Origin: Cyanidioschyzon merolae | Lineage: Eukaryota | Length of the DNA stretch: 64,000 bases | Assembly (NCBI GenBank): GCA_000091205.1 | Contig: AP006490.2 | Reading direction: 5' to 3' (one strand) | Part shown: positions 1-64,000 of the stretch, piece by piece | Position numbering within the stretch: position 1 is the stretch's first letter | Layout: the number at the start of each line of letters is the position of its first letter | Notes under the pieces: generated by a model | Databases searched by the model: none | The model's input: only the letters and a program-made list of their open reading frames with translations | What the model was told of the DNA's origin: nothing | Position numbers and translations under genes: made by a program

Positions 1-1380
1 TCGGCCTCCTGCTATCGGCTACGGCTTCCCTCTGTACACTTCGAGTTTGAGAGGCAGCCCCAGAAAGTTGGATCGCGTCAGTTCCGCAGGTATCGTTTTC
101 AGCACCGCACATCGTCTGATATTGATGGCGGCGCTCAAGTCTCGGTTCACGAACTCCATGCATGCTCTGCATCTGGCTGAACGCATCCATGAACGGATTC
201 CTAGAACTCGTGTGCACTGTTCCATTTGCTGCTCTGTCAGCTCTCCGTGCTTTTCTATCGCCGAAGCGCTCGCTGGCTTCTCTCCAGCTCGACCTTATGG
301 GGTGTGCGCCTCAGGTCATTCGTTCTTTTTTTCATGAATGCACTTGTTGATGACTTCAGATGAGCACCTTCACAGAGCGAGAAGGAGTTGCGGAGGGGAG
401 ACGAGATGTCCTCCGTCCCTCGTGTGTCAAAGTATGCTGAAAGCTAAAGCGATTCTGCCAGTGCAGAGAACATTGCGTTTCACAATAGAAAATACTCCTT
501 CGATGCGGTTGAAGCATGGCGAGTATATAGGAATCAAAAGCAGGTCCTCTCTCCGACAGAATCGGCAAAGGCTCCAACGCAAAGGAAATGATGAAATACC
601 ACACTGTCCAATAGAAGAACGTTGCCAAACCTGCAGGGGAAAGTCTTTATAGAATCGACGTAGGGGTGCTGTTGTATGCGCCTTCCGGAGGAGCGAAACT
701 GAGACCGCCAAACGAATCCTCTGCGTCTAAAACAGATGACGGTGTCGGTCTATTCGAGTTCGATCGTACATACAACACGCGCCTTATCCGCGAATACCCA
801 AGTACGCTCTGACCCCATCGCGCGAAGCAAGTCTCATCGACCGAAAAAAACAAATCGACGTCCTTGTGCATCATACTCATCGTGACGTTCCAGGAACGCT
901 GTCGTTCCGATGTCGGTGGAAACTGGCGCTGCTTGAACTATGATGCATCCTTTGCGACTGCATCTCAGTGATTTCAGGACCCCGCGAACAAGCTGGGGAG
1001 AAACAGAGGCGCCAGTGGTTGCTACGATCGTCGCTTTTGCTTTACGTGAGATGATCAACGGGTCGTTTTCCACCATTGACTACAAGCAGTCTTCGAGAAT
1101 ATCGGTTTCTGGCACGGAGCGCATATACTCGTTCGTTTCATTGTTCCATACTTATCTGAGTACTGTGGTATGACTGACCTCCAGGAGGAATGCAGTCCTC
1201 CTTGCTTTGTTCAGTAAAGAATGTATCTTAAAAGCAGTTCGTCTACGGTCCCTAGGATATATTGCATAGTGATTCCCATCTGTTATACACTGCGAAAAGG
1301 CACTCGATTCCACGTAGCACATGTGAAACAGCATTGAGTTGAAAAACGATAACGAGTAGCTATGAACCAAATTGCATACT
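1..1380 (-). mobile_element. Decayed TnpB/Fanzor-like element, copy A. The window start removes about 75 bp of its 3' end. Five consecutive minus-strand ORFs in shifting frames, 1076 down to 19, indicate a frameshifted gene of about 350 aa.
   Basis: Three regions align at about 75-80% nucleotide identity with copy B2 (29170-30670) and B1 (27000-27255): 994-1100, 1100-1370 and 1-230. The C-terminal peptide carries the TnpB hallmark motif. Confidence 0.55.
19..225 (-). pseudogene. TnpB/Fanzor-type C-terminal fragment: a Zn-ribbon followed by a DxNAAxNI RuvC-III-like motif.
   Basis: Translation reads 'CTRVLG...CRACMEFVNRDLSAAINIRR'. This matches the IS605 OrfB/TnpB C-terminus pattern CxxCG...CxxCG..DRDxNAAxNI..RRG. 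The upstream frames are broken. Confidence 0.55.
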
Positions 1381-1819
1381 GGGGCACAGCCAGCGGAAGC
1401 TTTATGCGCCTGCGCGACTTTAGGACTCCACAGCGGCGCTCGAGTTGGATCCTCGAGCGTGAGCCTAGTTGAGGCTCCGGTGCCGTACAGGCTCGCAGCG
1501 TTACCCGGCCAAACAAGTACGCGAGCGGGAGCCGTGTCGTGTTCGCGGCATTGACTCGTAACCGACAAGAGCGTTGCCAATCAGGCGCTCGGGGGGACAC
1601 CTGCTGGCTCACCTACGTGCGCGTTCGAGACGCTGCCTCAAAAGTCGACTGTCGTACGAGACTTTCTGCGTCGCAAGGAATAGCTTTTGGGCCCTAGGGA
1701 CGCGCGGTCCGTGTCCGTTGCGCGCACTGTCGAAGCTTTCGCTCTTCGTGAGGAAGTTGCGTCTTTAGCGAGAACTTTCGATAAATAAATCATCCACGAC
1801 TTTGAAGCCTTAGAACGCT

Positions 1820-2677
1820 TTGTGGGTCGTTGAAAGGTCGATGTCGCCAGCTGATTCAGAACCAGCTTCCCGTACGGAGAACTTGGATCAGAGCCCGACG
1901 AACCCGTTGGGCACCTTCTCTAACGCCGCGAGCGACACTTCAAAGTCTCTGAACGAGAATCAACAGCGAAAACGGCCTGCTTCTGTCGCCGGCATCGTTC
2001 ACGTACGTCGAATTCCCCCGGGATTGAGTGTCGCTGAACTCAGACGCATTCTTGAAAGGTATGGACGCATAGGACGCGTGTACTTGCGCAAAGAGCAGGA
2101 AAGTGAGCGACGCGAACGCATCATGCGTGGCGGCAGTCGTCGTAGGATGGCGTTGGAAGCTTGGGTCGAGTTCCTGGATCAGCAGAGGGCCGAGCAGGTG
2201 GCGGCTTTACTGAACGCAACCCCCATGGACCCTCAGCGAAGAAGGAGCCGATTTCACGGGGATCTGTGGTGCATTGAATACATCCGTGACCTGCAGTGGC
2301 ACCATCTTTCGGACCAGATGGCAGCCATGCGAAGAGAGCGCGTCCTCCGCATCAAGAACGAGGTGCATGCCTCACGAAGGGAGCGCGATCACTGGCTCGA
2401 GCGTCTGCGCGAGGCTCATGTTGACGCGGCTATCCAGCAAAAACGGCAAAAACGATTACAGCGAAACCCAGGAGACTATCGCGCGAAGTCAAACGAGTCA
2501 CGCGAGCGTAGGATGCCACCGCAGCACCGTCCACGTGCACAGCGTGACATCGCACCGACCGAGCGTGGGGTGGAAGCGAGCAGCACCTCGCCGGCAGATT
2601 GCGAACCGTGCTTGTCAAGCAAGGAGCCTTCCGTTGAGCGGATCCTCAGACAGATCGCAAATCCGACCTATACGTAA
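1820..2677 (+). CDS. ESF2/ABT1-like RRM-type pre-rRNA processing protein.
   Basis: 'GIVHVRRIPPGLSVAELRRILERYGRIGRVYLRKEQE' matches the ESF2/ABT1 RRM-like core (GIVYLSRIPPGM...YGEIGRIYL). The C-terminus is basic and arginine-rich. Confidence 0.55.
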   Translation: MWVVERSMSPADSEPASRTENLDQSPTNPLGTFSNAASDTSKSLNENQQRKRPASVAGIVHVRRIPPGLSVAELRRILERYGRIGRVYLRKEQESERRERIMRGGSRRRMALEAWVEFLDQQRAEQVAALLNATPMDPQRRRSRFHGDLWCIEYIRDLQWHHLSDQMAAMRRERVLRIKNEVHASRRERDHWLERLREAHVDAAIQQKRQKRLQRNPGDYRAKSNESRERRMPPQHRPRAQRDIAPTERGVEASSTSPADCEPCLSSKEPSVERILRQIANPTYT

Positions 2678-2833
2678 GTGGTGCACAAAAAATCCGTAGC
2701 ATGGTGCGATGCGAGCGAGCGCAGCACCCAGGAGATACAGCAGGCGAATGTGCCGGTATTCTCGCCCGGCATCCGCGTCCGGCAAGAATAAAAAACGAGC
2801 TCAAATCGGCCATGCACGCGAGATACTAGTCCT

Positions 2834-3907
2834 TCACCTTCCGAGCGCTCTGCGTAAGGCGAGTCCAAGTTCGGATGGCGTCTGGACAACATGGGCGCCT
2901 GCCTCTCGTAGAGCCTGCACTTTGCTAGTGGCAGTTCCGAGGCCGCCGCTCACAATTGCACCGGCGTGACCCATTCGTCGTCCCGGCGGTGCCGACAAAC
3001 CCGCAATAAACGACGCGACAGGCTTATGACTGGACTTTTCGCGGATAAATGCAGCAGCCTCTTCCTCGGCCTGCCCGCCAATTTCCCCAATCATCACGAT
3101 GCCGTCCGTGTTGTCGTCCTCAAAAAAGTACGACAGACAGTCGATGAAACTCGTTCCGTTGAAAGGGTCCCCGCCGATCCCAATACAGAGCGACTGTCCG
3201 AGCCCGGCAGCGGTCGTCTGTGCAACCGCCTCATACGTCAGCGTCCCCGAGCGAGAGACAACGCCGATTCGCCCTGGTTGCACAATCGACGTCGGCATGA
3301 TTCCCAGTTTGCAACGTGCACCTGGATGGAGAATACCCGGGCAATTCGGTCCCACGAGACGCGACATCTGTGTGCGTTCAAGCCGTCGCTTGATTCGCAC
3401 CATGTCCTGCTGGGGTATGCCCTCTGTAATTACGACAATAAGAGGAACTTGCGCGTCGATGGCTTCCTCGATTGCTGCTGCGGCGGCCGGCGGCGGGACA
3501 AAGACCACGCTCGCGTTGGCACCGGTCTCTCGCACCGCTTCCGCGACAGTTCCAAACACCGGAAGACCCAAGTGCTTGGTGCCCGCCTTTGAAGGTGAAA
3601 CGCCGCAAACGATCTTTGTACCGTAGGCTATTGCTTGTTCAGAGTGAAACGTACCGTGTTTGCCAGTGAAGCCCTGTACGAGAACCCGGGTCTCTGGGCT
3701 CACAAACGGGGACGGCTTCCCGCGGAAAACTTGTTCCGTGTTCTGTTTGGTCGATCGCGCCTGATGGGTTAAAGTCCGGTACACGGCCAAACCGGACACG
3801 GGAAGCTGCGCCCAGCGCCTGGTCCCGCGTTCGAGAAAACGCAACATGCTGCAAGGACTCTGACCGTAAACGCTGAGTTTCCCGTGAAGCAAACGTAAAG
3901 CGTGCAT
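2834..3907 (-). CDS. Succinyl-CoA ligase (ADP/GDP-forming) subunit alpha, with an N-terminal presequence.
   Basis: Matches the CoA-binding and CoA-ligase motifs: '[14 protein letters not shown]', 'PNCPGI', '[12 protein letters not shown]' and 'GHAGAIV'. Full-length colinear match to SCS-alpha across 357 aa. Confidence 0.9.
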
Positions 3908-4152
3908 ATCCCGCTTCCTAACCGTTCCTACTTGACGAGTCGATAGCGCCTAGAGCAGTCTCTGCAATCGACGTATCCTGCAGCAGTTTTGAGGACGTTC
4001 AGTTGACGATAGCATCATCCCGTGAGCCAATGTGGTCTCGATGCGGCATGTCGCGCGCGCCCCCAGCCTGAAGCGTGCGCGCATCGCCGGCTATGCCCAG
4101 GCCGATGGGTACCAGGGTGCAGATCCTGCGGATCTGACAGTTGGAGGCGATG

Positions 4153-4269
4153 TCCATTTTATACCAAGTCAAACTCGATGCGTCTGTGGCACTGTCCATC
4201 GGTTGCTCCGTAGGTATGAAGTTCACTTTGTACCAATTCAAAATCGATGCTGGAGGGCACTGTCCATTT
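4153..4269. repeat. Two imperfect 48-bp repeats with a period of about 69 bp, upstream of the SCS-alpha gene.
   Basis: 'tccattttataccaagtcaaactcgatgcgtctgtggcactgtccatc' versus 'ttcactttgtaccaattcaaaatcgatgctggagggcactgtccattt'. Confidence 0.7.
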
Positions 4270-4980
4270 CGTTCACACTTGCGATCTGGTAACGCGGGAA
4301 ATCCGCGGCGGGGCTTTGGCGCATGCATGAACGTGCAGCTCCTCAGGGGGCGGGGGGTCACGAAATCGCGATGCTCGTGACGACTGCAGCCACGGCAAAC
4401 GCTCATATGTCAACGAGTCCTGGATGCACGATGAGCACTTGTTGATCAGCTGCACCTATTCCATTTGGACATATGAAACTTTCAATTCGTAGAAGCGCGT
4501 TTTGTGTTGTTCTGCACGCGACGCTGTCGGCGAGAGCGGGCAATTCGTTGTCTCGTTCTATGACGTGCAGCGCGCCGCTGTCCGCCGCGAGCTGTCCTAC
4601 CACCGAGAGCAGGATACCGAGGGCGCTGCTGCGATGAGGACGCTCGCTTTCCGGATCATGACGACGTTGCTCGGGGCGCCACGTCCCGCCCGTTCCATCT
4701 GCTGCTCCAAACGAGAACATCGCGTCTAGTCAGTTGGATGCGGTGTCTACATTCTACTGGTTCACGCTAGGGGTTCACGCTACAAAGAGGCGAGCGCAGA
4801 TTCGCCGCAGATTCGCCGCATCTCCAGCCGAACACTGCCTGCTCTCGTTCCAAAGCAGCCCTTATACCAGATCCGAGCGAAGCGTATAGTGGATCATTCA
4901 AACCAAAAGTTCGACATTTGCCAAGGCTGCTCTTTTCCAGCGCGTGCATGGGTCACCCCATCAGCGAAAGCCAGCGGCGC

Positions 4981-6072
4981 TCACGATGGTTTCGCAGCGC
5001 GCTGACGGCACCTCTCTACGAGTTCCCAGTGCAGCGGCGTTCGCTGGCGCTCAATGAACCATCCGTTTCGCCATCGATATTCCTTGAATCCAGCAACGAA
5101 ATCAGGGATTTTCTTCGAATAATCGAGCAGAGACTGCAAGAGCTGCCCCCGATCTAGTGCATGCTTGCCTTCAAGCCCGACCTCGCGTTCCGCGATTGGA
5201 GCGAGTTCGTCAACGAGTTGTCGGACGCGGTCAGGCTGCTTTTCTGCGATCTCACCGACAGGCATGCCGTTTTGACTTTCGCTCAATACCCCAAAGATGC
5301 AAATCCATAACAGTTTCTCTATCATGCGGCAGTCGAATTCCTGTTTATCTTCGAGTACCGTGCACTGGCAGCCGCAGCTGCGCACACGAGCCGCAAACGC
5401 AGCGGCCCAGGGGCCCCAGACCACCGTTCCACCGCCGTCTGCGGGCGGGTCTCCAACGCGAGGCACCGCAAAGAACACGAGTGCCTGCGTAGCGTGTTCC
5501 AGGTTGTGCTCAAGCAGAAAAGAACGTAACATGCCGTTCTGCAGAAAAACAAGGTCGCCACGACGCACTGGCGGACACTTGGCCACTACTTCCGCCAGGT
5601 CATCGTTGCGGGTGCAGACGTAAATGGGACCTTTTCTCCCGCCCTCGATGCTGTCCTGTCTTCGTAAGAGACGTACCGGAGCCAGCTCATCTCCTTTCGC
5701 GCTTGCCAGCAACGTTCCGATACGGCCAGCACCAACAACTGTAGCAAGCTCGCCCTCAAGACTTGCCCCCAGCGTCATGATACCCGGAGAGCGCTCGGTT
5801 CGGTGTCGTCGACAGCTGGGCGAATTCAAGCGAGTTCCGCCGCACAGCCAGCTAGTAGGAGCACAGCGGGTATGCTGATGTATCCAGACTCCCGCTGTCG
5901 AGCTAACGAAGCCCAGCATCCTAGTCACAAAGCGCACACCACCTTTTCCCAGCCTTCGACACAAGTCCAACAGCACGTCTTTGAACTGCGTGCGAGCCGC
6001 TCTGATGCCGAGGCGTGCACGCAGTGGGATCACGGACCGAGTCAGCGGTGCCTGATGCATCAGCGTACGCAC
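4981..6072 (-). CDS. NAD(P)-binding oxidoreductase resembling ketopantoate reductase (PanE/ApbA). The true start may be the internal Met at about 5778.
   Basis: Rossmann motif 'VVGAGRIGTLLA' and 'LVFLQNGM' (compare PanE 'LLIHNGMG'). The N-terminal 98 aa are basic and may be a targeting peptide or spurious. Confidence 0.4.
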   Translation of the reverse strand: MRTLMHQAPLTRSVIPLRARLGIRAARTQFKDVLLDLCRRLGKGGVRFVTRMLGFVSSTAGVWIHQHTRCAPTSWLCGGTRLNSPSCRRHRTERSPGIMTLGASLEGELATVVGAGRIGTLLASAKGDELAPVRLLRRQDSIEGGRKGPIYVCTRNDDLAEVVAKCPPVRRGDLVFLQNGMLRSFLLEHNLEHATQALVFFAVPRVGDPPADGGGTVVWGPWAAAFAARVRSCGCQCTVLEDKQEFDCRMIEKLLWICIFGVLSESQNGMPVGEIAEKQPDRVRQLVDELAPIAEREVGLEGKHALDRGQLLQSLLDYSKKIPDFVAGFKEYRWRNGWFIERQRTPLHWELVERCRQRAAKPS

Positions 6073-7690
6073 GTGCGCAGTTTTCCTTCATGGATAAAAC
6101 GTTTCCTTGGGCCAGCGTTCTCCGATTATGCGCATTTTTCTTTTCTTTTCGGGTTTTTTCAGTGCACTGTGAAGTGTCCGTCAAACCCCTGCTCCCAAGT
6201 TACATTAGCTATACACGCTGTCGCAGGTGCGCATACGAGCACGCACAGGCGCAAGGATGATAGGTTTATGACTGACATATATGGATATTATTGTAAGTGC
6301 GGATCTGACGCTTCCAGCACAGGTAGGTGCGCAAACGTAGCCGCCTGGCATGCACATCCAAGATGGGCATGGTATACAAATGGACCTTCGAGCAACCGCC
6401 GGCTTTCTGCAGCCCGCTGCGCCCTACTTTCACTGGCGCGTCGTTGCTGGCGCTGAACGGCATGATGCTGTCCGTTCGGACCCAGTGCAGACAAATGTTG
6501 TCGTGTTTCGCTACCGTGTCAAAGCGTCATTCATCTGGTTTTTCTTTGGCCGATATCTGTGCACTGGGGCTCGCTTATCGCCCCGATCCGCGACATGCAT
6601 ACGGTCGACGGCGTATGGTCATCGTGCAATGAGCTGCTATCCTCAGAATCCAGAGTAAGAATCGCGCTATCGGATATCCCTGGCTAACGTTTAAGACCCT
6701 GCGTCCAAAAACTGATTCTCGGAATATACGGTTCCTATCGCCATATTTGAGGTCCTGGATGGAAAAAGGCGCCACCTCGAAAAGCGCTGTGCGGGGCATC
6801 CGCACGACTGAACGCAAGATCCTGGACGAAGTAAAAGCTAAAGCTCCAGCGTTGCCTATGCATTAGGGAAGCCTTTTTGAAGAAAAACTAGCAACCATGT
6901 AGTACAGCAATCATAACGTACAACATACCTATGAAGATCCTTCATGATATCACAAAGCGACTGACACGGCGAATATGCGGAGGCGAGTATTGGTATACCT
7001 CTATCTACAATAACAAGTTTAGGCATTCGAACAGGTCGAGAGCAAGGCCCCCGCGTGCGTACTATACTGGGAGAACAAGCATGTATCGTTCACATGCGCG
7101 CCATGCACCACCGTGCAGAAGCGTTCTTCAAAAGTAAATCTTGATGAGACGAACCAGGGAATATTCCCGCCCGCCCAAATTTGCGATTTCAATCGACATC
7201 CAGAGAAGAACCCACCAGTTAACCGGAGATACCCTCAATTCCACAAATCCTAAACTTGACTTGCTTCCGGGGATCATGGTTCGTTGAAGCAATCCTCCGG
7301 ATGCCGGGCCCAAAGTACGTGCCGGCGACGCTGTCGAGGCCGCCATACGCACATAGGTCTGCTTTGTATACCCTGTTGAGGGACGGATCGCTTGGTGAAG
7401 CCCGTGCATTTTCCCGTCCGCTCGAAGCCGCAATGCATCGGCTCGGCTAGCTAGGTGCGTTGTTGCCGAAGTCAGGGAGGTGCAGCGGCCCGAGCAGTCT
7501 CCTGCTACGCAGCGATCACTTCTCAGTAACAGAGGCCTGGGCTCTTCAGGACATGTGCATGTGATGGTCAGCAGTGCCTCCGAACAATGAACCAACTGTT
7601 CCGTTGCTTCCATGAACCACAGAGTCTATCGGCTCGCACCAGTCGCCGCAGTGCGCTAACGAAGATGCATACCTGCAGAAGAGGCTCCCG

Positions 7691-8236
7691 CTACCTTTGG
7701 TCGAGTTCTGCTCGGTCAAAGCGCGGAACTGCACTGCGCAGTCGTCGCATGTTTTCCTCATGCTCCTTCAGCGCTGCCTGTATTGACCTACGGCGCTTGT
7801 CGTCTAAAACCGCATCAATGAGACGCATTTGATGATGCCCCTCAAACAAAAGCTCTGGTTGGTCCGTGACAGGATCACCAGACAGGCCGCCGGTAGTCCC
7901 GAGAAAAACCCGGCGGCCCCGTCCAAAGTCCCAGCAAGGTACGCGCACAGACCAACGCGGTGTCGGTGTTAGTTGTAAGCGGAAGTATGGGAAATCGCAC
8001 AGCTCAACACCGAAAGCGACCTCTGACGAGCCGTCTATCCTGGATACGCAGCTCAGCACCGCGTTGAAGAGCGAGTAGTACCGCAGTTTTCCCTCTGCGA
8101 TGAAAGCCGGCGACGGGTGCAGCTCAAACTTGAGCGTTGGGCCCTCCCGAACCGACATGACAGGCCTGCTTTTCTCAGTGACCTCTCTAAGCGCTTCAAG
8201 TGGACGCAACGTCTGCGTCGTTGCACAACAGAACAA
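7691..8236 (-). CDS. Hypothetical protein, 181 aa.
   Basis: Isolated ORF with no recognised motif. The composition is not the R/A-rich junk typical of GC-shadow ORFs, so I retain it at low confidence. Confidence 0.2.
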   Translation of the reverse strand: MFCCATTQTLRPLEALREVTEKSRPVMSVREGPTLKFELHPSPAFIAEGKLRYYSLFNAVLSCVSRIDGSSEVAFGVELCDFPYFRLQLTPTPRWSVRVPCWDFGRGRRVFLGTTGGLSGDPVTDQPELLFEGHHQMRLIDAVLDDKRRRSIQAALKEHEENMRRLRSAVPRFDRAELDQR

Positions 8237-11200
8237 GTGGCGAAACGGCGGCTACTGCAGCGGTCCATTCCGAACTGCAATTACTTCAACGCATAGCAGA
8301 CTAGAATGGAACGGGTCCGCTTAGGTGACCCGGGCGACGACATTTTAGACCTATGCGAGAATAAAATGGAAAGATGTCAGCTTCATGAATTCTGGTGTTT
8401 ACGCGAACCCATAGGCCTGCTACCAGGATGATGAACACCGGCCGGTTGGCGCTCTTTCTGTCAATGCTTTCTGGTCTCCTGCATCGTATCTCCGATACGA
8501 AATACGCTGGACTGCCGTCTCTCGCAAGTTACGCTGCCAGCAGTCGACGGGTATTCGTGGCGGCACGGGAGTCCCGATTTCGCTGCATGGGGCGGTTGTC
8601 AACGCTTTTCATCCAGAGTCGGAAGTTGCAATCAGCGTTTCTCTTGCCATTGGCATATTCCTTGGACACATCCCCGGTACGCCATCCGCAGCGTCGGCAC
8701 TCGGCTGGCGTCAGACGTTCGGTGGAGTCCGCCAGAACGCCCCCTTCGATGGCCATCCTGTGGCTCGTCCACGCTTCCCTCAGCGTCCGGTACGTGCACT
8801 GGACGGGTACAGAAGGCTCTGCTCGATACCCAGTTCCGTTGACACAACCGGTGCCGCATCCTCTGATCACGCGCTCCTTCCACGCGATCCCGACGGTGAG
8901 TACCCTGCCTGCTGCGTGAAACAGAGGATCTGTGGAACGCGGTGTTGTCTGTGGTGAAACAAGTACCAGAAGGACTATCCAGACTGGAGACGAAACCGAA
9001 AAGCTTCGCTGCGTCTATGCTCCCGCTGTACAAGCCGGTGACGCACGCTCCACACTGACACCGGTCGCTCCGACGACTACAGCCCGAGCCCAGGACCCGT
9101 TTCCATGCAAACGCAAGTGGCTGAGGCCCCTGGAAGCGCACCCCGCGAGCAGCCCCATGCTGGTGTGGAATGGCGTTCCATCTGTGGCCGCACTGAGCGT
9201 GTGGAGGATTCGTCCTTCCAATGGATTCGGTTCATTGGCGTTACAAGTGCAGTGAACATGCGGCATGAGCTTGTGGAGCATCCGTCATGCGACGGCGTTG
9301 CGTTCGTTTTCTTCGCATGGCTCCAGCGGCACTACTCTGGGGCGCCCGCGAGGTCTCTCGGGATCGAAAGATCGAAAAGCTCAAGAACGGGTGATTCGCG
9401 CACGCTACGGGCAAGCGGGGTAGAGGCATCGAGGCGTGCACGTATGGACTGGGTGATGGCATCGAAGGCTGATTCTGGGGAACGTTCACCGGCTGGGTTT
9501 CGAATGATGTTGATTCTGGTGACGTAACGAAACCGGCGGTGGCGATGCGTCGAATGAGCCACACGGACACGGCATCAGAGAACTCTGAGACTACCTAGGA
9601 ACGGGAGAGCCCTCATTGCTGTACTGGAATGTCGAGGCTGGGCATCTAGAAAGAGTCTCCGAACAAAACGTAAGGCTGGAGCAGAGCGTGCAGTTCAGCG
9701 TTCCACGCGAATCTGACGCAAGTGTTTTTGCGGCCTTCTTCTGTGCGTTCGCTTGCATTATCCCTTGCGCCAAGACGATAGCGACTGTTGCAACGAATCC
9801 AAATATTTTTTCGATCGTCGAGTTGGCAACGAAATGCAGATCATAAGTGCCTACCAAAGCACCCTGCTGTAGAGCATGGAGTCTGCTGGATCGTGGACAG
9901 CGTCGAATCCAAGTCTGGCACTTGAGCAGCGCAGCATACGGACGGTGTTCGTTGGACACTGTCAAGAATTCACGTCCTGGGTATCGCAGCAAGATCAACC
10001 GCGCGTGTTTAGTTCAAACCCAAGAAAAGATGGGTCACTCGGTAAGCGATTCACGTCCTGTCATAATCGGAAGGCGCAGCTGCCGTGCTCGTCCCTTGTA
10101 CCTGTTTGACTGGTGCCGAGGGTTCGCATTCATGAACGCCTAACAAGGCTTCCAAAGGATTGCTGCAGGCCTCGTGGGTATCGGTGCTTGACTGAGAGCA
10201 TACGGGCTCCGTATCGAGTATTGTCTAGATGTTGAAGATTCGTGCACGTTCGGCACCAGAATCGTCCGATGTTTTTGGTTCGCATTGTACAGAAAACAGC
10301 ATACGTGGCATGGATACAGCCTAATTTGATGTTATCTGGTGCTCCAGTCGGCATGTCGTCTCTGTATCATCCGGCACAAGTCGAATTACTGAAGCAGGTT
10401 ACCCGGCAGCATGCTCTGTCACGGTTTCCGGTATCGCAACGTTCCCCGCAGTTTCTCTCGCGTCTGACGCACGCCCGGCACCAGGTTTTCAAGCATTTCA
10501 GTGCATATATGTGTATGTATGTATGTATGTGTGAAGGCCTCTCGGTCAACGCATGGGCCTGCATATGGATCAGAGCGCTTCACCGAATGATCTGCCATGG
10601 GCACGAAACCCAAGGCATTTTTGGTCTGTGGCACCCAGCTCAGACCAGAATATCACTGGGGCACTTATGAACGCGATGTGTGGTTTCATTGCCCGTGCCA
10701 CTGGCTGCTCCAGAGTGCGTTCCGCAAATACGCTTTGTCCATCATCATTCGACAGTCTATTTGAAGACATCTCTCGTATAACTGCTGCCACAGGTGCGGT
10801 GGCTCGCGTCGTCATCATGCGCTCCCGAGGCACAAGTTTCGCCTCAGGACGCCTCGACGCAACCTGAAAAACGCTTACTGAGCATCCTGCAGAGTCGCTG
10901 GATCGCCCGAGTTGTCCGCTATCCAGGGGCAGCAATTTTCATGGAAAATCACCAGAGGCCTCAGCCGAGATACCATTGGCGTCTCTGGATGATTCCGTTA
11001 CAGGCCAACGTGAGTCAGTAAGAGAAACCTCACACTCAGCACGGCAACACGTCGCAGGCGCGCACTAGTCGCGGTAGCCAATGACATGTTCAATGAACAA
11101 TCATCCGAAAACTTCGCATCGCAAATCTCAAAGTTGTTTCAGATTTTCTGAGGTATCTACCAGCGAGCCCTGCTACCTCGTCATGCTCAGAATCGATAAG

Positions 11201-12383
11201 CAGCGCTTTTGTAGGCCATTCCACGTGCAAATCCAGGTCGTGCTGCCCGTTTCTGTTGTAGCCTCCTGAGCAACTGGCGCAACATGCGTCCTCTCTAACG
11301 ACCAGTGACACGCTTTCTGGACGACCTTTGCGCCAAAAACCTCATACCCGGTGTTCTACAAAACAACCCCGACACTAGTATACGAACAGAAGCGCCTGCA
11401 ACCCCGCTAGGCTCGCAGTATGCATACTAGCAAACATTGTTGCCAGTGATCGATGAGTATTGGAGCATACGGGAGCGCCCCTACATTCAGTTGCAGGAGC
11501 CTCGATACCATCCATGGTAGCATGCGCGGGAATCGCGAGAAGCAGCACAGTGTTCCGTGGCTTGCCTGCATCGCCCGTGAGCGTTCTTCTGCAGGTGCTG
11601 CATCCTACCGGCACCTCTGGAATTATACTGTTTTGGCTCCAGAAGCGCTGCAGCGATGCGTCCCGCAGCGACAAGACCATTTCAGAGCGTGCTCAGTTCA
11701 ACGAGGAGTGCATTAAACATGAGCGTCTCATCAGTCCACAGTGAAGATCCCGGTCTCCGTCGAGGATTCGTGCAAGCCGCGATGCGGTACTATGGACTGC
11801 CTCGCGCGATCTACGCCCAGCACGGGACCTCGTTGCTTTTTTGGAAATCGTGGACGTAAGAGGATTGTGTCAGGGATTCGAAACAAAGCCGTTCCGGGAC
11901 CGAGAGATTTGCAACGTTCCAAGCGCTGCAACTGGTGGATGTCACAAGCCTAGTGCACCGCAGACGCCACGCACCGTCGATGCTGTCGCTCCGAGCATCG
12001 CTGGCAAGTCATACAAGGAGCGACTCATCAGGATTCCATGGCCGTTCGTCACGTACGATACAACCATGCGATGCAGCGTCAGACCAGATGAAAAAGTGGT
12101 CACTGAGCCCACCGTCCGTATCGAGTCGCTCGCAGATACACCAGCAACACACAGCGGATCCGTCTGCATCCGGGCCGATATGAGCCCAGAGCATGCTCCA
12201 TGGCGTGAGCAAACCATTGAGGCACGCCGGATACCGCCCAGTTCACAGCACAGATGCGTCGCCTCAGGGGGCTTATCAGCTTTGGTCTCAAAGCACTGCA
12301 TCATCCTTTCAGCGTCGAATCGTTGGCTTGTCATCTTTGATGCCAGTGGACACTAGGCCATGCCTGTGCACCACAGCTAGCTT

Positions 12384-13211
12384 TTAATTATCTGCCATTC
12401 GGTATTCTTCAAGTTCCCGGTCGAGTTCCTCAGCACTCTTTGATGGAGCTTCCTGTCCACGAGGGCGCGTTGGTCGCCGCATTCGACGACGCCCACGTGC
12501 CTTCGTGGTGCGTTTCGCAGTTGAATCGTGTTTCTCGGACTCGAAACCCGGGGTCGCTGTCGACTCAGTCTCCATTTGCTGACCATCGCCAGCTGCCTGC
12601 ATTCGAAGTCTGCGTCGACGCCGTGCTCTGCGACGCTCCATCGTTTGGGTGCTCTCGAGCACACGAACAACGTCCCGCACACCGCCCTTGCCGGCGACAA
12701 TGCGCAGTCCGCCAACCGCCTCAGCAGTAGGTTTTGGCACCGGCGGAAGGCGCGCGCCCCGTTCCTTGAGCCGAAGCTTCCGTTTGGGTGTCATAGACGG
12801 TGGAACAGCCGACCTCTGCGTTTGAGGGTGCGCCCCGGACGTATTCAGCGCAGCCGCGGCACCCGAGCTTTCGATCTGCACCACAAGCGGCTGCCCGTCC
12901 AGCGTCAGCGAGTGAAACTGTTTCACCGCGCGCTCTGCTGTTTCCATATCCGCGTACTTGACAGTTGCGACGCCCTTGCTCTTACCCTCACGATCATGGC
13001 GAATGAACGCGGTAATAGTTGGACCAACCGAGTTAAAAAGGTCGGCAATATCTTGAGAAGTCACCGACGGGGCCAGGTTGCTCACGGAAACAACAACAGC
13101 TTTCGAGCCGGGTCGCTGACCGGCCTGAACAACCCTGCGACGCCTTTGGGCTTTTCGAATTCTCCCCTGGGCGACCGCCTTGGGAACTCGCGCTGTGTGA
13201 TCAACTTGCAT
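12384..13211 (-). CDS. ALY/REF (THO complex subunit 4)-type mRNA export adaptor with an RRM.
   Basis: Central RRM ('VVVSVSNLAPSVTSQDIADLF...SKGVATVKYADMETAERAVKQFHSLTLDGQPLVVQ'). R-rich flanks on both sides. C-terminal 'SAEELDRELEEYRMADN' matches the conserved UAP56-binding tail of ALY/REF. Confidence 0.75.
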   Translation of the reverse strand: MQVDHTARVPKAVAQGRIRKAQRRRRVVQAGQRPGSKAVVVSVSNLAPSVTSQDIADLFNSVGPTITAFIRHDREGKSKGVATVKYADMETAERAVKQFHSLTLDGQPLVVQIESSGAAAALNTSGAHPQTQRSAVPPSMTPKRKLRLKERGARLPPVPKPTAEAVGGLRIVAGKGGVRDVVRVLESTQTMERRRARRRRRLRMQAAGDGQQMETESTATPGFESEKHDSTAKRTTKARGRRRMRRPTRPRGQEAPSKSAEELDRELEEYRMADN

Positions 13212-13384
13212 ACGTTAAGCAGAACGGTAAGCGCGCTCTGTGGCGTGTGGAAACAGCAAGGAGATGAAAGCTGCTCTGTGTAGCGCAAGAAAGCGTCGTT
13301 CAACGGTAACGTTCGCGCTAAACTCAGCGGCAACACGCCGGCGTGCCGCGCACTCCGGAACGCTGGGATTCATTTTTTTTTGAA

Positions 13385-14380
13385 TGCGCGGGGCAGGGAG
13401 CATCCACGAAGCTGTATCCTGATGGATCCGTATGAGCGGGTGTTTGTGGAACTTGCTCGCCGTGGGGCGTATGGATGCTTTGGAACGTACCCCAGTGCAG
13501 CATATCTCTGTGTCTGTGTCACGTCCGTGACTAGGAGCATCCACGAAGCTGTATCCTGATGGATCCGTATAAGCGGGTGTTTGTGGAACTTGCTTGCCGT
13601 GGGGCGTATGGATGCTTTGGAACGTACCCCAGTGCGGCATATCTCTGTGTCTTTGTCACATCCGTGACTGGGAGCATCCACGAAGCTGTATCCTGATGGA
13701 TCCGTATGAGCGGGTGTTTGTGGAACTTGCTCGCCGTGGGGCGTATGGATGCTTTGGAACGTACCCCAGTGCGGCATATCTCTGTGTCTGTGTCACGTCC
13801 GTGACTGGGAGCATCCACGAAGCTGTATCCTGATGGATCCGTATAAGCGGGTGTTTGTGGAACTTGCTTGCCGTGGGGCGTATGGATGCTTTGGAACGTA
13901 CCCCAGTGCGGCATATCTCTGTGTCTGTGTCACGTCCGTGACTGGGAGCATCCACGAAGCTGTATCCTGATGGATCCATATGAGCGGGTGTTTGTGGAAC
14001 TTGCTCGCCGTGGGGCGTATGGATGCTTTGGAACGTACCCCAGTGCGGCATATCTCTGTGTCTTTGTCACATCCGTGACTGGGAGCATCCACGAAGCTGT
14101 ATCCTGATGGATCCGTATAAGCGGGTGTTTGTGGAACTTGCTCGCCGTGGGGCGTATGGATGCTTTGGAACGTACCCCAGTGCAGCATATCTCTGTGTCT
14201 TTGTCACATCCGTGACTGGGAGCATCCACGAAGCTGTATCCTGATGGATCCGTATGAGCGGGTGTTTGTGGAACTTGCTCGCCGTGGGGCGTATGGATGC
14301 TTTGGAACGTACCCCAGTGCGGCATATCTCTGTGTCTTTGTCACATCCGTGACTGGGAGCATCCACGAAGCTGCGTCATG
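13385..14380. repeat. Tandem satellite of about 7.2 units with a 137-bp period (one 138-bp unit).
   Basis: The 'atccacgaagctg' unit start recurs at 13401, 13539, 13676, 13813, 13950, 14087, 14224 and 14361. Units are 93-97% identical with mosaic variant sites (gagcgg/aagcgg, gtctgtgtcacgtcc/gtctttgtcacatcc). Confidence 0.95.
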
Positions 14381-14956
14381 TTCGCGTGTGTATCGAGCGT
14401 ATCGCTGAGTGTGAGGTCGTTGTACACAAACGGAATCCGCAAGTAGCCTTCACATCAGCGGGTTCTCATCTCGAAGTCATCAACACTAGAATCCGCTTCC
14501 GGTCATAAACATCCACGACGTGCATGCACTGCATCAAGTTTCTGTATTTAGATCATGTTAAAGGTAGAGTCATCTGAAGAAAGTTACCTTCCGGGGAAAC
14601 CAAGTACATAGCGTATGATTCGGCAGCATGGAAGCGGTGACGCACGCTCGTCTCTTCATGAAGATGATGACGATCATTATCACCGTCGCTGTAGTGCTGG
14701 CGGTGCTCAGAGCATAGACACTGCAACATCAAGAATGTAGGCGGTAGACGCGGACTCCAGGAAAGCGCGTTTCGTTTGCTTCGACTTGGCTTCATCTTGA
14801 TGCACGCGCACCAGTATGAGGCGTTTTCCACGTCTGGATTCGCGAAAGCATCGTGCGTATCAAAACTGACGATATTCAAGCTGTTAAAACGCAATGGCTC
14901 TACAACACGAATTCCACGGATGTGCGAATGCTCTAACTTAGCAGCAATACGACCTG

Positions 14957-16096
14957 TTGGCAACGGTGCGTCCAGCCAAGCGGCCGCGGCTGCCGAGCGA
15001 CTCGACGGCGCCGCTGCGAAACGCAAGGCTACGCATCGACTTGTCGAGTCTACTAAGAGGTATGCATATGCAGGGGGCCTTTGTTGCTGCCGGGAAACCG
15101 CCTTTCAGGATTCACTTAGTGCACGAGAAGCAGCCAAAATTTTTGCACGGTGCTGGTGTGAGGTATAGCGCTCGATCAACTCGTTGGTATCGTTGGAGTC
15201 TACGGTGCACGAGTTCTGAATCGAGGACGACGAATACTGCTGCACCTACCGAGAAACTGGGGTTCATTGGCGGCACTGGGAACATGGGGTCGTCCATCAT
15301 CAAAGGACTCATTGAAGTGCAAGCACTTAGCCCACAGCACATCCTGTGTAGCGGTAGGGATGCTCAGAAGCTGGAACGCTTCTCAATTGAGACCGGTTGC
15401 ACCGCGATGACCGACCTTGCAACGCTCTGTGCCCAGTCGACGGCACTTTTTCTCTGTGTAAAGCCTGCTCAGTGTCAGGCAGTTCTGGAACGTATGGTAG
15501 CCGAAGCCGGCGAGAGTCTGAACGGTAAGCGTCTGATTTCGGTAGCAGCTGGGGTCCCGGTTTCGGCTCTGGAGCGACCACTGCGCGTTGAAGCCGTGGA
15601 ACAGTGCCGGTGCCGGGTACTCCGCTGCATGCCAAACGTGTTGGTTCGGCACGGCCTAGGTGCTATGGCCGTATCACGGGGAACGACTGCAACGGACGAG
15701 GATGTTTCATGGGCGCTGCAGTTGCTCGGGCGCCTGGGCCTGGTTGCCGAGCTCGAGGAGTCTCTCATGGACGCCACGGTGGCTGCCGCTGGAAGCTCAC
15801 CTGCATTTGCGTTTATCTTCATGGAAGCGCTGACGGATGCGGCGGTGAGAGAAGGTCTACCACGCCACATCGCACGCAGTTTTGTGGCGCAGACGCTTTG
15901 TGGTGCCGCCCAGATGGCTCTTCGGGATTCAGATGCTCACTTTGGAGAACTGCGTAACCGTGTCGAGTCACCGGGTGGCACCACAATCGCTGGCTCATGT
16001 GCATTGGAGGAGAACGGATTCCGCAAGGCCGTGATTGCCGCAGCAGCCGCTGCAGCTGCCAAGTCTCGCGCGTTCGCGGACCGCTTCTCCGCGTGA
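14957..16096 (+). CDS. proC: Pyrroline-5-carboxylate reductase with an N-terminal extension of about 90 aa.
   Basis: 'LGFIGGTGNMGSSIIKGL' (NADP-binding), 'RCMPN' and 'SPGGTTIAG' (P5CR signature). Colinear over about 280 aa. Confidence 0.85.
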   Translation: MATVRPAKRPRLPSDSTAPLRNARLRIDLSSLLRGMHMQGAFVAAGKPPFRIHLVHEKQPKFLHGAGVRYSARSTRWYRWSLRCTSSESRTTNTAAPTEKLGFIGGTGNMGSSIIKGLIEVQALSPQHILCSGRDAQKLERFSIETGCTAMTDLATLCAQSTALFLCVKPAQCQAVLERMVAEAGESLNGKRLISVAAGVPVSALERPLRVEAVEQCRCRVLRCMPNVLVRHGLGAMAVSRGTTATDEDVSWALQLLGRLGLVAELEESLMDATVAAAGSSPAFAFIFMEALTDAAVREGLPRHIARSFVAQTLCGAAQMALRDSDAHFGELRNRVESPGGTTIAGSCALEENGFRKAVIAAAAAAAAKSRAFADRFSA

Positions 16097-17283
16097 TCCA
16101 CAGGGCGCCGTGTACGTATCGTGGACGAAAACCTTGCACACGCGCACTAGAGCCCCCTTCAGAGCGCGAGCCGCGTGCAAAGTCGCCGGCGTGGCGATGC
16201 CCTAGCACTGAAGTCCGATACACAACGAGGGACGGGCGCTCACCAGACAAACAGATAGCCAATGGTACATGCTTCGACACTGGACTTGAAGCACTGGACG
16301 CGATGCGTCTGCTTCTTTCATGCGTTTGCGAGACACGCACATCCGCACCTGTCTGTGAGCACAGAGACATCTTGCATGCAACAGCTGGAAGCTGCCGTCA
16401 CCGGGGCTCATGAATGGCTCTGCTCCACTGCCTTGATGTGAAGGTGCGACGACGAGTGAAGCACGCTTGTGGAATGGACGTGCGGTTGTTCTGCTCCCAT
16501 GAGCGTCTCAAGGAATCAGCGGTAGCCGAGTCGCCTGAATGGCCACCGTTTGCGCACTTCGGGGCTGTTCGCCACGAATGTCTGCAGTCGATGATCGCAA
16601 CGGTGCGCTTACGAATACGTATGCGTATCCCGAAACCACATGCCCTTTGCTCCAAGCTTCGAGAAACATGCAGGTATCGAACACATGATTTCCTCGGTCA
16701 TTCCGGGGCAATGCGAGGGCGATGTATGTATCAATGCCCCAAATCGATGCTTTCATCGACGGAGACGGTGGCACGAACGACCAAAAAATCCTAAACAAAG
16801 ACGCCACGGATCGCTCGATGACCTCGATGACGACTGGCAAGGCGAGACGCCTCAATGTTGTGCAGGCAACATGCCTGGGCTTCATCAGACGATGCGTCAC
16901 CCAGGCTGCGTCCGTGTTCAGCAACATGGCGTCCATACCGAGTTCTTTTCCAGGTGAACAGGATCCGGCACTTTCAATCCGTCCGTTCAAGTTATGCACA
17001 TGTGTACGCGGGATCTCTGAATTGCAAACAGGTCGCGGTAAGCGCTGCACCAGTACTTGCAGTGTGACGTCGAGCATCGTTTACGCATTTCCCCGTGCAT
17101 GCTTGCTGATTCATCTCCTCTGACGAACCAATGAATGAATGAATGCTTCTTTTTGAATCGATCATCATCGTCGTCGTCATCGATTGCAGCGAGCGAATGA
17201 CCAGCGAGGTCGTTCAGGGTAGCACTGAACGAGCAGCTGCGAATCCAGCAGCATTGGCGCACTTTCGTCATCAACGACACCTG

Positions 17284-18357
17284 TTATGATCGCGGCACTT
17301 TGGTAACTGTCGAAGGATGCATACCAGAGGCAAGCGCCTCCGACGATGCCGTACCCGTGACCGGCGCATTCTCCTCATAAATAGAGAGCGCTATGTTGTC
17401 AATCAAACGCGCTGAGCCGACGATAACGGCTGTTGATAGAATGGCTACCAGAAGCGTTTGCGGTAACAAAGTATCTGCCTGCAGATCCGGTGGCTGTGGC
17501 TCCAACGGATAGCCTCCACCGAGATCCCGCCATTCCTCTGCATCGGAGAGGCCAATGTACTGGACACAAACCGCTGACTCTGCCTTCAGCACATCTAAAG
17601 CGGCCGTAGCTGCCTCCCAAAGAGCTCCATAGGTTAGCGGTTGCCGCTGCTGCAAACGCCGCTTTCGATACTCCGTCCACAGGGCCTGACCCGCGCTCAG
17701 TGCTCGATACACGACCGCTGCTGTGGCCTGTTCCGCATCCGTTAGGTACTTGTTTCGACTGCTCATAGCGAGCCCGCTGGGTTCTCGGCAAGTCGGTCCG
17801 ATCCTAATGGAAACCGTCATATTCAAATCCTGCACCATTTGTCGCACGACACAGCACTGCTGGGCGTCCTTGGCCCCGAACCATGCGTCGTCCGGTTGCA
17901 CGATATGTAGCAGTTTACAAACAACGGTGGCAACGCCCAGAAAGAACGTCGGTCGAAAAGCGGCCTCACTACGCGGATGTTGACTAGGCCGCCCCGCAGG
18001 GACGTCGATCACTGTTTGTTCTGCAGACCCCCGGGGGTAGAGTTCCGCACTGTGCAGCGGAGCGAAGACTGCGTCCACCCCTAGCTTTTCGCAACGGGCA
18101 AGGTCCGCCTGCTCTGTGCGCGGGTACCGGTCCAGATCTTCACCAGCGGCAAACTGTAGAGGATTCACGAAAATCGTGACAAACGTAAAAGTACCCGATG
18201 ATTTGGCAGCGTTGATCAGGGACTCGTGTCCCTCGTGGAGCGCACCCATGGTCATCACAACTGCAACGCGTGGTGCACTGTTGCGGTTTCGTTGGAGGTC
18301 ATTTCGAAGCGCTCGCACCTCATGAACAGTGCGTAACACACGCATGATGGGAAACAC
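17284..18357 (-). CDS. panC: Pantoate--beta-alanine ligase (pantothenate synthetase) with a C-terminal extension of about 100 aa.
   Basis: Motifs 'TMGALHEGH', 'FGAKDAQQ' and 'REPSGLAMSSRN'. The N-terminal 270 aa are colinear with PanC. Confidence 0.9.
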   Translation of the reverse strand: MFPIMRVLRTVHEVRALRNDLQRNRNSAPRVAVVMTMGALHEGHESLINAAKSSGTFTFVTIFVNPLQFAAGEDLDRYPRTEQADLARCEKLGVDAVFAPLHSAELYPRGSAEQTVIDVPAGRPSQHPRSEAAFRPTFFLGVATVVCKLLHIVQPDDAWFGAKDAQQCCVVRQMVQDLNMTVSIRIGPTCREPSGLAMSSRNKYLTDAEQATAAVVYRALSAGQALWTEYRKRRLQQRQPLTYGALWEAATAALDVLKAESAVCVQYIGLSDAEEWRDLGGGYPLEPQPPDLQADTLLPQTLLVAILSTAVIVGSARLIDNIALSIYEENAPVTGTASSEALASGMHPSTVTKVPRS

Positions 18358-18710
18358 GCTCGCTCCTAATGCGTTCCGTTCTGGAAGTGGAACTCTGCGA
18401 CACGCTGGAGCCTGAACGCTACCAGGCTGTACGCTCGAGCGTCAGCAGCTGCACGTGCAGCGCCAAGAACGTCGCGTTACCCGGCAACCTAGACCAGGTC
18501 ACTGTCGTTTCCAATGGAGCACGCCAAGCTCAATTGTCACTTTCTTGACTCTTGAACACACATGCATACACTCGAACAGTGCAAGCGTCAAAAGTTCAGC
18601 GTCTCGAACGCAGCCGCATCGAGAAACGGGACCATTGCCCGCCACAAGGCCGCCATTCGCCGAATACACAACTTGTCATTCTGGTGAAGCGTCACCTCCT
18701 CTGAAACCAT

Positions 18711-19250
18711 ATGTTTGAACCACCGGCATACATTCCTGTGACTGCTGCTCGATCTGACTTATTTCGCAGCCCGCTTGTCAAGTCCGGTGCTTCTGCTTGT
18801 GGCACAGGACGGTTATACGTTGCCAGAGCGACCAGTAGCCTGAGGAGTTCAGGGCACCGGGCGCGCGTTCGACCACTGCATTGTTCCTCGGGACTGAGGA
18901 TGCTTCTGCGGGGGTTTCCCAACCCCGGAGCTTTCAACTCCGACGGAAAACGGCGAATTATTGAAGAACTTGTGCAGTTTCCCACAGAATTTGAGTTCAA
19001 AGTTGTTGGCCTGCGGCAGGGCGACTTTACCGATGACGTCGTGGGACTCGTTGCCGGTGCGCTGCAGCGCGCAGAAAACCTCGACGTTCGCAACACCACC
19101 AGCCGAGACGACCGCGTACGAATCACCAAGGTGAGAGATCGAGGCAAGTACCGCTCACTAACGATTGTTGCGTTCTGTGAGACCGGTGCTCAGGTATACA
19201 GCGTGTACGAGGCTTTAGAGCGCGACCCGCGAGTCCTGTTCAAATTCTGA
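18711..19250 (+). CDS. DUF493/YbeD (UPF0250)-family protein with an N-terminal presequence.
   Basis: C-terminal 90 aa: 'FPTEFEFKVVG...GKYRSLTIVAF...QVYSVYEAL..DPRV' fits the YbeD family pattern. Confidence 0.5.
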   Translation: MFEPPAYIPVTAARSDLFRSPLVKSGASACGTGRLYVARATSSLRSSGHRARVRPLHCSSGLRMLLRGFPNPGAFNSDGKRRIIEELVQFPTEFEFKVVGLRQGDFTDDVVGLVAGALQRAENLDVRNTTSRDDRVRITKVRDRGKYRSLTIVAFCETGAQVYSVYEALERDPRVLFKF

Positions 19251-20112
19251 GCCATGTCCCTGGATGTGTGTACGTATGCTTGTTTGTGGCGCGCTTCCCG
19301 TGCTGCAACTCAGAAAGTTGCCAGAAGGCTTCGTGCAACCGAGTAACTTGCCAGATATGGTTGCGGCGAGCACAAGTGCGCTTATCTCGGAACGCTTATG
19401 GATGCATAGCTCTGTCACCAGCGCTCGTATTGCCGACCATGCGAAACCTCCAACCCAATGATATGCACGCGCTAGGACCGCAAAGAAAGACAGTCGATTG
19501 CGAGCATCAAAACAGATTCGATGGATGTTTTGCGGGAAGTATGTGCCATGGAAGAAGAGCGTTGCGTGCTTTTTCCCTGAGAATACGAATGACGGATGGC
19601 GGAGCAGCGCTATCGTTTCGTCGACGGCAGTTCCGTGGCTGTGGTGATGACGAAACGCTCCCGCATGCCGCCGGCAATATCGGCCGCTTTCAAGAGCGCT
19701 TCGAAAGATGCAAGCTGTTCAAGAGAGAGGCCATAGCAGCACGAAAGACATGCACTCCCTGGAAACCGGGCAGCAGGGCATTCGGGTTGATGATGTGCAA
19801 TGAACATGTGCCCTAGGAACGGCAGCATCGCACTGGTACTTGCAAACAACGCAGTAAAGCATTTGCGGGATCGTCATCAACCTTTGGTTCGGCGAGTTTG
19901 CCACCCAGCAAGCAGGGAGCATCCCCGCATCAAATCGTTCGCGTGAAAGTCGTGGCATCGATCGACATGATATGTGTGTGTGTGTGAGCGTCATTGCAAC
20001 ACCGTGCCGCTTCTAGATCTGAAACGAGGCCTGGTGCTGGCAAATGCCGTTCTCGGAGTGGAAGCGTCGGCACCGCTTCGAATAGGCCTCATGACGACAC
20101 GTACCAGAGCAC

Positions 20113-20943
20113 TCAGTAGGTTATGTCTCGGATCAAAACCGGTAAACGATGCACACGAGAGAAAACTCGGACAAAGTCGCTCAAGGACACATTCAGCTTG
20201 AGGTCTGTTGCACCTCCACCGAGCCAAAAGCAATCATCTCGACAGCACTTGAGCCATTTCTCGAGTACTGAGGCTACGAGTATCGGCATCGGTGTGCGCA
20301 TGCCCAGTGGCGTCACCGCATTATAGCCATAACCGGTGATTCGCTGGCATTGCTCTGCTGGTGCTACTTGATAGTGCACCTGGCTTCGAGGTGCAGGGCA
20401 AAGCTGGCAGAGCTCTGAGGAGCAGCGAACTGCCTGCGTTACTTTTTCAGTGTGCAGTCGAGCCGGGTACGGCAGAATGACGCAAACATATCGGGGAGCC
20501 GCTCCCGGGCCACTTGCCTCGTCATCAACGTTCGCCCGAGTATTTTCCAAGATCAATGACTTGCACAGGTGGTAGACAGTGGGTGCGGGCTCCAAGAACT
20601 GGCGCCGCTGTTCCAGCGTCCACGTGTAGTACGCTGCAGGGCAACGTCGGAAGAGGCAGCGTTCTAGTCCATATGCAGCAGCCAGTAATACGAGGCGCTG
20701 GGCAGCAACGCTTCCTTTACCAAGGACAGTTTCTACTCTGTTCAAAACCAGGGACGCTGTTTTGGCGTCTCGACCAGCGAGTGTATCTATTTTGGCTTGC
20801 AGCCGGAGCAGGGTGTCCCGCAAGTGCCCGAGACGCAGCTCCGCGCTCTCGTCAGAGACGCGGTTGGGTTCCTGCTGACCCAATGTTCCTAGATTCGCTC
20901 CAGCCTCAGCTTCAAGGGAATTATCTGCTTCCACTGAAGACAT
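20113..20943 (-). CDS. YbaK/ProX-like aminoacyl-tRNA editing (deacylase) domain protein.
   Basis: 'YHLCKSLILEN', 'YVCVIL' and 'GYGYNAVTPLG' resemble YbaK-domain motifs. Weak; family assignment only. Confidence 0.4.
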   Translation of the reverse strand: MSSVEADNSLEAEAGANLGTLGQQEPNRVSDESAELRLGHLRDTLLRLQAKIDTLAGRDAKTASLVLNRVETVLGKGSVAAQRLVLLAAAYGLERCLFRRCPAAYYTWTLEQRRQFLEPAPTVYHLCKSLILENTRANVDDEASGPGAAPRYVCVILPYPARLHTEKVTQAVRCSSELCQLCPAPRSQVHYQVAPAEQCQRITGYGYNAVTPLGMRTPMPILVASVLEKWLKCCRDDCFWLGGGATDLKLNVSLSDFVRVFSRVHRLPVLIRDITY

Positions 20944-22315
20944 TTTCGGGCAACGTGCAAGTTTGGACCCAAACCTGGTGCGAGCTGAGCACCGTGCGGT
21001 GTGCCAGCCCAGACGGTTAGGGTAGCGTTGCCCCCATTTCCCAGTCGTGGCCCCATGGACAATGGACCAAGATCAATGAATCTCACCAGTCTACGATAAG
21101 TACGCAAATATTGTTCGTTGATGGAGGACTTCAACCTTGCCTCTACCGAAGATGCGATGAAACAAGTCCAGTTAGGGCGTTGGTCAAGGAATATATCGAC
21201 CAGAACCAATACATGTCAACAGGCTGCGATCCATACGCGAAAACTCCACGTTCGTGGGGTCGGTCGACCTTGTCTCTTCCGTGGACACCTGGATGTCACG
21301 ATACTTTCATAGCATGGTTTCCAGAGAGGCTCGCTCGGATCTCGGCAGACTCTCTTCGACCATCCGGTTACTGTGGACGTGTATGACACAAAAATACCGC
21401 TTCGAGTTTATGAGGACGCTGCCCGAGCACCTATCGATAGGAAACATGCAACCCTGACGCTTCCGCTGAAGCGAGCACGAAGCGCGGGACCCGTTAGACG
21501 ACAGGTCCGAGTCAATAGCTCGCTGGCTGCTATGCCTGCAAAGCGCTCTCGCCACACCAGAGCAGCCCATGGTCAACGATATCCGGGCGCGGACTTCGTG
21601 CCTGTACACGGGTCGTCATGAAGAACGGGTACGCTTTCGCTGTACCAGGGGAATATGCGACTCGAGAACGTCTCTACGTACAATGGCTCTGTTCGATGTG
21701 ACAGCCGCGGGCAGACTGCCGCTCAACCGGCATTCGGTCTCGACGTTTCAATACTTCGAAAGTGACCAGCAGGAGCCAAGTTCTACGCTCTGTGTCGGTA
21801 TCCGAGATGCGTCTGTCAGGGTCTGTCGGTATACGTCCACGTCCGCGGCGCATACACAACATCGAGTCTGTCCGGCACTGCCGCAGCGTACGCACTAGTC
21901 GACTGGAGCGCGCGCTCTACAACACGTTTCAGCGGGGCTTCCTCAGGTTCTTTACAAAACATACGATCCTGTCCGGGGGACGTTCCCCATACGATAACAG
22001 ACCATGAAAACACTCGTTTTCGGTCCAGTGCCTCCATTGTGACGGCAAATGGCACTCATCCCCGACGTCCCTGATAAGGCCCTCTCCTGTACCTGCATGG
22101 AACAGCAGGTGTCGTTCCATGTTGCAGCGAGGTGCATCTGCAAAAGCGCCCAGTTCGAACACCTTCATCGATGCTCGCGAGGACGCTTGCAAATCTTTTC
22201 ATCGCTTCGTCAGCGCTGTGGATGCAGAGCTCTGAACTCAGACAAGCGCGTCATACCGCGGTGATCGACGGAAAGTGCCTGCCAGCGCGACCGGGTCTGC
22301 GCTCCAGGCTCGACT

Positions 22316-25300
22316 TCAGGCCGGGGATGCTTTTTGCTCGGCCTGTTGGACCTGGCGCCTCTCCATAGCACTGTGTATTCGGGTCCTTGCGCGATACCAT
22401 ACCATGTCGGGCATGAGCGCAAGCACGAGCAACAGTCGCCATATGGGAGCCATCGGCGGATGCGCTGCTCTCGTACCGGGCGAGGTATACGGTATACCAC
22501 CAGACGCAGCGTCCTCAGCAACGGCTCCGGAAGCGACTCCATTTCCAGTTCTGTTCGGCGTCACCATTTTCGCAGACGCCTTGGTTCGCTCGTGATTTGA
22601 ATCCCGCTGACGCCAAGCACATGCTCGCAACAGCAGCAATGTGCAGAGTCGATTCACAAACGGATGATGGTGGGCATCGTAGGCGAGTGCTACCGTGGTG
22701 AACGCCGCAGTGAATCCGTCAAGTACGGACAGTTTCTTACGCCATGGATTCGAGTCGATCCGCCCGATGTACAAGGCAAAGAGGAGCAAGTAGATGACGA
22801 CGCGTCCGATAACCCACCAGATACCGCTGGCGAGGATCCAGGCCGACTCGCCAATATCCGTGAGGATAAACGCAAATACTCGCCGGCGGTATAATTGTGT
22901 CGCTACCATTCGGTTCAACATCCAGTAGCCCAGGGTGTTCTTCGTGATCGAAATGACACCCGTCGCGAGCCAGGTAAGCGCAATACCGAGTGCAATGACG
23001 CGCGAGCGACTCCAGGTGAGCAGGAAGAGCGAGCCCCCGATCACAATGGCCGTGAGCGCGAAACCCCAGAGCGTGCACCACGCCGACATGCCCACCACGA
23101 AGCTCACTCGATGCAACTTGTTTTTGTTGACCATGAATTCGCGGTCGACCAGGGAGTAACGACCGGACCGATACGCATGGTTCAGCTTGCGGTAATTCCC
23201 CGGCATCATGAAGCTCTCCGCCAGCGTCACCACGAGGCCAGCAACCGCACCAACCGAGAACGACACATAGACGACCCAGGGTGTCGGTGAGATGCGTGTG
23301 CCGCGTACCACCCAGCCGACATTCACAATGAAAGTCGCAAACCAAATGAGACCGGCAAACGAAGCGCAACTCAGAATGACCTGAAGAATTTGAGCAATCT
23401 GGATGCGAGCAGGAACCACTATACCCTCCTTTTCCAGTAAGCGACCGGTCCAAATTAAACGGTTCGACTCGCATGCGTAGAGAAACTTGCGCTTCGCATA
23501 TTGCAAAAAGTTTTCACGCGGTTGACCTAACTCGACAAAAACGGATAGATCACCGAGATCTTCAGCCCGACGCATCTTCTCATGCAAGCTGATCGCTTCA
23601 CGCATGAGCATGAGCGTCTTGCGTCGTCCCCAGGGGAGAAGTTGCTCGGATACCCGCTGGAAACGAGGCCTCCGGATCCACCTCGAACTCGAGCGAAACC
23701 ATGGAATTCGGGTCCGAAACAACGCCGATTGGACCATAGCCAGATATGCCTGATAGAATAGACAGATGCCCCCGAATATTGTGGTAACAATCATCAGCGC
23801 CGAATAGGGTCCCGAACGCAGGTCCGTACGCAGCCGCGAAAACTCGGAACTGCCCCAGTTGATGCGCACCAGGAACCAGGTGACGAAAAAAGGCACAAAC
23901 GTAGAAACTATCGTTACCCAAGCGGAGATTAGCGCGGACATGGGCGTCGACAGGCGGCAGTTCACCATGTTCAGCGGTACCAGAATGATGAGGCCCACGA
24001 TCACACTGAGCAACAGCGTCATGATCCACGAATAACCGACTCGTGCCATGACACAGACCGTTGAGCTACATTTCCACGCCAGGTCGACCACGTACAACAG
24101 CGCAATCCCGTACGTTACAACTGTTAGAATAAAGAAAAGAAAGACGAGCATGGTGTAGCTCAGGGAGCGCGCATCGTCCAGCACCATGTCGAGGACCTTC
24201 TGAGAGTCACGAACCATGCGCATACCCACATCCACGACTCGCTGGGCTTGCTTCCGGAGCTGCTTCGAGGTCGTCTGCGCGAAGCTCTTGCCACGGCTGC
24301 GCAGTCGATGCTCGTCGTTGTCGCTTTTCCGGTGCTGGGGTGTCGACGCGCCGCTTGAGACTGTCGAGCTCGGCTCTGGAGTCAGGGTCGATGCTTCGGG
24401 TGTCGGCTCCGCAGTTTCCGCATCGTGACACCCGCTATGAAAGTCTGTCATGGTGAGCAGCGTCTCTTCGCCGGGTACCAGCGCAACCGAGCCTCCGCTT
24501 TCGGCCACTTCGCGGATGATAGCCAGTTCTGATATGGGGATATCGCGTTCGAGTTCCACCCCGGTGAAAGCTTCAAAGGCTGCGTCGCAATCATCAAAGT
24601 ACGTCGCAGTTCCGACACCATCGCTCTCAGTGACGTAGAAACCGTCGGCTCCGCCTCGGCCGCCGTGAATGCTCGCCAGCTCAAAATAGTCTGCCACAAG
24701 CAGAGAACGAAATGTATCCAAGTCGCACTTGTCCGAGCCGATCTCTGCAAAAAGCAGGCCCACGAGTGGTATGAGGCTTTTCTCTCCAACACGGTACATG
24801 TAGGCGCGAAGCCGCTCTGGTGTGAGGACGGCATCCTCGTCGCCGCCCGCGAGTGCCTCGAACGCCAGTCGGATAGCGACATCAGGCACTTCGAGATCGT
24901 CGTTGATATCAAAGGTGTGCTCGATAGAGACACGGTTACGCATTCCGGAGGCGGCTGCTTGCATTCGTGAATGCCACAGAGAGCATCGCCATAGTTCGGG
25001 CCCGAATAGTTCCGCGGCAATCTCTGCCAAGTCGAGCTCGGGGTTCGTGGGTGGCATGGTCTCCGGTTCCGGGTGGCCAGTGCGCTCACCAGCGCACGCG
25101 TCGCCCTTGTTCGTCTGAGGAGCCGCCTCTTCGTCCTCAATCCTGCTACTCGCAACTGGGGATTGTGCACGCTGCGTAACCACGGTTGTGTCTAGAATCA
25201 GGGTTGAGTCGTGATTTGGCGGTGTTGTAGCGGCAGCTTGATCGCGCCAGGCTTCGAAACTGCGTTCAGACTCGAGGAGCTGGCAACGTTTTACCAGTTC

Positions 25301-25858
25301 AAACAGCGCCTCTGTGTCCGCAAACCGTAACAGATTTTCCTCTTCTTGATGCTGCTTTTCCAGTGCGAACGCTTTTATTCGGTAACGGCTTCGAAGAAAC
25401 CATGAGACGTCCTGCTCTGTGACGATACCGTCGTGTCGCTCCGAGGACTGCGTTGTTCGCATCAACGCTGCAGCATACAGTAGTTCTGCCAACGCTTGCT
25501 TGTAGCCGGTGGGCAGCTGGAAGTGCATCGGCGTACCGACGATGCGGAATAACCTCTGCCGCTCCGGAGGCGGGGCATCCGCAACGACCTTCGCTGACGG
25601 CTCGCCGTGCGAACGGTGCCAATGAAATGACATGGCCTGCGAAGCCACTGTAGTTGCACTGCGACGAATCGAAGAGGTGAGCCAGCTTGTCACACGCCGA
25701 TGTGAAGCCGCTTCCGAGCTCTTTCCACTCGAACTTGCGGTTTCCACTTGGTCTGGCATGATGACGTATACGGTGAGCAGCGCACACCGGGAACAAAAAC
25801 TACAGATCGATCGCGTACTGGTGGAAAAGAACGCATCACTCGCAACGTGTCCATTCAA
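22316..25858 (-). CDS. Large polytopic membrane protein (1180 aa). An acidic soluble N-terminal half of about 520 aa is followed by a domain of 12 or more predicted TM helices. Function unknown.
   Basis: Long ORF. Clear alternation of hydrophobic helices ('LVFLFFILTVVTYGIALLYVV', 'LLSVIVGLIILVPL', 'IVTTIFGGICLFYQAYLAMV' and others) with charged loops. Confidence 0.5.
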   Translation of the reverse strand: MNGHVASDAFFSTSTRSICSFCSRCALLTVYVIMPDQVETASSSGKSSEAASHRRVTSWLTSSIRRSATTVASQAMSFHWHRSHGEPSAKVVADAPPPERQRLFRIVGTPMHFQLPTGYKQALAELLYAAALMRTTQSSERHDGIVTEQDVSWFLRSRYRIKAFALEKQHQEEENLLRFADTEALFELVKRCQLLESERSFEAWRDQAAATTPPNHDSTLILDTTVVTQRAQSPVASSRIEDEEAAPQTNKGDACAGERTGHPEPETMPPTNPELDLAEIAAELFGPELWRCSLWHSRMQAAASGMRNRVSIEHTFDINDDLEVPDVAIRLAFEALAGGDEDAVLTPERLRAYMYRVGEKSLIPLVGLLFAEIGSDKCDLDTFRSLLVADYFELASIHGGRGGADGFYVTESDGVGTATYFDDCDAAFEAFTGVELERDIPISELAIIREVAESGGSVALVPGEETLLTMTDFHSGCHDAETAEPTPEASTLTPEPSSTVSSGASTPQHRKSDNDEHRLRSRGKSFAQTTSKQLRKQAQRVVDVGMRMVRDSQKVLDMVLDDARSLSYTMLVFLFFILTVVTYGIALLYVVDLAWKCSSTVCVMARVGYSWIMTLLLSVIVGLIILVPLNMVNCRLSTPMSALISAWVTIVSTFVPFFVTWFLVRINWGSSEFSRLRTDLRSGPYSALMIVTTIFGGICLFYQAYLAMVQSALFRTRIPWFRSSSRWIRRPRFQRVSEQLLPWGRRKTLMLMREAISLHEKMRRAEDLGDLSVFVELGQPRENFLQYAKRKFLYACESNRLIWTGRLLEKEGIVVPARIQIAQILQVILSCASFAGLIWFATFIVNVGWVVRGTRISPTPWVVYVSFSVGAVAGLVVTLAESFMMPGNYRKLNHAYRSGRYSLVDREFMVNKNKLHRVSFVVGMSAWCTLWGFALTAIVIGGSLFLLTWSRSRVIALGIALTWLATGVISITKNTLGYWMLNRMVATQLYRRRVFAFILTDIGESAWILASGIWWVIGRVVIYLLLFALYIGRIDSNPWRKKLSVLDGFTAAFTTVALAYDAHHHPFVNRLCTLLLLRACAWRQRDSNHERTKASAKMVTPNRTGNGVASGAVAEDAASGGIPYTSPGTRAAHPPMAPIWRLLLVLALMPDMVWYRARTRIHSAMERRQVQQAEQKASPA

Positions 25859-26939
25859 TACCAGAATTGTACAGATATATTCAGAAAAATTCGAAATTGT
25901 GTCCGTTCATCTTGCGCGCAGCGCAGCCGCTTCTTTTCCACAGCAGCGGCTACGGTCGCGCACCCCACGCTCCGGATGCGCCTACACGGTGTTTGGCGAA
26001 ACGGTGATCCGAGGCCATCGATCCTCGCCCGAATTCCAAGTTCCATCATCCATGCTGCTTCTCGGATATACTGATTACCTTATGGGTTCTATCCTTCGCC
26101 GAGTGCCTGCCTTGCTGCATCCGTGATAGCGCGTATGCCGCTGGTGCGGATGCATGACGGAGACTGTACGGCTTTGCCGTACCGCTGAGGGCGTCGACTC
26201 GAGGTGGGATTCCCCTCACACGGGGTCGGGATTCATGATCATGCTGGGAGCCTGCGGCAGTGCAAAGCGATATCCTAGAAGGCTACCACGATCAGGGCGG
26301 CGCCTAGACGCAGCATACCCGCTGCAAGTCTCAGAATCGGCTGCGTTACGGACAGGCTGCTCAGATCGCACTACAGCACCCGCTACCAAATGGGAACGTG
26401 AAGCACTGGCGTGGCAGGCTCGTCCGGCTCACGGGACCGCACCCCTTGAAGGTAAACTTTCGAAAATAGGGGAAGCGTTTCCCATTTTCTAACGTTTACC
26501 ATGCGGGTCGAACGAACTTGTTATATCGTTACTAGTAAGTTCTTAGTTTGTGGTCTTTGTTCTATATAGTGCGGTCGAGATGCGCACCTGCATTTCTGGT
26601 AGGCGTGAGATACGACGCGCATCTCGCCGTTGAAGGGGAACGCGATCCTGACCGTTAGCGTGCCGCTCTAACTTACAAGTTGGATCGACGTTGAAGTGAT
26701 TGCAAAGCATAGGCTTTCAATTCAATTGTATTTCAACCCTCAAGTGAGTGTATTCAAGTGCTTCTTCGCGGTTTATAGCAGACGCGTTCAAAGCGCGTTC
26801 GTTTTCGAATGTGAAAAAGAAAAGGTATAGACATGCAAGTCGAGGATTCTGGAGGCCCGATGTCGCCGGATTCGACAGCAAAAAACGAGAAAAAACCCGC
26901 ATCTCGCCTGCTGCCGGACGAAGGAGAGCATGTGACGTA

Positions 26940-27306
26940 GTAAAAAGAAGAAGGTAGATAGAAGAGAAAAGATGTTGCGTCGACGGGACGATGACGAGAG
27001 TGTAGTGGCACAGAGGGCACGCAGTTCAGGAACCCTTGCAATCGTGAGTTCCACCAGAGGCAATGAATGCATGGAGCTCGTGACCCAAGACTTTAACGCC
27101 GCCATCCAGACCAGACGAAATGTGGTGCTGAAGACGAGATCCGAGACGCTGAAGCGAGCCAGCTTCCTGGGAGCATCCTTCTGGGGTCGAAGTGTGCATG
27201 CAGAAATTGAAACTGATAGCAGGTCACGGGTCAAAATAGGCAGAGAGGCGTCTGCGGGTGGATGCGCTTTTACCCTCCATGGCCGTGAAACGTTGTTCGT
27301 TTCGCT
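26940..27306 (+). mobile_element. 5'-truncated copy B1 of the TnpB/Fanzor-like element: C-terminal coding remnant plus conserved 3' terminal block.
   Basis: 27000-27255 aligns with the minus strand of 1-230 and with 30468-30600. The 3' block 27245-27306 ('gcgtctgcgggtg...cgtgaaacgttgttcgtttcgctga') is nearly identical to 30600-30664. Confidence 0.5.
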
Positions 27307-27322
27307 GAACGTGTTTGTCTGA
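26972..27322 (+). pseudogene. Degenerate TnpB/Fanzor C-terminal fragment. The ORF runs on into the non-coding 3' block.
   Basis: 'ECMELVTQDFNAAIQTRRNVVLKT' is homologous to 'CRACMEFVNRDLSAAINIRRCAVLKT' of copy A. The Asp of DxNAA is kept, the cysteines are mostly lost, and there are frameshifts upstream. Confidence 0.5.
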
Positions 27323-27854
27323 CAGAAGCCGTTTAGAATGTCCAGGGATCCCCGATTATGTGATGGATATCAGCAGTCGGGAAAGCGTTCATCGTCGCAC
27401 CTATATCCAAGTTCCTTTATCTCGATGTGGGTGATCTGCGCTGCTGCGGCTGTAGCTGGCAATCCAGCCGCAATCTATGGATTCGCGTGATGCATTCTGA
27501 CTGGGCATGTTGGCATTGTCACGAGGTCCAGCGCATAGAGCGTGTAAATGCGAATACAATGATCAAGTACGGACTGCCATTGGTGCAGAATTGTCTGGGG
27601 TAGAGATCGGTCTAGGTATTGTACATGGAGCAGGTAAACAGCGACCCAAGGATCAAGTATGAATTGGAACTCTTTACGGAAATGTCTGGGAGGAACTCCG
27701 TGACTCCTTTGCACTGTGGCTCTCTATCTCTCCAAGATTCAGGCCTTCGGAATGAAGGCATGCGTAAGGTGCTCGATTCTGTTCGGCTTCTCGGTCAGCG
27801 AGGAGAAGGTCTTACGACAAAGGCATCGCGATAGAGCCGCCTCTCGAGATGCGA

Positions 27855-28871
27855 TTACCCAGCCTCATGGGGACAAAGACCGCGGCCGTAGACGCTAGCC
27901 CTCCGTGTGATCCGCTCTAGCACGAACGGTTTGCAGTCCAAATCAACGATCGTATGATCGATCACAAAGCCTTGCTCGTCAATTCGGATGAGAATGGAAC
28001 AGTCGTTCGCAATGCACGCCAAGTTGTACAGTGCGTAAAACTGATCAGACCCGGGCTCCGATGCAGCGCTCAGTTCGATATGCGACCAGATGATCGACTG
28101 ATTCTGGACAAGCCAGATCGCTGCTCGTCTGTCAAGAGTCTTGCCCACGAACCAGCTTAGGCGCTCATCACGACTCGCTCCACTGCGTAGGCGTCTACCA
28201 AACGGCGTTGAAAGCAACCGTCTTCTTTCAAGCTCGAATAAACGCTTCACAAGCGCATGGTCACACGAGTGAAGTTGCTGAACGCGATGCACTCTGGCAA
28301 GCGCGGGCGATGTCTGGATAACGCGCGCCATCCAGTCCACTAGACTCGATCCGGCTCGAAAGCGCTGCATCGCTTCAGAGAGGCATTGCTCTCCGTGCAA
28401 CCAGTGCAGGCGGAGGAGTTTTCGCAGCTGTTGCGGGCCTTCGAGAAGTGAGCGCAGCGCGCTGCGGCAGAGGTCCAGATCATTTGCAAAGAGATCGCAG
28501 GCGCGATAGGAGAGACGCTCAAAGCTACCGCACCTCTTCGGTTTGATTTCGATAGTGAGAAAAGGAACTCGTTCGGCACCGTGATCGGAGACCGCCATTG
28601 GCGTCAGCAGATTCGGCTGGTACTCAGCGAAATCGTTCACTCGTTCTCTTCGTACGGCGAACGGTTCGAAGATACGTTCAACAGCGCGTCGAAGGGGCTC
28701 TGAGTCCAGAGAACGCTCCAGCCGCAACCGCAACACCAGCCTACTGTCCCTCGGCGACGTGAGAAGCAGAGCAGATGAGCCGCGAGCAAGCACTTTCCAG
28801 AGTTGCTCTCTTCTCTCAAGGTCTGCGTGAGCTTCTTCATAAGCGTTGCTTCCACGTTTCGAACCACTCAT
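27855..28871 (-). CDS. Inositol-pentakisphosphate 2-kinase (IPK1).
   Basis: 'LTIEIKPKRCGS' (IPK1 'EIKPKWGFL' motif), 'DCSILI' (IPK1 'DCSIMI') and 'IVDLDCKP' (IPK1 'IIDLDLK'). Confidence 0.6.
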   Translation of the reverse strand: MSGSKRGSNAYEEAHADLERREQLWKVLARGSSALLLTSPRDSRLVLRLRLERSLDSEPLRRAVERIFEPFAVRRERVNDFAEYQPNLLTPMAVSDHGAERVPFLTIEIKPKRCGSFERLSYRACDLFANDLDLCRSALRSLLEGPQQLRKLLRLHWLHGEQCLSEAMQRFRAGSSLVDWMARVIQTSPALARVHRVQQLHSCDHALVKRLFELERRRLLSTPFGRRLRSGASRDERLSWFVGKTLDRRAAIWLVQNQSIIWSHIELSAASEPGSDQFYALYNLACIANDCSILIRIDEQGFVIDHTIVDLDCKPFVLERITRRASVYGRGLCPHEAG

Positions 28872-29169
28872 GAGCGCGCGCCTTAATTATAGGCATACTT
28901 TTCGGCGCAAGGTGGTCCCGTTCGTTCTGGAGGCGCACTACTACTACTGCTGCTACTGCTGTTGCTATCTTTGAACGTTGTCTATTCCACTTCTAGAAGG
29001 GTGGACATGAACCTGTTCACGGCGGCTACCCTGCAGATCAACACCCCAGTCGTTGACGTCATTACCAAAGGTCGAATACGACAACGTACGGACAGTTTGG
29101 ATACAGCCGCGCTGCTCGCTTGGTTGCTTGGCGGCGACGCGTTGAGCAACGCAACCGGCCCTCGATGAC

Positions 29170-30670
29170 GTTCTGCAGCGTGTTCCAGTCTTTCAACTCA
29201 AATTGGTTCATCCCCATTGTGGGGTATAGTAGGCGGTAGGCATCACGACGCAGTATAACCATAGATTGTAGAAGAATTGCCTGTATGATCGATTCTGTAC
29301 CGAACAGTGAAAGGAAGATTGCATTCCTCCTTCAGTGCTGTCATACAACAGGATTCGGATGGTTGACGGGCACTGAAAGGAAGAAGTATTTACGCTCAAG
29401 GCCAAAAACAGATGCTCTCGAAGAATGCGTGCAATCAATTGAAGAAATCGATCCGTGGATCACTTTATGGAAAGCAAAAACGACTATTGTAGCCGCAAAG
29501 GGCGCTTCTGTTTCTGAACAGCTCGTTCCAGTGATCCAGAAAACACTGGGATACAGTCTCAAAAAAATATTTTAGTCGGCGAATGGCCATCTTCCACCGA
29601 TATCGCAACGACACCGCTCCTGGAACGTCGCTCTCGGTATGAATCACCGCCAACTCTGTTTGTTTCCCAGTCGATGAGACTTGCTTCGGATGAAACGAGC
29701 GGAGCTTATACGGGTATACGCGGAGCAGGGCACCCGTTACGTTTCCGATCAAGCTCGAGGAGATCGACGAAATCATCTCTTCTAGCTGTAGTGAATGCTT
29801 TTCGCGGCCTCGGTTTCTCTCGTAGAGAAGGCTCACACAGCGGCACCCTCTGCGTCGATTCATTGAGGACTTTTCCCTGACATCTGGTGACGTCCTTCTA
29901 TTGGGCAACGTGACATTCCACTGTTACTCTTGCGTTCCAGCTTTTGCCAGTTCTATCGGGGAGTAGAGCTGCTTTTCATGCCTCCGAAATCTCCGTAGTT
30001 CAGCCCCTTGTAGGAGTGTTTTCGATCGAGAATAGTAATGAACGCTCCATTGGCTGAATTGCTGAGCGTTCAGCACACGGTGACAAACCGGAGCACATGT
30101 GGTTTATCTTGCAAAAAGTCGTCCTCGCTCCGGAAAGACGCTCACCCAACAGCATAAACAAGTGCGTTCATTTGAACGGTTCAAAAATCTAGGGGAAAGA
30201 TATTGATATGAAATTCGAGGATCCTGGAACGCAGTCACCGGAGGTTGCCGAAAAAACGGAAAAATCCTCTTCTCATCCAGCATCGAGTGAAGAAGAACAA
30301 GTGTCGCAAGGAGGCGAAGCGGAGATATATTCGAGAAATGGTGTTTGACGGATGGGACCTTGACGAGACTTGAATGGCACGGAGGACACGAATTTGAGGA
30401 ATGAGTTCAACCGGCGGCAATAATCGCACTGGGTTCTGGAATCGTATCGTATACCTCGTCCTCAATCTCAGGAAATGTGCGGAGCTGAAAAAGAGACCTG
30501 CGTAGCTGACGCGATCCAACTTCATAGGATAACCTCTCAGGCTCGTAGCGTGCCTGCATAAACTGAAACCGAGAGCAGCTCATCGCTCAAGAAAGGCTCG
30601 GAGGTGTCTGCGGGTGTGTATATATTTATCCTCCGCGGTCGTGAAACGTTGTTCGTTTTACTGATAACAT
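29170..30670 (+). mobile_element. Copy B2 of the TnpB/Fanzor-like element. It has full-length homology to copy A but is frameshifted. The 3' end is about 30664.
   Basis: The reverse complement of 29170-29560 aligns with 994-1370. The + ORF 'KAKTTIVAAKGASVSEQLVPVIQKTL' is a frame-conserved homologue of A's 'KAKATIVATTGASVSPQLVRGVLKSL'. 30468-30664 aligns with the A and B1 3' regions. Confidence 0.5.
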
Positions 30671-30989
30671 ATATATGCAGCGCCCAAGTTTCAAGGCATT
30701 TGCAACGAGGATGCAGGTTTCGATGGATGCGCATACAAGGCCGCGGCATCTTCGGAGATCGTGGATGGTGTACTGCCTGCTGCATGGTACAGAATCGATG
30801 AAGTTGATCCGAGTCTTGTGGATGTATGAATCATTTCCGCAGCCGAGAAGCGGGCATCGATTCCATCAAAGAAAATTCCGCATGCTGCCGATGCTGTACC
30901 CGAGTCAGATTAGAATGGAGCACTGTACTGCTCGTTATGATCAAGCCTTTTGTTTTTTGAACTAATTTGCGGGTACAGTCTTGACGTTC

Positions 30990-32200
30990 GAAGTGAATCA
31001 ACCGGGTTGAAGGATTCATGAGTAGTTTCAGGAGTCTCGATCGTCGTTGCCGGGCAGCCGCTTAGCCGCGTGGCTGCTGGTATTCGTTACGGCACCGGGA
31101 TCAAGGTGCATCGCGACGCCCACGAATTGAGGTTCGTAATATAGTCGACTCGTATACCGATGCATGCGTTCGAGCCGGCACTCTTCGCCTTTTCTAGCGT
31201 TCAGTACGCTCACGTCACGCATAGTTCGCGCCTTCGATCGTGCGGTTTCCCAGCAACAACACATGGGCGCAGCAGTTCGCGCTGCCCCACTGACGAGGAA
31301 GCGTACGCGCCGTCATCGCTTGAACGAATTGCTCAGAGGCACACACGCCGAGCATTCACTGCACTGGGCACCTGCAATACTCGATTCCACTCGAATGATG
31401 CATCGTCCATGCTTGTGCGCATCGACGCAACCGCACGCAACCGCACCCAGCAGCAGCAGCAGCAACAAAAACAACAACATAGTACATCTCACGGGATACG
31501 CTCGGGGAAGCTCCCGTCTCTTTCCTATAGACGGAAAAGGGTCGTGCACCAGGGCTCGCGTCATCGCGGCGATCATATGCCGTGGAGCGTGCGACACCGC
31601 GTTGCATGGACGCAGCTCAGCCGGATCGACTGTGTGTTTGCGTCATGGAGTTTCCTTGCTGCACGTGCTCCACCAGGGACAGCATCGCGATCCACAAATC
31701 CGCCAGTGAATGGAATAGTGTGTACGCTTGCGCGCCCAGCGGACGCGGGACTTGTTGCCCTGATCGCCCGCAGCAGGTCCGTGGTCGTAGCGTGCGATAC
31801 CAGTCGCGGGAGCGTGGGGGCGTATGCAGGCGAGCACGCTGTACCCGTTCGGATCCTGGAACCAAGGGATGAAGCGAGCGCCTACTCGCCGCAGCGCAGC
31901 GCTCGGTGCCTGACATGTGGTGGACGCGCACGGGAAGCGCCTCTCGGTAGTCACGCGTGACTGCTCCTGAGCCATGCCGCCGTTGTATGCAAACCAGATG
32001 GACATGAATAACGACGCGTCGATCGCAACGACCACCTGCGCGTGAAACGCGTTGAGCACAGCCGGACTCCGCGGGATCGGGACTCGAATGGTGCCATCAG
32101 CATCCCTCGAGTGTTGATCATAGAGCCAGAGGGAACAGAGAGACCAGCGTATTGGAAATCGGCGGTAACAGAGACAGAATAAGAGCAGTCGCAGTAATAG
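30990..32200 (+). repeat. Copy 1 of a 1.2-kb direct repeat.
   Basis: About 98% identical to 37406-38610. Similarity decays at both edges. Contains a (CAG)n(CAA)n tract at 31448-31480. Confidence 0.95.
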
Positions 32201-32464
32201 ACTCCAAAACTTTATCATGGTAACAGGGGCAAGAAACCAAAACTTGAGCATGTTTACCCAGTTGTCTCTGCGTGGACGTATTCCATTTCATTCCGACACG
32301 GGTGCAAGGCCGCCAGTCGCAGTGTAACGAGGCACACCAGCCTCGGTGCGATGCTTCCGGAGTAACGCGCTGAAGCGGTGTCGCCTCATCGGATCGCTCT
32401 GCACTTGATGGATGGCGCCACGAGGGCCACAGAAAAGCAGACGGCGCGCGGGCGAGCGCATGCA

Positions 32465-32555
32465 CATCATGCGTGCGTGCGTGCGTGCATGCAGGACGCG
32501 ACAGCACGGAGGAGGCGCCGCCGCACGGACGCACGCACGCAAGCACGCACGCGTA
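32465..32555. repeat. Alternating purine-pyrimidine (GCGT)n / (GCAC)n tracts with Z-DNA potential.
   Basis: 'gcgtgcgtgcgtgcgtgcatgc' and 'gcacggacgcacgcacgcaagcacgcacgcgt'. Confidence 0.8.
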
Positions 32556-33063
32556 TGGACGAAACGGCACTTCGTGCCGGCGTTGCACACCAGGCCGCGC
32601 TGCACAGGTTGTTCACAACTTGGTGGTATTTCGGGTGCTTCCGGGAACCAGCACCAGACGACGCTCTTGACGTGGGCGAGAACCAAGCGCACTGAACTCA
32701 ACTAAAGCTCTAGATTTGCCTACGGTGGTAAACATACGCGTCAAGTGGGAGGCTTCAAAACCAAGCTTCGAGGCCGACACTGTTGCGGAGCGCTTCCTGT
32801 CCCGTGCGTTCCGCGTCTTCGAGTGGACCCGCTGCCTTCGAGATCCGCAACTTCGCGTAGCTGTCGTCGTTCTGACTGTAAGTGAGGATACCGGATTCGT
32901 GGCCGGACACGGACGGAGCTGCTGCTGCTGCCGCCGCTTTCTAGCAAACGACCAGCGCAACTCTTGATTAACAAAGCTGCACGGGCGTCAAGTTCGAGTC
33001 GCTGCTCAAGGCGCACGAGCTCAGAAGCTTTGCTTTTGTTTTTCAACCCGAGTAGCGAAACGT

Positions 33064-35730
33064 GTGACACGAGACGAGGTTCGCACACGCAATCGAGAGG
33101 CAAATCTCACGAAGCAACGAGGAGGCAAGTATCGAGCACGTGAGAACATGAAGGAGGACGGAGAAACTCGCACCCGTTTCTGGGCGTCCCAAACCGATGG
33201 TACGGGAGTTATAGCGGACGATCCCTGGCTGGAGCCCTTCCAGCACGATTTGCGATACCGTTACGCGCAGTATCTTGCCAAAAAGAAAGCCATTGAGGCA
33301 AACGAGGGCGGACTGGACAAGTTCACCCAGGGCTATCGGCTTTTCGGGTTCAACCTCACGGATGATGGGATATGGTATCGCGAATGGGCCCCAAACGCAG
33401 CTGAAGTGTTCCTTACCGGAGATTTCAATGGGTGGAACCGACGCAGCCACCCATTGAAACGAGAGGAGTTCGGTCGATGGAGCATATTTTTGCCGAATAA
33501 TGAGGATGGGTCTCGTGCGATTCCACACTACACGAAGCTCAAGGTGTTGATCGTCACGCCGACTGGGATGGAACTCATGCGCAATCCGGCATGGAGCAAG
33601 TTTCTCATCCAGAACCCTGACACCTATCTCTACGACACGTTGTTTTGGAATCCGCCACCTGAATGGACGTACCACTGGCAGCACCCGACGCATGTGAAAC
33701 GTCAGGATGCGCTGCGCATCTACGAATGCCATGTGGGCATGTCATCAAATGAGCCGCGAATAGGTACCTACGCGGAATTCCGGGATGTGGTGCTGCCGCG
33801 TGTCAAAAAGCTAGGCTATACTGCGATTCAGATTATGGCTATCATGGAGCACGCTTACTATGCTTCGTTCGGATACCACGTAACGAACTTTTTTGCCTGT
33901 AGCTCCCGGTGCGGGACACCCGAGGACCTCAAGTCGCTTATTGATACAGCGCATGCGATGGGCCTGCAGGTGCTCATGGATGTGGTGCATTCCCATGCAT
34001 CATCGAACATTTTGGACGGTATCAACCATTTCGACGGAACAGACAATTTGTATTTCCACGCTGGCGAGCGGGGATATCACCGCTTGTGGGATTCACGCTG
34101 TTTCGACTATGGAAGCTGGGAGGTGCTTCGCTTTTTGCTCTCCAATTTGCGCTGGTGGATGGATGAATACCATTTTGACGGATTCCGCTTCGATGGGGTA
34201 ACCTCTATGCTGTACACGCATCACGGGATAGGCATGAGCTTCTCCGGTGATTACCGGGAGTATTTCGGCCTTCACATCGATATGGATGCATGCGTTTACC
34301 TCATGCTAGCCAACGATTTTCTGCATACGTTCTACCCCGATGTCGCGCTCACTATTGCCGAGGATGTAAGCGGTATGCCAACGCTCTGCCGACCGGTCTC
34401 CGAAGGCGGTATAGGCTTCGACTATAGGCTGGCCATGGCGATACCAGACAAGTGGATCGAACTGCTCAAAAAGAGCGATGAGGAATGGGATATGGGAAAT
34501 ATCGCCTTCACGTTGATGAATCGCCGATACAAGGAGAAATCCGTGGCATACTGCGAGTCGCATGACCAAGCGCTGGTTGGCGACAAAACCATTGCATTCT
34601 GGCTTATGGACAAGGAAATGTACGATCATATGGCGCGTGATTCGGCGCCGAGCCTGCTCATTGACCGGGGCATTGCGCTGCACAAAATGATTCGCCTGAT
34701 CACATACGGCCTTGGCGGCGAGGCGTACCTCAATTTTATGGGTAACGAGTTCGGACATCCGGAGTGGATTGATTTTCCTCGAGAGGGTAACAACTTTTCG
34801 TACCACCATGCGCGCCGCCGATGGGATCTAGCGGATAACCCTTCTCTCAAGTACAATTTCCTGCAGCAGTTCGACATCAACATGCACGATATCGACACCA
34901 AGTATCCGTTTTGCCGCCCGGATAATCACCAGTGGCTTGTGCTTGCCCATCGCGATGATCACGTCATTGCATTCGAGCGCGGTGATCGACTGCTCTTCGT
35001 TTTCAATTTCCATCCCACTCGATCGTACAACGATTACCGAATTGGTGTCTGGTGGCCGGGCAAGTATCACATTGTGCTCGATACGGACAGTTGGGATACA
35101 GGAGGTCAGGGTCGCGTCCACTGGGATATCATTTACGAAACCAAGGCGGAATCTTGGCACGGACGGCCGCACTACCTGCAATTGTACTTGCCATGTCGGA
35201 CCGCGCAAGTCTATCGCTGTTTCGAAATGGCCGGTACCGAGCTGGTCGACAACGAAGCGCGCGCCGGCACACGACACGAAGGGTTGCAGCCTCCCGCGGA
35301 GCGACCCGCCGTCGACGGCGACGCTGCAGCCTCGAGCGATGCTGCTGGACGCGGGCCAGCGACAGCGGCAGCGGCTGGCGAGCAACCACCCCAAGTGACG
35401 CCCGAGGTCGCGGCACAATCCGAGACCCCGTCGCAGTCGGCGGCGATCGCGACGCTACCGCGAGGCGGCGACGCCGATGCCGCTGACGTTGCTCAGAGTA
35501 GCACCATCGCCCCGAATGCATCATCTGCTCAACATTCGGAGCGTGCGACACCGGCGCAGGAGAGCATGCAAGCGGCGGATGATTCCTCGCGTCCGTCGCC
35601 GGCAGCCGAAACGGCAACCGCTGCGCCCCAAAGCGCCGCTGACCCATCAACGGATCGCCGTTCGGGTAGCACAGATCGCCGCGAACATGCCGAGCGGAAG
35701 CGCCGAGGCCTCTTCGGGCGCTGGGGATAG
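33064..35730 (+). CDS. 1,4-alpha-glucan branching enzyme (GH13, eukaryotic GBE1 type). It carries a C-terminal low-complexity A/S/P/D-rich tail of about 190 aa. The start is probably M29 at 33148.
   Basis: Colinear match across about 680 aa, including 'GYHVTNFFA', '[10 protein letters not shown]', '[12 protein letters not shown]' and '[14 protein letters not shown]'. Confidence 0.95.
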
Positions 35731-36242
35731 ACTCGGGTTTATGGAAACGAAAACGACATAGGATGCGTTATAAATTCGTGTGTGAACGTAGTATCGTCTG
35801 ATCGTTTACCGAGGCAGGTTGCGAAACGAGGCGATGTACCAGAGTCCGACGACAACACCATCATTACTGCTACAGTCATCATCGGCGCACTCTGGTGGTC
35901 CTCCTCGTTCGATATCGGTCGGTATCGACGGAGCGGTCGCCATTTCTGCTGTCTGGGAGCAGGTTCCATGCGCTGGTGCTTGCCGCTAAGCGCTCGCAGC
36001 CAAGCGGATTCCGCAAAGTCGCTCCAGGGGTGAAGCACTCCGCTCCAAACATGCGGTTTGGTCGACGTATCATCAACACAGCTGGTGTATGTTAGCATTC
36101 TACCCTAGGCGAGACATCGAGTGCAGCAAGCGCATGGCAAGCATGAGGCGGTTTCTCAACGTTCTCTTCATGAGCCTGTTGTGTTCACCGTTCGTTTGAA
36201 TCATCTGGACCACGACACACGCATTCGTCGACGATGATGCAG

Positions 36243-37019
36243 CTACGATGCAGCCGCATCAACGTCGACTTTGGCTAGCCGAACGGCACGGGCCACGTTC
36301 GTTGGCAAAATCTTCAAGGCTCGGGCGAGTCTCGTGGGTACCATGCGCATCACTATGGCGATGTCGCGGTAGAGCTCCTGCTTCGTGGGAATCTTACCCA
36401 CGCGCGCCATAGAGTCGCCATCGTATAATTGTCCTTCAAGCACGCCGCCTCGGATTTTGTTGGTTTGCTCCAGCTTGAGCTCCTCGATAACTGCCTCGTA
36501 CGCTCGAATGGCGGCCGGCAAGTCATCGAGATTTTCGGCGAGGAACCAGAAGTTGGCGAGCTTCAGGAGCGGCTTTGCGAGCAGAGCATCCTCGCCCTCT
36601 TTCGAGGTCGACTGTAACCAGGTGACGCCGTTTGCTGCTTTTTGGAAATACGAGTTTTTAATAACCTTGCAGTGCACTGTAGCTGGAAGCGAGCTTTTGA
36701 GCCGCTCGAGCTGCTGGTGCTTCAGTCCCTCAAGAGGCAACGCAACCACAGCCTCCGCCTTGCGCAACTGTTCACGAAGGCTTTGGACTATAGCCTCCTT
36801 CTGTGCCCGGGTTTGGTGTCCCATGTGCAAACCTGGGAGCACACGGCGTGCTGCTGCGCTCGGACGCCGCGGTGCGCTGATGCACACGGAGCCGGAGCCC
36901 CAAAACCCTTGTTTTGCGCGCGGTTCTAGACCACACTGGGTAACGCTTGATACGAAAGCGTGCATATGGTATTGCCCACGAGAAACGTAGTTGGGTTCAG
37001 CGTGTACAGTGTTATACAC
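36243..37019 (-). CDS. rplJ: Bacterial-type 50S ribosomal protein L10 (bL10), organellar, with an N-terminal presequence of about 65 aa.
   Basis: 'QKEAIVQSLREQLRKAEAVVALPLEGLKHQQLERLKSSLPATVHCKVIKNSYFQKA' fits the bL10 N-domain pattern. Confidence 0.75.
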   Translation of the reverse strand: MYNTVHAEPNYVSRGQYHMHAFVSSVTQCGLEPRAKQGFWGSGSVCISAPRRPSAAARRVLPGLHMGHQTRAQKEAIVQSLREQLRKAEAVVALPLEGLKHQQLERLKSSLPATVHCKVIKNSYFQKAANGVTWLQSTSKEGEDALLAKPLLKLANFWFLAENLDDLPAAIRAYEAVIEELKLEQTNKIRGGVLEGQLYDGDSMARVGKIPTKQELYRDIAIVMRMVPTRLARALKILPTNVARAVRLAKVDVDAAAS

Positions 37020-37405
37020 CGGCTAGTCGTCCGCGTTTTGCGTCGCGTAGACAGAAGCGCGGGCGTGATGCCTCGCCTGCGTTCGCACACGCGTACGCAC
37101 GCGCACGGGCGCAGGGCGCCATCGGCGACTGCGGCGGCGCACAGCGGCCCGCCGTAGCGTCGATCAGAATGCGACGCATAAACGGTATAAAGCGGTATTG
37201 CGAGGCCAGAGTTGGATATAATGGTCAGGCGCACGTGTATCGCTGCATCGATGCGCAATCGACGATACGAGCAGGGGCACTGTGTGGCACGGGCACTCGT
37301 GTCCGATACATACGCAACGGGGAACTGCTCATTGTGTTCCTGGACGATGATGTATATCCCCGAGCCTTTGTTATATGTAGAGTCTCGACAATCAAAATGA
37401 AGAAA

Positions 37406-38610
37406 CCGGGTTGAAGGATTCATGAGTAGTTTCAGGAGTCTCGATCGTCGTTGCCGGGCAGCCGCTTAGCCGCGTGGCTGCTGGTATTCGTTACGGCACC
37501 GGGATCAAGGTGCATCGCGACGCCCGCGAATTAAGGTTCGTAATATAGTCGACTCGTATACCGATGCATGCGTTCGAGCCGGCACTCTTCGCCTTTTCTA
37601 GCGTTCAGTACGCTCACGTCACGCATAGTTCGCGCCTTCGATCGTGCGGTTTCCCAGCAACAACACATGGGCGCAGCAGTTCGCGCTGCCCCACTGACGA
37701 GGAAGCGTACGCGCCGTCATCGCTTGAACGAATTGCTCAGAGGCACACACACCGAGCATTCACTGCACTGGGCACCTGCAATACTCGATTCCACTCGAAT
37801 GATGCATCGTCCATGCTTGTGCCCATCGACGCAACCGCACGCAACCGCATCCAGCAGCAGCAGCAGCAGCAGTAACAGCAACAACAACAACATAGTACAT
37901 CTCACGGGATACGCTCGGGGAAGCTCCCGTCTCTTTCCTATAGACGGAAAAGGGTCGTGCACCAGGGCTCGCGTCATCGCGGCGATCATATGCCGTGGAG
38001 CGTGCGACACCGCGTTGCATGGACGCAGCTCAGCCGGATCGACTGTGTGTTTGCGTCATGGAGTTTCCTTGCTGCACGTGCTCCACCAGGGACAGCATCG
38101 CGATCCACAAATCCGCCAGTGAATGGAATAGTGTGTACGCTTGCGCGCCCAGCGGACGCGGGACTTGTTGCCCTGATCGCCCGCAGCAGGTCCGTGGTCG
38201 TAGCGTGCGATACCAGTCGCGGGAGCGTGGGGGCGTATGCAGGCGAGCACGCTGTACCCGTTCGGATCCTGGAACCAAGGGATGAAGCGAGCGCCTACTC
38301 GCCGCAGCGCAGCGCTCGGTGCCTGACATGTGGTGGACGCGCACGGGAAGCGCCTCTCGGTAGTCACGCGTGACTGCTCCTGAGCCATGCCGCCGTTGTA
38401 TGCAAACCAGATGGACATGAATAACGACGCGTCGATCGCAACGACCACCTGCGCGTGAAATGCGTTGAGCACAGCCGGGCTCCGCCGGATCGGGACTCGA
38501 ATGGTGCCATCAGCATCCCTCGAGTGTTGATCATAGAGCCAGAGGGAACAGAGAGACCAGCGTATTGGAAATCGGCGGTAACAGAGACAGAATGTGAGCA
38601 GTCGGTGAAC
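37406..38610 (+). repeat. Copy 2 of the 1.2-kb direct repeat.
   Basis: About 98% identical to 30990-32200. The CAG tract is longer (37851-37892) and contains TAA, which breaks the 266-aa + ORF seen in copy 1. Confidence 0.95.
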
Positions 38611-39753
38611 AAACCGGCAAGGGCTGGTGTTCATAACCACGGGAATAGATGCAAACTATAGTAGATATGCGCGCGTTGACAAAGCTTTACATTTTATTCC
38701 TGCATTGTTGGAGAGCGTACACCCGAACTGGCCAATGGACCTGTTCCGTTCTATTCTTTCGTGGGTGTAAACGTCCCGGGGATAGTCCATGCACCGAACC
38801 CGAATTCCTCGGATGTGCGATTGCTATCGGCCGCCAGGATAGCCGCAGTCACTTCTCTCCTGGTGCGTCTACGTTCGACAGACCTCTAGACCACTCCCCT
38901 GGTTGGCGATAGAGCTTCGATCAACCCTGCGAACCTGCAGGTGCCGAGCGTGCCGCACACGCTCGATATCCGGACGGATGCGCCGCTGCCGCCGACCGCA
39001 AAGAGAACGGCACTCCAGTGCCTTGACAGACACCAGCTCAAAATCTAGCGCATGGACACGAAGCGTTCTCCCGGTTGGGCAGCGTTCGCCCTGCACACCA
39101 GTAGGTATACGCGTTCACATAGTCCGTGTACACAAATGCGCTTGGGATCCTTTCGGGCCTGGGACCGCTGATGAGAGTGCTCTAATGGTATCCACGTACA
39201 GTAACGGCTGTTACGAGCCAGGACGCGTGTCACCTCTGTATCCTGGACTGCGAGAGTCGACATCCCATTGAATGTAGACAAGTGGACTGGGTGAGGGACT
39301 CAAAATCTCGGACCCAGCCTCTGCGCCCTGTACACGGGACTTTTATTCCTGCAGCGGTGCATAAAACCGTTGTTCACAACGTACGCATACTAGCATGACC
39401 GAAGTATCCGTTCACAGCTTCAAGGCTTATACTCGTACGACACGAAACTCGGAAGTTGGTCGATCGGCGCCTTCGCCAAGTTGCCCCAAAATCGCTGCAA
39501 CACCGTCCGTGCAGCCTTCACCGCACTCTATGCACAAGAACAGCGGCGCCTTGCGTTCATCACTACAGTTCAGCGGTTCGTTGTATGCAAACCAGCAACC
39601 ATACGACGGGACAAATGTCTCGCTGGTCGCTTGCAAGCGTGCTCCATGCACCGCGTTCAGCCAAACGCTCTGGCGTTGAACGCTCATCCACAGTGGCCCT
39701 GCGTATCGCACGATGATCCCGTGTCGACGTGCCGCTGCGTTGATCACAAAGCT

Positions 39754-39798
39754 GCCGCCGCCGCCGCCCCGAGTATCGACGGCGGCGGCGGCGGCGGC
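39754..39798. repeat. Perfect triplet palindrome (GCC)5-cc-gagtatcgac-(GGC)6, with hairpin or cruciform potential.
   Basis: Direct read of the sequence. Confidence 0.9.
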
Positions 39799-40508
39799 AT
39801 GCAGCAGCACTGCCCGGAGCCTTCCTTGTTGCGCTGGTAGCGTACGCTACTCGTGCTAAGCGCGAACGTTCGTTTCCGTTTCGAACTGCGCAACGCTAGC
39901 TTCGGTACCTTTGGTGCAGTGCAGCGTCTACGTGTGCAGCAGGTGACGCCCTCCGCATCGTTGTGCTAGGTGGAGAGTTCGGCTTTCAGGAGTCTTCTCG
40001 GGGAGCGAACCTGCAGCTTCAGCACCGCTTTCCACGAAACCGCAAAGGTACGAGTGATTGTCGCTGGAGCCTCGCGGACGACGACTCCGGGGGGTCGCAC
40101 TCGATACGAAGTGCGCATCGGGCAAGTCTCGCCCACAGTATCTCGTAGGGGCGCTTTCTAGAACGGTCTGAGCTACATTTTACGTTGCTGCTTCGTCGTT
40201 CCAGACAAAGACGGCGTCTCACGTGCGACGAGCCTTCAGCGTGCGCTGTGCCCAGAGTAAGGGAAGAGAACTCGCTGGGTGTATTCCGCACGCTCGCACA
40301 AGTTACGAGGAGCGCAGCGCGCACGACCTGACCGAGCCAAGTCCCAGACGCAAGCTGTAACCTGAACATTGCGCTGGCTGTCTTGTGCAGCGTTAAAGTT
40401 TGTGCACGAGAACAGCGAGCCGTCAGAGAGGGGAAACCGAGTCTCAGACCCTTGGTCTGATAACGAGTGTGAAATCAGCGGGCAGCTTGCGCCGTTCAGG
40501 CTACACCC

Positions 40509-43265
40509 TTGGAACAGTACTCGGTTGGCTTGTGCTCGCACCGGGTCTCGCTGAAGCTGCGCTGCGCTGCGCTCGTGATCATGTGGACAGCGTTCACGAA
40601 CGGTGTTGTTGTTGTTCCGGGCGGATTCACGCTTGGTGCTATCCGTGCGAAATGGTTCGGAACGGTATCGGGAAATCCCTTGACGAAACAACTTCGGAGG
40701 CATTCAGCGAAATTCGCTCAATCTGTACGATGGACAGAGCACATTCGCCGGGATGGACGTCGCGGATGGCGCATGCAGGACGCTGGCAGCGAGGGCGCCA
40801 GCCTCTTCATAGAGGGCCCTCACACTTCCGCAAAGAATCAGCATTCGTGGGACGCAGGCGATGATGCAGTCTCAGCGCCGGAATCTGCGAACAAGGTCAA
40901 GAAGGGCTCGCGAACAACCTTGGAAGGCGATGCTGATGCCAATCCACCGAATGAACAGCATACGAGCGAGACCAGCACCAACAAGAGATCCATGTCGGTC
41001 GCAGACTCCACCTTAGCGAGCAAGCCAGGCGCCGGAGGTAGCGCGCAAACGCGGAGTCGACAGTCTCGGAGAAAAGCAAGCTCGACTCAGGCTACCAGTC
41101 GAGAGATAGCCCGAACGGAAGCAGCAGCTGGTGAAACGGGTAGTATTGAGCAGGCTGCGGAGGCGCCGGTGCCTGCGCAAGCCAAGACGAAGCGTCGCTC
41201 ACGAAAGAAGAGCGACCAAAACTCGGCTGCAGAGTCGACGGAAGATACCGAGTCCGCTGTAGTTGCAGATGACGCATCGGAAGCACCTGGTCATCGTCAG
41301 GTACACTCATTGGGAACGCAAAAGCAGACAACCAGGTCGTCATCGACATCGCGCACTACAGGAAGCAAGGCACGGAAGAAGCGCGATGAGAGCGTGTCAA
41401 ATGGGCAGCTTCCTCCAGCAGATGTTGAATCCCTGCCAGCAGATGCTTCATCCGTTATACCTGATCCTGCAATGAAAACTCTTGAGGTTAACGCCGACGC
41501 AGCGGTTACGACGGTCGCCAACTCGCGTGTATTTAACGCCGCGGATGAGCATTTGGACGAAGAACCCGCAGAACAGAGCCGCGTCGGGATACAGTCACGT
41601 ACACCTAGATCCAAAAAGGCAACAAGAAGGTCAGAAAAAAGCACATCTCGTGGCTCATCCACGACGTTTTCAACCGATGGGTCGGCTCCGAATTCGGGAG
41701 AAAGTACCGTATACGGGTCGCCAGGTGAAGCCGGTCCCGTTGCACAACACGTACCCGCAGAGATGTCTGACCTTGGAACAAACTTGTCTGCGAGAGCAAG
41801 TGAGAACGACGAGGACAACAACGACGAGCTGAATGCGAGTTCAACAGATTTCTTCGGGGGGCAAGCTGATCTGGCGCTAGATGATGATATCGAAACGGAT
41901 TTCGACGTGGCGGCTTTGCAGGATGCGAACATTGCCGACGCATTTGATGGTGAGACGCCCACCGATTCGAGCTTTGCATGGGAAAGAGATCCTATAGAAC
42001 GTGCCAGAGAGCGGGCAAAGGCAGCGCATGAGCGAATGCCATCCGAACTGAGGTTCAGAAGCGAGACATCCTCGACAGAGCATTCGTTTCCGGATGAATC
42101 TGAGCCCGTAACCGATTTCGACGAATACGCATGGTATGAGAACGAGCCACTGGTCGCTCCTGAGAGTCCGTTCCAGAAAGCCTACCAACGACTCATTCAT
42201 TCGCATATCTCATACAAGGAGATGGATCGATGGAGTCAGGGTGGTGAACCGCCCCGCGTTCTGGGCTTGCTGTTTGGACCACCGGAACCGCCCCCGATCC
42301 CGACTCCTGGTCAACGGTTCCAAGTCGATGAGGGTCCTCCTCTACCGATTCCCGATCGTCCGGTCTGGAAGAGCCGCGACCAGGCGTCATCGGACCTGAA
42401 CAATACGGATTTGCTCACGGATATTGGCTTTGCGACGAGCTCCGATGAGGACATCGAGCAAGCTCTGGAGGAACTTCTCCAACGGGATGCTCGGACTGGT
42501 GGCGGTCGATTTCGGACGCAAGCGAACAAGAAAAACGACATCGACGCCTTTGATTTTGACACCCAAGGCATGGGCTTTGCTGATTCGGCGTTCACAGAGG
42601 CATCAGATGCACGATCTGGTGAGTCTCTGGGCATTCCCGGAAGTCAGGATGATCCAGCTTGGGGCGATTTCGGTGGCCCAGCATCGACCACTGCAGATGC
42701 TGAAACCGCTTCGGCAACCGATGAGTATGAGCCGTACCGGCTGCGGTTCGCCAACGAAGCGTTCCCCGATGACGAGAGCACCGCCGGTCCAGATGCGAAC
42801 GAGCATAGCGAGAGTGCCAGATCACCGCGACTCGGTGGGTCGGGTAGCAGTGCGCGCTGGGGTCCAGCCCGCAAACGCCTCGAGGACGAAGAGGAAGAGC
42901 GGCGACGAGCCGGTAACCCGAGTCCGCGTATAGCAGATGAACAGCGAATCGCCGGTGTTCTCACGATGCCGGAGACGTTTCCAGCACAGTACGAATTGCG
43001 CCTCCTGTTACGGAACCCGGTACCCAACGAAGCTGTGGAGCGTATCCTCCAGGACGTTGAATCGATTCTACGTTGCGAGGTGGAAGAGGACGCTTTCTGG
43101 ATCGAGCTCGTGGGCGATATGAAACGAGTGGTTGTTCGGGTTCGCGTCCAGAGCGCGTCGCAGATCGACAGCCTCTACAATCAGCTTTGCACTCACACGA
43201 CGATCGCTGCGATGCACGGTGACCAAATCGATGGTATCATTGGACGGGATGAGGAGTTCGTTTAA
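40509..43265 (+). CDS. Hypothetical acidic S/T/E/D-rich low-complexity protein (up to 918 aa). The true start is uncertain.
   Basis: Long uninterrupted ORF whose composition suggests intrinsic disorder. The C-terminal 100 aa are more ordered ('YELRLLLRNPVPNEAVERILQDVESILRCEVEEDAFWIELVGDMKRVVVRV'). Confidence 0.4.
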   Translation: MEQYSVGLCSHRVSLKLRCAALVIMWTAFTNGVVVVPGGFTLGAIRAKWFGTVSGNPLTKQLRRHSAKFAQSVRWTEHIRRDGRRGWRMQDAGSEGASLFIEGPHTSAKNQHSWDAGDDAVSAPESANKVKKGSRTTLEGDADANPPNEQHTSETSTNKRSMSVADSTLASKPGAGGSAQTRSRQSRRKASSTQATSREIARTEAAAGETGSIEQAAEAPVPAQAKTKRRSRKKSDQNSAAESTEDTESAVVADDASEAPGHRQVHSLGTQKQTTRSSSTSRTTGSKARKKRDESVSNGQLPPADVESLPADASSVIPDPAMKTLEVNADAAVTTVANSRVFNAADEHLDEEPAEQSRVGIQSRTPRSKKATRRSEKSTSRGSSTTFSTDGSAPNSGESTVYGSPGEAGPVAQHVPAEMSDLGTNLSARASENDEDNNDELNASSTDFFGGQADLALDDDIETDFDVAALQDANIADAFDGETPTDSSFAWERDPIERARERAKAAHERMPSELRFRSETSSTEHSFPDESEPVTDFDEYAWYENEPLVAPESPFQKAYQRLIHSHISYKEMDRWSQGGEPPRVLGLLFGPPEPPPIPTPGQRFQVDEGPPLPIPDRPVWKSRDQASSDLNNTDLLTDIGFATSSDEDIEQALEELLQRDARTGGGRFRTQANKKNDIDAFDFDTQGMGFADSAFTEASDARSGESLGIPGSQDDPAWGDFGGPASTTADAETASATDEYEPYRLRFANEAFPDDESTAGPDANEHSESARSPRLGGSGSSARWGPARKRLEDEEEERRRAGNPSPRIADEQRIAGVLTMPETFPAQYELRLLLRNPVPNEAVERILQDVESILRCEVEEDAFWIELVGDMKRVVVRVRVQSASQIDSLYNQLCTHTTIAAMHGDQIDGIIGRDEEFV

Positions 43266-43468
43266 CCCCGATGCTCGCTGAGTCGTGAGCCTCTCGCGAT
43301 ACCACAAATCGCGAGCGTGAATCCCGAAGCATTCGATGCATCGATGCACGCGACATACGTACGGTAAATGCGTACTTTTCAGGTGTGCGATCCGTTCTGG
43401 TAACCGACTCGCATGCTGTCTCTAATCTGTGTCGTCACAAGCTTCCGTACCAGTAGAGGAACCGCAGT

Positions 43469-46219
43469 TTATGTCTCTTCCGGAGGCGCCGGCTGCGTTG
43501 GTTTTATCGCCGGATTCCCAGACGTTGACGAAGACGATGGTCGATTCGGTGCAGACCTCGGCGCTGACGACGACGACGATGGAGAGCGGCCTGGCCGCGC
43601 ACTTGACCCCGACCCTGGAGCGTCCGATAAAGTCACGTTTCTGCTTGTATTGGCACGAGTCCCATTCGCGGATGCACCGGCGGCAGCATCAGAGGGCTGC
43701 GGTCGTTCCAACAAGGCCTTGCGACTAACGCGGACCTGGCCTCGTGCATTCACCTCAAGAACTTTCACGGCAATAACTTGATCTTCACGCAGAACGTCCT
43801 CAATTCGGTCTATGTGGTGCCAAGCGATTTCGGAGATGTGCAACCATCCCTCCTTGCCCGTCAGAGGATCCAATTCGACATACGCACCAAACGGAAGGAC
43901 TTTGGTTACCCGAGCCTGTTCGAAGACCTGACTCACCTCAACGTCCATGGTGATATTACGAATCATACGCGCCGCTCGCTCCAAGAGCTCTGTCTCGGGT
44001 CCGAGGATGCTCACGACACCGTCCGGTTCGATGTCGATTGTGATGTTCTCCTCGCCGCCACACGCTTCGATGATGCTGCGCACGACCCTGCCGCCCGGGC
44101 CGATGACGTCTCCGATGCGTTTCGGATCAATGTTGATGATCTTGATCTTCGGTACCGAACTGGGTACCGTTGATCTGGGCGCGCTGCATGCCGCATCCAT
44201 CACATCCAGCATGTGGATTCTTGCGTCGCGCGCCTGCTCCAGGGCCTCTCTGATGATTCCAAGCGTTATGCCCTCGACCTTGATATCCATTTGCAAGGCG
44301 GTGATGCCGGTACGTGTGCCCGCAACTTTGAAATCCATATCGCCGAGCGCATCTTCCATACCCAAAATATCCGTCAGTATGAGATAGGAGGGCGACTGAC
44401 GCGACACGTCCGGTTCCTCAGTCGTCTGGTCGAGAATGAGGCCCATGGCGACGCCCGCAACCGCTGCACTCACCGGAACGCCGGCATCCATGAGCGCTAG
44501 GCTGCCTCCACAAACCGACGCCATGGAACTGCTCCCGTTGCTCTCCATGATATTGCTCTCCACGCGTATCACGTATGGGAAGACCTCGCGAGGAGGTACA
44601 ACGGGCTCCAATGCTCGCTGGGCGAGCATGCCATGGCCAATCTCGCGGCGGCCTGGTGCTCCAATGCGTCCTACCTCGCCGACCGCAAAAGGCGGAAACA
44701 TGTACTGCAGGTAAAAATGAGCGGTATGCTCTCCGAGCAGCGATTCGGAACGCTGGGCGCTATCCTGACCGCCCAGCGTCACGACAGCGAGTGTCTGCGT
44801 CTCACCGCGGGTGAAAAGCGTCGAGCCATGCGCGCAAGGCAGCGGCGTTTGCACAATATCAATGGGGCGCACTTGATGCGGCTTTCGTCCATCTGCACGG
44901 ACTTTTTCACGTACAATGAGACGACGCATCTCGCTGGAGAGTACCCGTTTCCACGCCATCCGACAGAGTGTTTCGAACGCTTCCTCATCGGCGGCACCGT
45001 GCGTCTCGAGCTCCTGCTCTGTGACAGCATCCAAAAGCTCCTCCAGCACTTGTTCGCGTATTTCCGCCAGTGCCGCTTCACGCTGCTTCTTCTCCGCGAT
45101 TCGAATAGCTTGCGAGAGACCCATCTTTCGTGCGATCTTCCTCGTCTGCTCCAGCAAGGTGTCGCGCACACGACGCAGGTCAGCGTCATCTTTGGGAGCA
45201 CGCTCGGGATGCGCTGCAGTCACCAGCGCTTCCAGTCGTTCGATGCCCTCACAGATTTGTGCAATCGCTCGTTGCGCGACTTCAATAGCCTCAGCAATCT
45301 GCTGCTCAGAGGCGAAGAGACATCCCGCTTCGATCATAAGCACTGCGCTGCTGGTGCCCGCTACCACCATGTCCATGTATTTGCATTCACCGCGCATTTG
45401 TTGCTCGGTCGGATTCACCACAAAGCTTCCATCCTGACGCATTCCGATGCGAACACCCGCTACCCGAGCGCACATGGGCACTGGGGAGAGCGCCAGCGCC
45501 GCTCCGGCACCGCAAATAGCCAGTGTGTCCGCCTGGTGGGTGCCGTCGAATGAGAACACGTTGGCCAGGACTTGGGTTTCTTTGAAGAAGCCTTCAGCAA
45601 TACAAGGCCGCAGTGGTCGGTCAATGAGGCGCGAAACCTGAATTTCACGATCGCCAGGTCGTTCCCGCTTCAGGTATCCGGCGGATGTACGACCGACAGC
45701 GGAGAATTTTTCCACATAGTCGACGCGAAGTGGCACGAAATCGATGTTCGGTGAGAGCTCCGCGTCCGAGCAAGCCGTGCAGTAGACGACCGTGTCTCCG
45801 GAGCGCACCGCCACGGCGCCACCGGCCTGACGGGCGAAAAACCCTGTCTCGAGTTGAATCGGGGCCTCCGCACCCGGTACATTAATGTCCACGCTAAAGC
45901 GCTCGAGTTTCGCAAAAAGCTGGCGTAGACGACCCGTCGGGTTTGCCGTTCTCCATACGCACGCAGCACGCCGTTCGCTTTCAATGGATGCTGGAAATTC
46001 GTCCAGAGGGACTCGTATTCGGCGCAACACCGACACGGGTGTCGCGAACGTCCCCAACGTCGTCGTCGTCCAGGCAGCACTAGCTCTGGGCAACGGCGCC
46101 AAGTTCGCCACTCCGCTCCGGTGACTTGACCACGTGCAACCCGGGCATAGCACAAAGGTTGACGGGATATAGGCCCAAGGGTTCTCTTGCGAAGGCATGC
46201 CAGACGCTGTGTGGTTCAC
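43469..46219 (-). CDS. pnp: Polyribonucleotide nucleotidyltransferase (PNPase), organellar, with an N-terminal extension of about 110 aa and a C-terminal S/P-rich tail.
   Basis: Two RNase PH domains, then KH ('IGPGGRVVRSIIEACGG') and S1 ('GWLHISEIAWHHIDRIEDVLREDQVIAVKVLEVNARGQVRVSRK'). Colinear over about 700 aa. Confidence 0.95.
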   Translation of the reverse strand: MNHTASGMPSQENPWAYIPSTFVLCPGCTWSSHRSGVANLAPLPRASAAWTTTTLGTFATPVSVLRRIRVPLDEFPASIESERRAACVWRTANPTGRLRQLFAKLERFSVDINVPGAEAPIQLETGFFARQAGGAVAVRSGDTVVYCTACSDAELSPNIDFVPLRVDYVEKFSAVGRTSAGYLKRERPGDREIQVSRLIDRPLRPCIAEGFFKETQVLANVFSFDGTHQADTLAICGAGAALALSPVPMCARVAGVRIGMRQDGSFVVNPTEQQMRGECKYMDMVVAGTSSAVLMIEAGCLFASEQQIAEAIEVAQRAIAQICEGIERLEALVTAAHPERAPKDDADLRRVRDTLLEQTRKIARKMGLSQAIRIAEKKQREAALAEIREQVLEELLDAVTEQELETHGAADEEAFETLCRMAWKRVLSSEMRRLIVREKVRADGRKPHQVRPIDIVQTPLPCAHGSTLFTRGETQTLAVVTLGGQDSAQRSESLLGEHTAHFYLQYMFPPFAVGEVGRIGAPGRREIGHGMLAQRALEPVVPPREVFPYVIRVESNIMESNGSSSMASVCGGSLALMDAGVPVSAAVAGVAMGLILDQTTEEPDVSRQSPSYLILTDILGMEDALGDMDFKVAGTRTGITALQMDIKVEGITLGIIREALEQARDARIHMLDVMDAACSAPRSTVPSSVPKIKIINIDPKRIGDVIGPGGRVVRSIIEACGGEENITIDIEPDGVVSILGPETELLERAARMIRNITMDVEVSQVFEQARVTKVLPFGAYVELDPLTGKEGWLHISEIAWHHIDRIEDVLREDQVIAVKVLEVNARGQVRVSRKALLERPQPSDAAAGASANGTRANTSRNVTLSDAPGSGSSARPGRSPSSSSSAPRSAPNRPSSSSTSGNPAIKPTQPAPPEET

Positions 46220-46265
46220 TCACAAGCCCCGAAATACCTTTTGCTTGTAATCGGGCACCAGTACG

Positions 46266-46284
46266 ATACACACACACACACACA
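46266..46284. repeat. (CA)9 microsatellite.
   Basis: Direct read. Confidence 0.9.
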
Positions 46285-46521
46285 CAGTGACGTCGACACC
46301 ACCGTGTGCAGACGCTGTGCAGGTAGTGAGGCACACACCGTCGCTGCGCGACCGCCGCGCCAGACGTGATCGCCTCTGCCGGGTGGCCAGCGCTCCTGGC
46401 GTCAAGCTTTGTAGGGTATGCTTCAAGGCTGCACTGGGGTAATCTAGTCGAGAGTAGACTCATCTGGGGTACTTCGTTCGCGTATAGCTCGCTCGGGGAA
46501 CAGCGGTGCGTGTCAACGCGA

Positions 46522-46657
46522 GCTGGGTTGTTCATTGGTTTGTGGGTCTTGATTCGAACGAATTGTCGGGTTTATTGGAGGTAGCGCGTGCTGGGTTGTA
46601 CACTGGTTTGTGCGTCCTTATTCGAACGAGGTTTCGGGTTTATTGGAGGTAGCGCGT
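46522..46657. repeat. 2 x 68-bp tandem duplication in the region upstream of the PNPase gene.
   Basis: Units 46522-46589 and 46590-46657 ('gctgggttgt.ca.tggtttgtg.gtc.t.attcgaacga...tcgggtttattggaggtagcgcgt') are about 88% identical. Confidence 0.85.
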
Positions 46658-47428
46658 CGTGCCTAGGGCATCTTGGATGCGTCACGTGCCCCGTGTGTGT
46701 ACATCTGTTTGTCCAGGGACTCGTTGCTTAGTGCGGTATCCGGCAGCGTCGTTATTGCGGAGGTACCAAGGGCTTCAGCTTTCCTACACGAGATCAAGTT
46801 TTATCAGACGATGTATGCGTGCAGGTGAAAGCGAGCGAAGATGGGTATCGTGAGCGCTGCCTTATCCGTACGTGCGCAGTGGCGTGCCTGCCTGTTTCTC
46901 TGTCCAGTGTCGAGTGCCTATATGCAGTCGTTGAGGACGCCTACGCTGCATTGGGAACGGAGACTCTAGCAGCTTGCCCGAATGAAGCACGTCGACAGCG
47001 GCTCGATTCGGCACAAGAGCGTTTCCAAAGGCGATCGAAAGCCAACAATGGCTGTTGCCGCACTTTCGCAGACATCCGCAGAATACGCGCATAGTGAAGA
47101 TACACCTCACCTGAATCTGCTGGACGGCATGCTATTGGTTCCATAGCGCAGCGACTGAGTCGTAAGCGCATGGAAGACAACAGACGCGATGCTGCTCATT
47201 CTGAGACAACGGATCTGCCCTGCATAGACGCAGTTGCAGCAGGCGAAAGGACGCAGGAATTCGGGATACCGCCCTGATCCCAAAAGCGCGGACCGGAACA
47301 TCCACGTTTTCGTTCGACAACGGAAACGAAACACTCCATTGCTCTCTCTCTCCATTTACCCTCATATATAATGGAACGGATTCTGAACGTATCGCCTAGC
47401 GCGCACCGTCATTGATGATCCCCGCACA

Positions 47429-48400
47429 CTAGCGGAAACACACAAGCATTCTGGCGAGCGCTGATCGACGTCGGTTGCTCGCCCGTTTCGGGATTCTCTC
47501 GGACGGTAGTTTTTCGAACGGCTCCTCATCCCAGCGGCCTGAATCGTTGCTCGATGCAACGATATCTCCCACAGAAAATGCGCTTGCATCGGACTGCGCA
47601 GCAGGCGAGACGCTCGGCAGCGACATATTCTCGATCGCTTCGATGCCCGGGAAGTTATTCTTGACAACCCGATCCGGAAGTGAAATTGTCGTTGCGGGCC
47701 TAGTCTTGGTCAAATGCTCCGTGTCCGTCGCTGCGGTCTGTTGGTGCTCGTGTGCGTTCTCCGTCGCGGCGCCGGTACCAGCGGACCAGTCGCTGACACT
47801 AGCGACTGTGGCGGCACTAACGGGCGACGTCGGCGCTGCTGGTGGCGCACGCACGCTCAGCGCCTGGCGTATCGACCAGCGTCTCGTTTTCGGTACTTGT
47901 CGGTACTGGTGATTCTTGGGCGAGGTTTTCGCTCGAGGCGGGGATACCTGTGTCTCGGGCTCTGTCTGGGGCGACGGCTCGACACGAGCCGCATCTGCCA
48001 CGTCCGCAGCTGTTTTCGGTGACTCGCCATAAATAGCCTTCTCGTCCGTTTTTTCTTGAATATTTTCGAGCTCCCTTTTTTCGACCAGAGAATCCTCCAG
48101 GGACACAAAGCGGTGCGCCTGCTGGGCACGTGCCGGCAGCTTCACCGGGGAAGAAATACGCCGCGCTTGCTCTTGTACCAACGGTTTTTCCAGAGGTTCC
48201 TTCGCGCTGTCCTGAGACTTACATTCGGTGTGATGACTGAACTTTTCGAGTTTCACTGGGTTTTGCGGCTCGTCGTCCTCCACTTTTTCCAGTTCACGGT
48301 ACTCGGTGGGGGCCCACACTGAACCCGGCAAGTGGAAGCCCTCAAAACGATGCCTCATAACGCGACGTGAACGTTTCTCCATATTGAACGGATAGTGCAC
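47429..48400 (-). CDS. Hypothetical disordered protein, 323 aa.
   Basis: ORF only. E/K/P/S-rich with no motif recognised. Confidence 0.25.
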   Translation of the reverse strand: MHYPFNMEKRSRRVMRHRFEGFHLPGSVWAPTEYRELEKVEDDEPQNPVKLEKFSHHTECKSQDSAKEPLEKPLVQEQARRISSPVKLPARAQQAHRFVSLEDSLVEKRELENIQEKTDEKAIYGESPKTAADVADAARVEPSPQTEPETQVSPPRAKTSPKNHQYRQVPKTRRWSIRQALSVRAPPAAPTSPVSAATVASVSDWSAGTGAATENAHEHQQTAATDTEHLTKTRPATTISLPDRVVKNNFPGIEAIENMSLPSVSPAAQSDASAFSVGDIVASSNDSGRWDEEPFEKLPSERIPKRASNRRRSALARMLVCFR

Positions 48401-49987
48401 GACTCACCACTGAACAGGGCAAAGGAGAATTTCAAACAGGGGCCTCACGTACACGCAAATTGAATCCGGATTATGGATCGTGTACGCGCGCGAATGCAAG
48501 GCTGTTGTTGAGGGTAAAATCGAATGCGAACGTTTCCCGCCGGCGCTAGCGCAGCGCGGTTCGCAGCCACGCATCGGATCCGCGCGGCGGGTTTCGCGGC
48601 AAGTGACGTCGATCGAGCGTCTGCGCATGCGCGAGCCGCGTTGCGCTCCACGCTGCACCCGGGATGCCTGGCAGCAAGCGCGATACCGGGGATATCTGGT
48701 TGACACCACTGGTGCTAGTCTGCGCTAAAATTGAACGAGTCCCGCGTAGACGCTTTCGGAACGTCCAGAGTCCAGACGGTGGATGCACGTTCTTCATTCG
48801 TTCTGATGATATATGTATCGGAATAGGTGTGCGCTTGGGGTCCCGAGCGCGATGCGATTTCGCGGAATAAGCGAGCGACGCCGTCTTCTGGCGACGGGGC
48901 GTTTGGGGGTAGTTGCGCCATCCGTCGCTCCCGCTTGAACAGGCCTATCTGCGTTGCGGTTTGTCTTTTCTCTGCTTCAGGTTTGCGTTTACGAGTTTTG
49001 ATAGATTCTGGAATCAACCTTGTTGCGCTTTCCATGAATACGGGGCGGCGCCACCTCGATCCCACCACAGCACGTTCAGCGGAAGCGGCACCGCGTCGCG
49101 ATTTCGCGCCGTATCGCGCGGGACTCGATAGGTGGCTGCAACTGGACGCACGACTCGCAGGGCGTCATATTCGAAGCAGCCGCCCGAACGAAGGCTGTCG
49201 AATGGAATCAATCCAGTCAGAAGATTAGGTTTCGGTGTGAGGTGTCGACCAGCACTGTCTGCGAATATGTCGGGAGCGGTAAAGCAAGCGAGCTTTCGGG
49301 ACCAGAGCGGCGCCAAGAAGTCGATATGCATGCGACGACGCGCTGTGCGAGGGTGCCTCTCTACCCGTGCCTCTTTGGCTGATTTCAGCCGACTCACCAG
49401 ACTGCCGTTTTCCTCTGTATCTGACTCCCAGATGCTCTAAAGCAAAAACGGATCGCTGGGGGTCAAGTGGTCTGTTTGGCAGTGAGGTGTCGGTGACGAC
49501 GTCTGTGGACTGGGCTTTTTCTTGCTGGTTCGTTTTCCTTTTGACGATCACTGTGATTCATTGCAAAGTCGCTGGCCCCCCCGGGTATGCGTACGAAGAC
49601 CGCTGGGACCAGCTACGCATCATGGATCTGCGACGTTCGACCGAACCATCCGCCGCACCAACCGCTGCAATGCCAGCCATGATCTACGGGACATAGAGCG
49701 TTCAGGAAAACTTTCATTCACAGCAATACTGGTTCCGAGTATCAGCAGATCAACCTGCTGCGATCTCGTACGTGCCCTGAATCGCGTCGTTGCCGGATTT
49801 GTGGCGAGGCCGCTTTGTGTCGCCATGCGCACGGATTGTCTAGGTTTTCCCTTCGACTTGTAGAGGATCCATTTCGACAGTCCCTTGTTGCGCGCCGCGC
49901 TCATCCTTTCCCCACAAAGCAACGTCGATTCGACTTGCTTCCGCACAGTCTCGTCTGCCACGAGTCCGAGTCTGCAGGGACCCAGTG

Positions 49988-50722
49988 TCACAGCGTAGTA
50001 ATGTAGCCACTATCTGGTCCACCAAAGTTATACACCGGCTGGTCTGGGCTGTCCCCGTAGCATGTCTGGTTCGGTGCTGTGCCAATCACCACAAAAGTAT
50101 ACACCAAGTCAGTGCGTAGTACTGCCGTCCCTGCACCTGCAAGGTTCAGCCGTTGCGCTCGGAGCTCGGGACCAAGCTTGTCCAGCAGCGTCGGTACTTG
50201 TAAGAGTGCTGCTTTCCAGCCTTCCCGGCCGACAAGGCCTTCGCCATACGTCCAGTTGAAATACGACGACGGCAAGCTCGTAGCCATCTCGACACCCACA
50301 TAATCCCCACCGTGAAACCCATACTGCTCAAGAGTCTGCCGAATCAGATCCGGTGTAACATAGTGACAGGTATTGGAGTTCACCTCCTCGACACTGCAGT
50401 ACGTCAGCAGATCGGCAACGTTCGCCGCACCGATCGTCAAGGCCTCGTTGATACATATTTTTGGGTTTTCGTGGTGTAAAGCATTCAGCAACGTGTACTC
50501 ATAGTGCGTGTAGTTCAGCGTCTCTGCAACGTCCTGGCTAAGCACACCGCCACTGGAAGAAGCTCGAACGGCCACCGCAGCTATGGTGCCGCAAGCGTTC
50601 CAGCTCGCGAACAAGAGCACCCAAACACAAAAGAGAGTCAGACGCATGCCGAGCGTGCTGCACCGCAAAGTTCCCGAAACTCGCACCACACAAGAACGCA
50701 AACTAAAAAATATGTGGAGCAA
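49988..50722 (-). CDS. Hypothetical secreted protein (signal-peptide-like 'MRLTLFCVWVLLFASWNACG'; N-x-T/S sites). The start is probably the Met at 50647.
   Basis: Hydrophobic N-terminus followed by a non-biased mature region. No family recognised. Confidence 0.35.
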   Translation of the reverse strand: MLHIFFSLRSCVVRVSGTLRCSTLGMRLTLFCVWVLLFASWNACGTIAAVAVRASSSGGVLSQDVAETLNYTHYEYTLLNALHHENPKICINEALTIGAANVADLLTYCSVEEVNSNTCHYVTPDLIRQTLEQYGFHGGDYVGVEMATSLPSSYFNWTYGEGLVGREGWKAALLQVPTLLDKLGPELRAQRLNLAGAGTAVLRTDLVYTFVVIGTAPNQTCYGDSPDQPVYNFGGPDSGYITTL

Positions 50723-51936
50723 AAATCGTCGTTGCCCATCCAGGCGCTACCCGTTGTGGTTCTATTTCGGGATCACTGTGGCGCGCTGATCCACCAGCGC
50801 TGGCGGCGCGCGCCATTCTGGGATGACGGCGGCGGAGCGCGGCCTCGCGTTTGACAACGGCGCTGCGCACGCTCCAAGCAGCGACACGTGCCTCATGAAC
50901 AGCGACTGCAGGCTGATGGCGTGCACGCACGAAGCTGCCAAATTTGGCGGCCGGCTCGCTGTCCGGTGCTCGCTCGCATCCGGTGCCGTCGCCACATGGA
51001 TCAGATTCAGTGCGGAATTGCGCTGAAATCCGCCGCAGATTGATTGCAACGCATTCGATATTCCGGGTGTGCGAATAGGTGCGAGGATTCAGGGGAAAGC
51101 ACAGCGCTTCTATCGCAAACGCTGTCGAGCAACGTCAAAGTCGAGAACAGAGTTACGAGTACGAGAAGAAGCGTGGCCGATTTTGAGAGCCAGCCGGTGT
51201 CAAACGTGGCCGGCACGCTTGCTGCGACGCTGGAAGCCGCCCCTCAGAGAATCTTCAGGAACGGTGCGTCTCAGGGCTCGGAGCAGGAACGGTGCCGCTG
51301 ACGGCAGTCACGCCCGTTGTACTGCGCACGATGTGCTATCGGCGATCGGAGCGCGCTCAAAATCCTAACTGTGAGTCTCGAGCAAGTCTTCTTGTCCACG
51401 CAGTGCGCAACGTCTCGTTACTATCGGGTTCGCGAGACGTTGCTGCGAACACGCGGGTGCTCTCGTGTACATTCGAGAAAGCGGCTGGTGCAAGCGAGAC
51501 TGTTGGTGTAATGCAGCGCTTTGCGCAGCGGCGATGTGCTGTAGCCGCAGTCGCCAACGCGAGTCGATGAAATATTTGCACGCCCAGCGCATAGCTGGTG
51601 ATGGAATTCGTATCGCTCCAGGGCGCGCAGACGCTCGCTGCGATCTCGAGCGATCAACATCCACTCGCTACAGAATACCCTTTTCAAAGTGGAGTCGAAA
51701 AGGTACCCGAGCTCCGGCGTACATGCTGTGGTTTGGGTTTCTTCGCTCTACGATCATCATCGCCAGCGTTTTGCGGATTTATTTATGGGGCTGCTTCGGT
51801 TTCGTCGCGTTCATCTCCGGGTTGAGATACGCGGGATCCGTCCTTTACCCCCAAATTTCGTTTTTATATGTAGAGGCAAGTTGATGACGAGGTCCAAGTC
51901 CCGATGTCGCCATGCCCGTCTGTTTCCAGGTAATTT

Positions 51937-52130
51937 CATGTACAGAATGGAGATGTGATTAACGTTTTGGTAGCCATTTTCATCCTCGTGGCACACACGC
52001 TGCGGTGCGCGCTTTGCAGCGGCGACTTGGCTGTGGTCAAGCGTGCTGATATATTGACCAGCAATATGATGCACAGAATGTAGATGCGATCTACGCTTTG
52101 GTAGGGATTTTCATCCCCGTGGTATACACT
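51937..52130. repeat. Two diverged copies, about 80% identical, of a 62-bp motif spaced 131 bp apart.
   Basis: 'atgtacagaatggagatgtgattaacgttttggtagccattttcatcctcgtggcacacac' versus 'atgcacagaatgtagatgcgatctacgctttggtagggattttcatccccgtggtatacac'. Confidence 0.7.
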
Positions 52131-52961
52131 CTCTGTGGGCCGATATGTTGACCAAGCCGCCTCTTCGGAGCGCCGCCCTGTGCTATGTGAAGGCGCGCTT
52201 CATGGCCCGGTACCGGCGCTCGAGGGCTACAGAGGGCTCGCCTCCGTACCCTCCCAGATGCGCGCCACTGGTACCGTACCCGCGGACCATGTGCGTCTTC
52301 TAGGCGACGACCTCAGCGATTACTCTATCCGCTGCATACGCCAGCGCATGCTTTATAGATTTGGTAAAGGTTTGTAGAACGTGATGTTGTCCATGATGAA
52401 ACAAGTAACGACAGTAAAATCCAGGCTGGAAATCGAGTCGAGAAATCTCGATCCGTCTATGTTCCATTCGTGCAGAGCGGTGCTGCACGCTTCACTGGAA
52501 GCGAATGCTGCCATGGCCCAAGTCCAAGTCCAGGATCCTTTTGTATCCAAAGAGAAGAGACGGGCGTCTCTCGGAGCATAGTCGATGACAGGTATCACGC
52601 TGATGTTGAATGTGATGCCATTAATGACCGAAAAGAGTTGCGGGTTTCTCCTGAGAATCCAATCCTGTATTCGACTTGAAAAGTTCAGTGAATTTTCTGC
52701 ATGAGCTTGTGAACGAGTCGTCAAGGAGCTACTTTTCACCTTTCTCGTGTTAAATTAAGCGGCATGCATCGCTCTGTCTATGAGTTGCCTTGAAACAGAA
52801 AGATCGAAAACTTGAAGAATGCGTGGTTTGAGGACGCTGCGCATCAGGAAAAGAGACGATTGGACGCCTGTCCATATGAATTGGATCACGGTATCGGTTT
52901 TTCACGAGCCGTTGTTCGAGGATATCCTAAATCATCTCGATTCGGATATCGTAACGAATTC

Positions 52962-52986
52962 CAGCAGCAGCAGCAGCAGCAGCAGC
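52962..52986. repeat. (CAG)8 microsatellite.
   Basis: Direct read. It lies within the unassigned ORF 52812..53336 and encodes poly-Q in that frame. Confidence 0.9.
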
Positions 52987-53453
52987 CGCATATCAAAGTG
53001 ACCAATCCGAATAGGCGACCGAGAATTCGAAAACGACGACGCATGAGTCCCAAAGCCCTCATTGCTGCACGCGTATTGCCGAAGCTGTCCATCCGAAAGC
53101 AAGGATTCTTAGAACTCGTGCCCTCTGTAACTGAACAGTCTCGTCATGGTCCCGTCGGGCAAACCGTTTTTCTCGACAATCTCCCGTCTTCTTTTTCAAG
53201 TGCACTCCTTCGCTCTATGATCAGCGAGAAGGGCATTTTATCGTTTTCCACACTGGCATCCGACGATGAAGGCCCTCCAGGATCCCCGACTTCCACGTCG
53301 ATGCCGTTCGCTTGGATCTCTTATTTGTTCAAATGAACGCAGTTTGAACGCATCTGCGATGAACCGCAAAAAAGCGTCTGATGGCATTCGCCTAGATGTG
53401 GAACGCATTGGAGATGTTCATTCTCGAAACGCTCTGCTTCCCTGAACCAACTA

Positions 53454-54224
53454 GTGCCAGTAGAACGAGTGCTCCCCATGCGGCGACGCGGTTTGCTCTC
53501 CAGTCAGGTAACTGGGTATTGTGTTGGACTAACCGGGAGAGAAACGCTTTTTGGCAAGCGCCTCTGCGCGTTGCGTCAACGCTCCACTGTACGACCTCAA
53601 AGCAGCGTCCAATGCACGCTGTCGGCACCGCAGCACGTAAGCAGAGTCCTCGCCAACCTGCTGGTAGCGGTCTCGGTGCTTGTGCAACCTGCCGTCTCAC
53701 TTGACTTGGAAACAGCACGCGAGATCGGTGAAGCAAAGCGCGCTGAACAAGAGTCACGCCTGCCCCCGCGAGTACGCCTCCCTTCTGGTGTGGTATATCG
53801 TGAACTGCGACCTGGTGACGGACTTGTTTTGCACTGGGATGAACAGCCTGACGTTGTCCTCTCGTGGGCGGTGCTGCGCCCGACAGACCTCTATTATCAG
53901 TTTGGTAGCTGGAACCGAGTTTCCCTTGAGGATGACCTCTTTCGTGCACTGCCGGCCGGAGAGGCAACCTTGGTATGTGGTCTCGCACACGGGCTCGAAG
54001 GTGCGCGTGAACACGCTCTCCGTCGCATATGGGTACCCGCTTCACTAGGATACGTTCGAGGCGATGAGGTGCCACAGCCGCGACCGGATGACTTTGGGGC
54101 TCAGCGACGATTTACTCGCCTCCGTCAACGTAACGCGGACCTGGTATTCGAAGTGGAAGTGCGACGTGTGCGCCCAAATGGAGGCTCAAAGCTTCATGTT
54201 TGTCCGCTTGGATCAGAGCAATAG
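53454..54224 (+). CDS. FKBP-type peptidyl-prolyl cis-trans isomerase domain protein with a targeting/lumenal-type N-terminal extension.
   Basis: 'LPSGVVYRELRPGDG...VLHW' and the C-terminal 'ADLVFEVEVRRV' fit FKBP patterns. The opposite-strand ORF 53392..54075 is R/A-rich shadow. Confidence 0.55.
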   Translation: MPVERVLPMRRRGLLSSQVTGYCVGLTGRETLFGKRLCALRQRSTVRPQSSVQCTLSAPQHVSRVLANLLVAVSVLVQPAVSLDLETAREIGEAKRAEQESRLPPRVRLPSGVVYRELRPGDGLVLHWDEQPDVVLSWAVLRPTDLYYQFGSWNRVSLEDDLFRALPAGEATLVCGLAHGLEGAREHALRRIWVPASLGYVRGDEVPQPRPDDFGAQRRFTRLRQRNADLVFEVEVRRVRPNGGSKLHVCPLGSEQ

Positions 54225-57200
54225 GTCCTTCGATGCCGATCTCGAGTGATGGCTTGGTGATTTGACGTTCACGCTTTCGCGATGCGCTCATCGAACGGTG
54301 TGCACGAGACTTTGGCATTGTTTCACCGCCGTGGCGACAGCTGCATCGACACTTTGCAGTTCCAACTATATATGAAGTGTTACTCAATGGCTCGTGATCG
54401 CCGAATGGTTGTGCCTACATTGGTGTCGGCATGCAAGCAACCATGCATTTCCTGTGAATCGAGAGCATGCGAAGCCGTCCTGCGGGTACACCGAGCGGAT
54501 TGCACGATCGCCCGTGCGATTCCGAGGCCTTGGACGGGCCGTCCGCGAACCCGCAGCCTGATTCAGCATCGACATTCCGGAATGGTGTGGCCCGATGATA
54601 CGATCCCGTGATGAGCGAAACCTCGCGGACTGGACGCTTGGTATCAAGAACGCAACACGTGCCACCGCTAGTGCTACTGGTAATCCCGATGTGGCCGCAA
54701 TCACCACGGAGGCTTGCTGCAGAGACGCTCGTGCACCCTACAATTCGCAGTACTTCTGCCGCTACTTGTGCTGCTGCACTTGCATCGGTAACGAATCCCG
54801 GGAGCAATGCTTGCGCCCAAATGATTTCTAGGGATCTGAAATGGGTTCGACCGTACTCCATATCGAAGTTTTGTTCAATAAATGATGCGTTTGCTGGTCT
54901 GTTTCTTATCTTGCTAGAGTGCTTGTCATCGCTCATCGCTCAAAAGCACCTGTTACGAGCCGCTCCCTGGTTGTACCTGGATACCGCTGGATCACATCAG
55001 GATCGCGATGCAACACCAACAAGTCATCTGCGGTCGCCGGAAACGATCACCATCACGATGGATGCCGATGTCCATGGCGGGAGCGCAATGAAGCATGCTC
55101 CTTTAGAAACGGGTTTTTAAAACCCAATCACTGCCGGTATTACTTCTACTCAGTAGTATCGAAGCATGGAACACCGCAATGTTTGACCATTTGCCCAGGA
55201 AAATCGTTGTCTATGGAGGTGTGTATGGCGCTCCAGCCTTGATGCGTTGCAGACCCGTACCACACCAGTGCCTTTTCCTCCTCGCTACTGATTGTTTTCA
55301 TCGAAAGTGTGCGACTTTTCAGCGCAATGTCTACGGTGACTAGAAAGCGATTCCGTCGGATATTCGCGGCGTGCAAAGCCGCCGGACGCTGCGGCAGCAA
55401 GAGACATTTCCCGATCTCGGACGAGTCGCTCAAGTCTCTATTCGGAACTCGCCTGCAAGCGCTGGTGCTGGTGGAGTCATGCCCTAGCAAGCCTCTGACT
55501 TTCGATTGCCTCGCCATCTGGCGTGCAGTCAACTTGCCCTACACCGTCTCGTGTGTCCGGGTGTGTTTCACGCTCTGCGACTCTGCTAGGCTCACGGAGC
55601 GCTCTTGCTTGTGATGCGTTGATCTAGTGCGGGACGCATCGACGGGCGTCGTGCAGCATCGATTGCTGAACGCGTTGTACGCTGGCGTCGAATGAGCGGG
55701 AGTGCACCCTCTGGGAGCTGCGGTGCGTCGATTGCCGCAGACTACCACGAGACGAGGCGACGCATCGGTCATGACCTGGTCCAGTGGCTCGAGCGAGCAG
55801 GCGAAAGCACGTGTCGTGTATCCGTACAACCGAGACGATTGGCAATGCCGTCGCTGCCTCATGTACGCCAGCCAGGGATTGTCAATGGCAGCTATATCGA
55901 CGCTCTTGTGATCTCTGCGTGAAAGACGCATACGAAGCGTTCCAGCGTGTTTGCTACGGTGCTTCGAGCATCAGGATAGGTTCTGAGGCTGTCACTACAT
56001 TTCGTCGTATGCCTGCTTGCAACCATCATACCCGAATGCGGATTACACCGAGCGGTGTGAAAAATCGGGCAGTACGATATTGTCTGTCCCGGGCATTCGT
56101 TGTGTTCCCGCATTCTGGCTTGATCGAAAAGGTTCTAAAGGAATCAGGACAGCTGGTAAGCTTGCCTCCGAACCTTGTACAAATACTTATTTAACGAGGA
56201 TCGTCAAGTCGAGGTAAGCTAAAAGTGTCTTCCTAGAATAAGAAGCTATGCGGTATTGAATCTAGTCCTGCATTTCCCTGTTTCTGGGTTGCTCCCCGTT
56301 GGCGTCTTCACTCAGAAAGGCCATGAAACAGTGTACAGACGGTTTATCCTTACACTCTCTGCTCGCCCTCTTTTCGCGGGAATTTCGCCTCCTTTGTCCG
56401 GTGCTTCTTTCTCGCTCTTCTTCTTCTGCTTTACGTGGCTGGGCAGCTCTGATGTGGCCGCTACGCTCCATGCTTGTTCCCTTACCTTGAGATGCAGACG
56501 CACTGGGTAGTCGATATGTCCGAAATTCGTTTCTTTTAAGTGTGTACTTACGATTCTTCTAGGTACTTTCGTCGCCTTCTCCATCGCGAGCACGTCCACG
56601 GACAGCAGCACGGCATGACGCTCCATCTCGCATTCGGGCAGTGTATCCCCAGACCAGTCCATTGCTGGTGAAGACAGATCGAGATTTGTCAAAGAGCGAC
56701 CGGGCACGCTTCGGTGTCCTTGATCCGAACGACTCTTGTTTGGATCCACAAGCGCAGAAATGGCATTTGAAAACAGAGGAAACGCCGTCGACTAGCTTCA
56801 ACCAGGGAGATTAGCACGACACAAACCGCAGGTCACGGCGAGATGAGGCGCATGCACCTTCGCCGCTTCTCTTTGATGGAACCTGACGTGGTCCAAGCAC
56901 AGGACAGAGGATAGCGGCTAGGAGAAGCTACGAACTGCTTCGACGAAGAGAGCGTTGCTGAACAGTCCTCCCTGTTCGGCAGTTTGTAGGAGACGACGCG
57001 ATAGCATCGTTGCTGGGGGTGATAGCGTCGGGGTGCTCGCTTGACGCGTCTTTACGAGCAGCGGATTTTCCGTCTTTGACCGCTTACATCCAGGTACACA
57101 GTGTCCTCCGTCTGCCTTCTCAACGAGTAAGACGAGTACCCCGTTCCTCTTGGTATATAGGTTCCCGTTGCGGTGCGAAAGCGATGGTGTGTGTTTTTCA

Positions 57201-59976
57201 AAGCGCGACGGTCACAAGTCGAAGCGTACTTTTTTCGTTCTCCATCTGTGGCTCGTTATCGCGGCTCGCATCAACGATTCGGAAACTTCGCGACGTGTGG
57301 CTTCTTTGATCGGAATTCCGAGAGAAACCATCGGGTGCAATGGATGAACTTGAAGACAGTCCTGTACGCAGACTTTGATCATGCCTATTTTGGGTGCACA
57401 ATGTTCGAAATACGGGCAATGAAAAGGGTGCACCATCCGTCTCCTGATCATAGAATAACTGACTTGTACCAGTTAGGTCGTCTTTCGCAGAACTATAGTG
57501 CCAGTACCATGCACTTCCCACTTATATCCCCAATATATAGGATGCATTCCGTTTGTTGAATACCAGCGAGATAAACAAATAAAAACAAGAATGGCCCGCC
57601 GGCACTGGTGCTCCAGAATTCCCTGTTATGCGTATGAAAAACTTGCACCGAATCGGTGCGAAAGCATTTGCGAACGTTGCTGGCGACGGGAGGTCCTCGA
57701 CCACTGCACACCGTGCGTTCGAGGTAGCTCCCGATTGTCCAGTGTTCCGCAATCCTATTGGCATTCGCTTTCTAGAACGCCGCTCCATTTCGTGCCACGG
57801 GACACGATGCGAGGTCCGGTGCCGAAGCTGGCCTGGCAGCGATAACTCCATCAAACAAATGCGAGCATGCAAGAGTTGCGAAGCGTCCACCATACAAACA
57901 GTCGTCCGCAGGTCCTGCGATAACATCGGGATCAAGGCATTCGGCGCCTGGAAACAGGCAATGCTGCCCCGTGCCAAATCTTGCGCATCATCTGTTATCA
58001 CTAGCATTTTCTCCACAGACAAAGCATTGGCAACTGCACCTGCGTTTCCCGGAGGCACACGCGCAAGGCCAGGAATGCACCTCAGCGCCCGCCATCGACA
58101 AGTTCCAGGTCTGAAAACTCCAAAAAAGCGCATCAGGAAACTGGGGTGTCCACTCGGACACTCTCCTATAGGCGAGCTTCTTGAAGTGCGCTCATGTCAC
58201 ATGCAATGTCACGCTTGAGGTACGCACACGCTTTTCCATTTCCCAACACCGAAACGCCGCCAGTCTGTTTGGAACCTGTTGCAGTGCCTGCTATGCTTCG
58301 ACACCCCTGAACCTGGTTCAGGTCGCGAGCCCTGCCCCAGGGTACGCACGGTGCTAGGCACTGCACCGCACCTGCCGTGTGCGGTATGCACGAGGCGGGT
58401 TCAGTCCAGTGGCGTTCGTACGTGCCCAGCTTCCAGAGTACCCATACTGCACCGTCCCTGGTCCTCTGAAAGGTCAACGTCGCGAGCCGTATACCGCTCG
58501 GTTTGCCGGAGAGCACGCCGGGTCGGTGCGCTGCACCCAAAAGGCCACCGCAGCCGCAAGTGTCACACTGGTGAACGCTGCGAAGCGGAAAGTTCGCCAT
58601 CGCTCCACCGGTTCGTAGCCGTGATAGAGTCGGGCCAACGACCAACCTGCGAGCAAACCGCAAAAACCAGTCCACAGGGCTGTTTGCCGAACAATGTCGT
58701 CGCAGCGTGTAGCCGCGGGTCGCATGAGCGGAGGTCGCTCCTCAGAGTTGTTCATGGCTAGTCCCGGGAAACGAACGCGGATCACGACCGGCACCTGGAC
58801 GCAGGACAGAACTCGCGCGACAAGAACCAGGAAGAATCAGCGTAACAGAAAAGCGTCAAGTGGATGAACGTACGCAAACTCTAATGGACTCCGTCGACGG
58901 ACACAAGCAACTGTTCGAGCGCCCGTCTCTGAGGATATCGCATAGCCGAGTTTGTCTCCGCGGAGCATCCTGTGCTGCAACCAGCGTTTGGGAGCGGGCT
59001 CCGCACCCGAAGCGTCCCTGAAACGATCTTGCTCTTATAACGCTTGGAGCAATGGTGCACTAGGGATGAGGGTTCGCTGCAGCATACCCGGAGACACTGT
59101 CGTCGCTGTCCTGGTGTCCGCTCATCGAAGCACACCTAGGGTTTCAGGAACGATCCGTCGATCTTGTAGCTTGAAAAAACATGTGCTACGGGTGTGTTGC
59201 TAGGAGAGCTGGGCAGCGATTTACCCTTTGGGTGCTGCCCGGCATTTGGACACATGCCTCATGCGGTGCAGACTCGTCCAGGTTCTGCACAAGATGATTC
59301 CTGGTTGAGGTCTGTCGGAACTTGAGGGTTCCTGGCTCCTCACGAGGAGCTCACAACGCTGCCTCGACTCGCGTACGGCCGGTCGCAGAGGCGTGCTGCC
59401 CAGATGGGTCATTGTGTTCATCGTGCCGCCTGACACCACGAATATAACGTGCCGCAATCACCCCGTTTCCGGAATACTTTCCGGGCATCGAGTCGAGCAC
59501 GGTCAACGGCGCATCGACACACAGTTTACAGTCTGCTACGCAGCTGGTTACGGCAAAGCGCACTCTAAACTGCGTCCAACAAGCGGGAACAAAAGCTCAG
59601 TTTCCACGCTACCGGGCGCAGCGTCCGTCCCACGAATCCAGCGGTTTTGGGGTCTGAACAAAACGAGTACACCTCGTTTGAGCGCGTTCGTTCCGGTCGA
59701 GTCCGTAACGCTTCTGTGTATCCGTGACGTACCCGTAAGAGACCCGGCTGTTTGGATCAAAGAAAAGCTGCTGTTGCAGCTGCATCGAATGCTCACAGCG
59801 GTTCATCTGGCCCGGTACGCTTCCCGTACAGCCATGCCTGGTCTAACGACACGGTAAGTCGACGCGCGGACTTTTTGCACGGAAGCGCGCATTTCTCTCC
59901 GAGACACTTGCTTCTCAGCAAGTATCCCAGATCGGCGTATCCCCAGAGAGCTCGTTCTCAAGTTTGCGCAGACTCG

Positions 59977-61902
59977 CTACGCCACCTCAGCACCGAGCAC
60001 CCTCCGCCGGAGTAAGTGATACATTGTATAGAGGCCTTGTTCAGTGCCTCCCTCGGGGCGACCAGCAGATGACCCCACAGCGTATGCCATCAGGTCGAGG
60101 TGTATCCAGACTGGGGATCCGCGAGCGCTGCCGTCTGCTGCTTTGGCGGCGGGTGCCGTCTCCGGCGACTGCCGACTCGGGAGCGCCTCTCGACCAGTTT
60201 GCACAAACTCTGCAAGGTACAATGCTGCGAGAATCGCACCAGCATACGGACTATCACCGATATTCTGAATATCAGCTACTTTGCTGCGCAGCATTTTGCG
60301 GTAAGCACGATGCAGCGGCATGTGCCAAACTGGGTCACCGAGAAGCGATCCCAATTCCATCGCTTCTCTTGCGACTTGCTCGTCGGAGCAGAACAGTGCA
60401 GGCAGGTCGGTGCCAAGGGCAACACGTGCAGCACCCGTCAAGGTTGCAAAGTCAACAATGTACTGTGGATTCAGTTCCATCGCATAGGCGAGAGCATCCG
60501 CTAGAATGAGTCGACCCTCGGCGTCGGTGTTGCCAACCTCCGTGGTCATGCCGTTTCGTGCCGTCAGGATATCTCCCGGCCGAAGCGCATCCCCCGAAAT
60601 GGCATTCTCTACGGCGGGCAGTAGTACACAGAGCCGATGTCTCTCTGCCAGCTGCGGATCCGAACGCAGCAGGTTCGCCAGACCGAGAACATGTGCAGCA
60701 CCGCCCATGTCCTTCTTCATCAGCCGCATCGCCTGCGCGGGTTTGATGTCGAGGCCGCCACTATCAAAACATACGCCTTTGCCAATTAAAACGATAAGCG
60801 GCTTGGATGCATTCGGTGACGATGACGACGATGGTGGTGATCGTGATGGCGATCGGCCTTCCGGTAGCGGAAAATGCATCTCTACGAGACGCGGCGCATG
60901 ACGCGAGGCAGCCGCCCGACCCACGGCGTAGATCTGGGGAAAGTTCGCGGTGCGAAGTGCCTCTCCGATGATAGCACGACAGCTGCCTCCGTATCGATCA
61001 GCAAGTGCTCGTGCACAGGCCTCTAACGCGGCCGGGCCCAATTGCTCCGCCGGCGCATTAATCAGGTCCCGCACGAGGTAAGCGGCCTCTGCAAAGCTCT
61101 CCACCATCTTCGTCTCGTCCGACACCTGCCATTGAAGTTGACGCAAGGCCCGTGGTTCCCTTGTCTTGTAGGCGTCGAATGTGTAGGTACCAAGCGCCCA
61201 TGCTAGGGCGATGGCAGACGGCGGGAGTCCAGCGCAGCCACGTCGCAAAGCATACGCACCTGGAGGTATTCGAGATGGAATCGCTGCCAGAGGCCAAGGG
61301 ACCCGCAGCAAATCACTCGAACATACATAGTCCGTGCGTACGAGTACGCTCCATGGCGCCTGCGGTATCCCGGACCCGGAAGATGCCTCCTCAGCGCCCG
61401 CAGCCGACGATAGCGACGGTGACGGAATGCATTGGCAGAAGAGGTCCCCGGTATCCGTGTTTGCCACGGACGAGAGGGTTTCCACGGTGCGAAGCCATAC
61501 CTGTAGTCCTTCAGGCTGCTGTGCCAGCCAGGCATCAAAGCCTCGGCTGCTGAATAGGTCAATTGGCGTGGTACAGGTTGCAGAAGCCGCCGCACACCAG
61601 CTCTGGCGAAAGCGTCCGGCGTATGCCAGCACTCGTTGGCCCCAGGCTAGCAAGAGCTCTGGCGTGCTTTCGTCAGGGACATATTCACTGAAAGGAGTTC
61701 CCGCCTTGGCATAAATATGGAATAGTCTAACGTGTCTACTGTGGGAGAGCGAATGCCAGTTGGCGATGTAGCGAGTTCGAACGCGACCGCGTGCCCGCAA
61801 GTCTGGTACGTCCGCGCGGAAGCTGCCACAGTTCGACTGGAGAAACGCGTTCCGGCGTTCAGAACCTAGACAAGAAGCTGGACGTACCCACGCACGCATC
61901 AA
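59977..61902 (-). CDS. Leucyl aminopeptidase, M17 family.
   Basis: 'GKGVCFDSGGLDIKP', 'MKKDMGGAA', 'NTDAEGRLILADAL' and 'ATLTGA' are M17 catalytic-domain signatures. Confidence 0.9.
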   Translation of the reverse strand: MMRAWVRPASCLGSERRNAFLQSNCGSFRADVPDLRARGRVRTRYIANWHSLSHSRHVRLFHIYAKAGTPFSEYVPDESTPELLLAWGQRVLAYAGRFRQSWCAAASATCTTPIDLFSSRGFDAWLAQQPEGLQVWLRTVETLSSVANTDTGDLFCQCIPSPSLSSAAGAEEASSGSGIPQAPWSVLVRTDYVCSSDLLRVPWPLAAIPSRIPPGAYALRRGCAGLPPSAIALAWALGTYTFDAYKTREPRALRQLQWQVSDETKMVESFAEAAYLVRDLINAPAEQLGPAALEACARALADRYGGSCRAIIGEALRTANFPQIYAVGRAAASRHAPRLVEMHFPLPEGRSPSRSPPSSSSSPNASKPLIVLIGKGVCFDSGGLDIKPAQAMRLMKKDMGGAAHVLGLANLLRSDPQLAERHRLCVLLPAVENAISGDALRPGDILTARNGMTTEVGNTDAEGRLILADALAYAMELNPQYIVDFATLTGAARVALGTDLPALFCSDEQVAREAMELGSLLGDPVWHMPLHRAYRKMLRSKVADIQNIGDSPYAGAILAALYLAEFVQTGREALPSRQSPETAPAAKAADGSARGSPVWIHLDLMAYAVGSSAGRPEGGTEQGLYTMYHLLRRRVLGAEVA

Positions 61903-63141
61903 ATCTTTCAGATGAGGCTACGGGTTCTTTGCAGGTACCACCGATACTTCTGTGCTGCGAACCGAGTTCGACGCGGACCCGAAAGACGTCGAAACGCCCT
62001 GCAGCGTCGACGGCATCGCGCCTCGGGCTGGGCATCCTCCCGGTGCCGACTTCTGGTGTTGGTGCGTAGCGGCGTTGTTCATCCTCGCAGTGCAAGGCAT
62101 GGGGCAGCAAGCATTTGTAGCAGCGCGCCGCCGTGCATGAACGTGCTGAAAAGTCGCGCTGCCTCGAGGTCGCGGCTTCAGCAAGGCCTCCAGCGTCACA
62201 CCATGTACTCAAGATGTGCTCGTCGTTGCGCTAATGAACGCAAGCTTTTGGAGCGATCGAACCTGTAGCCCCTGATGGGAATATGCATCTGGGCATCCCG
62301 AAGCATACAGGCGTCTAGAGCGGAACGATAGGACGCTTCTCAGCGTGCCGGTAGCGATGGGGTATCAACGGGATTCACGTTTGATGCATCGACCTTGTAC
62401 GATAAAGCTTTTGGTGTCGGTGTGTGCAGGTATGCGCTGTTGTAGAGGCTGCACATGCAATGCATGCATCCAGACCAAGAAAAACAATGCTGAAGAGCAT
62501 AGCTGTATCCTCGCGAGCGCTCGCAAGCAAGCGCGATATCGTCCCGGGTCATGCACCTGCGAAGATGCACTGGACTATGCAGCGCTGATCCGTTCAGGCC
62601 GTTCTAGAGTCCCGCAAGCGATACCGTTCACCCGCAAGAACGCGAAACACCGGTTTTTCCGAGTCGCATTGCATTCATCGACAAAAGCAGTCATACCACC
62701 AACGATTAGAACCGAGCCTGTGCTTCATGGATGCGACTTGAACCCATTCCTCAATCACAGTCGCTTGCATGCCCTCCAAGTACTGGAGCACAACATCCAG
62801 CACCCGTTGACCTGCCGTGCTATTCGAGAGCTTACGTCCAGAGTTTCCGAATGTTACACCGCAGTAGGAGTGCCCGTTAGAAAGCTGATCTCCATGAGGT
62901 TGCAACGAAGCTGCTCCGCGGAACGTGCGACGGCGGCACCGGGGTTCCCGGGCGCTCCGGAAGCCGCTGATGACAGGCGCTTCCCCCAGTGGACCCTGCG
63001 AAATGACCCTGAACTTGAGAGAGAAGTATGGTGCACGGCTCATAAAACCTAGAGCTAATGTTTAGAATGATGGACGCTCTCGCTATATGTCATCCATGAT
63101 AGCGCCAGCGATGATCTCCAATTCATCTGGACGATCTATCG

Positions 63142-63984
63142 ATGAGCAGGTCGCATGAGGCGACGATCCCCCCTGCTCGTGGATTCAGCAGCAGCAGCGG
63201 CGGCGGCCTGAAAACATCCACCCCCGCATCCCTGGAACTGCTCTACGCGGCTGCTGCGGCTTCTGATCCGTTCGAAGGTATCGCCAGTGCCATGTCGTTT
63301 ACGAAACACCTGCTCATGCACAACTGCGACGTATGGACGCCGGACTGGTATAATCCAACGCAAGATCCGCAGCTTGGGACGACTATCATGGCTGTGGAGT
63401 ACGACGGCGGGGTGGTGCTGGCCGCTGACTCTCGAACCTCCACCGGTACCTACGTAGCGAACCGTGTCTCCGATAAAATCACTGCCGTTGCACCGCCGTA
63501 CATCTACTGTGCTCGTTCAGGCTCTGCAGCTGATACGCAGATGCTCGCGGACACGGTGCGGCGGTACGTCACCGCGCTCGCCTTGGAGACGCAGCGCCCG
63601 GCCACCGTACGAACGGCAGCAGCACTCTTCCGTGAACTGATCTACCAGAATAAGAGCCGTTTAACTGCTGGTGTGATTTGCGCTGGCTGGGACCCCCTCA
63701 ACGGTGGACAGGTATACTCGATCACGCTGGGGGGAACGCTGGTCCGCCAGCCGTTCTCAATCGGGGGTAGCGGGAGCACCTACATCTACGGATACTGCGA
63801 TGCGTCCTATCGTAAAGGGATGAATCGGGAGGCATGCATTGCATTCTGCCAGCAGGCAGCATCGCTTGCCATGGCAAGAGATGGCAGCTCTGGTGGCGTC
63901 CTACGAATGGTATGCATTGAGGAGAGCGGTGCGCAGCGTCTCTTGTTTACGGAGGATCAGCTTCCGCGCGGTTGGCAGGGGTAA
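63142..63984 (+). CDS. Proteasome subunit beta type-6-like (beta1, caspase-like) with a propeptide. The start is probably at 63292.
   Basis: 'WTPDWYNPTQDPQLGTTIMAVEYDGGVVLAADSRTSTGTYVANRVSDKITAV...CARSGSAADTQ' is near-colinear with PSMB6. Confidence 0.9.
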   Translation: MSRSHEATIPPARGFSSSSGGGLKTSTPASLELLYAAAAASDPFEGIASAMSFTKHLLMHNCDVWTPDWYNPTQDPQLGTTIMAVEYDGGVVLAADSRTSTGTYVANRVSDKITAVAPPYIYCARSGSAADTQMLADTVRRYVTALALETQRPATVRTAAALFRELIYQNKSRLTAGVICAGWDPLNGGQVYSITLGGTLVRQPFSIGGSGSTYIYGYCDASYRKGMNREACIAFCQQAASLAMARDGSSGGVLRMVCIEESGAQRLLFTEDQLPRGWQG

Positions 63985-64000
63985 ACGCGTCTTCCTGGGA

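Follow-up and report, generated by a model that had tools for sequence, protein, structure and literature searches.

What is the decayed sequence at the start of this stretch of Cyanidioschyzon merolae DNA (64,000 nucleotides, hereafter the window), whose minus strand still spells a motif typical of RNA-guided TnpB-family nucleases? A sequence-only reading took positions 1-1380 to be one gene of roughly 350 aa, inactivated by frameshifts and ending in a zinc ribbon, and left two questions: was the nuclease Fanzor1 or Fanzor2, and which transposon carried it? The nuclease is a Fanzor1 and its host a Tc1/mariner transposon. Positions 1-1351 (minus strand) are very probably what is left of a DNA transposon of the cut-and-paste type with two genes, now dead and internally deleted, in the nuclear genome of C. 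merolae 10D. We refer to this relic as copy A. The species is confirmed by the ORF of succinyl-CoA synthetase alpha (SCS-alpha; 2834-3907, minus strand), identical to BAM79805.1/XP_005536091.1 of C. merolae 10D. GC content is slightly low over positions 1-2000 (0.52), and the regions at 26-30 kb and 56-58 kb are also GC-poor.

Five minus-strand ORFs in shifting frames do occupy copy A, although they do not all have the 77-94 aa first ascribed to them. The last, at 19-225, has 68 aa: it reads MEQCTRVLGIRSWMRSARCRACMEFVNRDLSAAINIRRCAVLKTIPAELTRSNFLGLPLKLEVYRGKP, and its product ends ...CRACMEFVNRDLSAAINIRRCAVLKTIPAELTRSNFLG... The other four lie at 356-628, 427-711, 647-880 and 834-1076. Read 5' to 3' on the minus strand, the copy consists of a leader, a transposase pseudogene, a short gene-end/intergenic remnant and the tail of a Fanzor1 gene (Table 1).

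Table 1. Features of copy A and of related relics in the window (positions counted from the first nucleotide of the window).
Feature	Position	Strand	Description and evidence
Copy A, 5' leader	1279-1351	-	Matches CMe-1A consensus 786-860 (blastn, 72% identity, E=2e-6)
Copy A, DDE_3 (DD34E) Tc1/mariner-type transposase pseudogene	390-1262	-	Frameshifts and stops; Pfam, homologues, HMM
Copy A, C-terminal remnant of Fanzor1 gene CMe-1	1-319	-	About aa 611-718 of 734; in-frame stops; blastn, tblastn, HMM
Copy A, 68-aa ORF	19-225	-	Accidental open stretch within the Fanzor1 remnant; ORF list, residue alignment
Copy A, RuvC-III motif NRDLSAAINI	118-147	-	Sequence reading; CMe-1 and family alignment
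Copy B	29239-30670	+	Transposase pseudogene, Fanzor1 start (about aa 1-21+), Fanzor1 C-terminus (aa 638-729)
Copy C	26015-27319	+	CMe-1A-type, without transposase; CMe-1A 71-969, internal deletion, 2809-3084
Copy D	55359-57472	-	More divergent; transposase remnants 57472-56562; Fanzor1 aa ~440-697 at 55970-55359, 35% identity to CMe-1
Fragments F	52356-53373	-	Transposase remnant 52901-52356 (HMM 53-223) and CMe-1A 840-969-like piece 53373-53237

Fanzors were named by Bao & Jurka (2013, Mob DNA 4:12, PMC3627910), who listed for C. merolae, as one Fanzor1 family, CMe-1A, with a 3169-bp consensus and a 734-aa protein. The family comprises about 150 copies, each about 80% identical to the consensus (PMC3627910), so the rarity of TnpB-family genes in eukaryotic nuclei, which had been put forward as a reason for interest, does not hold for this genome. 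The Fanzor1 family of copy A has therefore been on record here since 2013. Taking the consensus from the supplementary file of that paper, we aligned CMe-1A 2737-3025 to window positions 319-35 (blastn, 73% identity, E=1.5e-48) and aa 628-718 of the published protein to positions 270-1 (tblastn, 53% identity, E=1e-21). Of the CMe-1A consensus, copy A retains positions 786-860 and 2737-3092 only. Moreover, a family profile built from 32 intact homologues (the ORF2 proteins described below) matched the six-frame translation of 294-22 (minus strand) at profile positions 548-595 of 609 (E=3.5e-10), with no match in copy A upstream of 294. The corresponding Pfam model, Cas12f1-like_TNB, reached the C-terminal peptide at its positions 34-60 with E=0.0018, and its 18.8 bits fell short of the 26.3-bit cut-off. 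The peptide at 19-225 is thus a TnpB-family relic, as had been proposed, and it is recognized by the family profile rather than by the curated Pfam model.

The single catalytic motif left in copy A is NRDLSAAINI. Its aspartate, D29 of the 68-aa ORF, supplies the third residue of the catalytic D-E-D triad. In CMe-1 the motif corresponds to FVNRDFNAAINI, and in the family alignment to the columns R555/D556/N558/N562, which hardly vary. The DxNAAxNI signature first reported survives here as the RuvC-III motif RDLSAAINI, in which S replaces the N of the quoted consensus. The other two catalytic motifs are gone. RuvC-I (GADPGN, CMe-1 aa 428) lies well ahead of the point where CMe-1 homology begins (about aa 611), and the RuvC-II glutamate (VDEFRTS, aa 601-607) was deleted from just upstream of the retained part. 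Both are strongly conserved in the parent family: D348 and G350 of RuvC-I are invariant and P349 nearly so, and the RuvC-II glutamate, E509, is nearly invariant (the rearranged 'Ealt', DEFRT[ST]). DPG and the shifted glutamate are Fanzor signatures (Yoon et al. 2023, PMC10711439). In total, a deletion of about 1.8 kb removed Fanzor1 codons 1 to ~610 and left the last ~105-125 codons, with stops. Given these stops and the deletion, copy A is a non-functional pseudogene fragment, and nothing in it is able to act. We also considered whether, in copies A-C, the segment upstream of the tail is a Fanzor N-terminus (ETVVKC) fused to the C-terminus; for copy A, alignment to the consensus identifies it as C-terminal sequence, TEEQMERRAKVRG.

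Zinc fingers are usually treated as diagnostic for Fanzor1, and a 'CxxC, spacer, CxxC' ribbon had been read into the peptide. The residues do not bear this out. Copy A has a lone C (EQC-TRV) and, much later, a single CxxC (CRAC); neither CRAC nor any other cysteine pair occurs at these positions in B and C. The CMe-1 consensus has ERR...DGKKR at the same positions (ERRAKVRGLL...DGKKRMEFVNRD in longer form), and the zinc-ribbon-like cysteines of copy A are decay substitutions where the consensus has Arg/Lys. A C4 finger (CxxC...CxxC) was found in none of the 32 aligned intact members of the CMe-1-related family. Since the finger is described as present in 'many', not all, Fanzors (Yoon et al. 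2023, PMC10711439), its absence does not exclude the CMe-1 family from Fanzor1. The case also calls for caution, as a short RDxNAAxNI motif with cysteines nearby in decayed sequence may mimic a zinc ribbon.

Upstream of the Fanzor1 tail the ORFs had been taken for the body of the same nuclease, and they turn out to belong to a separate gene. Their stitched translation matched Pfam DDE_3 (E=1.9e-5; 25.0 bits, under the 28.6-bit cut-off), and among 5.8 billion proteins searched there were five intact homologues (P0001-P0005, 285-302 aa), each match covering about two-thirds of the query. All five carry PF13358 (E=9e-27 to 7e-13). An HMM of these homologues aligned to copy A at model positions 1-36, 64-138, 133-179, 197-233 and 237-274, between window positions 1262 and 436. 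The N-terminal helix-turn-helix (HTH) region (YPRDRRRTAFKI...EVSHTTVLR) corresponds to the first two of these intervals, and the catalytic remnants are FSVDETCF, LLLDSVVFHH and YSPCFNRIEGVFSIVKR. The spacing of the triad is D-76-D-34-E in 5/5 intact homologues. DD34E spacing is the signature of Tc1. In copy A the triad motifs VDET, LLDS and NRIE are recognizable but fall in three different frames, and exact spacing is not measurable there. The same HMM also detects remnants in copy B (E=3.9e-17), at 57472-56562 and at 52901-52356. As the protein search gave no intact C. merolae member of the transposase family associated with CMe-1, the results suggest that the transposase persists in this species only as pseudogenes. 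When the ORFs and consensus peptides were scanned directly against Pfam, all matches were sub-threshold; with direct scores under the curated cut-offs, the transposase and Fanzor1 assignments rest on family-level profiles and the published consensus.

Copy A is not contained within 1-1380 but runs past the start of the window. A 22.5-kb metagenome contig that is 99.3% identical to the window (L001) supplies about 84 more bases, comprising ~50 nt of Fanzor1 coding homology and then ~35 nt of 3' end. There the CMe-1 protein match extends to aa 729 (tblastn, E=1e-24), and copy A ends at the same point as copies B and C. At the other end, the leader may hold a decayed 5' terminal inverted repeat (TIR) starting near 1316 (TACGTGGAATCGAGTGCC...), a low-confidence candidate based on comparison by eye with the TIR TACACTTTGACAAGTGAATTTTG of an intact relative (L007, below). 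No 3' arm matching this candidate was found. Copies A and B, screened for TIRs and target duplications of TA, gave nothing convincing, and neither was recovered for any other copy in the window. The 14-nt perfect inverted repeat at 29288/30786, considered as a TIR of copy B, has one arm inside the element and the other outside, and looks fortuitous.

At least four further relics share the window with copy A (Table 1); every reading frame is interrupted in all copies, which are mutually 65-70% identical. Copy B follows copy A without rearrangement from end to end, at ~69% identity (blastn; 1276-334 to 29239-30171, and 193-9 to 30394-30578). It also aligns with CMe-1A (869-969 to 30160-30263, and 2872-3084 to 30402-30611; blastn) and with CMe-1 (aa 638-729 to 30359-30619; tblastn). 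For copy C, the two CMe-1A blocks fall at 26015-26892 (71-969) and 26983-27255 (2809-3084; blastn), CMe-1 aa 640-702 align to 26996-27181 (tblastn), and the Fanzor1 family HMM matches at positions 554-594 (E=5e-4). Another CMe-1A 5' end follows immediately, at 27320-27422. In the six-frame translation, the family profile also picks out a relic at 55970-55149 (minus strand), within and beyond copy D, where a decayed RuvC-III region reads VPNRDLSDSSEI, and, outside the window, a relic in L001.

These copies do not share one history of loss. B and C are collinear across a deletion that differs from that of copy A: both keep the Fanzor start, and the match to CMe-1A picks up again at 2809 (C) and 2872 (B). 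Copy C, whose 5' region is of the CMe-1A type, is without transposase. The copies of the window are therefore mosaics, as noted for other Fanzor elements (Bao & Jurka 2013, PMC3627910). Since copy C shares the Fanzor deletion of copy B and yet lacks the transposase, their history involves recombination or repeated deletions, in whatever order. A, B and C end in a 3' terminus (...CCGTGAAACGTTGTTCGTTT...) unlike that of the CMe-1A consensus, and on this ground the three are a sister subfamily rather than CMe-1A proper. A consensus fold of five 3' ends (RNAalifold), made to look for the scaffold of a guide RNA (omega/reRNA), gave -15.9 kcal/mol with an unfavourable covariation term and demonstrated no such structure; the subfamily termini differ.

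Intact relatives reveal what such an element looks like when complete. In all four contigs examined (L005, L006, L007 and L009), a transposase is followed on the same strand by an ORF2 of 530-700 aa, with a gap of 20-75 nt between the two in L005-L007. The ORF2 proteins carry G(V/A)DPGRTN, VDEFRT(S/T) and KFVNRDxNAAINI....RPxxLxR, the last of which matches the window peptide. L005, L007 and L009 are bounded by inverted repeats of 23-31 nt, each flanked by TA, and are complete two-gene Tc1/mariner-type elements of ~3 kb. In L009 an open transposase frame of 304 codons (44-955) immediately precedes P0101, which, outside the CMe-1 group, is the nearest relative of CMe-1 (43% identity). By contrast, L008, from a related metagenomic genome, has the CMe-1A layout: its CMe-1-like gene is intact (752 aa) and no transposase accompanies it. 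The search for ORF2 homologues yielded more than 100, including one from Chlamydomonas euryale. CMe-1 belongs with this metagenomic family (E=8.8e-187), and P0101 is common to both homologue searches.

The family is Fanzor1 by its structural relatives. Against the PDB, the family profile matched PpFz1 (Parasitella, 9cf0, E=1.5e-19), SpuFz1 (Spizellomyces, 8gkh, 1.5e-9) and GtFz1 (Guillardia, 9cer, 6.6e-7), and reached no chain named TnpB or Fanzor2 at E<=1. The carrier points the same way: what separates Fanzor1 from Fanzor2 is residence in a eukaryotic transposon instead of an IS607-type element, and the partner gene here is a DD34E DDE_3 transposase. The CMe-1 consensus by itself found no PDB match, so that only the family profile reaches the Fanzor1 structures; the ORF2 of L007 alone matches SpuFz1 (E=1.8e-4). 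Fanzor1 proteins of the CMe-1-related family are 590-750 aa long. A gene of about 350 aa thus does not describe the ancestor, and ~610 codons, RuvC-I and RuvC-II among them, are deleted from copy A.

How do other explanations of the locus compare with a two-gene element? That the whole minus strand of 1-1380 was a single TnpB/Fanzor gene of ~350 aa, broken by frameshifts and closed by a zinc ribbon and RuvC-III, is suggested by ORFs following one another on one strand and by the weak Cas12f1-like_TNB match of the C-terminal peptide. We consider it very improbable: the upstream ORFs match DDE_3 transposases and not a RuvC fold, the Fanzor family HMM is silent over them, the ribbon is absent and the proteins of the family are far longer. 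It is harder still to credit the motif as a chance match, a conserved host gene or a prokaryotic IS605/IS607 TnpB brought in by contamination or transfer. In favour of this, the motif is short and the Pfam scores lie under threshold, yet the matches to the family profile and, over ~90 residues, to CMe-1 have the low E-values given above, and three to five diverged copies occur within the window. Frames broken by stops speak against a host gene. A prokaryotic source is opposed by flanking genes that are C. merolae nuclear genes, by nearest solved relatives that are Fanzor1 and not TnpB or Fanzor2, and by the partner gene, which is a DDE transposase; no match to an IS605/IS607-type TnpA recombinase turned up in copy A.

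The remaining alternative accepts both halves of copy A and denies that they form one element, an unrelated Tc1/mariner having by chance inserted in an older piece of CMe-1A or beside it. In favour of this, CMe-1A as published contains no transposase, and Bao & Jurka reported no TIRs for it; the copies in the window are mosaics (C being without transposase, and the deletions of A and B/C differing), and they yielded no TIRs. Such a coincidence is nevertheless unlikely. The two genes keep the same order and orientation in A, B and D, and the same layout recurs in other organisms, in four independent intact elements that TA-flanked TIRs enclose as a unit. In addition, the transposase sits at the identical CMe-1A position (860/869) in A and B, and the stretch just past CMe-1A 869 still resembles, by eye, the last bases of the transposase gene.

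A dead two-gene transposon thus remains the reading we prefer for copy A. The ancestral order would have been TA, TIR, a DD34E Tc1/mariner transposase (~290 aa), a Fanzor1 of the CMe-1 family (~600-730 aa), a 3' end with its TIR, and TA. Judging from the literature on Tc1/mariner, TnpB and Fanzor, the transposase would have excised the element and reinserted it at TA sites, and the Fanzor1 would have cut DNA matching a guide RNA transcribed from the element's 3' end. Cleavage of this kind presumably helped the element to be retained or to home, a role shown for bacterial TnpB. In copy A, frameshifts run throughout the transposase, and the ~1.8-kb deletion took RuvC-I (DPG) and RuvC-II (DEFRT).

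The order transposase-then-Fanzor1 is common to copies A, B and D. The position of the transposase in A and B, at CMe-1A 860/869, is the modestly new observation here, and it suggests that CMe-1A is a Tc1/mariner-Fanzor1 element from which the transposase was deleted. That is, the transposase would have been lost from CMe-1A rather than gained by A and B. Together with P0101, which stands behind an intact transposase within TA-flanked TIRs, this position makes a Tc1/mariner + Fanzor1 ancestor in the C. merolae lineage the most economical reading; from this ancestor CMe-1A would have arisen by losing the transposase, and copy A by losing most of the Fanzor gene. On balance we think it more likely than not that CMe-1A derives in this way from a DD34E Tc1/mariner + Fanzor1 element, with A, B and D as the reciprocal relics that retained the transposase, and that the clade as a whole (CMe-1 and more than 100 metagenomic/algal relatives) dispensed with the C4 finger and kept DPG/DEFRT/NRD. 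In the literature consulted, neither this origin of CMe-1A nor a clade-wide loss of the finger was found stated, and on mariner elements in C. merolae we found nothing beyond Bao & Jurka.

Copy A itself carries little weight: the genome has many such dead relics, and their Fanzor1 family was catalogued more than ten years ago. For transposon and genome-editing specialists, a modest value lies in the CMe-1 family gaining a superfamily (Tc1/mariner, DD34E) and intact relatives with TA-flanked TIRs. It also belongs to a sizeable Fanzor1 clade whose members are all finger-less and which, if active, would provide a natural test of whether the finger is dispensable for RNA-guided cleavage.

Among known systems, CMe-1A is the closest. 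It occurs in the same genome. Copy A shows 70-73% DNA identity to it over consensus positions 786-860 and 2737-3092 and 53% protein identity over aa 628-729, and the level of decay of the copy fits an old, many-copy family. Bao & Jurka list CMe-1A without TIRs, with undetermined target-site duplications (TSDs) and as of unknown classification (PMC3627910). Unlike that consensus, copies A and B have a DDE_3 transposase pseudogene between positions 860 and 869, and A, B and C have another 3' terminus and large internal Fanzor deletions. Because of the extra transposase segment and the different terminus, copy A is placed in a subfamily related to CMe-1A.

An association of Fanzor1c with Mariner/Tc1 has been described (Jiang et al. 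2023, PMC10530073). PUl-1 and PUl-2 of Pythium ultimum and PGv-1 of Phaeocystis globosa virus join a Tc1/mariner transposase and a Fanzor1 in one element, with TIRs of 24-33 bp and TA duplications. Among the intact relatives, L005, L007 and L009 are built in this way too. The PUl-1 Fanzor1, read by eye, keeps cysteine pairs between RuvC-II and RuvC-III, whereas the CMe-1-related family has none. With the solved PpFz1, SpuFz1 and GtFz1 this family shares profile-level homology over the REC/RuvC core, DPG at RuvC-I, NRD..A..N at RuvC-III and a DEFRT-type glutamate six residues ahead of the site of the first CxxC in PpFz1. It differs from them in having no C4 zinc finger, and copy A keeps the RuvC-III end only. 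To bacterial IS200/IS605 TnpB the likeness is a distant C-terminal motif resembling RDxNAAxNI, set against a sub-threshold Pfam score, no zinc ribbon, no IS605/IS607-type TnpA partner and a eukaryotic nuclear genome. The relation of copy A to bacterial TnpB is one of ancestry, not of membership.

Between RuvC-II and RuvC-III, a zinc finger of the form CxxC...CxxC is missing from all 32 intact Fanzor1 relatives in our alignment (A4, drawn from proteins P0006-P0110), and the CMe-1 consensus, the published C. merolae Fanzor1 protein, likewise has none at this position. The catalytic motifs of this zinc-finger-less family (DPG, DEFRT and NRD) are kept in the alignment, and many of its members are full-length ORFs that adjoin full-length transposase ORFs.

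Two further, divergent relics of this two-gene element (transposase plus Fanzor1), one of them outside the window on the metagenome contig L001, share only 29-35% protein identity with CMe-1, and a larger part of the Fanzor1 gene is left in them. These relics suggest that the element is represented in the C. merolae genome by two or more old lineages. GC content in the window is lowest at 1-2000, 26001-30000 and 56001-58000 (0.515-0.526 vs about 0.56 elsewhere), and these minima overlap transposon relics.

Relics and ORFs of the window and of contig L001
Feature	Position	Strand	Observation
Divergent two-gene-family relic (copy D)	window 55359-57472	-	keeps Fanzor1 aa ~440-697
Divergent two-gene-family relic, outside window	L001 18639-20753	-	keeps Fanzor1 aa ~124-697
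ORF in duplicated 1.3-kb segment	window 9231-8635	-	weak DDE_3-like HMM match, E=0.04
ORF in duplicated 1.3-kb segment	L001 about 16060-16656	+	weak DDE_3-like HMM match, E=0.29

The environmental contigs L001 and L002 (JGI metagenomes 3300050356 and 3300050355) match the window at 99.3% identity over 13.6 kb, a stretch that includes the dead copy A. Strain 10D therefore has close relatives in these samples, and they are possible material for empty-site comparisons. L001 stops inside a 137-bp unit that is tandemly repeated at window 13396-14373 (7.1 copies, 97% matches, no indels). It also reveals, just outside the window start, a second copy (L001 15597-16940, 99% identity) of the 1.3-kb segment at window 8351-9694; the pair may represent a further repeated element or a segmental duplication.

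In and directly after copy C, a CMe-1A-type element, both window 26015-26790 and window 27320-27422 show 77% identity to the 5' part of the published CMe-1A consensus. Copy C is followed at its 3' end, with nothing in between, by the second of these 5' ends, and elements thus abut head-to-tail there. In the published description, the first 635 bp of the CMe-1A consensus are made up of a separate repeat, TE-N2_CMe (Bao & Jurka 2013, PMC3627910).

Follow-up and report, generated by a model that had tools for sequence, protein, structure and literature searches.

[quoted passage not shown] The locus raises the question of what such an array is, how it came to stand upstream of both genes, and whether its units encode or control anything there. 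The DNA analysed here, referred to below as the window, is a 64,000-nucleotide stretch that is probably part of chromosome 8 of C. merolae 10D. A search of the literature returned no specific description of this array or of minisatellites in C. merolae. Here we describe the anatomy of the repeat, the pattern of variation among its units, its distribution among strains and relatives, and the sequence-encoded functions that it might be expected to reveal, and then weigh the explanations that could account for it.

Results

Anatomy of the array

Analysis of the window with TRF placed the array at 13396-14373, with a period of 137, 7.1 copies, 97% matches, 0% indels and a score of 1851. When its units were listed in register, the array, which has no assigned strand and was also recovered as a repeat family, resolved into seven full units of 137 bp, starting at positions 13396, 13533, 13670, 13807, 13944, 14081 and 14218, and a partial eighth of 19 bp (GGGAGCATCCACGAAGCTG, 14355-14373, again without strand). 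The sequence of this partial unit is identical to the opening 19 bp of every full unit, and the array thus amounts to 7.14 copies rather than a whole number. A 55-nt core of the unit, allowing up to two mismatches, occurs seven times in the window, with 0 occurrences expected from shuffled sequence, and the spacing from one start to the next is exactly 137 throughout. The head-to-tail organization proposed in the first-pass annotation is therefore upheld by TRF, by the core count and by the spacing, but two of the details that accompanied it need correction, as every unit is 137 bp long with no indels, leaving no place for the single unit of 138 bp, and the pairwise identity between units is 95.6-99.3% rather than 93-97%. 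The array is 978 bp in length and has a GC content of 54.7%, which is the genome value, while the GC skew of the unit is only 0.15. Both edges are sharp in the window; on the left GCGCGGGGCA is followed immediately by GGGAGC, and on the right GAAGCTG is followed immediately by CGTCATG.

The flanking genes and their spacer

The gene to the left of the array (12384-13211, minus strand, with its ATG at 13211) encodes a 275-residue ALY/REF-like RRM protein (Pfam RRM_1, 1.7e-15) that is 100% identical to a C. merolae 10D protein carrying the NCBI name 'unknown transcriptional coactivator'. A Pfam match of this protein to FoP_duplication, the C-terminal region of the FoP/ALY type, falls just under the cut-off. 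To the right, on the plus strand, P5CR occupies 15062-16096 and comprises 344 residues (Pfam P5CR_dimer, 3.3e-35, and F420_oxidored, 3.8e-14). The start of this reading frame had been placed at 14957, which would put the array about 580 bp upstream of it, but the codon at 14957 is a TTG, and the frame opens there because the program that listed the ORFs applies the bacterial code. Other ORF starts quoted for the window may be extended in the same manner. The eukaryotic start of P5CR is most likely the ATG at 15062; the protein translated from this first ATG is 344 residues long, independent gene calls give the same length and the exact product is on record. Elsewhere P5CR is 339 residues in two relatives and 365 in Cyanidium caldarium.

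With the first ATG of P5CR at 15062, the array ends 688 bp upstream of that gene. On the opposite side the true edge at 13396 sets it 184 bp from the ALY/REF start, and not about 175 bp as estimated previously. The array does, as had been claimed, lie between two divergent genes, but it does not fill the promoter region; it accounts for 978 bp (53%) of a spacer of 1,850 bp, and unique DNA of 184 bp (13212-13395) and 688 bp (14374-15061), neither segment being assigned a strand, adjoins the two start codons. The 184-bp segment is likely to be the core-promoter region of the ALY gene; it contains a T9 run at 13373-13381, which reads as A9 on the ALY sense strand. The 688-bp segment is likely to hold the promoter and 5' untranslated region of P5CR. 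This longer segment also contains, at 14453-14516 on the minus strand, a weak match to a C/D-box snoRNA (Rfam sR28, 17.3 bits against a gathering threshold of 39, E = 0.13), with an internal UGAUGA and a near-terminal CUGA, which is probably due to chance. Housekeeping genes flank the array as a whole, neither end of the window is nearer to it than 13 kb, and the window contains no telomere repeats.

Coding capacity, RNA and chromatin signals

On the minus strand the array gives rise to seven overlapping spurious ORFs of 99-141 residues, beginning MPHWGTFQSIHTPHG, which together run across 13215-14366 and were identified from the ORF list and a count of stops. The start codons of this staircase, at 13640, 13777, 13914, 14051, 14188 and 14325, are 137 bp apart. 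Such long reading frames arise because the unit on this strand presents a single stop in each three-frame cycle of 411 nt, against an expectation of roughly five. The unit length is not a multiple of 3, and the ORFs each run into a stop after 2.9 units. Searches of these ORFs against Pfam returned no family, and their only relatives in the databases are ORF calls at the same locus. The staircase of fake ORFs noticed earlier is thus present in the DNA and is an artefact of it, and a protein-coding repeat is ruled out by the unit length, the stops, the lack of a Pfam family and the lack of homologues from outside the locus.

When Rfam was searched inside the array with E values of up to 10, only two matches to lncRNAs were obtained, both at chance level with E above 4, and at the gathering level nothing was found in the entire window. 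ARAGORN detected no tRNA. Folding of the unit on both strands and in two registers, compared with dinucleotide shuffles, gave z values of -0.2 to -1.7 and no extra stability. On the strength of the permissive and gathering-level Rfam searches, ARAGORN and the folding, an array of small-RNA genes was rejected.

The length of the unit had been described as near nucleosomal. The nucleosome core, however, is 145-147 bp, so that a unit of 137 bp is too short to accommodate one nucleosome each, and WW/SS dinucleotides have no power in the array at the 9.8-11.4-bp harmonics (P 0.12-0.95), and hence no 10-bp phasing. The size of the unit and the lack of helical periodicity together speak against a nucleosome-positioning unit, which was rejected, and the description has no support.

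Each unit does contain two symmetrical elements, an 8-nt inverted repeat (AGCATCCA/TGGATGCT) and a 14-nt palindrome (GTCAC-N4-GTGAC). Outside the array, the inverted repeat is found 2 times in the window against 2.3 expected and the palindrome 0 times against 0.1 expected; the ACGT core of the palindrome has been lost from four of the seven units. Because AGCATCCA and GTCAC-N4-GTGAC occur at chance frequency beyond the array, a promoter motif shared with other genes was discarded as a candidate.

A mosaic of variant units

No two of the seven units are the same. They differ at seven positions of the unit (1, 35, 39, 63, 104, 121 and 128), five of which are informative. All four allele combinations occur in seven of the ten pairs of informative sites, including the non-CpG pair 39/121, although the excess of CpG transitions, which make up four of the seven variable sites (35, 63, 104 and 128; binomial P about 0.011), means that some of these four-gamete failures could stem from recurrent mutation and not from exchange. 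Linkage between sites 121 and 128 is complete. The four-combination result bears out the earlier view that variant states are shuffled among the units, and the mosaic is, as had been proposed, of the kind that unequal exchange or gene conversion produces; the same states recur at other unit positions in other strains. Along the array, site 39 reads G,A,G,A,G,A,G, and site 63 also alternates in the first four units, a pattern suggesting that part of the expansion proceeded through a dimer of 274 bp.

CpG methylation is not supported as the source of the CpG-transition excess, since the ratio of observed to expected CpG in the window is 1.17, with no depletion, and a bisulfite reanalysis places nuclear 5mC in C. 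merolae at background level (bioRxiv 10.1101/2022.10.24.513474). Possible causes of the excess are deamination driven by heat, at 42-45 C, or chance.

Independent assemblies and strains

Look-ups of the ALY and P5CR proteins, together with a DNA scan, gathered about 17 independent short-read contigs from JGI, ENA and Logan samples that are ~99% identical to the window. Most of these end inside the array (L003, L005-L007, L009, L014-L018 and L020), and two more, L008 and L010, stop slightly short of it within the unique spacer. Where the array is traversed it appears as 2.14 copies (L001, L002 and L019) or 1.14 copies (L004), but the assemblies used k of up to 141 against a unit of 137 bp, so that these counts are artefacts of collapse and are uninformative on the true number of copies. 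In the short-read metagenome and SRA assemblies of C. merolae-like algae examined, the array is a systematic breakpoint and collapse trap. As to the concern that the repeat might itself be an assembly artefact, its existence is established by many independent assemblies, whereas the copy number of seven is given by the reference only.

In all contigs that reach them, the left junction (GCGCGGGGCA followed by GGGAGC) and the right junction (GAAGCTG followed by CGTCATGTTCG) are unchanged. The unit adjoining the ALY flank, in contrast, varies among strains at sites 39, 63 and 104. Its variant states read GGGCAGG in the window, GGGCGGG in L002, L003, L017 and L018, GGGTGGG in L001 and GGATAGG in L006 and L019. 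More generally, the states at sites 1, 39, 63, 104, 121 and 128 recur across strains in new combinations. The sharing of junctions and the new combinations of variant states point to a single origin followed by turnover. Boundaries that stay fixed while the flanks are about 0.5-1% different are compatible with weak constraint and equally with youth.

A single locus, absent from relatives

Within the 64-kb window there are no further copies of the unit beyond chance-level matches of 11-19 nt. When the JGI metagenome collection was scanned for a 30-nt core, five contigs were recovered, each 98.5-99.5% identical to the ALY or the P5CR flank described here, and a comparison of a 131-residue fake ORF with about 5.8 billion predicted proteins returned two clusters, both located just upstream of the ALY gene. 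The viral and prokaryotic genome collections contain no exact match to the core, and a viral or prokaryotic source of the unit was rejected on this basis. Among the window, the metagenome contigs, the ORF-derived proteins and the viral and prokaryotic collections, the unit is confined to this locus. The term satellite, which had been applied to it, does not suit a single array of 978 bp whose unit is present elsewhere in none of the collections searched. The suggestion that copies be counted genome-wide was followed through searches of the window, the metagenome contigs and the ORF-derived proteins, which revealed no dispersed copies.

The gene order DUF493, pantoate-beta-alanine ligase, P5CR and ALY (12384-19250 of the window), with P5CR and ALY as a divergent pair, is kept in three relatives, namely the lineage represented by L011-L013, in which ALY is 66% identical, Cyanidiococcus yangmingshanensis (L021) and Cyanidium caldarium (L022). 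The spacer of the pair is about 1,212 bp in the L011-L013 relative, at most about 970 bp in Cyanidiococcus yangmingshanensis and 378 bp in Cyanidium caldarium; that of C. merolae measures 872 bp once the array is subtracted. In none of the three does the P5CR/ALY spacer contain a tandem repeat, and sensitive blastn searches of L011-L013, L021 and L022 with the unit and with the whole spacer produced chance-level matches only. Thus, with neither an array nor a recognizable unit in the three relatives, the array is specific to the C. merolae lineage. A single-copy progenitor was also sought in the relatives and was not recovered, the blastn matches being at chance level and the spacers too diverged to tell whether one existed.

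Discussion

Taken as a whole, the data make it likely that the array is a lineage-specific, minisatellite-like duplication at a single locus. Unequal exchange, slippage or gene conversion would drive its turnover, and no function encoded in its sequence could be detected. We infer that the repeat began with the tandem duplication of one 137-bp segment of the spacer, possibly triggered by a direct repeat of 19 bp at either end of this segment; alternatively, one end unit may have been cut short at a later time. The duplication would have occurred after C. merolae left its nearest sequenced relatives and before the ~99%-identical metagenome strains split, and part of the expansion that followed probably passed through a 274-bp dimer. 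Later reshuffling of the units would have taken place by unequal sister-chromatid exchange, replication slippage or gene conversion. That the array is neutral is argued from the absence of signal in the searches described above. Its effect on the locus would probably be a passive one, in that the two promoters stand about 1 kb further apart and the array may serve as a length-variable marker.

The position of the repeat invites a regulatory interpretation. According to this the array would be a VNTR in which each unit supplies a binding site, such as the palindrome or the inverted repeat, and the copy number would tune ALY/REF and/or P5CR, or the array would insulate the two promoters from each other. 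Consistent with such a role, both genes have the array upstream of them, at 184 and 688 bp from the respective ATGs, its boundaries are constant in every C. merolae-like strain sampled, and each unit carries the palindrome of 14 nt and the inverted repeat of 8 nt. These same elements, however, are at chance frequency elsewhere in the window, and the ACGT core within the palindrome is missing from four of the seven units. Moreover, three relatives have a working divergent pair but not the array, their spacers ranging from 378 to about 1,212 bp, and at 54.7% GC the array is not AT-rich or nucleosome-excluding as the promoter repeats of yeast are. We consider a regulatory VNTR to be unlikely, although a regulatory or chromatin role of this kind is the foremost of the alternatives. 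In C. merolae H3K27me3 covers repeats and transposons, and the genome has very few transposons; it is conceivable, but distinctly improbable, that the array is a fast-evolving regulatory or chromatin element, acting as a length-variable spacer, an insulator or an H3K27me3 island that tunes ALY/REF and/or P5CR. Were this the case, an mRNA-export adaptor (ALY/REF) and/or proline synthesis (P5CR) would be tuned between hot-spring populations, and the repeat would provide a transposon-poor genome with a means of evolving expression. Small non-coding RNA genes, whether snoRNA, spliced-leader-like or 5S-like, could in principle be clustered here with one gene per unit. Tandem arrays with units of 100-300 bp often encode small RNAs in protists, and the weak C/D-box-like match at 14453-14516 (E = 0.13) is close by, although outside the array. 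Within the array, on the other hand, there is no Rfam family save the two chance-level lncRNA matches, and no tRNA, the unit folds like shuffled sequence on both strands and in both registers, and the relatives lack the array; such a cluster is scarcely credible.

Two further explanations concern the nature and the accuracy of the array rather than its activity. Membership of a dispersed, centromeric or subtelomeric satellite family would be in keeping with a unit of more than 100 bp and with the hint of a dimeric higher-order structure. Centromeres of C. merolae have been described as short AT-rich CENH3 peaks, and each chromosome has a single CENH3-enriched region. The GC content of the array is the genome average, however, its extent is only 978 bp, its setting is one of housekeeping genes at least 13 kb from the window ends in a window free of telomere repeats, and the unit is found neither in the rest of the window nor in the retrievable C. 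merolae-like contigs off this locus, making this reading very improbable. It could also be proposed that the array is real but that its copy number or unit order in the reference is wrong, having been assembled from Sanger reads that did not reach the length of the array. A length of 978 bp is indeed at or beyond that of one Sanger read, short-read assemblies collapse the array to 1.14 or 2.14 copies or break within it, and the 2007 finishing paper reported mis-assemblies of earlier date totalling more than 20 kb (PMC1955436). Against this, BAC clones were used to finish the genome, to a standard given as '100% complete' (PMC1955436), and as the seven units are all distinct, overlapping reads of at least 400 bp would tile them uniquely. 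In addition, at least two tandem copies, bounded by the same junctions, are present in independent assemblies of many samples, and so the array itself is genuine. An error in the reference copy number or order accordingly has little likelihood.

How, then, does the array, taken as a minisatellite-like duplication, compare with known repeat systems? Minisatellites and VNTRs form arrays of roughly 0.1-30 kb, with units that are usually 10-100 bp. The C. merolae repeat resembles these in being a head-to-tail array of ~1 kb at one locus in non-coding DNA, with interspersed variant units and a mosaic that differs between strains, and the mechanism that we propose is the one inferred for minisatellites. 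It differs from them in that the 137-bp unit exceeds 10-100 bp and lacks the classical G-richness and strand bias. As the unit is above the conventional size, the array is best termed minisatellite-like, or a low-copy long-unit tandem repeat. Satellites with higher-order repeats, such as the 171-bp alpha satellite and the 178-bp CEN180 of Arabidopsis, likewise have units of more than 100 bp, and the hint of a dimer at site 39 recalls their organization. In contrast with alpha satellite and CEN180, however, the present array has seven copies and not thousands, and occupies one apparently euchromatic locus flanked by genes, where nothing points to a centromere or telomere. Unstable tandem repeats in the promoters of yeast, reportedly described by Vinces et al. 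in Science in 2009, are said to be mostly short-unit, AT-rich and nucleosome-excluding. Like these the array precedes genes of a unicellular organism whose genome is compact and poor in introns, and a change in its copy number could in principle alter promoter spacing; unlike them it has a long unit and average GC, and no effect on expression is known here.

The first-pass annotation regarded such a repeat as unusual in a compact genome. This view is not sustained, as the Ensembl TRF track lists 3,335 tandem-repeat features in the 16.5-Mb genome of C. merolae (PMC11050394), and further long-unit duplications are present in the window and in a relative. The former, at 46517-46657, consists of 2.1 copies of 68 bp with 87% matches, and the latter, unrelated to the array, consists of 1.8 copies of 83 bp at 2688-2840 of L011, within the corresponding locus. 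Low-copy tandem duplications seem to be recurrent in the intergenic DNA of these algae. The window also contains a run of CAG trinucleotides at 52962-52990, with 9.7 copies and 92% matches. With seven copies of 137 bp, the array ranks among the larger tandem repeats of this genome but is the same kind of thing.

For biology at large the array carries little weight, as it is one more low-copy tandem repeat among the thousands annotated. Its value may lie closer to the organism. Seven units that can be told apart, set between unique flanks, would make the array a practical marker, read by PCR or long reads, with which to type strains of C. merolae and check laboratory sublines. The alga is, moreover, readily engineered by homologous recombination, and the array would thus offer a clean test of whether a promoter-proximal repeat influences two divergent genes.

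Follow-up and report, generated by a model that had tools for sequence, protein, structure and literature searches.

A conserved 3' block of deleted Fanzor1-family repeats in Cyanidioschyzon merolae: element right end and candidate omega-RNA scaffold

Judging from their homology to the published consensus, the B repeats of Cyanidioschyzon merolae are internally deleted, non-autonomous derivatives of the Fanzor1 family CMe-1, and the conserved block studied here constitutes the last ~72 nt (27245 to ~27316) of one of them, the element B1. The block is better conserved than the rest of the element and contains a hairpin on the sense strand, which probably acts as an end signal or as a part of a guide RNA scaffold. 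The proposed explanation, to which we gave about an even chance, is that this right-end block of a CMe-1 deletion derivative serves both as the DNA terminus and as the 3' portion of an omega-RNA scaffold.

All positions refer to the window, a 64,000-nt stretch of C. merolae DNA that was analyzed as a whole. The window belongs to chromosome 8 and encodes an IP5 2-kinase that does not differ from CMH142C of strain 10D. The gene content is eukaryotic and intron-poor.

The CMe-1 transposon family and the concept of a "ghost locus" are already published. The lineage of deletion derivatives, the tail that sets it apart and the conserved subterminal hairpin, a candidate guide RNA scaffold, appear to be undescribed in the literature searched, in which no guide RNA for the Fanzor1 family of C. 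merolae was described either. The right end and the hairpin of this non-autonomous sub-family would therefore be a concrete place to look for such a guide RNA, namely at the loci B1, B2 and B5.

The B repeats and the CMe-1 family

Fanzor nucleases are eukaryotic relatives of TnpB and Cas12 with an established biochemical activity, and the genome of C. merolae is complete, nearly free of introns and routinely targeted by homologous recombination. The Fanzor1 family CMe-1A of this alga has a consensus of 3,169 bp and ~150 copies that are ~80% identical to it; the family is devoid of terminal inverted repeats and of a detectable target-site duplication, the 5' 635 bp of the element represent a separate element, TE-N2_CMe, and no transposase has been assigned to CMe-1 (Bao & Jurka 2013, PMC3627910). 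An interspersed 3.2-kb element with a WSV486-like ORF was counted in 253 copies in C. merolae, and these elements were stated to be transcribed (Nozaki et al. 2007, PMC1955436). With ~150 to 253 copies, or about 5% of the genome, C. merolae harbors one of the largest published Fanzor1 families.

The CMe-1A consensus and the CMe-1 protein used for mapping were taken from the supplements of PMC3627910. The element B1 was delimited at 26710-27319 on the plus strand by its left-end motif, by the joined segments of the consensus and by a collapse of invariance at ~27305-27318. In the blastn search with the published consensus, B1 joined the positions 785-969 to the positions 2849-3084. Within the window, the region 26035-26892 matched the consensus positions 90-969 with 77.5% identity and the region 27023-27139 matched the positions 2849-2969, the homology extending to ~27260 in the alignment. 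The part of the first match that lies upstream of B1 (26035-26714, plus strand, consensus 90-~785) resembles the 5' part of TE-N2_CMe. The left end of the B lineage is located at the consensus position ~785 and not at position 1; it is marked by TTTCAAYTCAATTG at the consensus position ~788, often with YAGTC directly before it, and a comparison of the left ends placed the motif of B1, TTTCAATTCAATTG, at 26715 on the plus strand.

Four B copies are present in the window. B1 and B2, at the 3' ends of which the conserved boxes sit, are repeats of ~530-600 nt that are 66% identical overall. B2 (29187-30676, plus strand) is an element of the same type with an inserted module A of ~940 nt (29239-30171), and it was recognized by the left-end motif at 29191, by the homology to B4 across the module and by the tail alignment. 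B3 (53042-53411, minus strand) is truncated or diverged on its 3' side and retains the 5' ~370 nt only, and an nhmmer search with the B profile covered the profile positions 19-390 only. B4 (1-1351, minus strand) consists of a left-end piece (1351-1279), the module A (1276-334) and a C-terminal relic (319-1); its tail lies outside the window and was read from another contig (L037, 13590-13680), where it is decayed. By blastn, B4 corresponded to the consensus positions 786-860, followed by the inserted module and by the positions 2737-3092. A third paralogue of B1 and B2, designated B5, was recovered from metagenomic contigs (L018, L029 and L031) and corresponded to the positions 785-968 and 2862-3084. 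The copy B6 (L047) showed DNA homology to CMe-1A on both sides of the deletion, as did B1, B4 and B5.

The remains of the Fanzor1 gene were found on both sides of the deletion as well. According to tblastn and the translations, the relics of the B copies match the residues 1-43 and ~628-729 of CMe-1. The relic of the ORF start of B1 (26834-26941, plus strand) reads MQVEDSGGPMSP..., to be compared with MEKEVEDPGGPVSP... of CMe-1 (PMC3627910 supplement), and the relic of the last ~90 codons (26996-27260, plus strand, CMe-1 ~640-728) contains a stop codon and a frameshift. Over the residues ~628-729, the tblastn identity was 44% for B1 and 53% for B4. The third RuvC motif, NRDFNAAINI in Fanzor1, is still recognizable as a relic and reads QDFNAAIQT in B1. 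B1, B2, B4 and B5 carry stops or frameshifts, and ~570 residues including the RuvC motifs I and II are gone. In total, ~1.9 kb of the Fanzor1 ORF is missing from the B copies and no intact nuclease gene is left, which makes them non-autonomous. The match to CMe-1A on both sides of the deletion, together with the ORF-start and C-terminal relics, identified the B repeats as internally deleted Fanzor1 elements. By the same homology, they retained both ends of the element together with the start of the ORF and its last ~100 codons.

When the B1 ORF alone was used as a protein query, two relatives only were found, and a profile built from several B translations was needed. The search with a profile of the C-terminal B translations yielded 74 short ORFs in alga-rich metagenomes. 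The deletion junction RRDDDETVVAQRARV was common to at least 12 of these, and this shared junction indicates that the B lineage goes back to one ancestral deletion that was followed by amplification. The lineage is a sister to CMe-1A and is characterized by the C-terminal signature KTRPAELTRSNF..RLEVY..KPIAGGRSKK. A B-type tail was not seen on any autonomous element. Ten copies of the lineage were read as DNA, in which the homology stopped at the left-end motif and after the tail. The B lineage is thus multi-copy, ORF-less and with its ends kept, as is a "ghost" Fanzor locus.

The fold of the parent protein was approached through an intact relative, P0051, which is 42% identical and for which the AlphaFold model had a mean pLDDT of 64.5. 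The top seven PDB matches of this model were all Fanzor1 structures (SpuFz, PpFz and GtFz; E-values of 6e-14 to 1e-10), followed by Cas12 proteins, and the model thus points to a Fanzor/TnpB fold for the parent protein family. At the level of sequence, CMe-1 gave no matches against PDB by either phmmer or a profile, and only a faint match to PF07282 (E 0.23) against Pfam.

Several other assignments were considered and dropped. The ORFs neighboring the block were host genes or had no Pfam match, so that no TnpB/Fanzor gene lies beside it, and the nuclease relic is found inside B1 itself. A 526-aa ORF adjoining B5 was a sphingomyelinase-like host gene and not a Fanzor. The identity of a solo LTR or a SINE was abandoned after the homology to CMe-1A had emerged. 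Directly abutting the right end of B1, a 103-nt fragment (27320-27422, plus strand) corresponds to the first ~100 nt of CMe-1A/TE-N2_CMe (blastn, consensus 4-106, 77%) and is unrelated to that end. Such a 5' fragment was present downstream of B1 only, the full-length copies not being followed by one, and the idea of a TE-N2 "long terminal repeat" was rejected.

Neither terminal inverted repeats nor target-site duplications were found at the ends and flanks of the B copies compared. B1 and B2 were present in every population contig that covered their position, and recent mobility is therefore not evident.

Conserved boxes and anatomy of the right end

The two boxes that the earlier note had described around a variable middle are indeed present in B1 and B2 at the positions given there. 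The 11-mer GTCTGCGGGTG occurs at 27250-27260 and 30606-30616, and the 19-mer CGTGAAACGTTGTTCGTTT, referred to as box 2, occurs at 27284-27302 and 30640-30658; both are identical in B1, B2 and B5. In B2, the whole block spans 30601-30664 on the plus strand, with box 1 at 30606-30616, box 2 at 30640-30658 and the hairpin at 30641-30661. The expected number of chance occurrences of the 19-mer in the window was 0.01, and the 11-mer alone was not unusual at one mismatch (3 found versus 1.66 expected). In the alignment of B1, B2 and B5, the boxes were the only invariant runs of at least 7 nt within the ~600-nt element, with lengths of 19 and 10 nt, the core of box 1 being invariant at 27250-27259. 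A 19-base invariant run was obtained in 2 of 20,000 column shuffles. The identity within the block was 77-83%, as compared to 53-65% across the rest of the element.

The block had been described as shared by all copies, which did not hold: B3 lacks it, the tail of B4 is decayed and B6 is devoid of box 2. When the metagenome collection was scanned, the exact 19-mer turned up at three loci of the alga only, namely B1 and B2, including their population alleles, and B5; the other exact matches belonged to unrelated bacterial-looking repeats.

The middle between the boxes differs in both sequence and length (13, 13 and 15 nt) and is, in view of these lengths, out of frame. A middle that varies in this way while the boxes on either side are identical speaks against gene conversion. 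The coding frame of an overlapping ORF, which the earlier note had named as a possible reason for the conservation, did not account for it: the six-frame translations revealed no ORF common to B1, B2 and B3 on either strand, and the copies carry stops and frameshifts in addition to the out-of-frame middle.

The origin of the individual parts was traced by aligning the block with the CMe-1A consensus and four full-length copies (L043, two in L044 and L046). Box 1, GAGGCGTCTGCGGGTG at 27245-27260 on the plus strand, aligns with ...G-R-R-L-(H/R)-V, codons close to the C-terminus of Fanzor1, and, by this alignment, is a fossil of the last Fanzor1 codons, of which ...RRL(H/R)V remain as a relic. 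The variable middle together with CCTCCATGG matches the final codons of Fanzor1 with their stop, and box 2 aligns with the region of the terminal hairpin in the CMe-1A tail, where B1 reads GAAACGTTGTTCGTTTCGCTGAACGTGTTTG and a full-length copy of L044 reads GCGACGTTCGACTTTCGAACATCGTGTTG. The two tails differ after GTCTGC: a ~35-nt hairpin with the ACTACTGTACAC loop is missing from the B lineage, which has the hairpin of box 2 in its place. The ACTACTGTACAC loop is invariant among the CMe-1A copies, and a related motif, CTACTG(T/G)A, was seen in the 42%-identical relatives. The full-length CMe-1A copies also have hairpins near the right boundary.

The ten tails compared were those of B1, B2, B4, B5, B6, L050, L051 and L053 and two from L054. 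The sequences had been said to diverge completely just after the CTGA that follows box 2; instead, a weak CTGAnnACAT-like similarity continued for ~10-12 nt past the hairpin before the homology stopped, so that the end of the element lies ~10-13 nt further on and the right end of B1 can be placed at ~27316-27319. Accordingly, the box-2 hairpin ends 11-14 nt before the stop of homology. The 3' tail of B1, from the hairpin to the end of homology, was set at 27306-27319 on the plus strand from the invariance profile and the ten-tail alignment. B5 carries AATGG in place of CTGA, and both B2 and B5 have T-rich runs downstream of the hairpin.

The box-2 hairpin and its possible function

The hairpin within box 2 of B1 is formed by GTGAAACG / TTGTT / CGTTTCGC at 27285-27305 on the plus strand, as derived from folding and from the ten-copy comparison; as RNA, it reads GUGAAACG / UUGUU / CGUUU(C/U)(G/A)C. 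It was predicted in B1, B2 and B5, with weak single-sequence z-scores of -1.85, -1.81 and -0.10. Nine of the ten lineage copies had a hairpin at the same place, with a combined Z of -4.2 for copies that are not independent. The diverged copies L051, L054b and L054a were among them and formed it from a different sequence.

On a MAFFT alignment that had not been fitted to the structure, RNAalifold recovered six pairs, of which three showed changes on both sides, and 87% of the cells were paired, compared with 39-59% when the partner was slid. The covariation is modest: its score was matched by 37 of 500 shuffles, and it has to be read with the kinship of the copies by descent and the A/U-rich arms in mind; the covariation term of RNAalifold was only -0.41. 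In a manual table fitted to the structure, 56 of 58 pairs were standard, 7 were G·U and none was A·C, and the exchanges included A-U to G-C (L054b) and C-G to U-A (L051). The covariance model R1 was trained on a MAFFT alignment in which the 1-nt loop deletions had been placed at the row ends; its own alignment was therefore out of register for L051, L054a and L054b, and no pair counts were taken from it. The sense strand was more stable in 7 of the 9 copies, with totals of -54.6 versus -32.8 kcal/mol. On the basis of these comparisons, a strand-specific subterminal hairpin in the B lineage was considered reasonably, although not conclusively, supported.

The other stems fared less well. A possible hairpin GGGTGGA/TTTACCC in the variable middle (27256-27275, plus strand), taken from a single-sequence fold, had no statistical support, and its stability across the ten copies was no better than that of shuffles (combined Z of -0.26). 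The pairing of GGAGG and CCTCC ends that the earlier note had suggested is possible in B2 and B5, but B1 has GAGG, and the pairing showed no covariation and was no more stable than in shuffles. The alternative GGGTG/CCTCC pairing likewise lacked covariation and any stability beyond the shuffles. Thus, from the suggestion of a TnpB/Fanzor-type scaffold, the ancestry, supported by the CMe-1A homology, and the position at the right end were retained, whereas the proposed stems were not, the supported hairpin being located inside box 2.

In characterized systems, the Fanzor guide RNA is encoded from the 3' end of the ORF to the right end and reaches into the flank (PMC10432273, PMC10530073). From the last Fanzor1 codons, the block extends to ~12 nt before the point where the homology stops, which is the position of an omega-RNA scaffold, and its conservation above the rest of the element is also what such a scaffold would show. 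We proposed that the sense strand would be transcribed across the right end, that the hairpin region would become the 3' portion of an omega-RNA scaffold, for which the neighboring flank would serve as the guide, and that Fanzor1 supplied in trans from full-length CMe-1 copies would bind the RNA of the B elements, while the same bases define the right end of the DNA element. The two boxes remained the same as the interior decayed, most likely since propagation continued only for copies with an intact right end. This scaffold reading is weakened by the B tail, which is without the ACTACTGTACAC-loop hairpin of CMe-1A and would not necessarily be bound by any Fanzor1.

A stronger version, in which the B elements are live stand-alone guide RNA genes that load Fanzor1 from full-length CMe-1 copies, was regarded as rather improbable. 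Current activity is weighed against by the presence of B1 and B2 in all covering contigs, by the occurrence of the exact box 2 at three loci, by the lack of an autonomous copy with a B tail among the elements found and by the absence of an Rfam match. If this version were true, C. merolae would have a set of natural guides, the scaffold being still intact in the copies B1, B2 and B5, and the natural role of a eukaryotic Fanzor, either transposon homing or retention, would be directly testable in this alga.

The main rival, and a serious one, is that the hairpin is purely a DNA-level end signal with no RNA role, which an HUH-type transposase (IS200/IS605, Helitron) or another transposase would recognize on the single-stranded top strand. 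We held this to be a possible but minority explanation. The right ends of IS200/IS605 elements and the 3' ends of Helitrons have a similar subterminal hairpin geometry, and here the hairpin lies 11-14 nt inside the right boundary, a position that fits such an end. The CMe-1 family is also free of terminal inverted repeats and detectable target-site duplications, both as published (PMC3627910) and in the flanks read here. The G·T wobbles and the strand asymmetry are as compatible with a DNA hairpin of the top strand as with an RNA one, so that this evidence does not separate the two. On the other hand, no transposase was assigned to CMe-1 in PMC3627910 and none was seen beside the copies in the gene lists of the loci read, which were also devoid of any HUH gene, and the ends do not match the CTRR terminus of Helitrons. 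Moreover, the DNA and RNA roles of TnpB-type ends overlap on the same bases, and the DNA signal is not fully exclusive of the scaffold reading. If the hairpin were a DNA end signal only, it would still give a clue to the transposition mechanism of the CMe-1 family.

It was considered unlikely that the block is a functionless relic in which the boxes remained perfect by chance, by a recent common descent of the segment or by gene conversion. Such a relic would agree with the restriction of the exact 19-mer to three loci, with the loss or decay of the block in B3, B4 and B6 and with elements that look fixed and immobile in the population. However, the statistics of the 19-base invariant run and the highly diverged middle between identical boxes, which a conversion tract would have homogenized too, make it improbable, and the three diverged copies L051, L054b and L054a keep the hairpin at the same place with a different sequence.

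Still less probable is a signal for the 3' end or for termination that the Fanzor1 mRNA once had and that was carried along in the deletion derivatives. The block does lie at and just past the position of the ancestral stop codon, and the T-rich runs after the hairpin in B2 and B5 would suit a terminator, but a dead ORF would not maintain such a signal, whereas no part of the element is better kept than the boxes, and the homology ends ~12 nt past the hairpin, as it would for an element terminus. A host non-coding RNA gene, such as a C/D-box snoRNA ending in CUGA or a member of another known RNA family, is very improbable, given that the CTGA found just after the conserved stretch in B1 and B2 is not conserved in B5, that there is no box C upstream, that neither the snoRNA nor the hammerhead-like motifs (TGACGAG ... 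GAAAC) gave any match for the block in Rfam at gathering thresholds or at E<=1, and that the Fanzor1 homology accounts for the whole unit.

Comparison with known systems

The closest relatives of the B elements are CMe-1A and TE-N2_CMe of the same genome, together with the 253-copy element with a WSV486-like ORF. The DNA of the B copies is homologous to CMe-1A over the consensus positions 785-969 and 2849-3084, the protein is the same at both the start of the ORF and the C-terminus, and the region upstream of B1 is a TE-N2-like 5' part. They differ from CMe-1A by the loss of ~1.9 kb of the ORF, by the distinct tail after GTCTGC and by the left end at ~785.

In Spizellomyces punctatus, ~134 "ghost" Spu-1 loci of ~550 nt without an ORF were described, in which the scaffold is conserved and functional with the Fanzor protein (Saito et al. 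2023, PMC10432273). Like these loci, the B elements are ~550-600 nt long, multi-copy and without a Fanzor ORF, and in both the right end is kept and is the best conserved part. The Spu-1 loci have 30-nt inverted repeats and a scaffold located after the stop codon, whereas the B elements are without inverted repeats and their block overlaps the last codons. The ghost RNAs of S. punctatus were shown to be expressed and functional (PMC10432273), whereas a guide RNA of the B elements is putative, and the two share no sequence similarity.

Among Fanzor1 elements carried by other transposons, those of Chlamydomonas are found inside Helitrons (PMC3627910).

The 3' end of a Helitron has a short hairpin ~10-12 nt before the end and neither inverted repeats nor a target-site duplication, all of which is resembled by the B elements; these are distinguished by the lack of the CTRR terminus and of the 5' TC, and no Rep/helicase gene was seen in the loci read. 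The right end of IS200/IS605 elements, with its TnpB omega-RNA (reRNA), offers a further likeness: an imperfect subterminal hairpin ~10 nt inside that end shares bases with the 3' end of the nuclease gene and folds in a strand-specific manner. The B elements differ from that system in being eukaryotic, and no TnpA-type transposase was found in the loci read.

Variation in the 3' blocks of the B copies

Within the 3' blocks, the right ends of the short, internally deleted CMe-1-lineage copies B1 and B2, a T/C site at window position 30629 (B2) was the sole polymorphism recorded in population contigs. Its two alleles were atttaTcctcc and atttaCcctcc, and with C in place of T a G·U pair of the middle hairpin, which lacks statistical support, would become G-C. 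No variation was seen in the B1 block across all the B1 contigs read. The exact 19-mer of box 2 was also present in unrelated metagenome contigs (L011, L012, L013, L015, L021, L023, L030, L032, L035 and L036), where it sat within a repeated unit, ...CGTGAAACGTTGTTCGTTTCCKGATTCGGACRTCTCACGTTTTACGTTTCACCTTTCAC, which is probably a bacterial repeat element. This match was taken to be a coincidence.

Pieces around B1 and a module within the B copies

At 27320-27422, beginning within a few bases of the B1 right end, lay a 103-nt piece with 77% identity to positions 4-106, the very start, of the CMe-1A/TE-N2_CMe consensus. Consensus positions 90-785 were found upstream of B1. In their order the pieces resemble either a tandem or nested array or the outcome of an insertion beside a TE-N2 start. 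No such consensus-start fragment beyond the right end was shown by the full-length copies read elsewhere.

Six of the ten B-lineage copies read contained a module of ~940 nt, designated A, flanked by the left-end piece on one side and by the C-terminal relic on the other. It was found in the window at 29239-30171 (+) and 1276-334 (-), and elsewhere at L050 9109-9860, L051 1693-2975, L053 2052-2953 and L054 16466-17391. Its 96-aa ORF (window 29285-29575) had neither a Pfam match nor similarity to the CMe-1 protein. Module A is either cargo that has been captured or a second family of non-autonomous elements with the same ends.

Other repeats and Fanzor1 remnants

The dispersed repeat family C was represented by two copies of 99% identity (window 8351-9694 and L037 15597-16940) and by weaker, ~67-70% identical ones (window 31031-32287 and 51897-52959; L031 7882-8500). 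They tended to sit downstream of B copies and to share their orientation, and matched neither Pfam nor CMe-1. A recent segmental duplication (30973-32290 and 37377-38613, 97-99% identity), the first copy of which begins ~300 nt downstream of B2, contained an ORF of 266 aa in which there is a CAG/glutamine run. The window also held a tandem array of a 137-bp unit (13252-14510, ~8 copies, 95-98% identity) and a tandem duplicate of a 68-bp unit (46517-46652, 87% identity).

Older and more divergent Fanzor1 remnants, split over several frames, were found at window 55359-55916 (-) and L037 19074-19989 (-), with 35% and 29% amino acid identity, respectively, to CMe-1 residues ~370-697. They make up a second lineage of Fanzor1 in this region.

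Hairpin in the CMe-1A tails

Two CMe-1A copies were arranged head to head in L044, 24 nt apart, at 5767-8893 (-) and 8917-11410 (+); one was full-length, and the other began at consensus position 660. The tails of full-length CMe-1A carried a hairpin with an invariant loop, ACTACTGTACAC, and a variable stem (GCCGCC/GGCGGC vs GTCGCC/GGCGAC). Hairpin or motif sites were located at L043 ~11600-11660, L044 ~11370-11425 and ~5810-5755 (-), L046 ~2460-2510, L048 ~3270-3320 and L049 ~3650-3700. This hairpin is a candidate scaffold element, conserved better than the B-type block. A motif related to its loop, CTACTG(T/G)A, lies 3' of the stop codon in intact Fanzor1 genes of 42% identity found in other metagenomes.

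Follow-up and report, generated by a model that had tools for sequence, protein, structure and literature searches.

The question raised by this locus is what kind of mobile element left a repeat of about 1.5 kb, here called copy B2, in the nuclear DNA of a eukaryote, the red alga Cyanidioschyzon merolae 10D, a host established by proteins that match its CMH genes exactly. A sequence-only reading of the 64,000-nucleotide stretch that we analysed (the window) had seen in it a TnpB-only, IS1341-like element. Our analyses suggest instead that B2 is very probably a fossil, left by a derivative of a mariner-plus-Fanzor1 DNA transposon in which Fanzor was deleted and the transposase kept. Below, X denotes the B2-type family (transposase leader plus X-type tail) and Y a neighbouring repeat.

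We set the limits of the unit by aligning 11 5′ ends and 12 3′ ends (in A4, 19 3′ regions) together with the sequences that flank them. On this basis B2 as a whole occupies 29183-30672 on the + strand, approximately 1490 bp, with ends that are uncertain by ~5 bp. The family 5′ end falls at ~29183, where a terminal non-coding segment (29183-29257, + strand) carries the motif TCTTTCAACTCAnTTTyGTTyCATCC; this segment is kept in 11 copies and the flanks diverge upstream of the motif. The family 3′ end falls at ~30664-30672. At least 10 unrelated loci, with flanks that share nothing with the window, carry copies that begin and end in the same way, and the X leader was matched 15 times in ~1 Mb of non-orthologous loci, with identical 5′ and 3′ ends. 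These results bear out the earlier view, in which the unit is discrete, dispersed and about 1.5 kb long. Its sharp limits at 29170 and 30664 hold, off by only ~13 and ~8 bp. The boundaries are also, as had been supposed, no part of a larger unrelated repeat, Y being a separate family that only occasionally adjoins X ends. A composite X+Y element was ruled out: of ~20 cases, just 3-4 have Y next to an X end, and both orientations occur.

B2 was present in all ten orthologous contigs; an empty site was sought in the same ten and none was found, every one being occupied. B2 is fixed in the sampled population. It shares 80.1% identity with a 9-copy family consensus (pairwise identity among family copies is 61-71%) and contains no intact ORF. 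A scan of the window against Rfam at gathering thresholds gave no match, and a tRNA scan found none.

The 5′ kilobase of B2 contains an IS630/Tc1/mariner-type DDE_3 transposase pseudogene (29258-30066, + strand), which was recognised by tblastn, Pfam and comparison with intact transposases. Its HTH region covers 29258-29572 and its DDE region, interrupted by frameshifts and stops, ~29643-30066, both on the + strand. A consensus of 11 leaders translates to an HTH followed by D..D..E motifs, spread across three frames. This consensus matches Pfam DDE_3 (PF13358) with 88.5 bits (cut-off 28.6; E=5e-25) as well as HTH_Tnp_Tc3_2, and its catalytic motifs read FSVDETSF, LLLDNVAFHH and PPYSPWFNPIEG. 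In tblastn the family-consensus transposase aligned with B2 over aa 4-107 and 102-271 (E=4e-53). Independent intact transposases from L096, L097 and L098 matched the DNA of B2 with E values of 2e-20, 4e-16 and 7e-19, respectively. Among 387 homologues of the X transposase there are intact ~295-aa proteins 41-55% identical over 95-100% of their length, and the mariner transposase of PUl-1 also matched the X consensus transposase (E=4e-17). Cyanidioschyzon sequence yielded no intact copy of the X-type transposase; the nearest proteins that are intact share 55% identity with it. In B2 itself the frames are broken, and the alignment shows the second and third catalytic motifs to be degraded.

These data change the interpretation of the 96-aa ORF at 29285-29575. 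The sequence-only reading had taken it as TnpB-like and had proposed past purifying selection from its comparison with a second copy, A. The DNA strings and both peptides that it quoted are present; the ORF, however, lies in the HTH region of the DDE_3 transposase. Nor do the substitutions between A and B2 point to selection: mismatches are spread evenly over codon positions (30/27/25 of 97 each), the homologous frame of A has two in-frame stops, indels are mostly of 1-2 bp, and tblastn similarity extends to all six frames. These coding tests first suggested that the segment was non-coding DNA, a reading that was overturned once the multi-copy consensus showed the transposase. Judged by this homology, the 96-aa ORF is a true relic of coding sequence.

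The 3′ part of B2 has a different source. CMe-1A (TE-N2_CMe) is a Fanzor1 element of C. merolae with a 3169 bp consensus, listed as “classification unknown”, for which neither TIRs nor TSDs were found (Bao & Jurka 2013, PMC3627910). By sequence comparison, the last 500 bp of B2 are an internally deleted relic of this element. All features of this part lie on the + strand. A short leader upstream of the Fanzor1 start codon (30151-30207) is common to the published CMe-1A consensus (nt ~855-905). It is followed by a remnant of the Fanzor1 N-terminus (30208-30370; MKFEDPGTQSPEV..., compare MEKEVEDPGGPVSPA... in CMe-1), which matches CMe-1A consensus nt 906 to ~1020-1070 and is open for 46 aa (30208-30348) before it is interrupted. 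A remnant of the C-terminus (30359-30619) corresponds to aa 638-729 of CMe-1 (tblastn, 38% identity, E=4e-13) and contains three stops; the intact Fanzor1 of L096 also matches B2 at 30404-30538 (E=3e-5). Between the two remnants, an internal deletion of B type has removed ~1.75 kb, with its junction at ~30360-30400. The deletion fuses the ORF start to the last ~95 codons, so that B2 has neither RuvC-I nor RuvC-II. The junction is common to B2, B1, L026, L031, L033, L045, L047, L068 and L071a/b, and it is one of two junction types, each common to at least four loci. B-type junctions are found with two different 5′ regions, and recombination between subfamilies is therefore required.

Reconstruction of a majority-rule consensus had been put forward as a check for RuvC-I and RuvC-II catalytic motifs. 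The consensus restores the Fanzor N-terminus (~54 aa) and a C-terminal ~100 aa with RuvC-III only; RuvC-I and RuvC-II are deleted from it, as they are from B2, A, B1 and C, and are present in parent-type copies. Their absence is the outcome that the sequence-only reading itself had named as refuting it. The RuvC-III/TNB motif (NRDxNAAxN) is restored in the X consensus (MEFVNRDFNAAINIRRCAVL), intact in A (MEFVNRDLSAAINIRRCAVL) and destroyed in B2, where it has degraded to FWNRIVYLVLNL. The match of the X consensus to Pfam PF07282 had an E value of only 0.075, below the cut-off. Membership of the parent in Fanzor1 was demonstrated with a profile of CMe-1 plus green-algal sequences, which matched SpuFz1 (8GKH, E=3e-19) and Parasitella Fz1 (1e-9); hhalign of CMe-1 against green-algal Fanzor1 gave 98.4%. 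CMe-1 as a single sequence had no significant match in Pfam or PDB, and neither did a Cyanidioschyzon-only (CMe-1-only) profile in PDB. The IS1341 comparison thus stands as far as a relation to the TnpB family is concerned, the 3′ third being derived from Fanzor1, but “TnpB-only” and a prokaryotic IS do not fit a DDE_3 transposase in a eukaryotic host.

Other loci preserve the arrangement from which B2 could have been derived. At L065/L066 a full-length but pseudogenised Fanzor ORF comes directly after the X leader and is succeeded by the X tail; the X-type full-length Fanzor ORF is ~70% identical to CMe-1. Intact pairs of transposase then Fanzor1 occur in L096, L097 and L098/L099, their Fanzor1 being 43% identical to CMe-1 over 687 aa, and the pair in L097 is bracketed by 28-nt TIRs with TA on their outer sides.

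The window holds further relatives. Copy A (1-1336, - strand) has an A-type deletion, in which the leader ATG region is fused to CMe-1A nt ~2735, and runs ~84 bp off the window start; a complete version lies at ~12250-13672 of L004. Self-comparison aligned B2 29239-30171 with the reverse complement of A (334-1276); the identity is 69%, with E values of 1e-101 to 6e-139. On a contig that reaches beyond the start of the window, this alignment can be followed as far as B2 30670. A and B2 share 65% identity over the full length. Homology with A had rightly been recognised, although the figure of about 75% was slightly generous (50-nt windows in segment 29243-29590 range over 63-76%); the reported alignment of 30468-30664 with A and B1 was reproduced. 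Copy B1 (26015-27313, + strand) combines a CMe-1A-type 5′ region without transposase, a B-type deleted Fanzor and an X-type tail. It matches the CMe-1A consensus at 71-969 (26015-26892, 77%) and 2809-3084 (26983-27255) and is much longer than the ~550 bp visible by self-alignment. Copy C (53023-53401, - strand) is a fragment with CMe-1A nt ~816-1019 and part of the B-type junction region, truncated against Y3. The CMe-1A matches shared by B2, A, B1 and C lie only at nt ~840-1020 and ~2740-3090. The Y family has canonical TIRs and four copies in the window; it is a second, TIR-bearing, Fanzor1-derived family akin to X. A third relic, a dead transposon copy, was observed at 55-57 kb of the window.

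With regard to the ends of X, aligned 3′ ends define an X-type tail (30620-30672, + strand) that ends in ...ACTGATAACATA and then TA. A subterminal palindrome is found in the tail of B2, with arms GTGAAACG (30642-30649) and CGTTTTAC (30655-30662). No TIR was detected between the X ends: the 5′ end against the reverse complement of the 3′ end scored 6, with a shuffle mean of 5.6, and the 5′ end resembled neither the 3′ end of the element nor any TIR of its relatives. The X 3′-end consensus, on the other hand, resembles the TIR of the intact relative L097, a score reached by 7 of 3000 shuffles. In a generic direct-repeat test for TSDs, matched flanks equalled mismatched flanks, and the 7-mer TGCAGCG that flanks B2 is within chance. 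In 10 of 11 copies a TA is found no more than 9 nt from the 5′ anchor (P=2e-5), B2 being the one copy without TA just upstream of its 5′ end; at the 3′ anchor, 11 of 18 copies have a TA no more than 12 nt away (P=0.03). The exact termini are uncertain in both cases, and the TA enrichment is only suggestive.

Based on these observations, we propose that the ancestor was an element of ~3.2 kb with two genes on one strand, a DDE_3 transposase (~295 aa) and then a Fanzor1 (~730 aa), arranged as in Pythium PUl-1. Some 585 Fanzor codons, including RuvC-I and RuvC-II, were then lost by internal deletion, which left the transposase gene and both ends. The shortened form spread to several loci, presumably moved by its own or a sibling's transposase, and every copy has since decayed. 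The homologies, the gene arrangement, the deletion junctions and ends held in common and the presence at many loci are observed, whereas cut-and-paste movement by the DDE transposase and present-day inactivity are parts of the model that we infer. Mobility by the encoded DDE enzyme is putative, because there is no X TIR, the 5′ end is unrecognisable, the TSD test was negative and the TA enrichment is only suggestive.

Several other origins were weighed against this one. A prokaryotic-style IS1341-like, TnpB-only element mobilised in trans by TnpA would have the right size, a 3′ third from the TnpB family (Fanzor1) with RuvC-III recoverable in A as well as in the consensus, a palindrome close to the 3′ end, and neither TIR nor TSD. 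Elements of the IS200/IS605 family of this type, however, have a prokaryotic host, an intact tnpB as their sole ORF and subterminal hairpins at both ends, whereas B2 lies on a eukaryotic nuclear chromosome, has no intact ORF and has a palindrome at its 3′ end only, for which no covariation was found; moreover, the consensus lacks RuvC-I and RuvC-II, the ORF flagged earlier belongs to the HTH of a DDE_3 transposase and no HUH/Y1 transposase was seen, so that this origin is extremely improbable. We give equally little credence to immobile DNA, that is, a local segmental duplication of intergenic sequence on chromosome 8. The occurrence of four copies in 64 kb, often beside Y, and their presence in all orthologous contigs would agree with it, but a duplication would hardly place same-end copies at at least 10 loci that share no flank with the window, and to carry transposase and Fanzor sequence is characteristic of transposons. 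Less improbable, though still unlikely, is movement of X by a non-DDE mechanism (for example one that is TIR-less and TSD-less, as proposed for CMe-1A), with the transposase as a passenger or relic. The negative TIR and TSD results and the unrecognisable 5′ end favour it, Bao & Jurka likewise found no TIRs or TSDs, and transposase-less relatives (CMe-1A type and B1 type) far outnumber those with transposase (~110 matches against 17). Against it stand the resemblance of the X 3′ end to the TIR of an intact TIR/TA relative, the suggestive TA enrichment at both ends, the canonical TIRs of Y and L097, and the amplification of transposase-retaining short forms.

A last alternative concerns the Fanzor 3′ segment, which could have been kept for a function, X being guide-RNA (omega/fRNA) satellites that use Fanzor from full-length copies. 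TnpB and Fanzor systems have their guide RNA encoded where the ORF ends at its 3′ side, and this RNA extends to the right end of the element; the last 300-500 bp survive in each of three deletion types that arose independently (A-type, B-type and Y); and the best-conserved 50-nt window between A and B2 is 30468-30517 (82%). Against this, 19 X tails gave no consensus pairs in RNAalifold and 33 main-family tails gave only a weak fold (-3.9 kcal/mol), the hairpin lacks covariation and Rfam gave no match. Any mobile derivative must keep its 3′ end anyway, and the Fanzor ORFs are almost without exception dead, with 2 of 80 reaching 600 aa or more. We therefore consider a functional segment in X very unlikely. 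The broader idea that X and Y are eukaryotic guide-only satellites, with the 3′ scaffold kept, Fanzor supplied in trans and RNA-guided homing or retention, fares marginally better and is still quite improbable; if it were true, the C. merolae repeats would be a natural experiment on the dispensability of Fanzor for transposition.

B2, A, B1, C, the four Y copies and the relic at 55-57 kb are dead transposons, and they explain much of the non-genic DNA in the window. In addition, the most abundant repeat of C. merolae, published as a Fanzor1 of unclassified kind in a very compact genome, is now tied to mariner-type transposons, because a sister subfamily keeps a DDE_3 transposase upstream of Fanzor and intact TIR/TA relatives exist. 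That repeat, CMe-1A, corresponds to one that Nozaki et al. (2007, PMC1955436) had described as interspersed, ~3.2 kb long and present in 253 copies, with a truncated ORF that is WSV486-like. The tie to mariner-type transposons probably also accounts for the “bacterial-like transposase” elements noted in 2007. Y is a second Fanzor1-derived family that was not listed for C. merolae by Bao & Jurka (2013).

Comparison with known systems helps to place X. It shares with CMe-1A the genome, the Fanzor1 lineage, the leader before the ATG, most of the 3′ region, a similar age (~80% to consensus) and undetected TIRs. In contrast, X has a DDE_3 transposase gene in place of the 5′ ~850 bp, differs from CMe-1A over the last ~50 bp, and is without ~1.75 kb of the Fanzor ORF, which it has lost. 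B2 matches the CMe-1A consensus only at nt ~855-1021 and ~2872-3084, with no match to nt 1-850 or the last ~60 nt, and the X transposase has no similarity to the CMe-1A consensus 5′ region. On these alignments X is better regarded as a sister subfamily of CMe-1A, or as derived from it, than as a copy of it, and it may already have a Repbase entry. Bao & Jurka (2013, PMC3627910) described Mariner/Tc1 elements with Fanzor1, namely PUl-1 and PUl-2 (Pythium ultimum) and PGv-1 (Phaeocystis globosa virus). These resemble X in carrying a transposase of the same family and then Fanzor1 on the same strand, and the X lineage in total size (~3.1-3.6 kb); X differs in its undetected TIRs, its internally deleted Fanzor gene and the pseudogene state of both genes. 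IS1341-type (IS200/IS605) elements offer a conceptual parallel to CMe-1A-type copies, being nuclease-only with transposase in trans and having a subterminal 3′ palindrome without TIRs and TSDs. X differs from them in its eukaryotic host, the lack of a HUH partner, its own DDE transposase and a nuclease that is only a fragment. With IS630/Tc1/mariner elements, X shares a transposase of ~295 aa that has two HTH motifs at its N-terminus and the D, D, E/D signature (DETSF, LLLDN..HH, PPYSPwfNPiE), a size of 1.3-1.5 kb once Fanzor is removed and a suggestive enrichment of TA at the ends; it is set apart from them by the lack of demonstrable TIRs and by an extra ~500 bp Fanzor stump on the 3′ side.

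Self-comparison of the window confirmed that B2 is a repeat. Positions 29239-30171 align with the reverse complement of copy A (1..1336, -) at 69% identity (E=1e-101 to 6e-139), positions 30160-30664 align with copy B1 (26015..27313, +), and a fourth fragment, C, also aligns with B2 at 53064-53375. A metagenome contig that is 99.3% identical to the window (L004) reaches 7 kb beyond its start and completes copy A. All nucleotide and peptide strings quoted in the sequence-only reading were found in the window. The ends of B2 were placed from 80 added loci on Cyanidioschyzon-like metagenome contigs, none of the 80 orthologous to the window, by aligning 11 5′ ends and 12 3′ ends with their flanks. 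The 5′ end lies at ~29183, at a conserved TCTTTCAACTCAnTTTyGTTyCATCC motif, and the 3′ end at ~30664-30672, at ...GTGAAACGTTnTTCGTTTCACTGAtcACAt. The unit is thus ~1490 bp long, and the homology limits first proposed, 29170 and 30664, were right to about 10 bp.

The setting is eukaryotic. Long ORFs of the window encode housekeeping proteins, among them inositol-pentakisphosphate 2-kinase, starch branching enzyme, PNPase, M17 aminopeptidase, P5C reductase and succinyl-CoA ligase alpha, and four match annotated C. merolae strain 10D proteins exactly (CMH gene tags). The window is therefore nuclear DNA of a red alga that has hardly any introns, which makes a prokaryotic insertion sequence unlikely. 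Tandem repeats of 137 bp (~7 copies, 94-97% identity) occupy 13389-14399, and the array is also where contig L004 ends.

The 5′ kilobase of B2 and A shows no similarity to the CMe-1A consensus. In family X, to which B2 belongs, this leader is dispersed, with 15 matches in ~1 Mb, almost all full length. A majority-rule consensus of the leader, as the sequence-only reading had suggested, encodes a transposase when read over three forward frames with two frameshifts. It carries two HTH motifs (ARRTAFLLQVSHTTVLRWL and LITLRKAKATIVAATGVSVSQQLVRVVLKTLGYSRKK), a first D motif (FVFSVDETSF...YGYSRRGRP), a second D motif (VLLLDNVAFHH) and an E/D motif (FIPPYSPWFNPIEGVFSIVK). The frameshift-corrected protein matches Pfam DDE_3 (E=5e-25; 88.5 bits, cut-off 28.6) and HTH_Tnp_Tc3_2. 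Its database homologues number 387 and include intact proteins of ~295 aa, with 41-55% identity over 95-100% of its length; the mariner transposase of Pythium PUl-1 is homologous too (E=4e-17). B2 DNA itself matches three independent intact transposases over 29258-29566 and 29643-30022 (E=2e-20, 4e-16 and 7e-19). Judged by these homologies, the 5′ kilobase of B2 is a decayed mariner-type transposase gene. The 96-aa ORF picked out in the sequence-only reading is the HTH region of this gene, and purifying selection on it could not be upheld: mismatches between A and B2 fall evenly across codon positions, in-frame stops interrupt A, most indels measure 1-2 bp, and all six frames score about equally by tblastn.

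The 3′ third has a different origin. An interspersed repeat of C. merolae, with 253 copies of ~3.2 kb and a truncated ORF like WSSV WSV486 (Nozaki 2007, PMC1955436), was later identified as the Fanzor1 (TnpB-like) element CMe-1A, with a 3169-bp consensus and ~150 copies ~80% identical to it, no TIRs, undetermined TSDs and unknown class; TE-N2_CMe is a 635-bp relative (Bao & Jurka 2013, PMC3627910). With the published consensus and CMe-1 protein (734 aa) as references, we found that B2 matches CMe-1A at only two places: nt ~855-1021, which holds a short leader and ~40-55 codons from the ORF start (MKFEDPGTQSPEV... vs MEKEVEDPGGPVSPA...), and nt ~2872-3084, corresponding to CMe-1 aa 638-729. The rest of the consensus had no match in B2. 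A multiple alignment of 16 copies revealed two recurrent internal deletions. The B-type joins consensus ~1070 to ~2826 and is common to B2, B1, L026, L031, L033, L045, L047, L068 and L071a/b; the A-type joins the ATG region to ~2735 and is common to A, L020, L067 and L083. Each junction recurs at several unrelated loci, so the short forms multiplied after deletion. RuvC-I and RuvC-II fall inside the deleted part, and RuvC-III is kept in A (MEFVNRDLSAAINIRRCAVL) and in the consensus and lost from B2. The 3′ third of B2 is a gutted Fanzor1 gene. Kinship with the TnpB family stands; 'TnpB-only' does not, as RuvC-I and RuvC-II are absent from the majority-rule consensus.

The Fanzor1 assignment of the parent ORF emerged at the profile level. 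CMe-1 as a single sequence matched only Pfam PF07282, below threshold, and found nothing in PDB. A profile of CMe-1 copies and green-algal Fanzor1 proteins matched Spizellomyces Fanzor1 (8GKH, E=3e-19) across the TDG, RuvC-I, RuvC-II and RuvC-III, and hhalign gave 98.4% probability between the CMe-1 family and green-algal Fanzor1.

The CMe-1A family is modular at its 5′ region: many full-length copies (among L006-L085) match only nt ~640-870, with other sequence upstream. At least two kinds of 3′ tail occur at these loci, and each kind has a terminal palindrome of its own. Two different 5′ regions are found with B-type junctions, implying that subfamilies have recombined. At L017 4985-5701 (a locus also present in L018 and L082), a pair of B-type Fanzor 3′ modules lies in inverted orientation ~500 bp apart, with no recognisable 5′ region. 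In the window, a CMe-1A 5′ end (27320-27422, +; nt 4-106, 77% identity) directly follows the B1 3′ end (27313), so that one element starts where the other stops, shortly downstream of the CMH142C gene.

Both genes occur together in less reduced copies and relatives. In L065/L066, a full-length but pseudogenised Fanzor1 ORF comes directly after the X leader and precedes an X-type tail. The closest intact transposases lie on metagenome contigs, and downstream of each one the same strand encodes an intact protein of 627-702 aa (gene pairs at L096 436-3634; L097 350-3428; L098 6001-8922; L099 55-2976). These second proteins are homologous to CMe-1 along the whole length (L096, 43% identity over 687 aa; other relatives, E=2e-98 and 4e-77). 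The L097 pair is bracketed by 28-nt TIRs that are flanked by TA (TA|CACTCAG). Genes around the L098 pair are giant-virus-like (IF4E, NAD-dependent ligase, GIY-YIG), and its contig looks like that of a giant virus. The intact pairs may be relatives of the C. merolae fossils that are still active. A third, older relic with the same layout was seen at 55317-57490 (-): remains of a DDE_3 transposase (57490-56673, -; E~1e-14 to 1e-15) are followed by those of a Fanzor1 C-terminus (56065-55317, -; E=6e-32 against intact L096 Fanzor), and little of the Fanzor N-terminus survives.

We propose that a ~3.2-kb ancestor would have carried both transposase and Fanzor1, and that the X derivative would have lost most of Fanzor, kept the transposase and both ends, and then spread. 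Cut-and-paste movement by the DDE enzyme is inferred by analogy with the family, and this step has a real weakness. The two ends of X share no inverted repeat, its 5′ end resembles no TIR, and a test for direct-repeat TSDs was negative. The 3′ end does resemble the L097 TIR (7/3000 shuffles reach the score), and TA is enriched near the 5′ end (10/11, P=2e-5) and the 3′ end (11/18, P=0.03); the 5′ side of B2 lacks TA. B2 is present in all ten orthologous contigs, which leaves no empty site for comparison. [quoted passage not shown]

Guide RNAs of Fanzor/TnpB are encoded at the ORF 3′ end and run to the right end, and the corresponding part is kept in every derivative. Support for a conserved RNA structure in this part was not found: across 19 X tails RNAalifold predicted no pairs, and its fold for 33 main-family tails was weak. 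The X subterminal palindrome pairs in 73% of cells, versus 40-48% with the partner slid, with no covariation beyond column composition, and an Rfam scan gave no match. We assign a low probability to a guide RNA encoded by the retained Fanzor 3′ end.

Family Y is separate from X. Its copies lie at 30900-32307 (+), adjoining B2, 37294-38757 (+), 8298-9724 (-) and 51697-53099 (-). It is very abundant (71 matches in 1.1 Mb, both orientations) and abuts X only occasionally. The Y consensus measures 1382 bp and lies between TIRs of 28 nt that agree at 26/28 positions (0/2000 shuffles score as high); TA is the 3′ flank most often seen. Its coding content is a truncated DDE_3 transposase (38.7 bits, above the Pfam cut-off) and the C-terminal part of a Fanzor1-like protein different from that of X, with a CxxC...CxxC zinc ribbon and RuvC-III (NRDLNAAINI; PF07282, 34 bits, above the Pfam cut-off). 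Y is therefore the second family, after X, derived by deletion from this kind of transposon; Bao & Jurka 2013 (PMC3627910) list one Fanzor family in C. merolae. Copies 30973-32191 and 37377-38604 are 97.5% identical, other Y pairs ~57%, which points to a recent event, either local duplication or gene conversion. Contig L086 aligns with the window up to 32191, where its alignment stops exactly. CAG/CTG runs (poly-Q/poly-L translated) occur in Y copies (31490-31520, 37860-37900) and at the junction of C with a Y copy (52960-53000).

Taken together, the ~1.5-kb TnpB-only IS1341-like element of the sequence-only reading was correctly seen as mobile and TnpB-related, and misjudged in host, gene content and ORF identity. 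B2 is a member of a published repeat lineage, to which the transposase-bearing X subfamily and the link from CMe-1 to mariner-type transposons are a useful yet modest addition. A mariner-plus-Fanzor1 layout is known for PUl-1 and PGv-1 (Bao & Jurka 2013, PMC3627910), and the papers that could be searched hold no report of it in C. merolae; it is the layout of both the intact metagenomic pairs and the proposed parent of X.

Follow-up and report, generated by a model that had tools for sequence, protein, structure and literature searches.

Ectopic (interlocus) gene conversion and concerted evolution have been described for yeast Ty elements, human Alu and L1 copies and duplicated genes. Experiments show that the model alga Cyanidioschyzon merolae is proficient at both homologous recombination and gene conversion (PMC3764038). 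Its described repeats include the Fanzor1-bearing family CMe-1A, reported at ~3–3.2 kb and ~80% identity, and TE-N2_CMe, with some Fanzor1 elements of the alga keeping intact ORFs (Bao & Jurka 2013, PMC3627910), as well as a novel interspersed repetitive element of 253 copies with a wsv486-like ORF (Nozaki et al. 2007, PMC1955436), which is probably identical to CMe-1A/TE-N2_CMe. Here we analyse a 64-kb stretch (the window) of chromosome 8 of C. merolae 10D, in which two near-identical direct repeats bracket the genes for the 1,4-alpha-glucan branching enzyme (GBE) and chloroplast ribosomal protein L10. Most probably, the repeats are the middles of two old, dead transposon copies (B and C), kept alike by gene conversion.

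Results

The repeat pair and its locus

Self-BLAST of the window returned direct repeats at 30973–32191 and 37377–38604 (97.88% identity over 1228 columns, 17 mismatches, 5 gap openings, E=0), on which a repeat-finding program and MAFFT agreed, confirming the near-identical 1.2-kb pair described in the first-pass annotation. No further near-identical copy was present elsewhere in the 64-kb window. Because positions 30973–30999 hold 8 left/right-diagnostic differences, the homogeneous core was set to start at 31000 and 37404 (Table 1); the two cores differ by 12 mismatches and 9 gap columns, the latter falling in a CAG/CAA tract. The lowered identity of ~70% that had been noted at the outermost edges is real on the left, where it is family-level conservation and not the decayed edge of a duplication; on the right, B–C identity drops straight to ~50% at 32192.

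The gene layout also stood as first described: GBE and L10 are convergent, with one repeat upstream of each, separated from the gene by a unique spacer of 824 bp (GBE) or 329 bp (L10). B and C thus occupy the spacers flanking the gene pair, in direct orientation and 6.4 kb apart. At the syntenic locus of Cyanidiococcus the gene order is identical, the spacers are shorter and family copies are absent; because this locus is syntenic and yet free of copies, the B and C insertions are specific to the C. merolae lineage.

Table 1. Positions of genes, repeat copies and their parts in the 64-kb window.
Feature	Position	Strand	Remarks
Copy A, diverged member	8341–9724	-	nhmmer; ~56% identical to B/C
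Module 1, related ~1.5-kb transposon relic	29182–30669	+	nhmmer; 229 bp left of B
Copy B, full-length module 2	30898–32323	+	nhmmer; model built without B and C matches 30893–32307
Left edge of B, not homogenised	30898–30999	+	versus C: ~49% over 30898–30972, ~70% over 30973–30999
Left homogenised core, inside B	31000–32191	+	BLAST-defined start 30973; 98.99% identical to 37404–38604
Tc1/IS630-type transposase relic (HTH + DDE_3), B	31003–31704	+	consensus ORF, tblastn E=2e-35; C equivalent 37407–38117
CAG/CAA tract, B	31448–31468	+	C counterpart 37852–37890, longer; length also varies between strains
CMH143C (BAM79814.1), annotated hypothetical protein	31643–32251	-	antisense to transposon frames; paralogue in C 38056–38640
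Fanzor/TnpB-like gene 3' relic, B (RuvC-II, zinc ribbon, RuvC-III)	31727–32240 (end approximate)	+	consensus matches PF07282 and P0071
Right edge of B, not homogenised	32192–32323	+	49.6% versus C right edge; family model E=6e-11
GBE	33148–35730	+	BAM79815.1; Pfam CBM_48, Alpha-amylase, Alpha-amylase_C; unique segment between repeats
Chloroplast ribosomal protein L10	36243–36965	-	BAM79816.1; unique segment between repeats
Copy C, full-length, direct to B	37295–38729	+	nhmmer; no module 1 adjoining; B/C-free model 37294–38776
Left edge of C, not homogenised	37295–37403	+	edge alone collinear with family model, E=0.004
Right homogenised core, inside C	37404–38604	+	BLAST-defined start 37377
Right edge of C, not homogenised	38605–38729	+	edge alone versus family model, E=8e-8
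Copy D, diverged member	51657–53134	-	nhmmer; ~55% identical to B/C; module 1 fragment 53033–53344

The repeats lie inside members of a dispersed family

Searches with nhmmer identified B and C as full-length members of a dispersed ~1.43-kb family ('module 2'), of which the window holds four collinear ~1.4-kb copies (A–D), with others on contigs L008, L009, L010, L014 and L015. Members are 52–58% identical to one another and 71–75% identical to the family consensus. The near-identity of B and C ends inside these elements: beyond the core the two stay homologous over a further ~100 bp on the left and ~130 bp on the right, at ~50% identity, and non-homology proper starts at the element ends, 30897 and 32324. 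Against 98.4–99.0% identity in the core, the element edges of B and C are 49.3% and 49.6% identical, no higher than either copy shows with any other family member. When B and C are left out of the family model, it still aligns to the full length of both elements, and taken singly the four edges all match collinear model positions (E 6e-11 to 4e-3, no matches among 200 shuffles), the left edge of B at E=6e-9 (again 0/200 shuffles). Because ~50% homology passes beyond the core and each edge fits a model that owes nothing to B or C, these are old, separate, element-sized copies. The condition that the first-pass annotation had set against a locus-specific duplication thus largely applies: the family is dispersed and derived from a transposon, has other copies besides the four of the window, and contains transposase- and Fanzor-like coding remnants; what is specific to the locus is the 99%-identical version only.

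The consensus of eight copies matches Pfam DDE_3 with 32.9 bits (cutoff 28.6; E=6.9e-8; profile positions 3–117 of 146), a domain for which the individual copies, being too decayed, give no score, and Cas12f1-like_TNB (PF07282) with 37.6 bits (cutoff 26.3), corresponding to a TnpB-type C-terminal zinc ribbon with a RuvC-III motif. The consensus tail further matches the intact Fanzor-like proteins P0071 (551 aa) and P0073 at E~1e-27 and has GYGTGRGNGGGH...RNRD.NAAINI in common with them. Judged from its sequence, the unit is a decayed non-autonomous DNA transposon, because the consensus restores a DDE_3 front joined to a Fanzor/TnpB zinc-ribbon tail. A sequence search of consensus pieces against solved structures (PDB) gave no matches, and no DDE_3 gene, which would have marked a putative parent element, was found beside the intact Fanzor-like genes on virus-like contigs.

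The neighbouring module 1 forms with B a composite of 3.14 kb, and its sister copy at 9–1353 carries the TnpB-like motif CRAC...RDLSAAINI. Single copies of module 1 gave DDE_3 signals below threshold (E 0.003–0.005), and the module was not accepted as a transposase on these.

Comparison with described elements

With Tc1/mariner-IS630 elements and their non-autonomous derivatives the family shares an HTH and a DDE_3 domain above the Pfam threshold in the consensus, a fitting size and a dispersed intergenic spread; a shorter derivative of the sister family, moreover, has one and the same internal deletion at two loci. It differs in that a search for terminal inverted repeats in B, C and module 1 gave nothing convincing (decay could be the reason), no TA target duplications were recognisable, and its DDE_3 is cut off past the second Asp and fused to Fanzor-derived sequence. 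The family is best read as an internal-deletion chimera, with the front of a Tc1/IS630-type DDE transposase and the tail of a Fanzor1/TnpB-like gene. CMe-1A resembles it in host, in being interspersed, old and without terminal inverted repeats, and in its TnpB/Fanzor-type C-terminal remnant, and the composite of module 1 and B comes close to the ~3–3.2 kb reported for it. By description, on which alone the two were compared, CMe-1A copies are ~80% identical, whereas the present unit measures 1.43 kb with 71–75% identity to its consensus, and the Tc1/IS630 DDE_3 front end is unmentioned for CMe-1A (PMC3627910). The consensus gives a hint that Tc1/IS630-type transposons were the carriers of the unclassified Fanzor1 repeats of C. 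merolae.

Two ~1.2-kb direct repeats around an internal segment also recall an LTR retrotransposon or a pair of solo LTRs. The first-pass annotation had rejected this reading, and rightly so: the internal ORFs are two host genes, adjacent also in the repeat-free, syntenic Cyanidiococcus locus, with no gag, pol or RT, and the repeats are DNA-transposon relics, the ~99% identity of which stops within the elements and not at their termini.

Concerted evolution of the cores

In an alignment of 10 sequences, comprising the B and C copies of the window and of metagenome strains, ~12 core sites vary between strains with both copies within a strain agreeing: 31070, 31212, 31224, 31249 and 31645 are specific to the window strain, 31989, 32001 and 32003 to contig L001, and 31746, 31771, 31797 and 32060 to contig L003. 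No core site consistently separates B from C in this alignment. In the edges all differences are copy-specific in every strain, and no shared strain-specific sites occur. The copies in L001 and L003 are 100% identical, to which consensus collapse or polishing may partly contribute, so that the concerted pattern could look stronger than it is. Sites 31070, 31249 and 31645 are free of this issue, as both copies of the finished window carry a base absent from the other eight sequences. In the metagenome scan, core-type sequence was found at this locus only.

Among the alternatives left by the first-pass annotation, a conversion-homogenised repeat is the one favoured by the step in identity, the matches of the edges to the family model and the bases shared within strains. 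We infer that intrachromosomal gene conversion, in the course of homologous-recombination repair, has time and again copied the central ~1.19 kb of one element over that of the other; gene conversion is an ordinary process. The core would evolve as a single lineage at ~99–100% identity while the edges diverge, because conversion tracts would span the core and not the terminal ~100–130 bp, which would have drifted to family-level divergence (~50%). Several short tracts are suggested, since the B–C differences in the window cluster at 31122–31469 and 32048–32182, with 578 identical bases between. Conversion normally requires high identity and is hard to start between copies that are 55% identical; the model must therefore assume that B and C were formerly much more alike, and conversion has presumably been running since the copies were young, and did not begin between 55%-identical sequences. 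Such a history should leave excess B–C similarity in the edges, of which none was detectable in these short stretches (75–132 bp) of low statistical power, and this counts against the conversion model.

The pair resembles known cases of ectopic conversion in its high-identity tract within diverged homologous flanks, in its patchy tracts, in its linked and directly oriented partners, and in that paralogues within a genome share variants which differ between genomes. It differs in that the partners are very old relics (~50% at the edges) with a ~99% core, implying long-running homogenisation, and in that the homogenised sequence has no function assigned to it.

Alternative explanations

An assembly artefact, a single copy having been doubled during assembly, would dispose of the pair altogether, and the first-pass annotation had itself raised this point against its reading. 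Its probability is practically nil. Nothing specific favours it, beyond the disturbance that repeats of such size cause in short-read assemblies (contigs L002, L004–L007 and L021). The window agrees with the finished telomere-to-telomere 10D sequence (PMC1955436), the flanks of B and C differ, and 12 sites as well as the tract length distinguish the copies. Both copies, moreover, occur at identical junctions in the independent metagenome contigs L001 and L003 (99.0–99.2% identical to the window), and contigs L005, L006 and L023 tie each to its own flank. A recent segmental duplication, in which a 1.2-kb piece was copied once, ~1–2% divergence ago, to a site 6.4 kb off, would account for the high identity, the few differences and the confinement of the ~99% version to the locus. 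However, both flanks of both copies continue as ~50% family sequence, with no unrelated flanks at the core breakpoints; the incoming piece would have had to settle, in register, within a diverged family member already present there, an event no different in effect from gene conversion, and the strain-specific bases common to both copies require exchange after the strain split. With homology passing the core and each edge fitting the B/C-free model, this reading of the first-pass annotation fails, and we hold it to be highly improbable. It is also very unlikely that the copies belong to a recently active young transposon subfamily or were both converted from a third, master copy elsewhere. The unit is transposon-derived and some C. 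merolae Fanzor1 ORFs are reported intact (PMC3627910), but in the transposon's own frames the cores have no ORF left intact, the identical part excludes the element ends, and the strain-differing bases common to both copies would need repeated events at both sites. Nor does any core-type sequence stand in another genomic context among the Cyanidioschyzon metagenome contigs, although a third near-identical donor is excluded only through these metagenome relatives.

Functional duplicates kept by selection, either as a protein gene (CMH143C and its paralogue) or as a regulatory module for GBE and L10, would likewise remain alike. The annotation places CMH143C on the minus strand of B, its ORF is open for 301–313 aa in other strains, and the 253-copy element of C. 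merolae, a possible counterpart of the present family, is reported to be transcribed (PMC1955436). Against this, the ORF is stopped in both window copies by an in-frame TGA where other strains have CGA, and it lies on the strand opposite to the DDE_3 and Fanzor frames that can be recovered. A Harbinger-type DDE protein, suspected from the motif pattern, was dismissed, as CMH143C (P0001) has no Pfam match even at E=10; its remote 'homologues' are further copies of the transposon, with matches in all six frames, and its conservation lacks 3-base periodicity. These features suggest that CMH143C is a spurious antisense ORF. A structured RNA was likewise rejected: neither the window at the gathering threshold nor B at E≤1 gave an Rfam match, and no tRNAs were found. 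The duplicated promoter module considered in the first-pass annotation found no support, since the copies are oppositely oriented relative to GBE and L10 and between each copy and its gene lies unique sequence; the Cyanidiococcus orthologues have no copies at all. Selection for function is hardly credible as the cause of the likeness, and the repeats presumably do nothing for the flanking genes.

Possible recombination between the repeats, and significance

Metagenome contig L002 consists of the left flank, one hybrid repeat and the right flank, that is, a deletion junction, and contig L021 forms a closed 6401-bp loop. These are just the junctions that would arise from the deletion and circular excision suggested in the first-pass annotation, but they may stem either from genuine recombination or from faulty assembly. 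It is conceivable, if very unlikely, that B and C recombine in nature into a 6.4-kb circle (GBE, L10 and one repeat) and a deletion chromosome, with L021 and L002 as the reciprocal products, and that a Fanzor RNA-guided nuclease of the same element superfamily, still active, perhaps makes the double-strand breaks that drive recombination and homogenisation.

Old relics homogenised by gene conversion, in place of a fresh duplication or a promoter module, would correct the reading of a repeat pair in the finished genome of a model alga. Those who engineer or PCR-type the GBE/L10 locus should expect recombination between the repeats and mis-assembly. For C. merolae itself, an organism prized for efficient homologous recombination, the pair would provide a clean natural case of intrachromosomal concerted evolution.

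The repeats as copies of an old element family

Self-comparison of the window aligned 30973-32191 directly with 37377-38604 at 97.9% identity (1228 columns, E=0), and the two copies flank the convergent genes for 1,4-alpha-glucan branching enzyme (GBE) and chloroplast ribosomal protein L10, as the first-pass annotation had described; no third near-identical copy was present within the 64 kb. By exact protein matches (CMH142C, CMH285C and others) the window belongs to chromosome 8 of C. merolae 10D. The pair is not an assembly artefact, a possibility raised in that annotation, since two independent metagenome contigs (L001 and L003, 99.0-99.2% identical to the window) carry both copies with the same junctions, and other metagenome contigs link each copy to the unique sequence that flanks it. 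A CAG/CAA tract inside the repeat (31448-31468 and 37852-37890) varies in length between copies and between strains and behaves as an ordinary unstable microsatellite.

A profile search seeded with the left copy identified four collinear elements of ~1.43 kb in the window (A to D; B and C contain the left and right repeats), and more were found on the unrelated contigs L008, L009, L010, L014 and L015. Members of this family, module 2, are 52-58% identical in pairwise comparisons, B-C excepted, and 71-75% identical to their own consensus. Conservation across the family lacks 3-base periodicity, which indicates that the copies are now without protein-coding constraint.

Features at and around the GBE-L10 locus
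Feature	Position	Strand	Remarks
Module-2 copy A	9724-8341	-	profile search
Module-2 copy B	30898-32323	+	profile search
Module-2 copy C	37295-38729	+	profile search
Module-2 copy D	53099-51657	-	profile search
GBE	33148-35730	+	BAM79815.1; between repeats
Chloroplast ribosomal protein L10	36243-36965	-	BAM79816.1; between repeats
CMH143C	31643-32251	-	BAM79814.1; annotated hypothetical protein; antisense to transposon frames
CMH143C, second copy	38056-38640	-	
Module 1, ~1.5-kb relic	29182-30669	+	immediately left of B
Module-1 copy or fragment	9-1353	-	
Module-1 copy or fragment	26709-27313	+	
Module-1 copy or fragment	53033-53344	-	
Module-1 copy or fragment	2527-2877		on contig L008
Strain-specific core sites, window strain	31070, 31212, 31224, 31249, 31645		
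Strain-specific core sites, L001	31989, 32001, 32003		
Strain-specific core sites, L003	31746, 31771, 31797, 32060		

Identity of ~99% between B and C is confined to a core (31000-32191 and 37404-38604; 12 mismatches, 9 gap columns). In the edges, inside the element and outside the core, it is 49.3% on the left and 49.6% on the right, no higher than that of B or C with A, D, L008 or L009. When B and C were withheld, the resulting family model still aligned to both along the entire element, and all four edges match it on their own at collinear positions (E 6e-11 to 4e-3; shuffled controls, 0/200). Past the element ends B and C show no similarity. These diverged, family-level edges and the lack of similarity outside the element identify B and C as old, element-sized copies that diverged separately and whose central parts have been homogenised. 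A fresh segmental duplication of the 1.2-kb repeat, one of two readings in the first-pass annotation, is not supported, because the ~99% identity ends inside old diverged elements and the flanks of the core continue as ~50% family sequence. The shoulder of about 70% identity that had been described at each repeat edge is present at the left (30973-30999), where it corresponds to a well-conserved block of the family.

Exchange between the copies

In an alignment of ten sequences, B and C copies taken from the window and from metagenome strains (also made in a four-way version), about 12 core sites differ between strains with both copies of one strain agreeing, and no core site consistently tells B from C. 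The edge differences are all copy-specific, in every strain, and the core boundaries are identical in all strains aligned. At 31070, 31249 and 31645, both finished 10D copies carry a base absent from all eight other sequences, a pattern which is explained only by exchange between the copies. Within L001 and within L003 the two copies are identical, for which consensus collapse might partly account; the three sites just named are free of this caveat. The B-C differences in the window fall in two patches separated by 578 identical bases, which fits several short conversion tracts. Together, the identity step and the strain-specific bases common to both copies support the other first-pass reading, a conversion-homogenised repeat, in which the B and C cores would have been made alike by gene conversion. 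Efficient homologous recombination and gene conversion of a chromosomal allele are experimentally known in C. merolae (PMC3764038).

As conversion needs high identity, we infer that it would have been running from the time when B and C were still young and alike, the ends having left the tracts early. A single late conversion between 55%-identical copies seems less likely; the data fit both sub-models. A third copy elsewhere, acting as donor, is argued against by a search of the window and the metagenome contigs, among which core-type sequence was found only at the GBE-L10 locus.

Coding remnants of the families

The majority consensus of eight independent module-2 copies recovers coding sequence on the + strand. 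Its 262-aa ORF scores 32.9 bits for the Tc1/IS630 transposase domain DDE_3 (Pfam threshold 28.6) and has weak matches to a Tc3-type HTH. Directly 3' of it, a stretch bearing the motif CHRC...CMKC...RNRDSNAAINI scores 37.6 bits for the TnpB zinc ribbon, Cas12f1-like TNB (threshold 26.3). The second half of the consensus matches intact Fanzor-like proteins of 551 and 610 aa (E~1e-27). The DDE_3 part breaks off past the second Asp, at nucleotides ~834-844 of the consensus, and the Fanzor-derived part starts there, at the equivalent of residue ~319 of the 551-aa protein (P0071). As a transposon relic the unit is of known kind; the DDE_3 front joined to a TNB tail suggests a Tc1/IS630-type transposon with a Fanzor1 gene that was shortened by internal deletion to a non-autonomous form. 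Compared by description only, this reading fits published accounts of CMe-1A, an old, unclassified, TIR-less Fanzor1 family in C. merolae (Bao & Jurka 2013, PMC3627910), and of an interspersed element of ~3.2 kb, present in 253 copies in the same alga and carrying a wsv486-like ORF (Nozaki et al. 2007, PMC1955436). One Fanzor1 is listed for the WSSV genome (PMC3627910).

The nearest intact relatives of the Fanzor-like part, P0071 and P0073 (610 aa), are encoded at L024 5569-7224 and L025 6001-7833 (also L026-L029). Their contigs resemble giant-virus genomes (RNA polymerase Rpb2, RNA ligase, Peptidase_S74, many small ORFs) and have a G+C content of 52-56%, close to that of the alga, a hint that virus and alga have exchanged Fanzor elements.

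Module 1, a second, related relic family, spans 3.14 kb together with B. It shows Tc1/IS630-like motifs (LLLIPIYSPCFNRIEGVFSIVK) with a sub-threshold DDE_3 signal, and a TnpB-like tail (CRACMEFVNRDLSAAINI). An internally deleted form of ~600 bp occurs at 26709-27313 and in L008 with an identical deletion, and is a candidate for the 635-bp TE-N2_CMe of Bao & Jurka. The two families jointly occupy about 15% of the window. Elsewhere, a tandem array at 13396-14373 (137-bp unit x 7.1, 97% matching, no indels, score 1851), with a period not divisible by 3, sits between ORFs 12384-13211 and 14957-16096; a short tandem duplication at 46517-46657 (68-bp unit x 2.1, 87% matching) lies 298 bp past the start of the PNPase ORF (43469-46219, -).

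Age and relation to the neighbouring genes

Gene order (Ins-P5 2-kinase, GBE, L10, an 865-886-aa gene, PNPase) is kept in Cyanidiococcus yangmingshanensis (L016; GCA_026122185.1, JANCYV010000013.1 277957-300449) and a related lineage (L017-L020), where the syntenic locus carries no copy of module 1 or module 2. The spacers measure 2.24 kb and 1.1 kb in L016, about 2.0 and 2.4 kb less than the 4.28 kb and ~3.5 kb of the window. The relics are thus insertions in the Cyanidioschyzon lineage, with GBE-L10 in its ancestral place. A duplicated promoter module, as suggested earlier, found no support: the repeats are oppositely oriented relative to GBE and L10, unique sequence of 824 bp and 329 bp lies between repeat and gene, and the Cyanidiococcus orthologues lack repeats. 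There is no indication of a role for the repeats in the genes they flank.

CMH143C is probably a spurious gene model, with no homologues beyond other transposon copies; in 10D both copies are ended by a TGA (31643-31645), whereas every other strain has CGA at that codon and an ORF extending to 301-313 aa.

Possible recombination products

Contig L002 (Ga0207433_10057900, 4083 bp) bypasses the GBE-L10 segment, joining the left and right flanks through a single hybrid repeat, made up of the left edge of B, the core and the right edge of C, that corresponds to a deletion junction. The MEGAHIT contig L021 (ENA ERZ27249350 k141_215258, 6542 bp) closes on itself, with the same 141 bases at both ends and a period of 6401 bp comprising one repeat, GBE and L10. 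Both structures are exactly those expected of a B x C crossover, and they may be its reciprocal products; however, they stem from different samples, and losing chloroplast L10 would be expected to be harmful, so we lean towards paired assembly artefacts, an assembler meeting a collapsed two-copy repeat taking exactly these two wrong paths.

The repeat pair is ordinary genome biology of some local interest: it clearly illustrates concerted evolution within a compact algal genome and calls for caution when the GBE-L10 locus is assembled or engineered, and the relic family offers a clue to how the Fanzor repeats of C. merolae should be classified.
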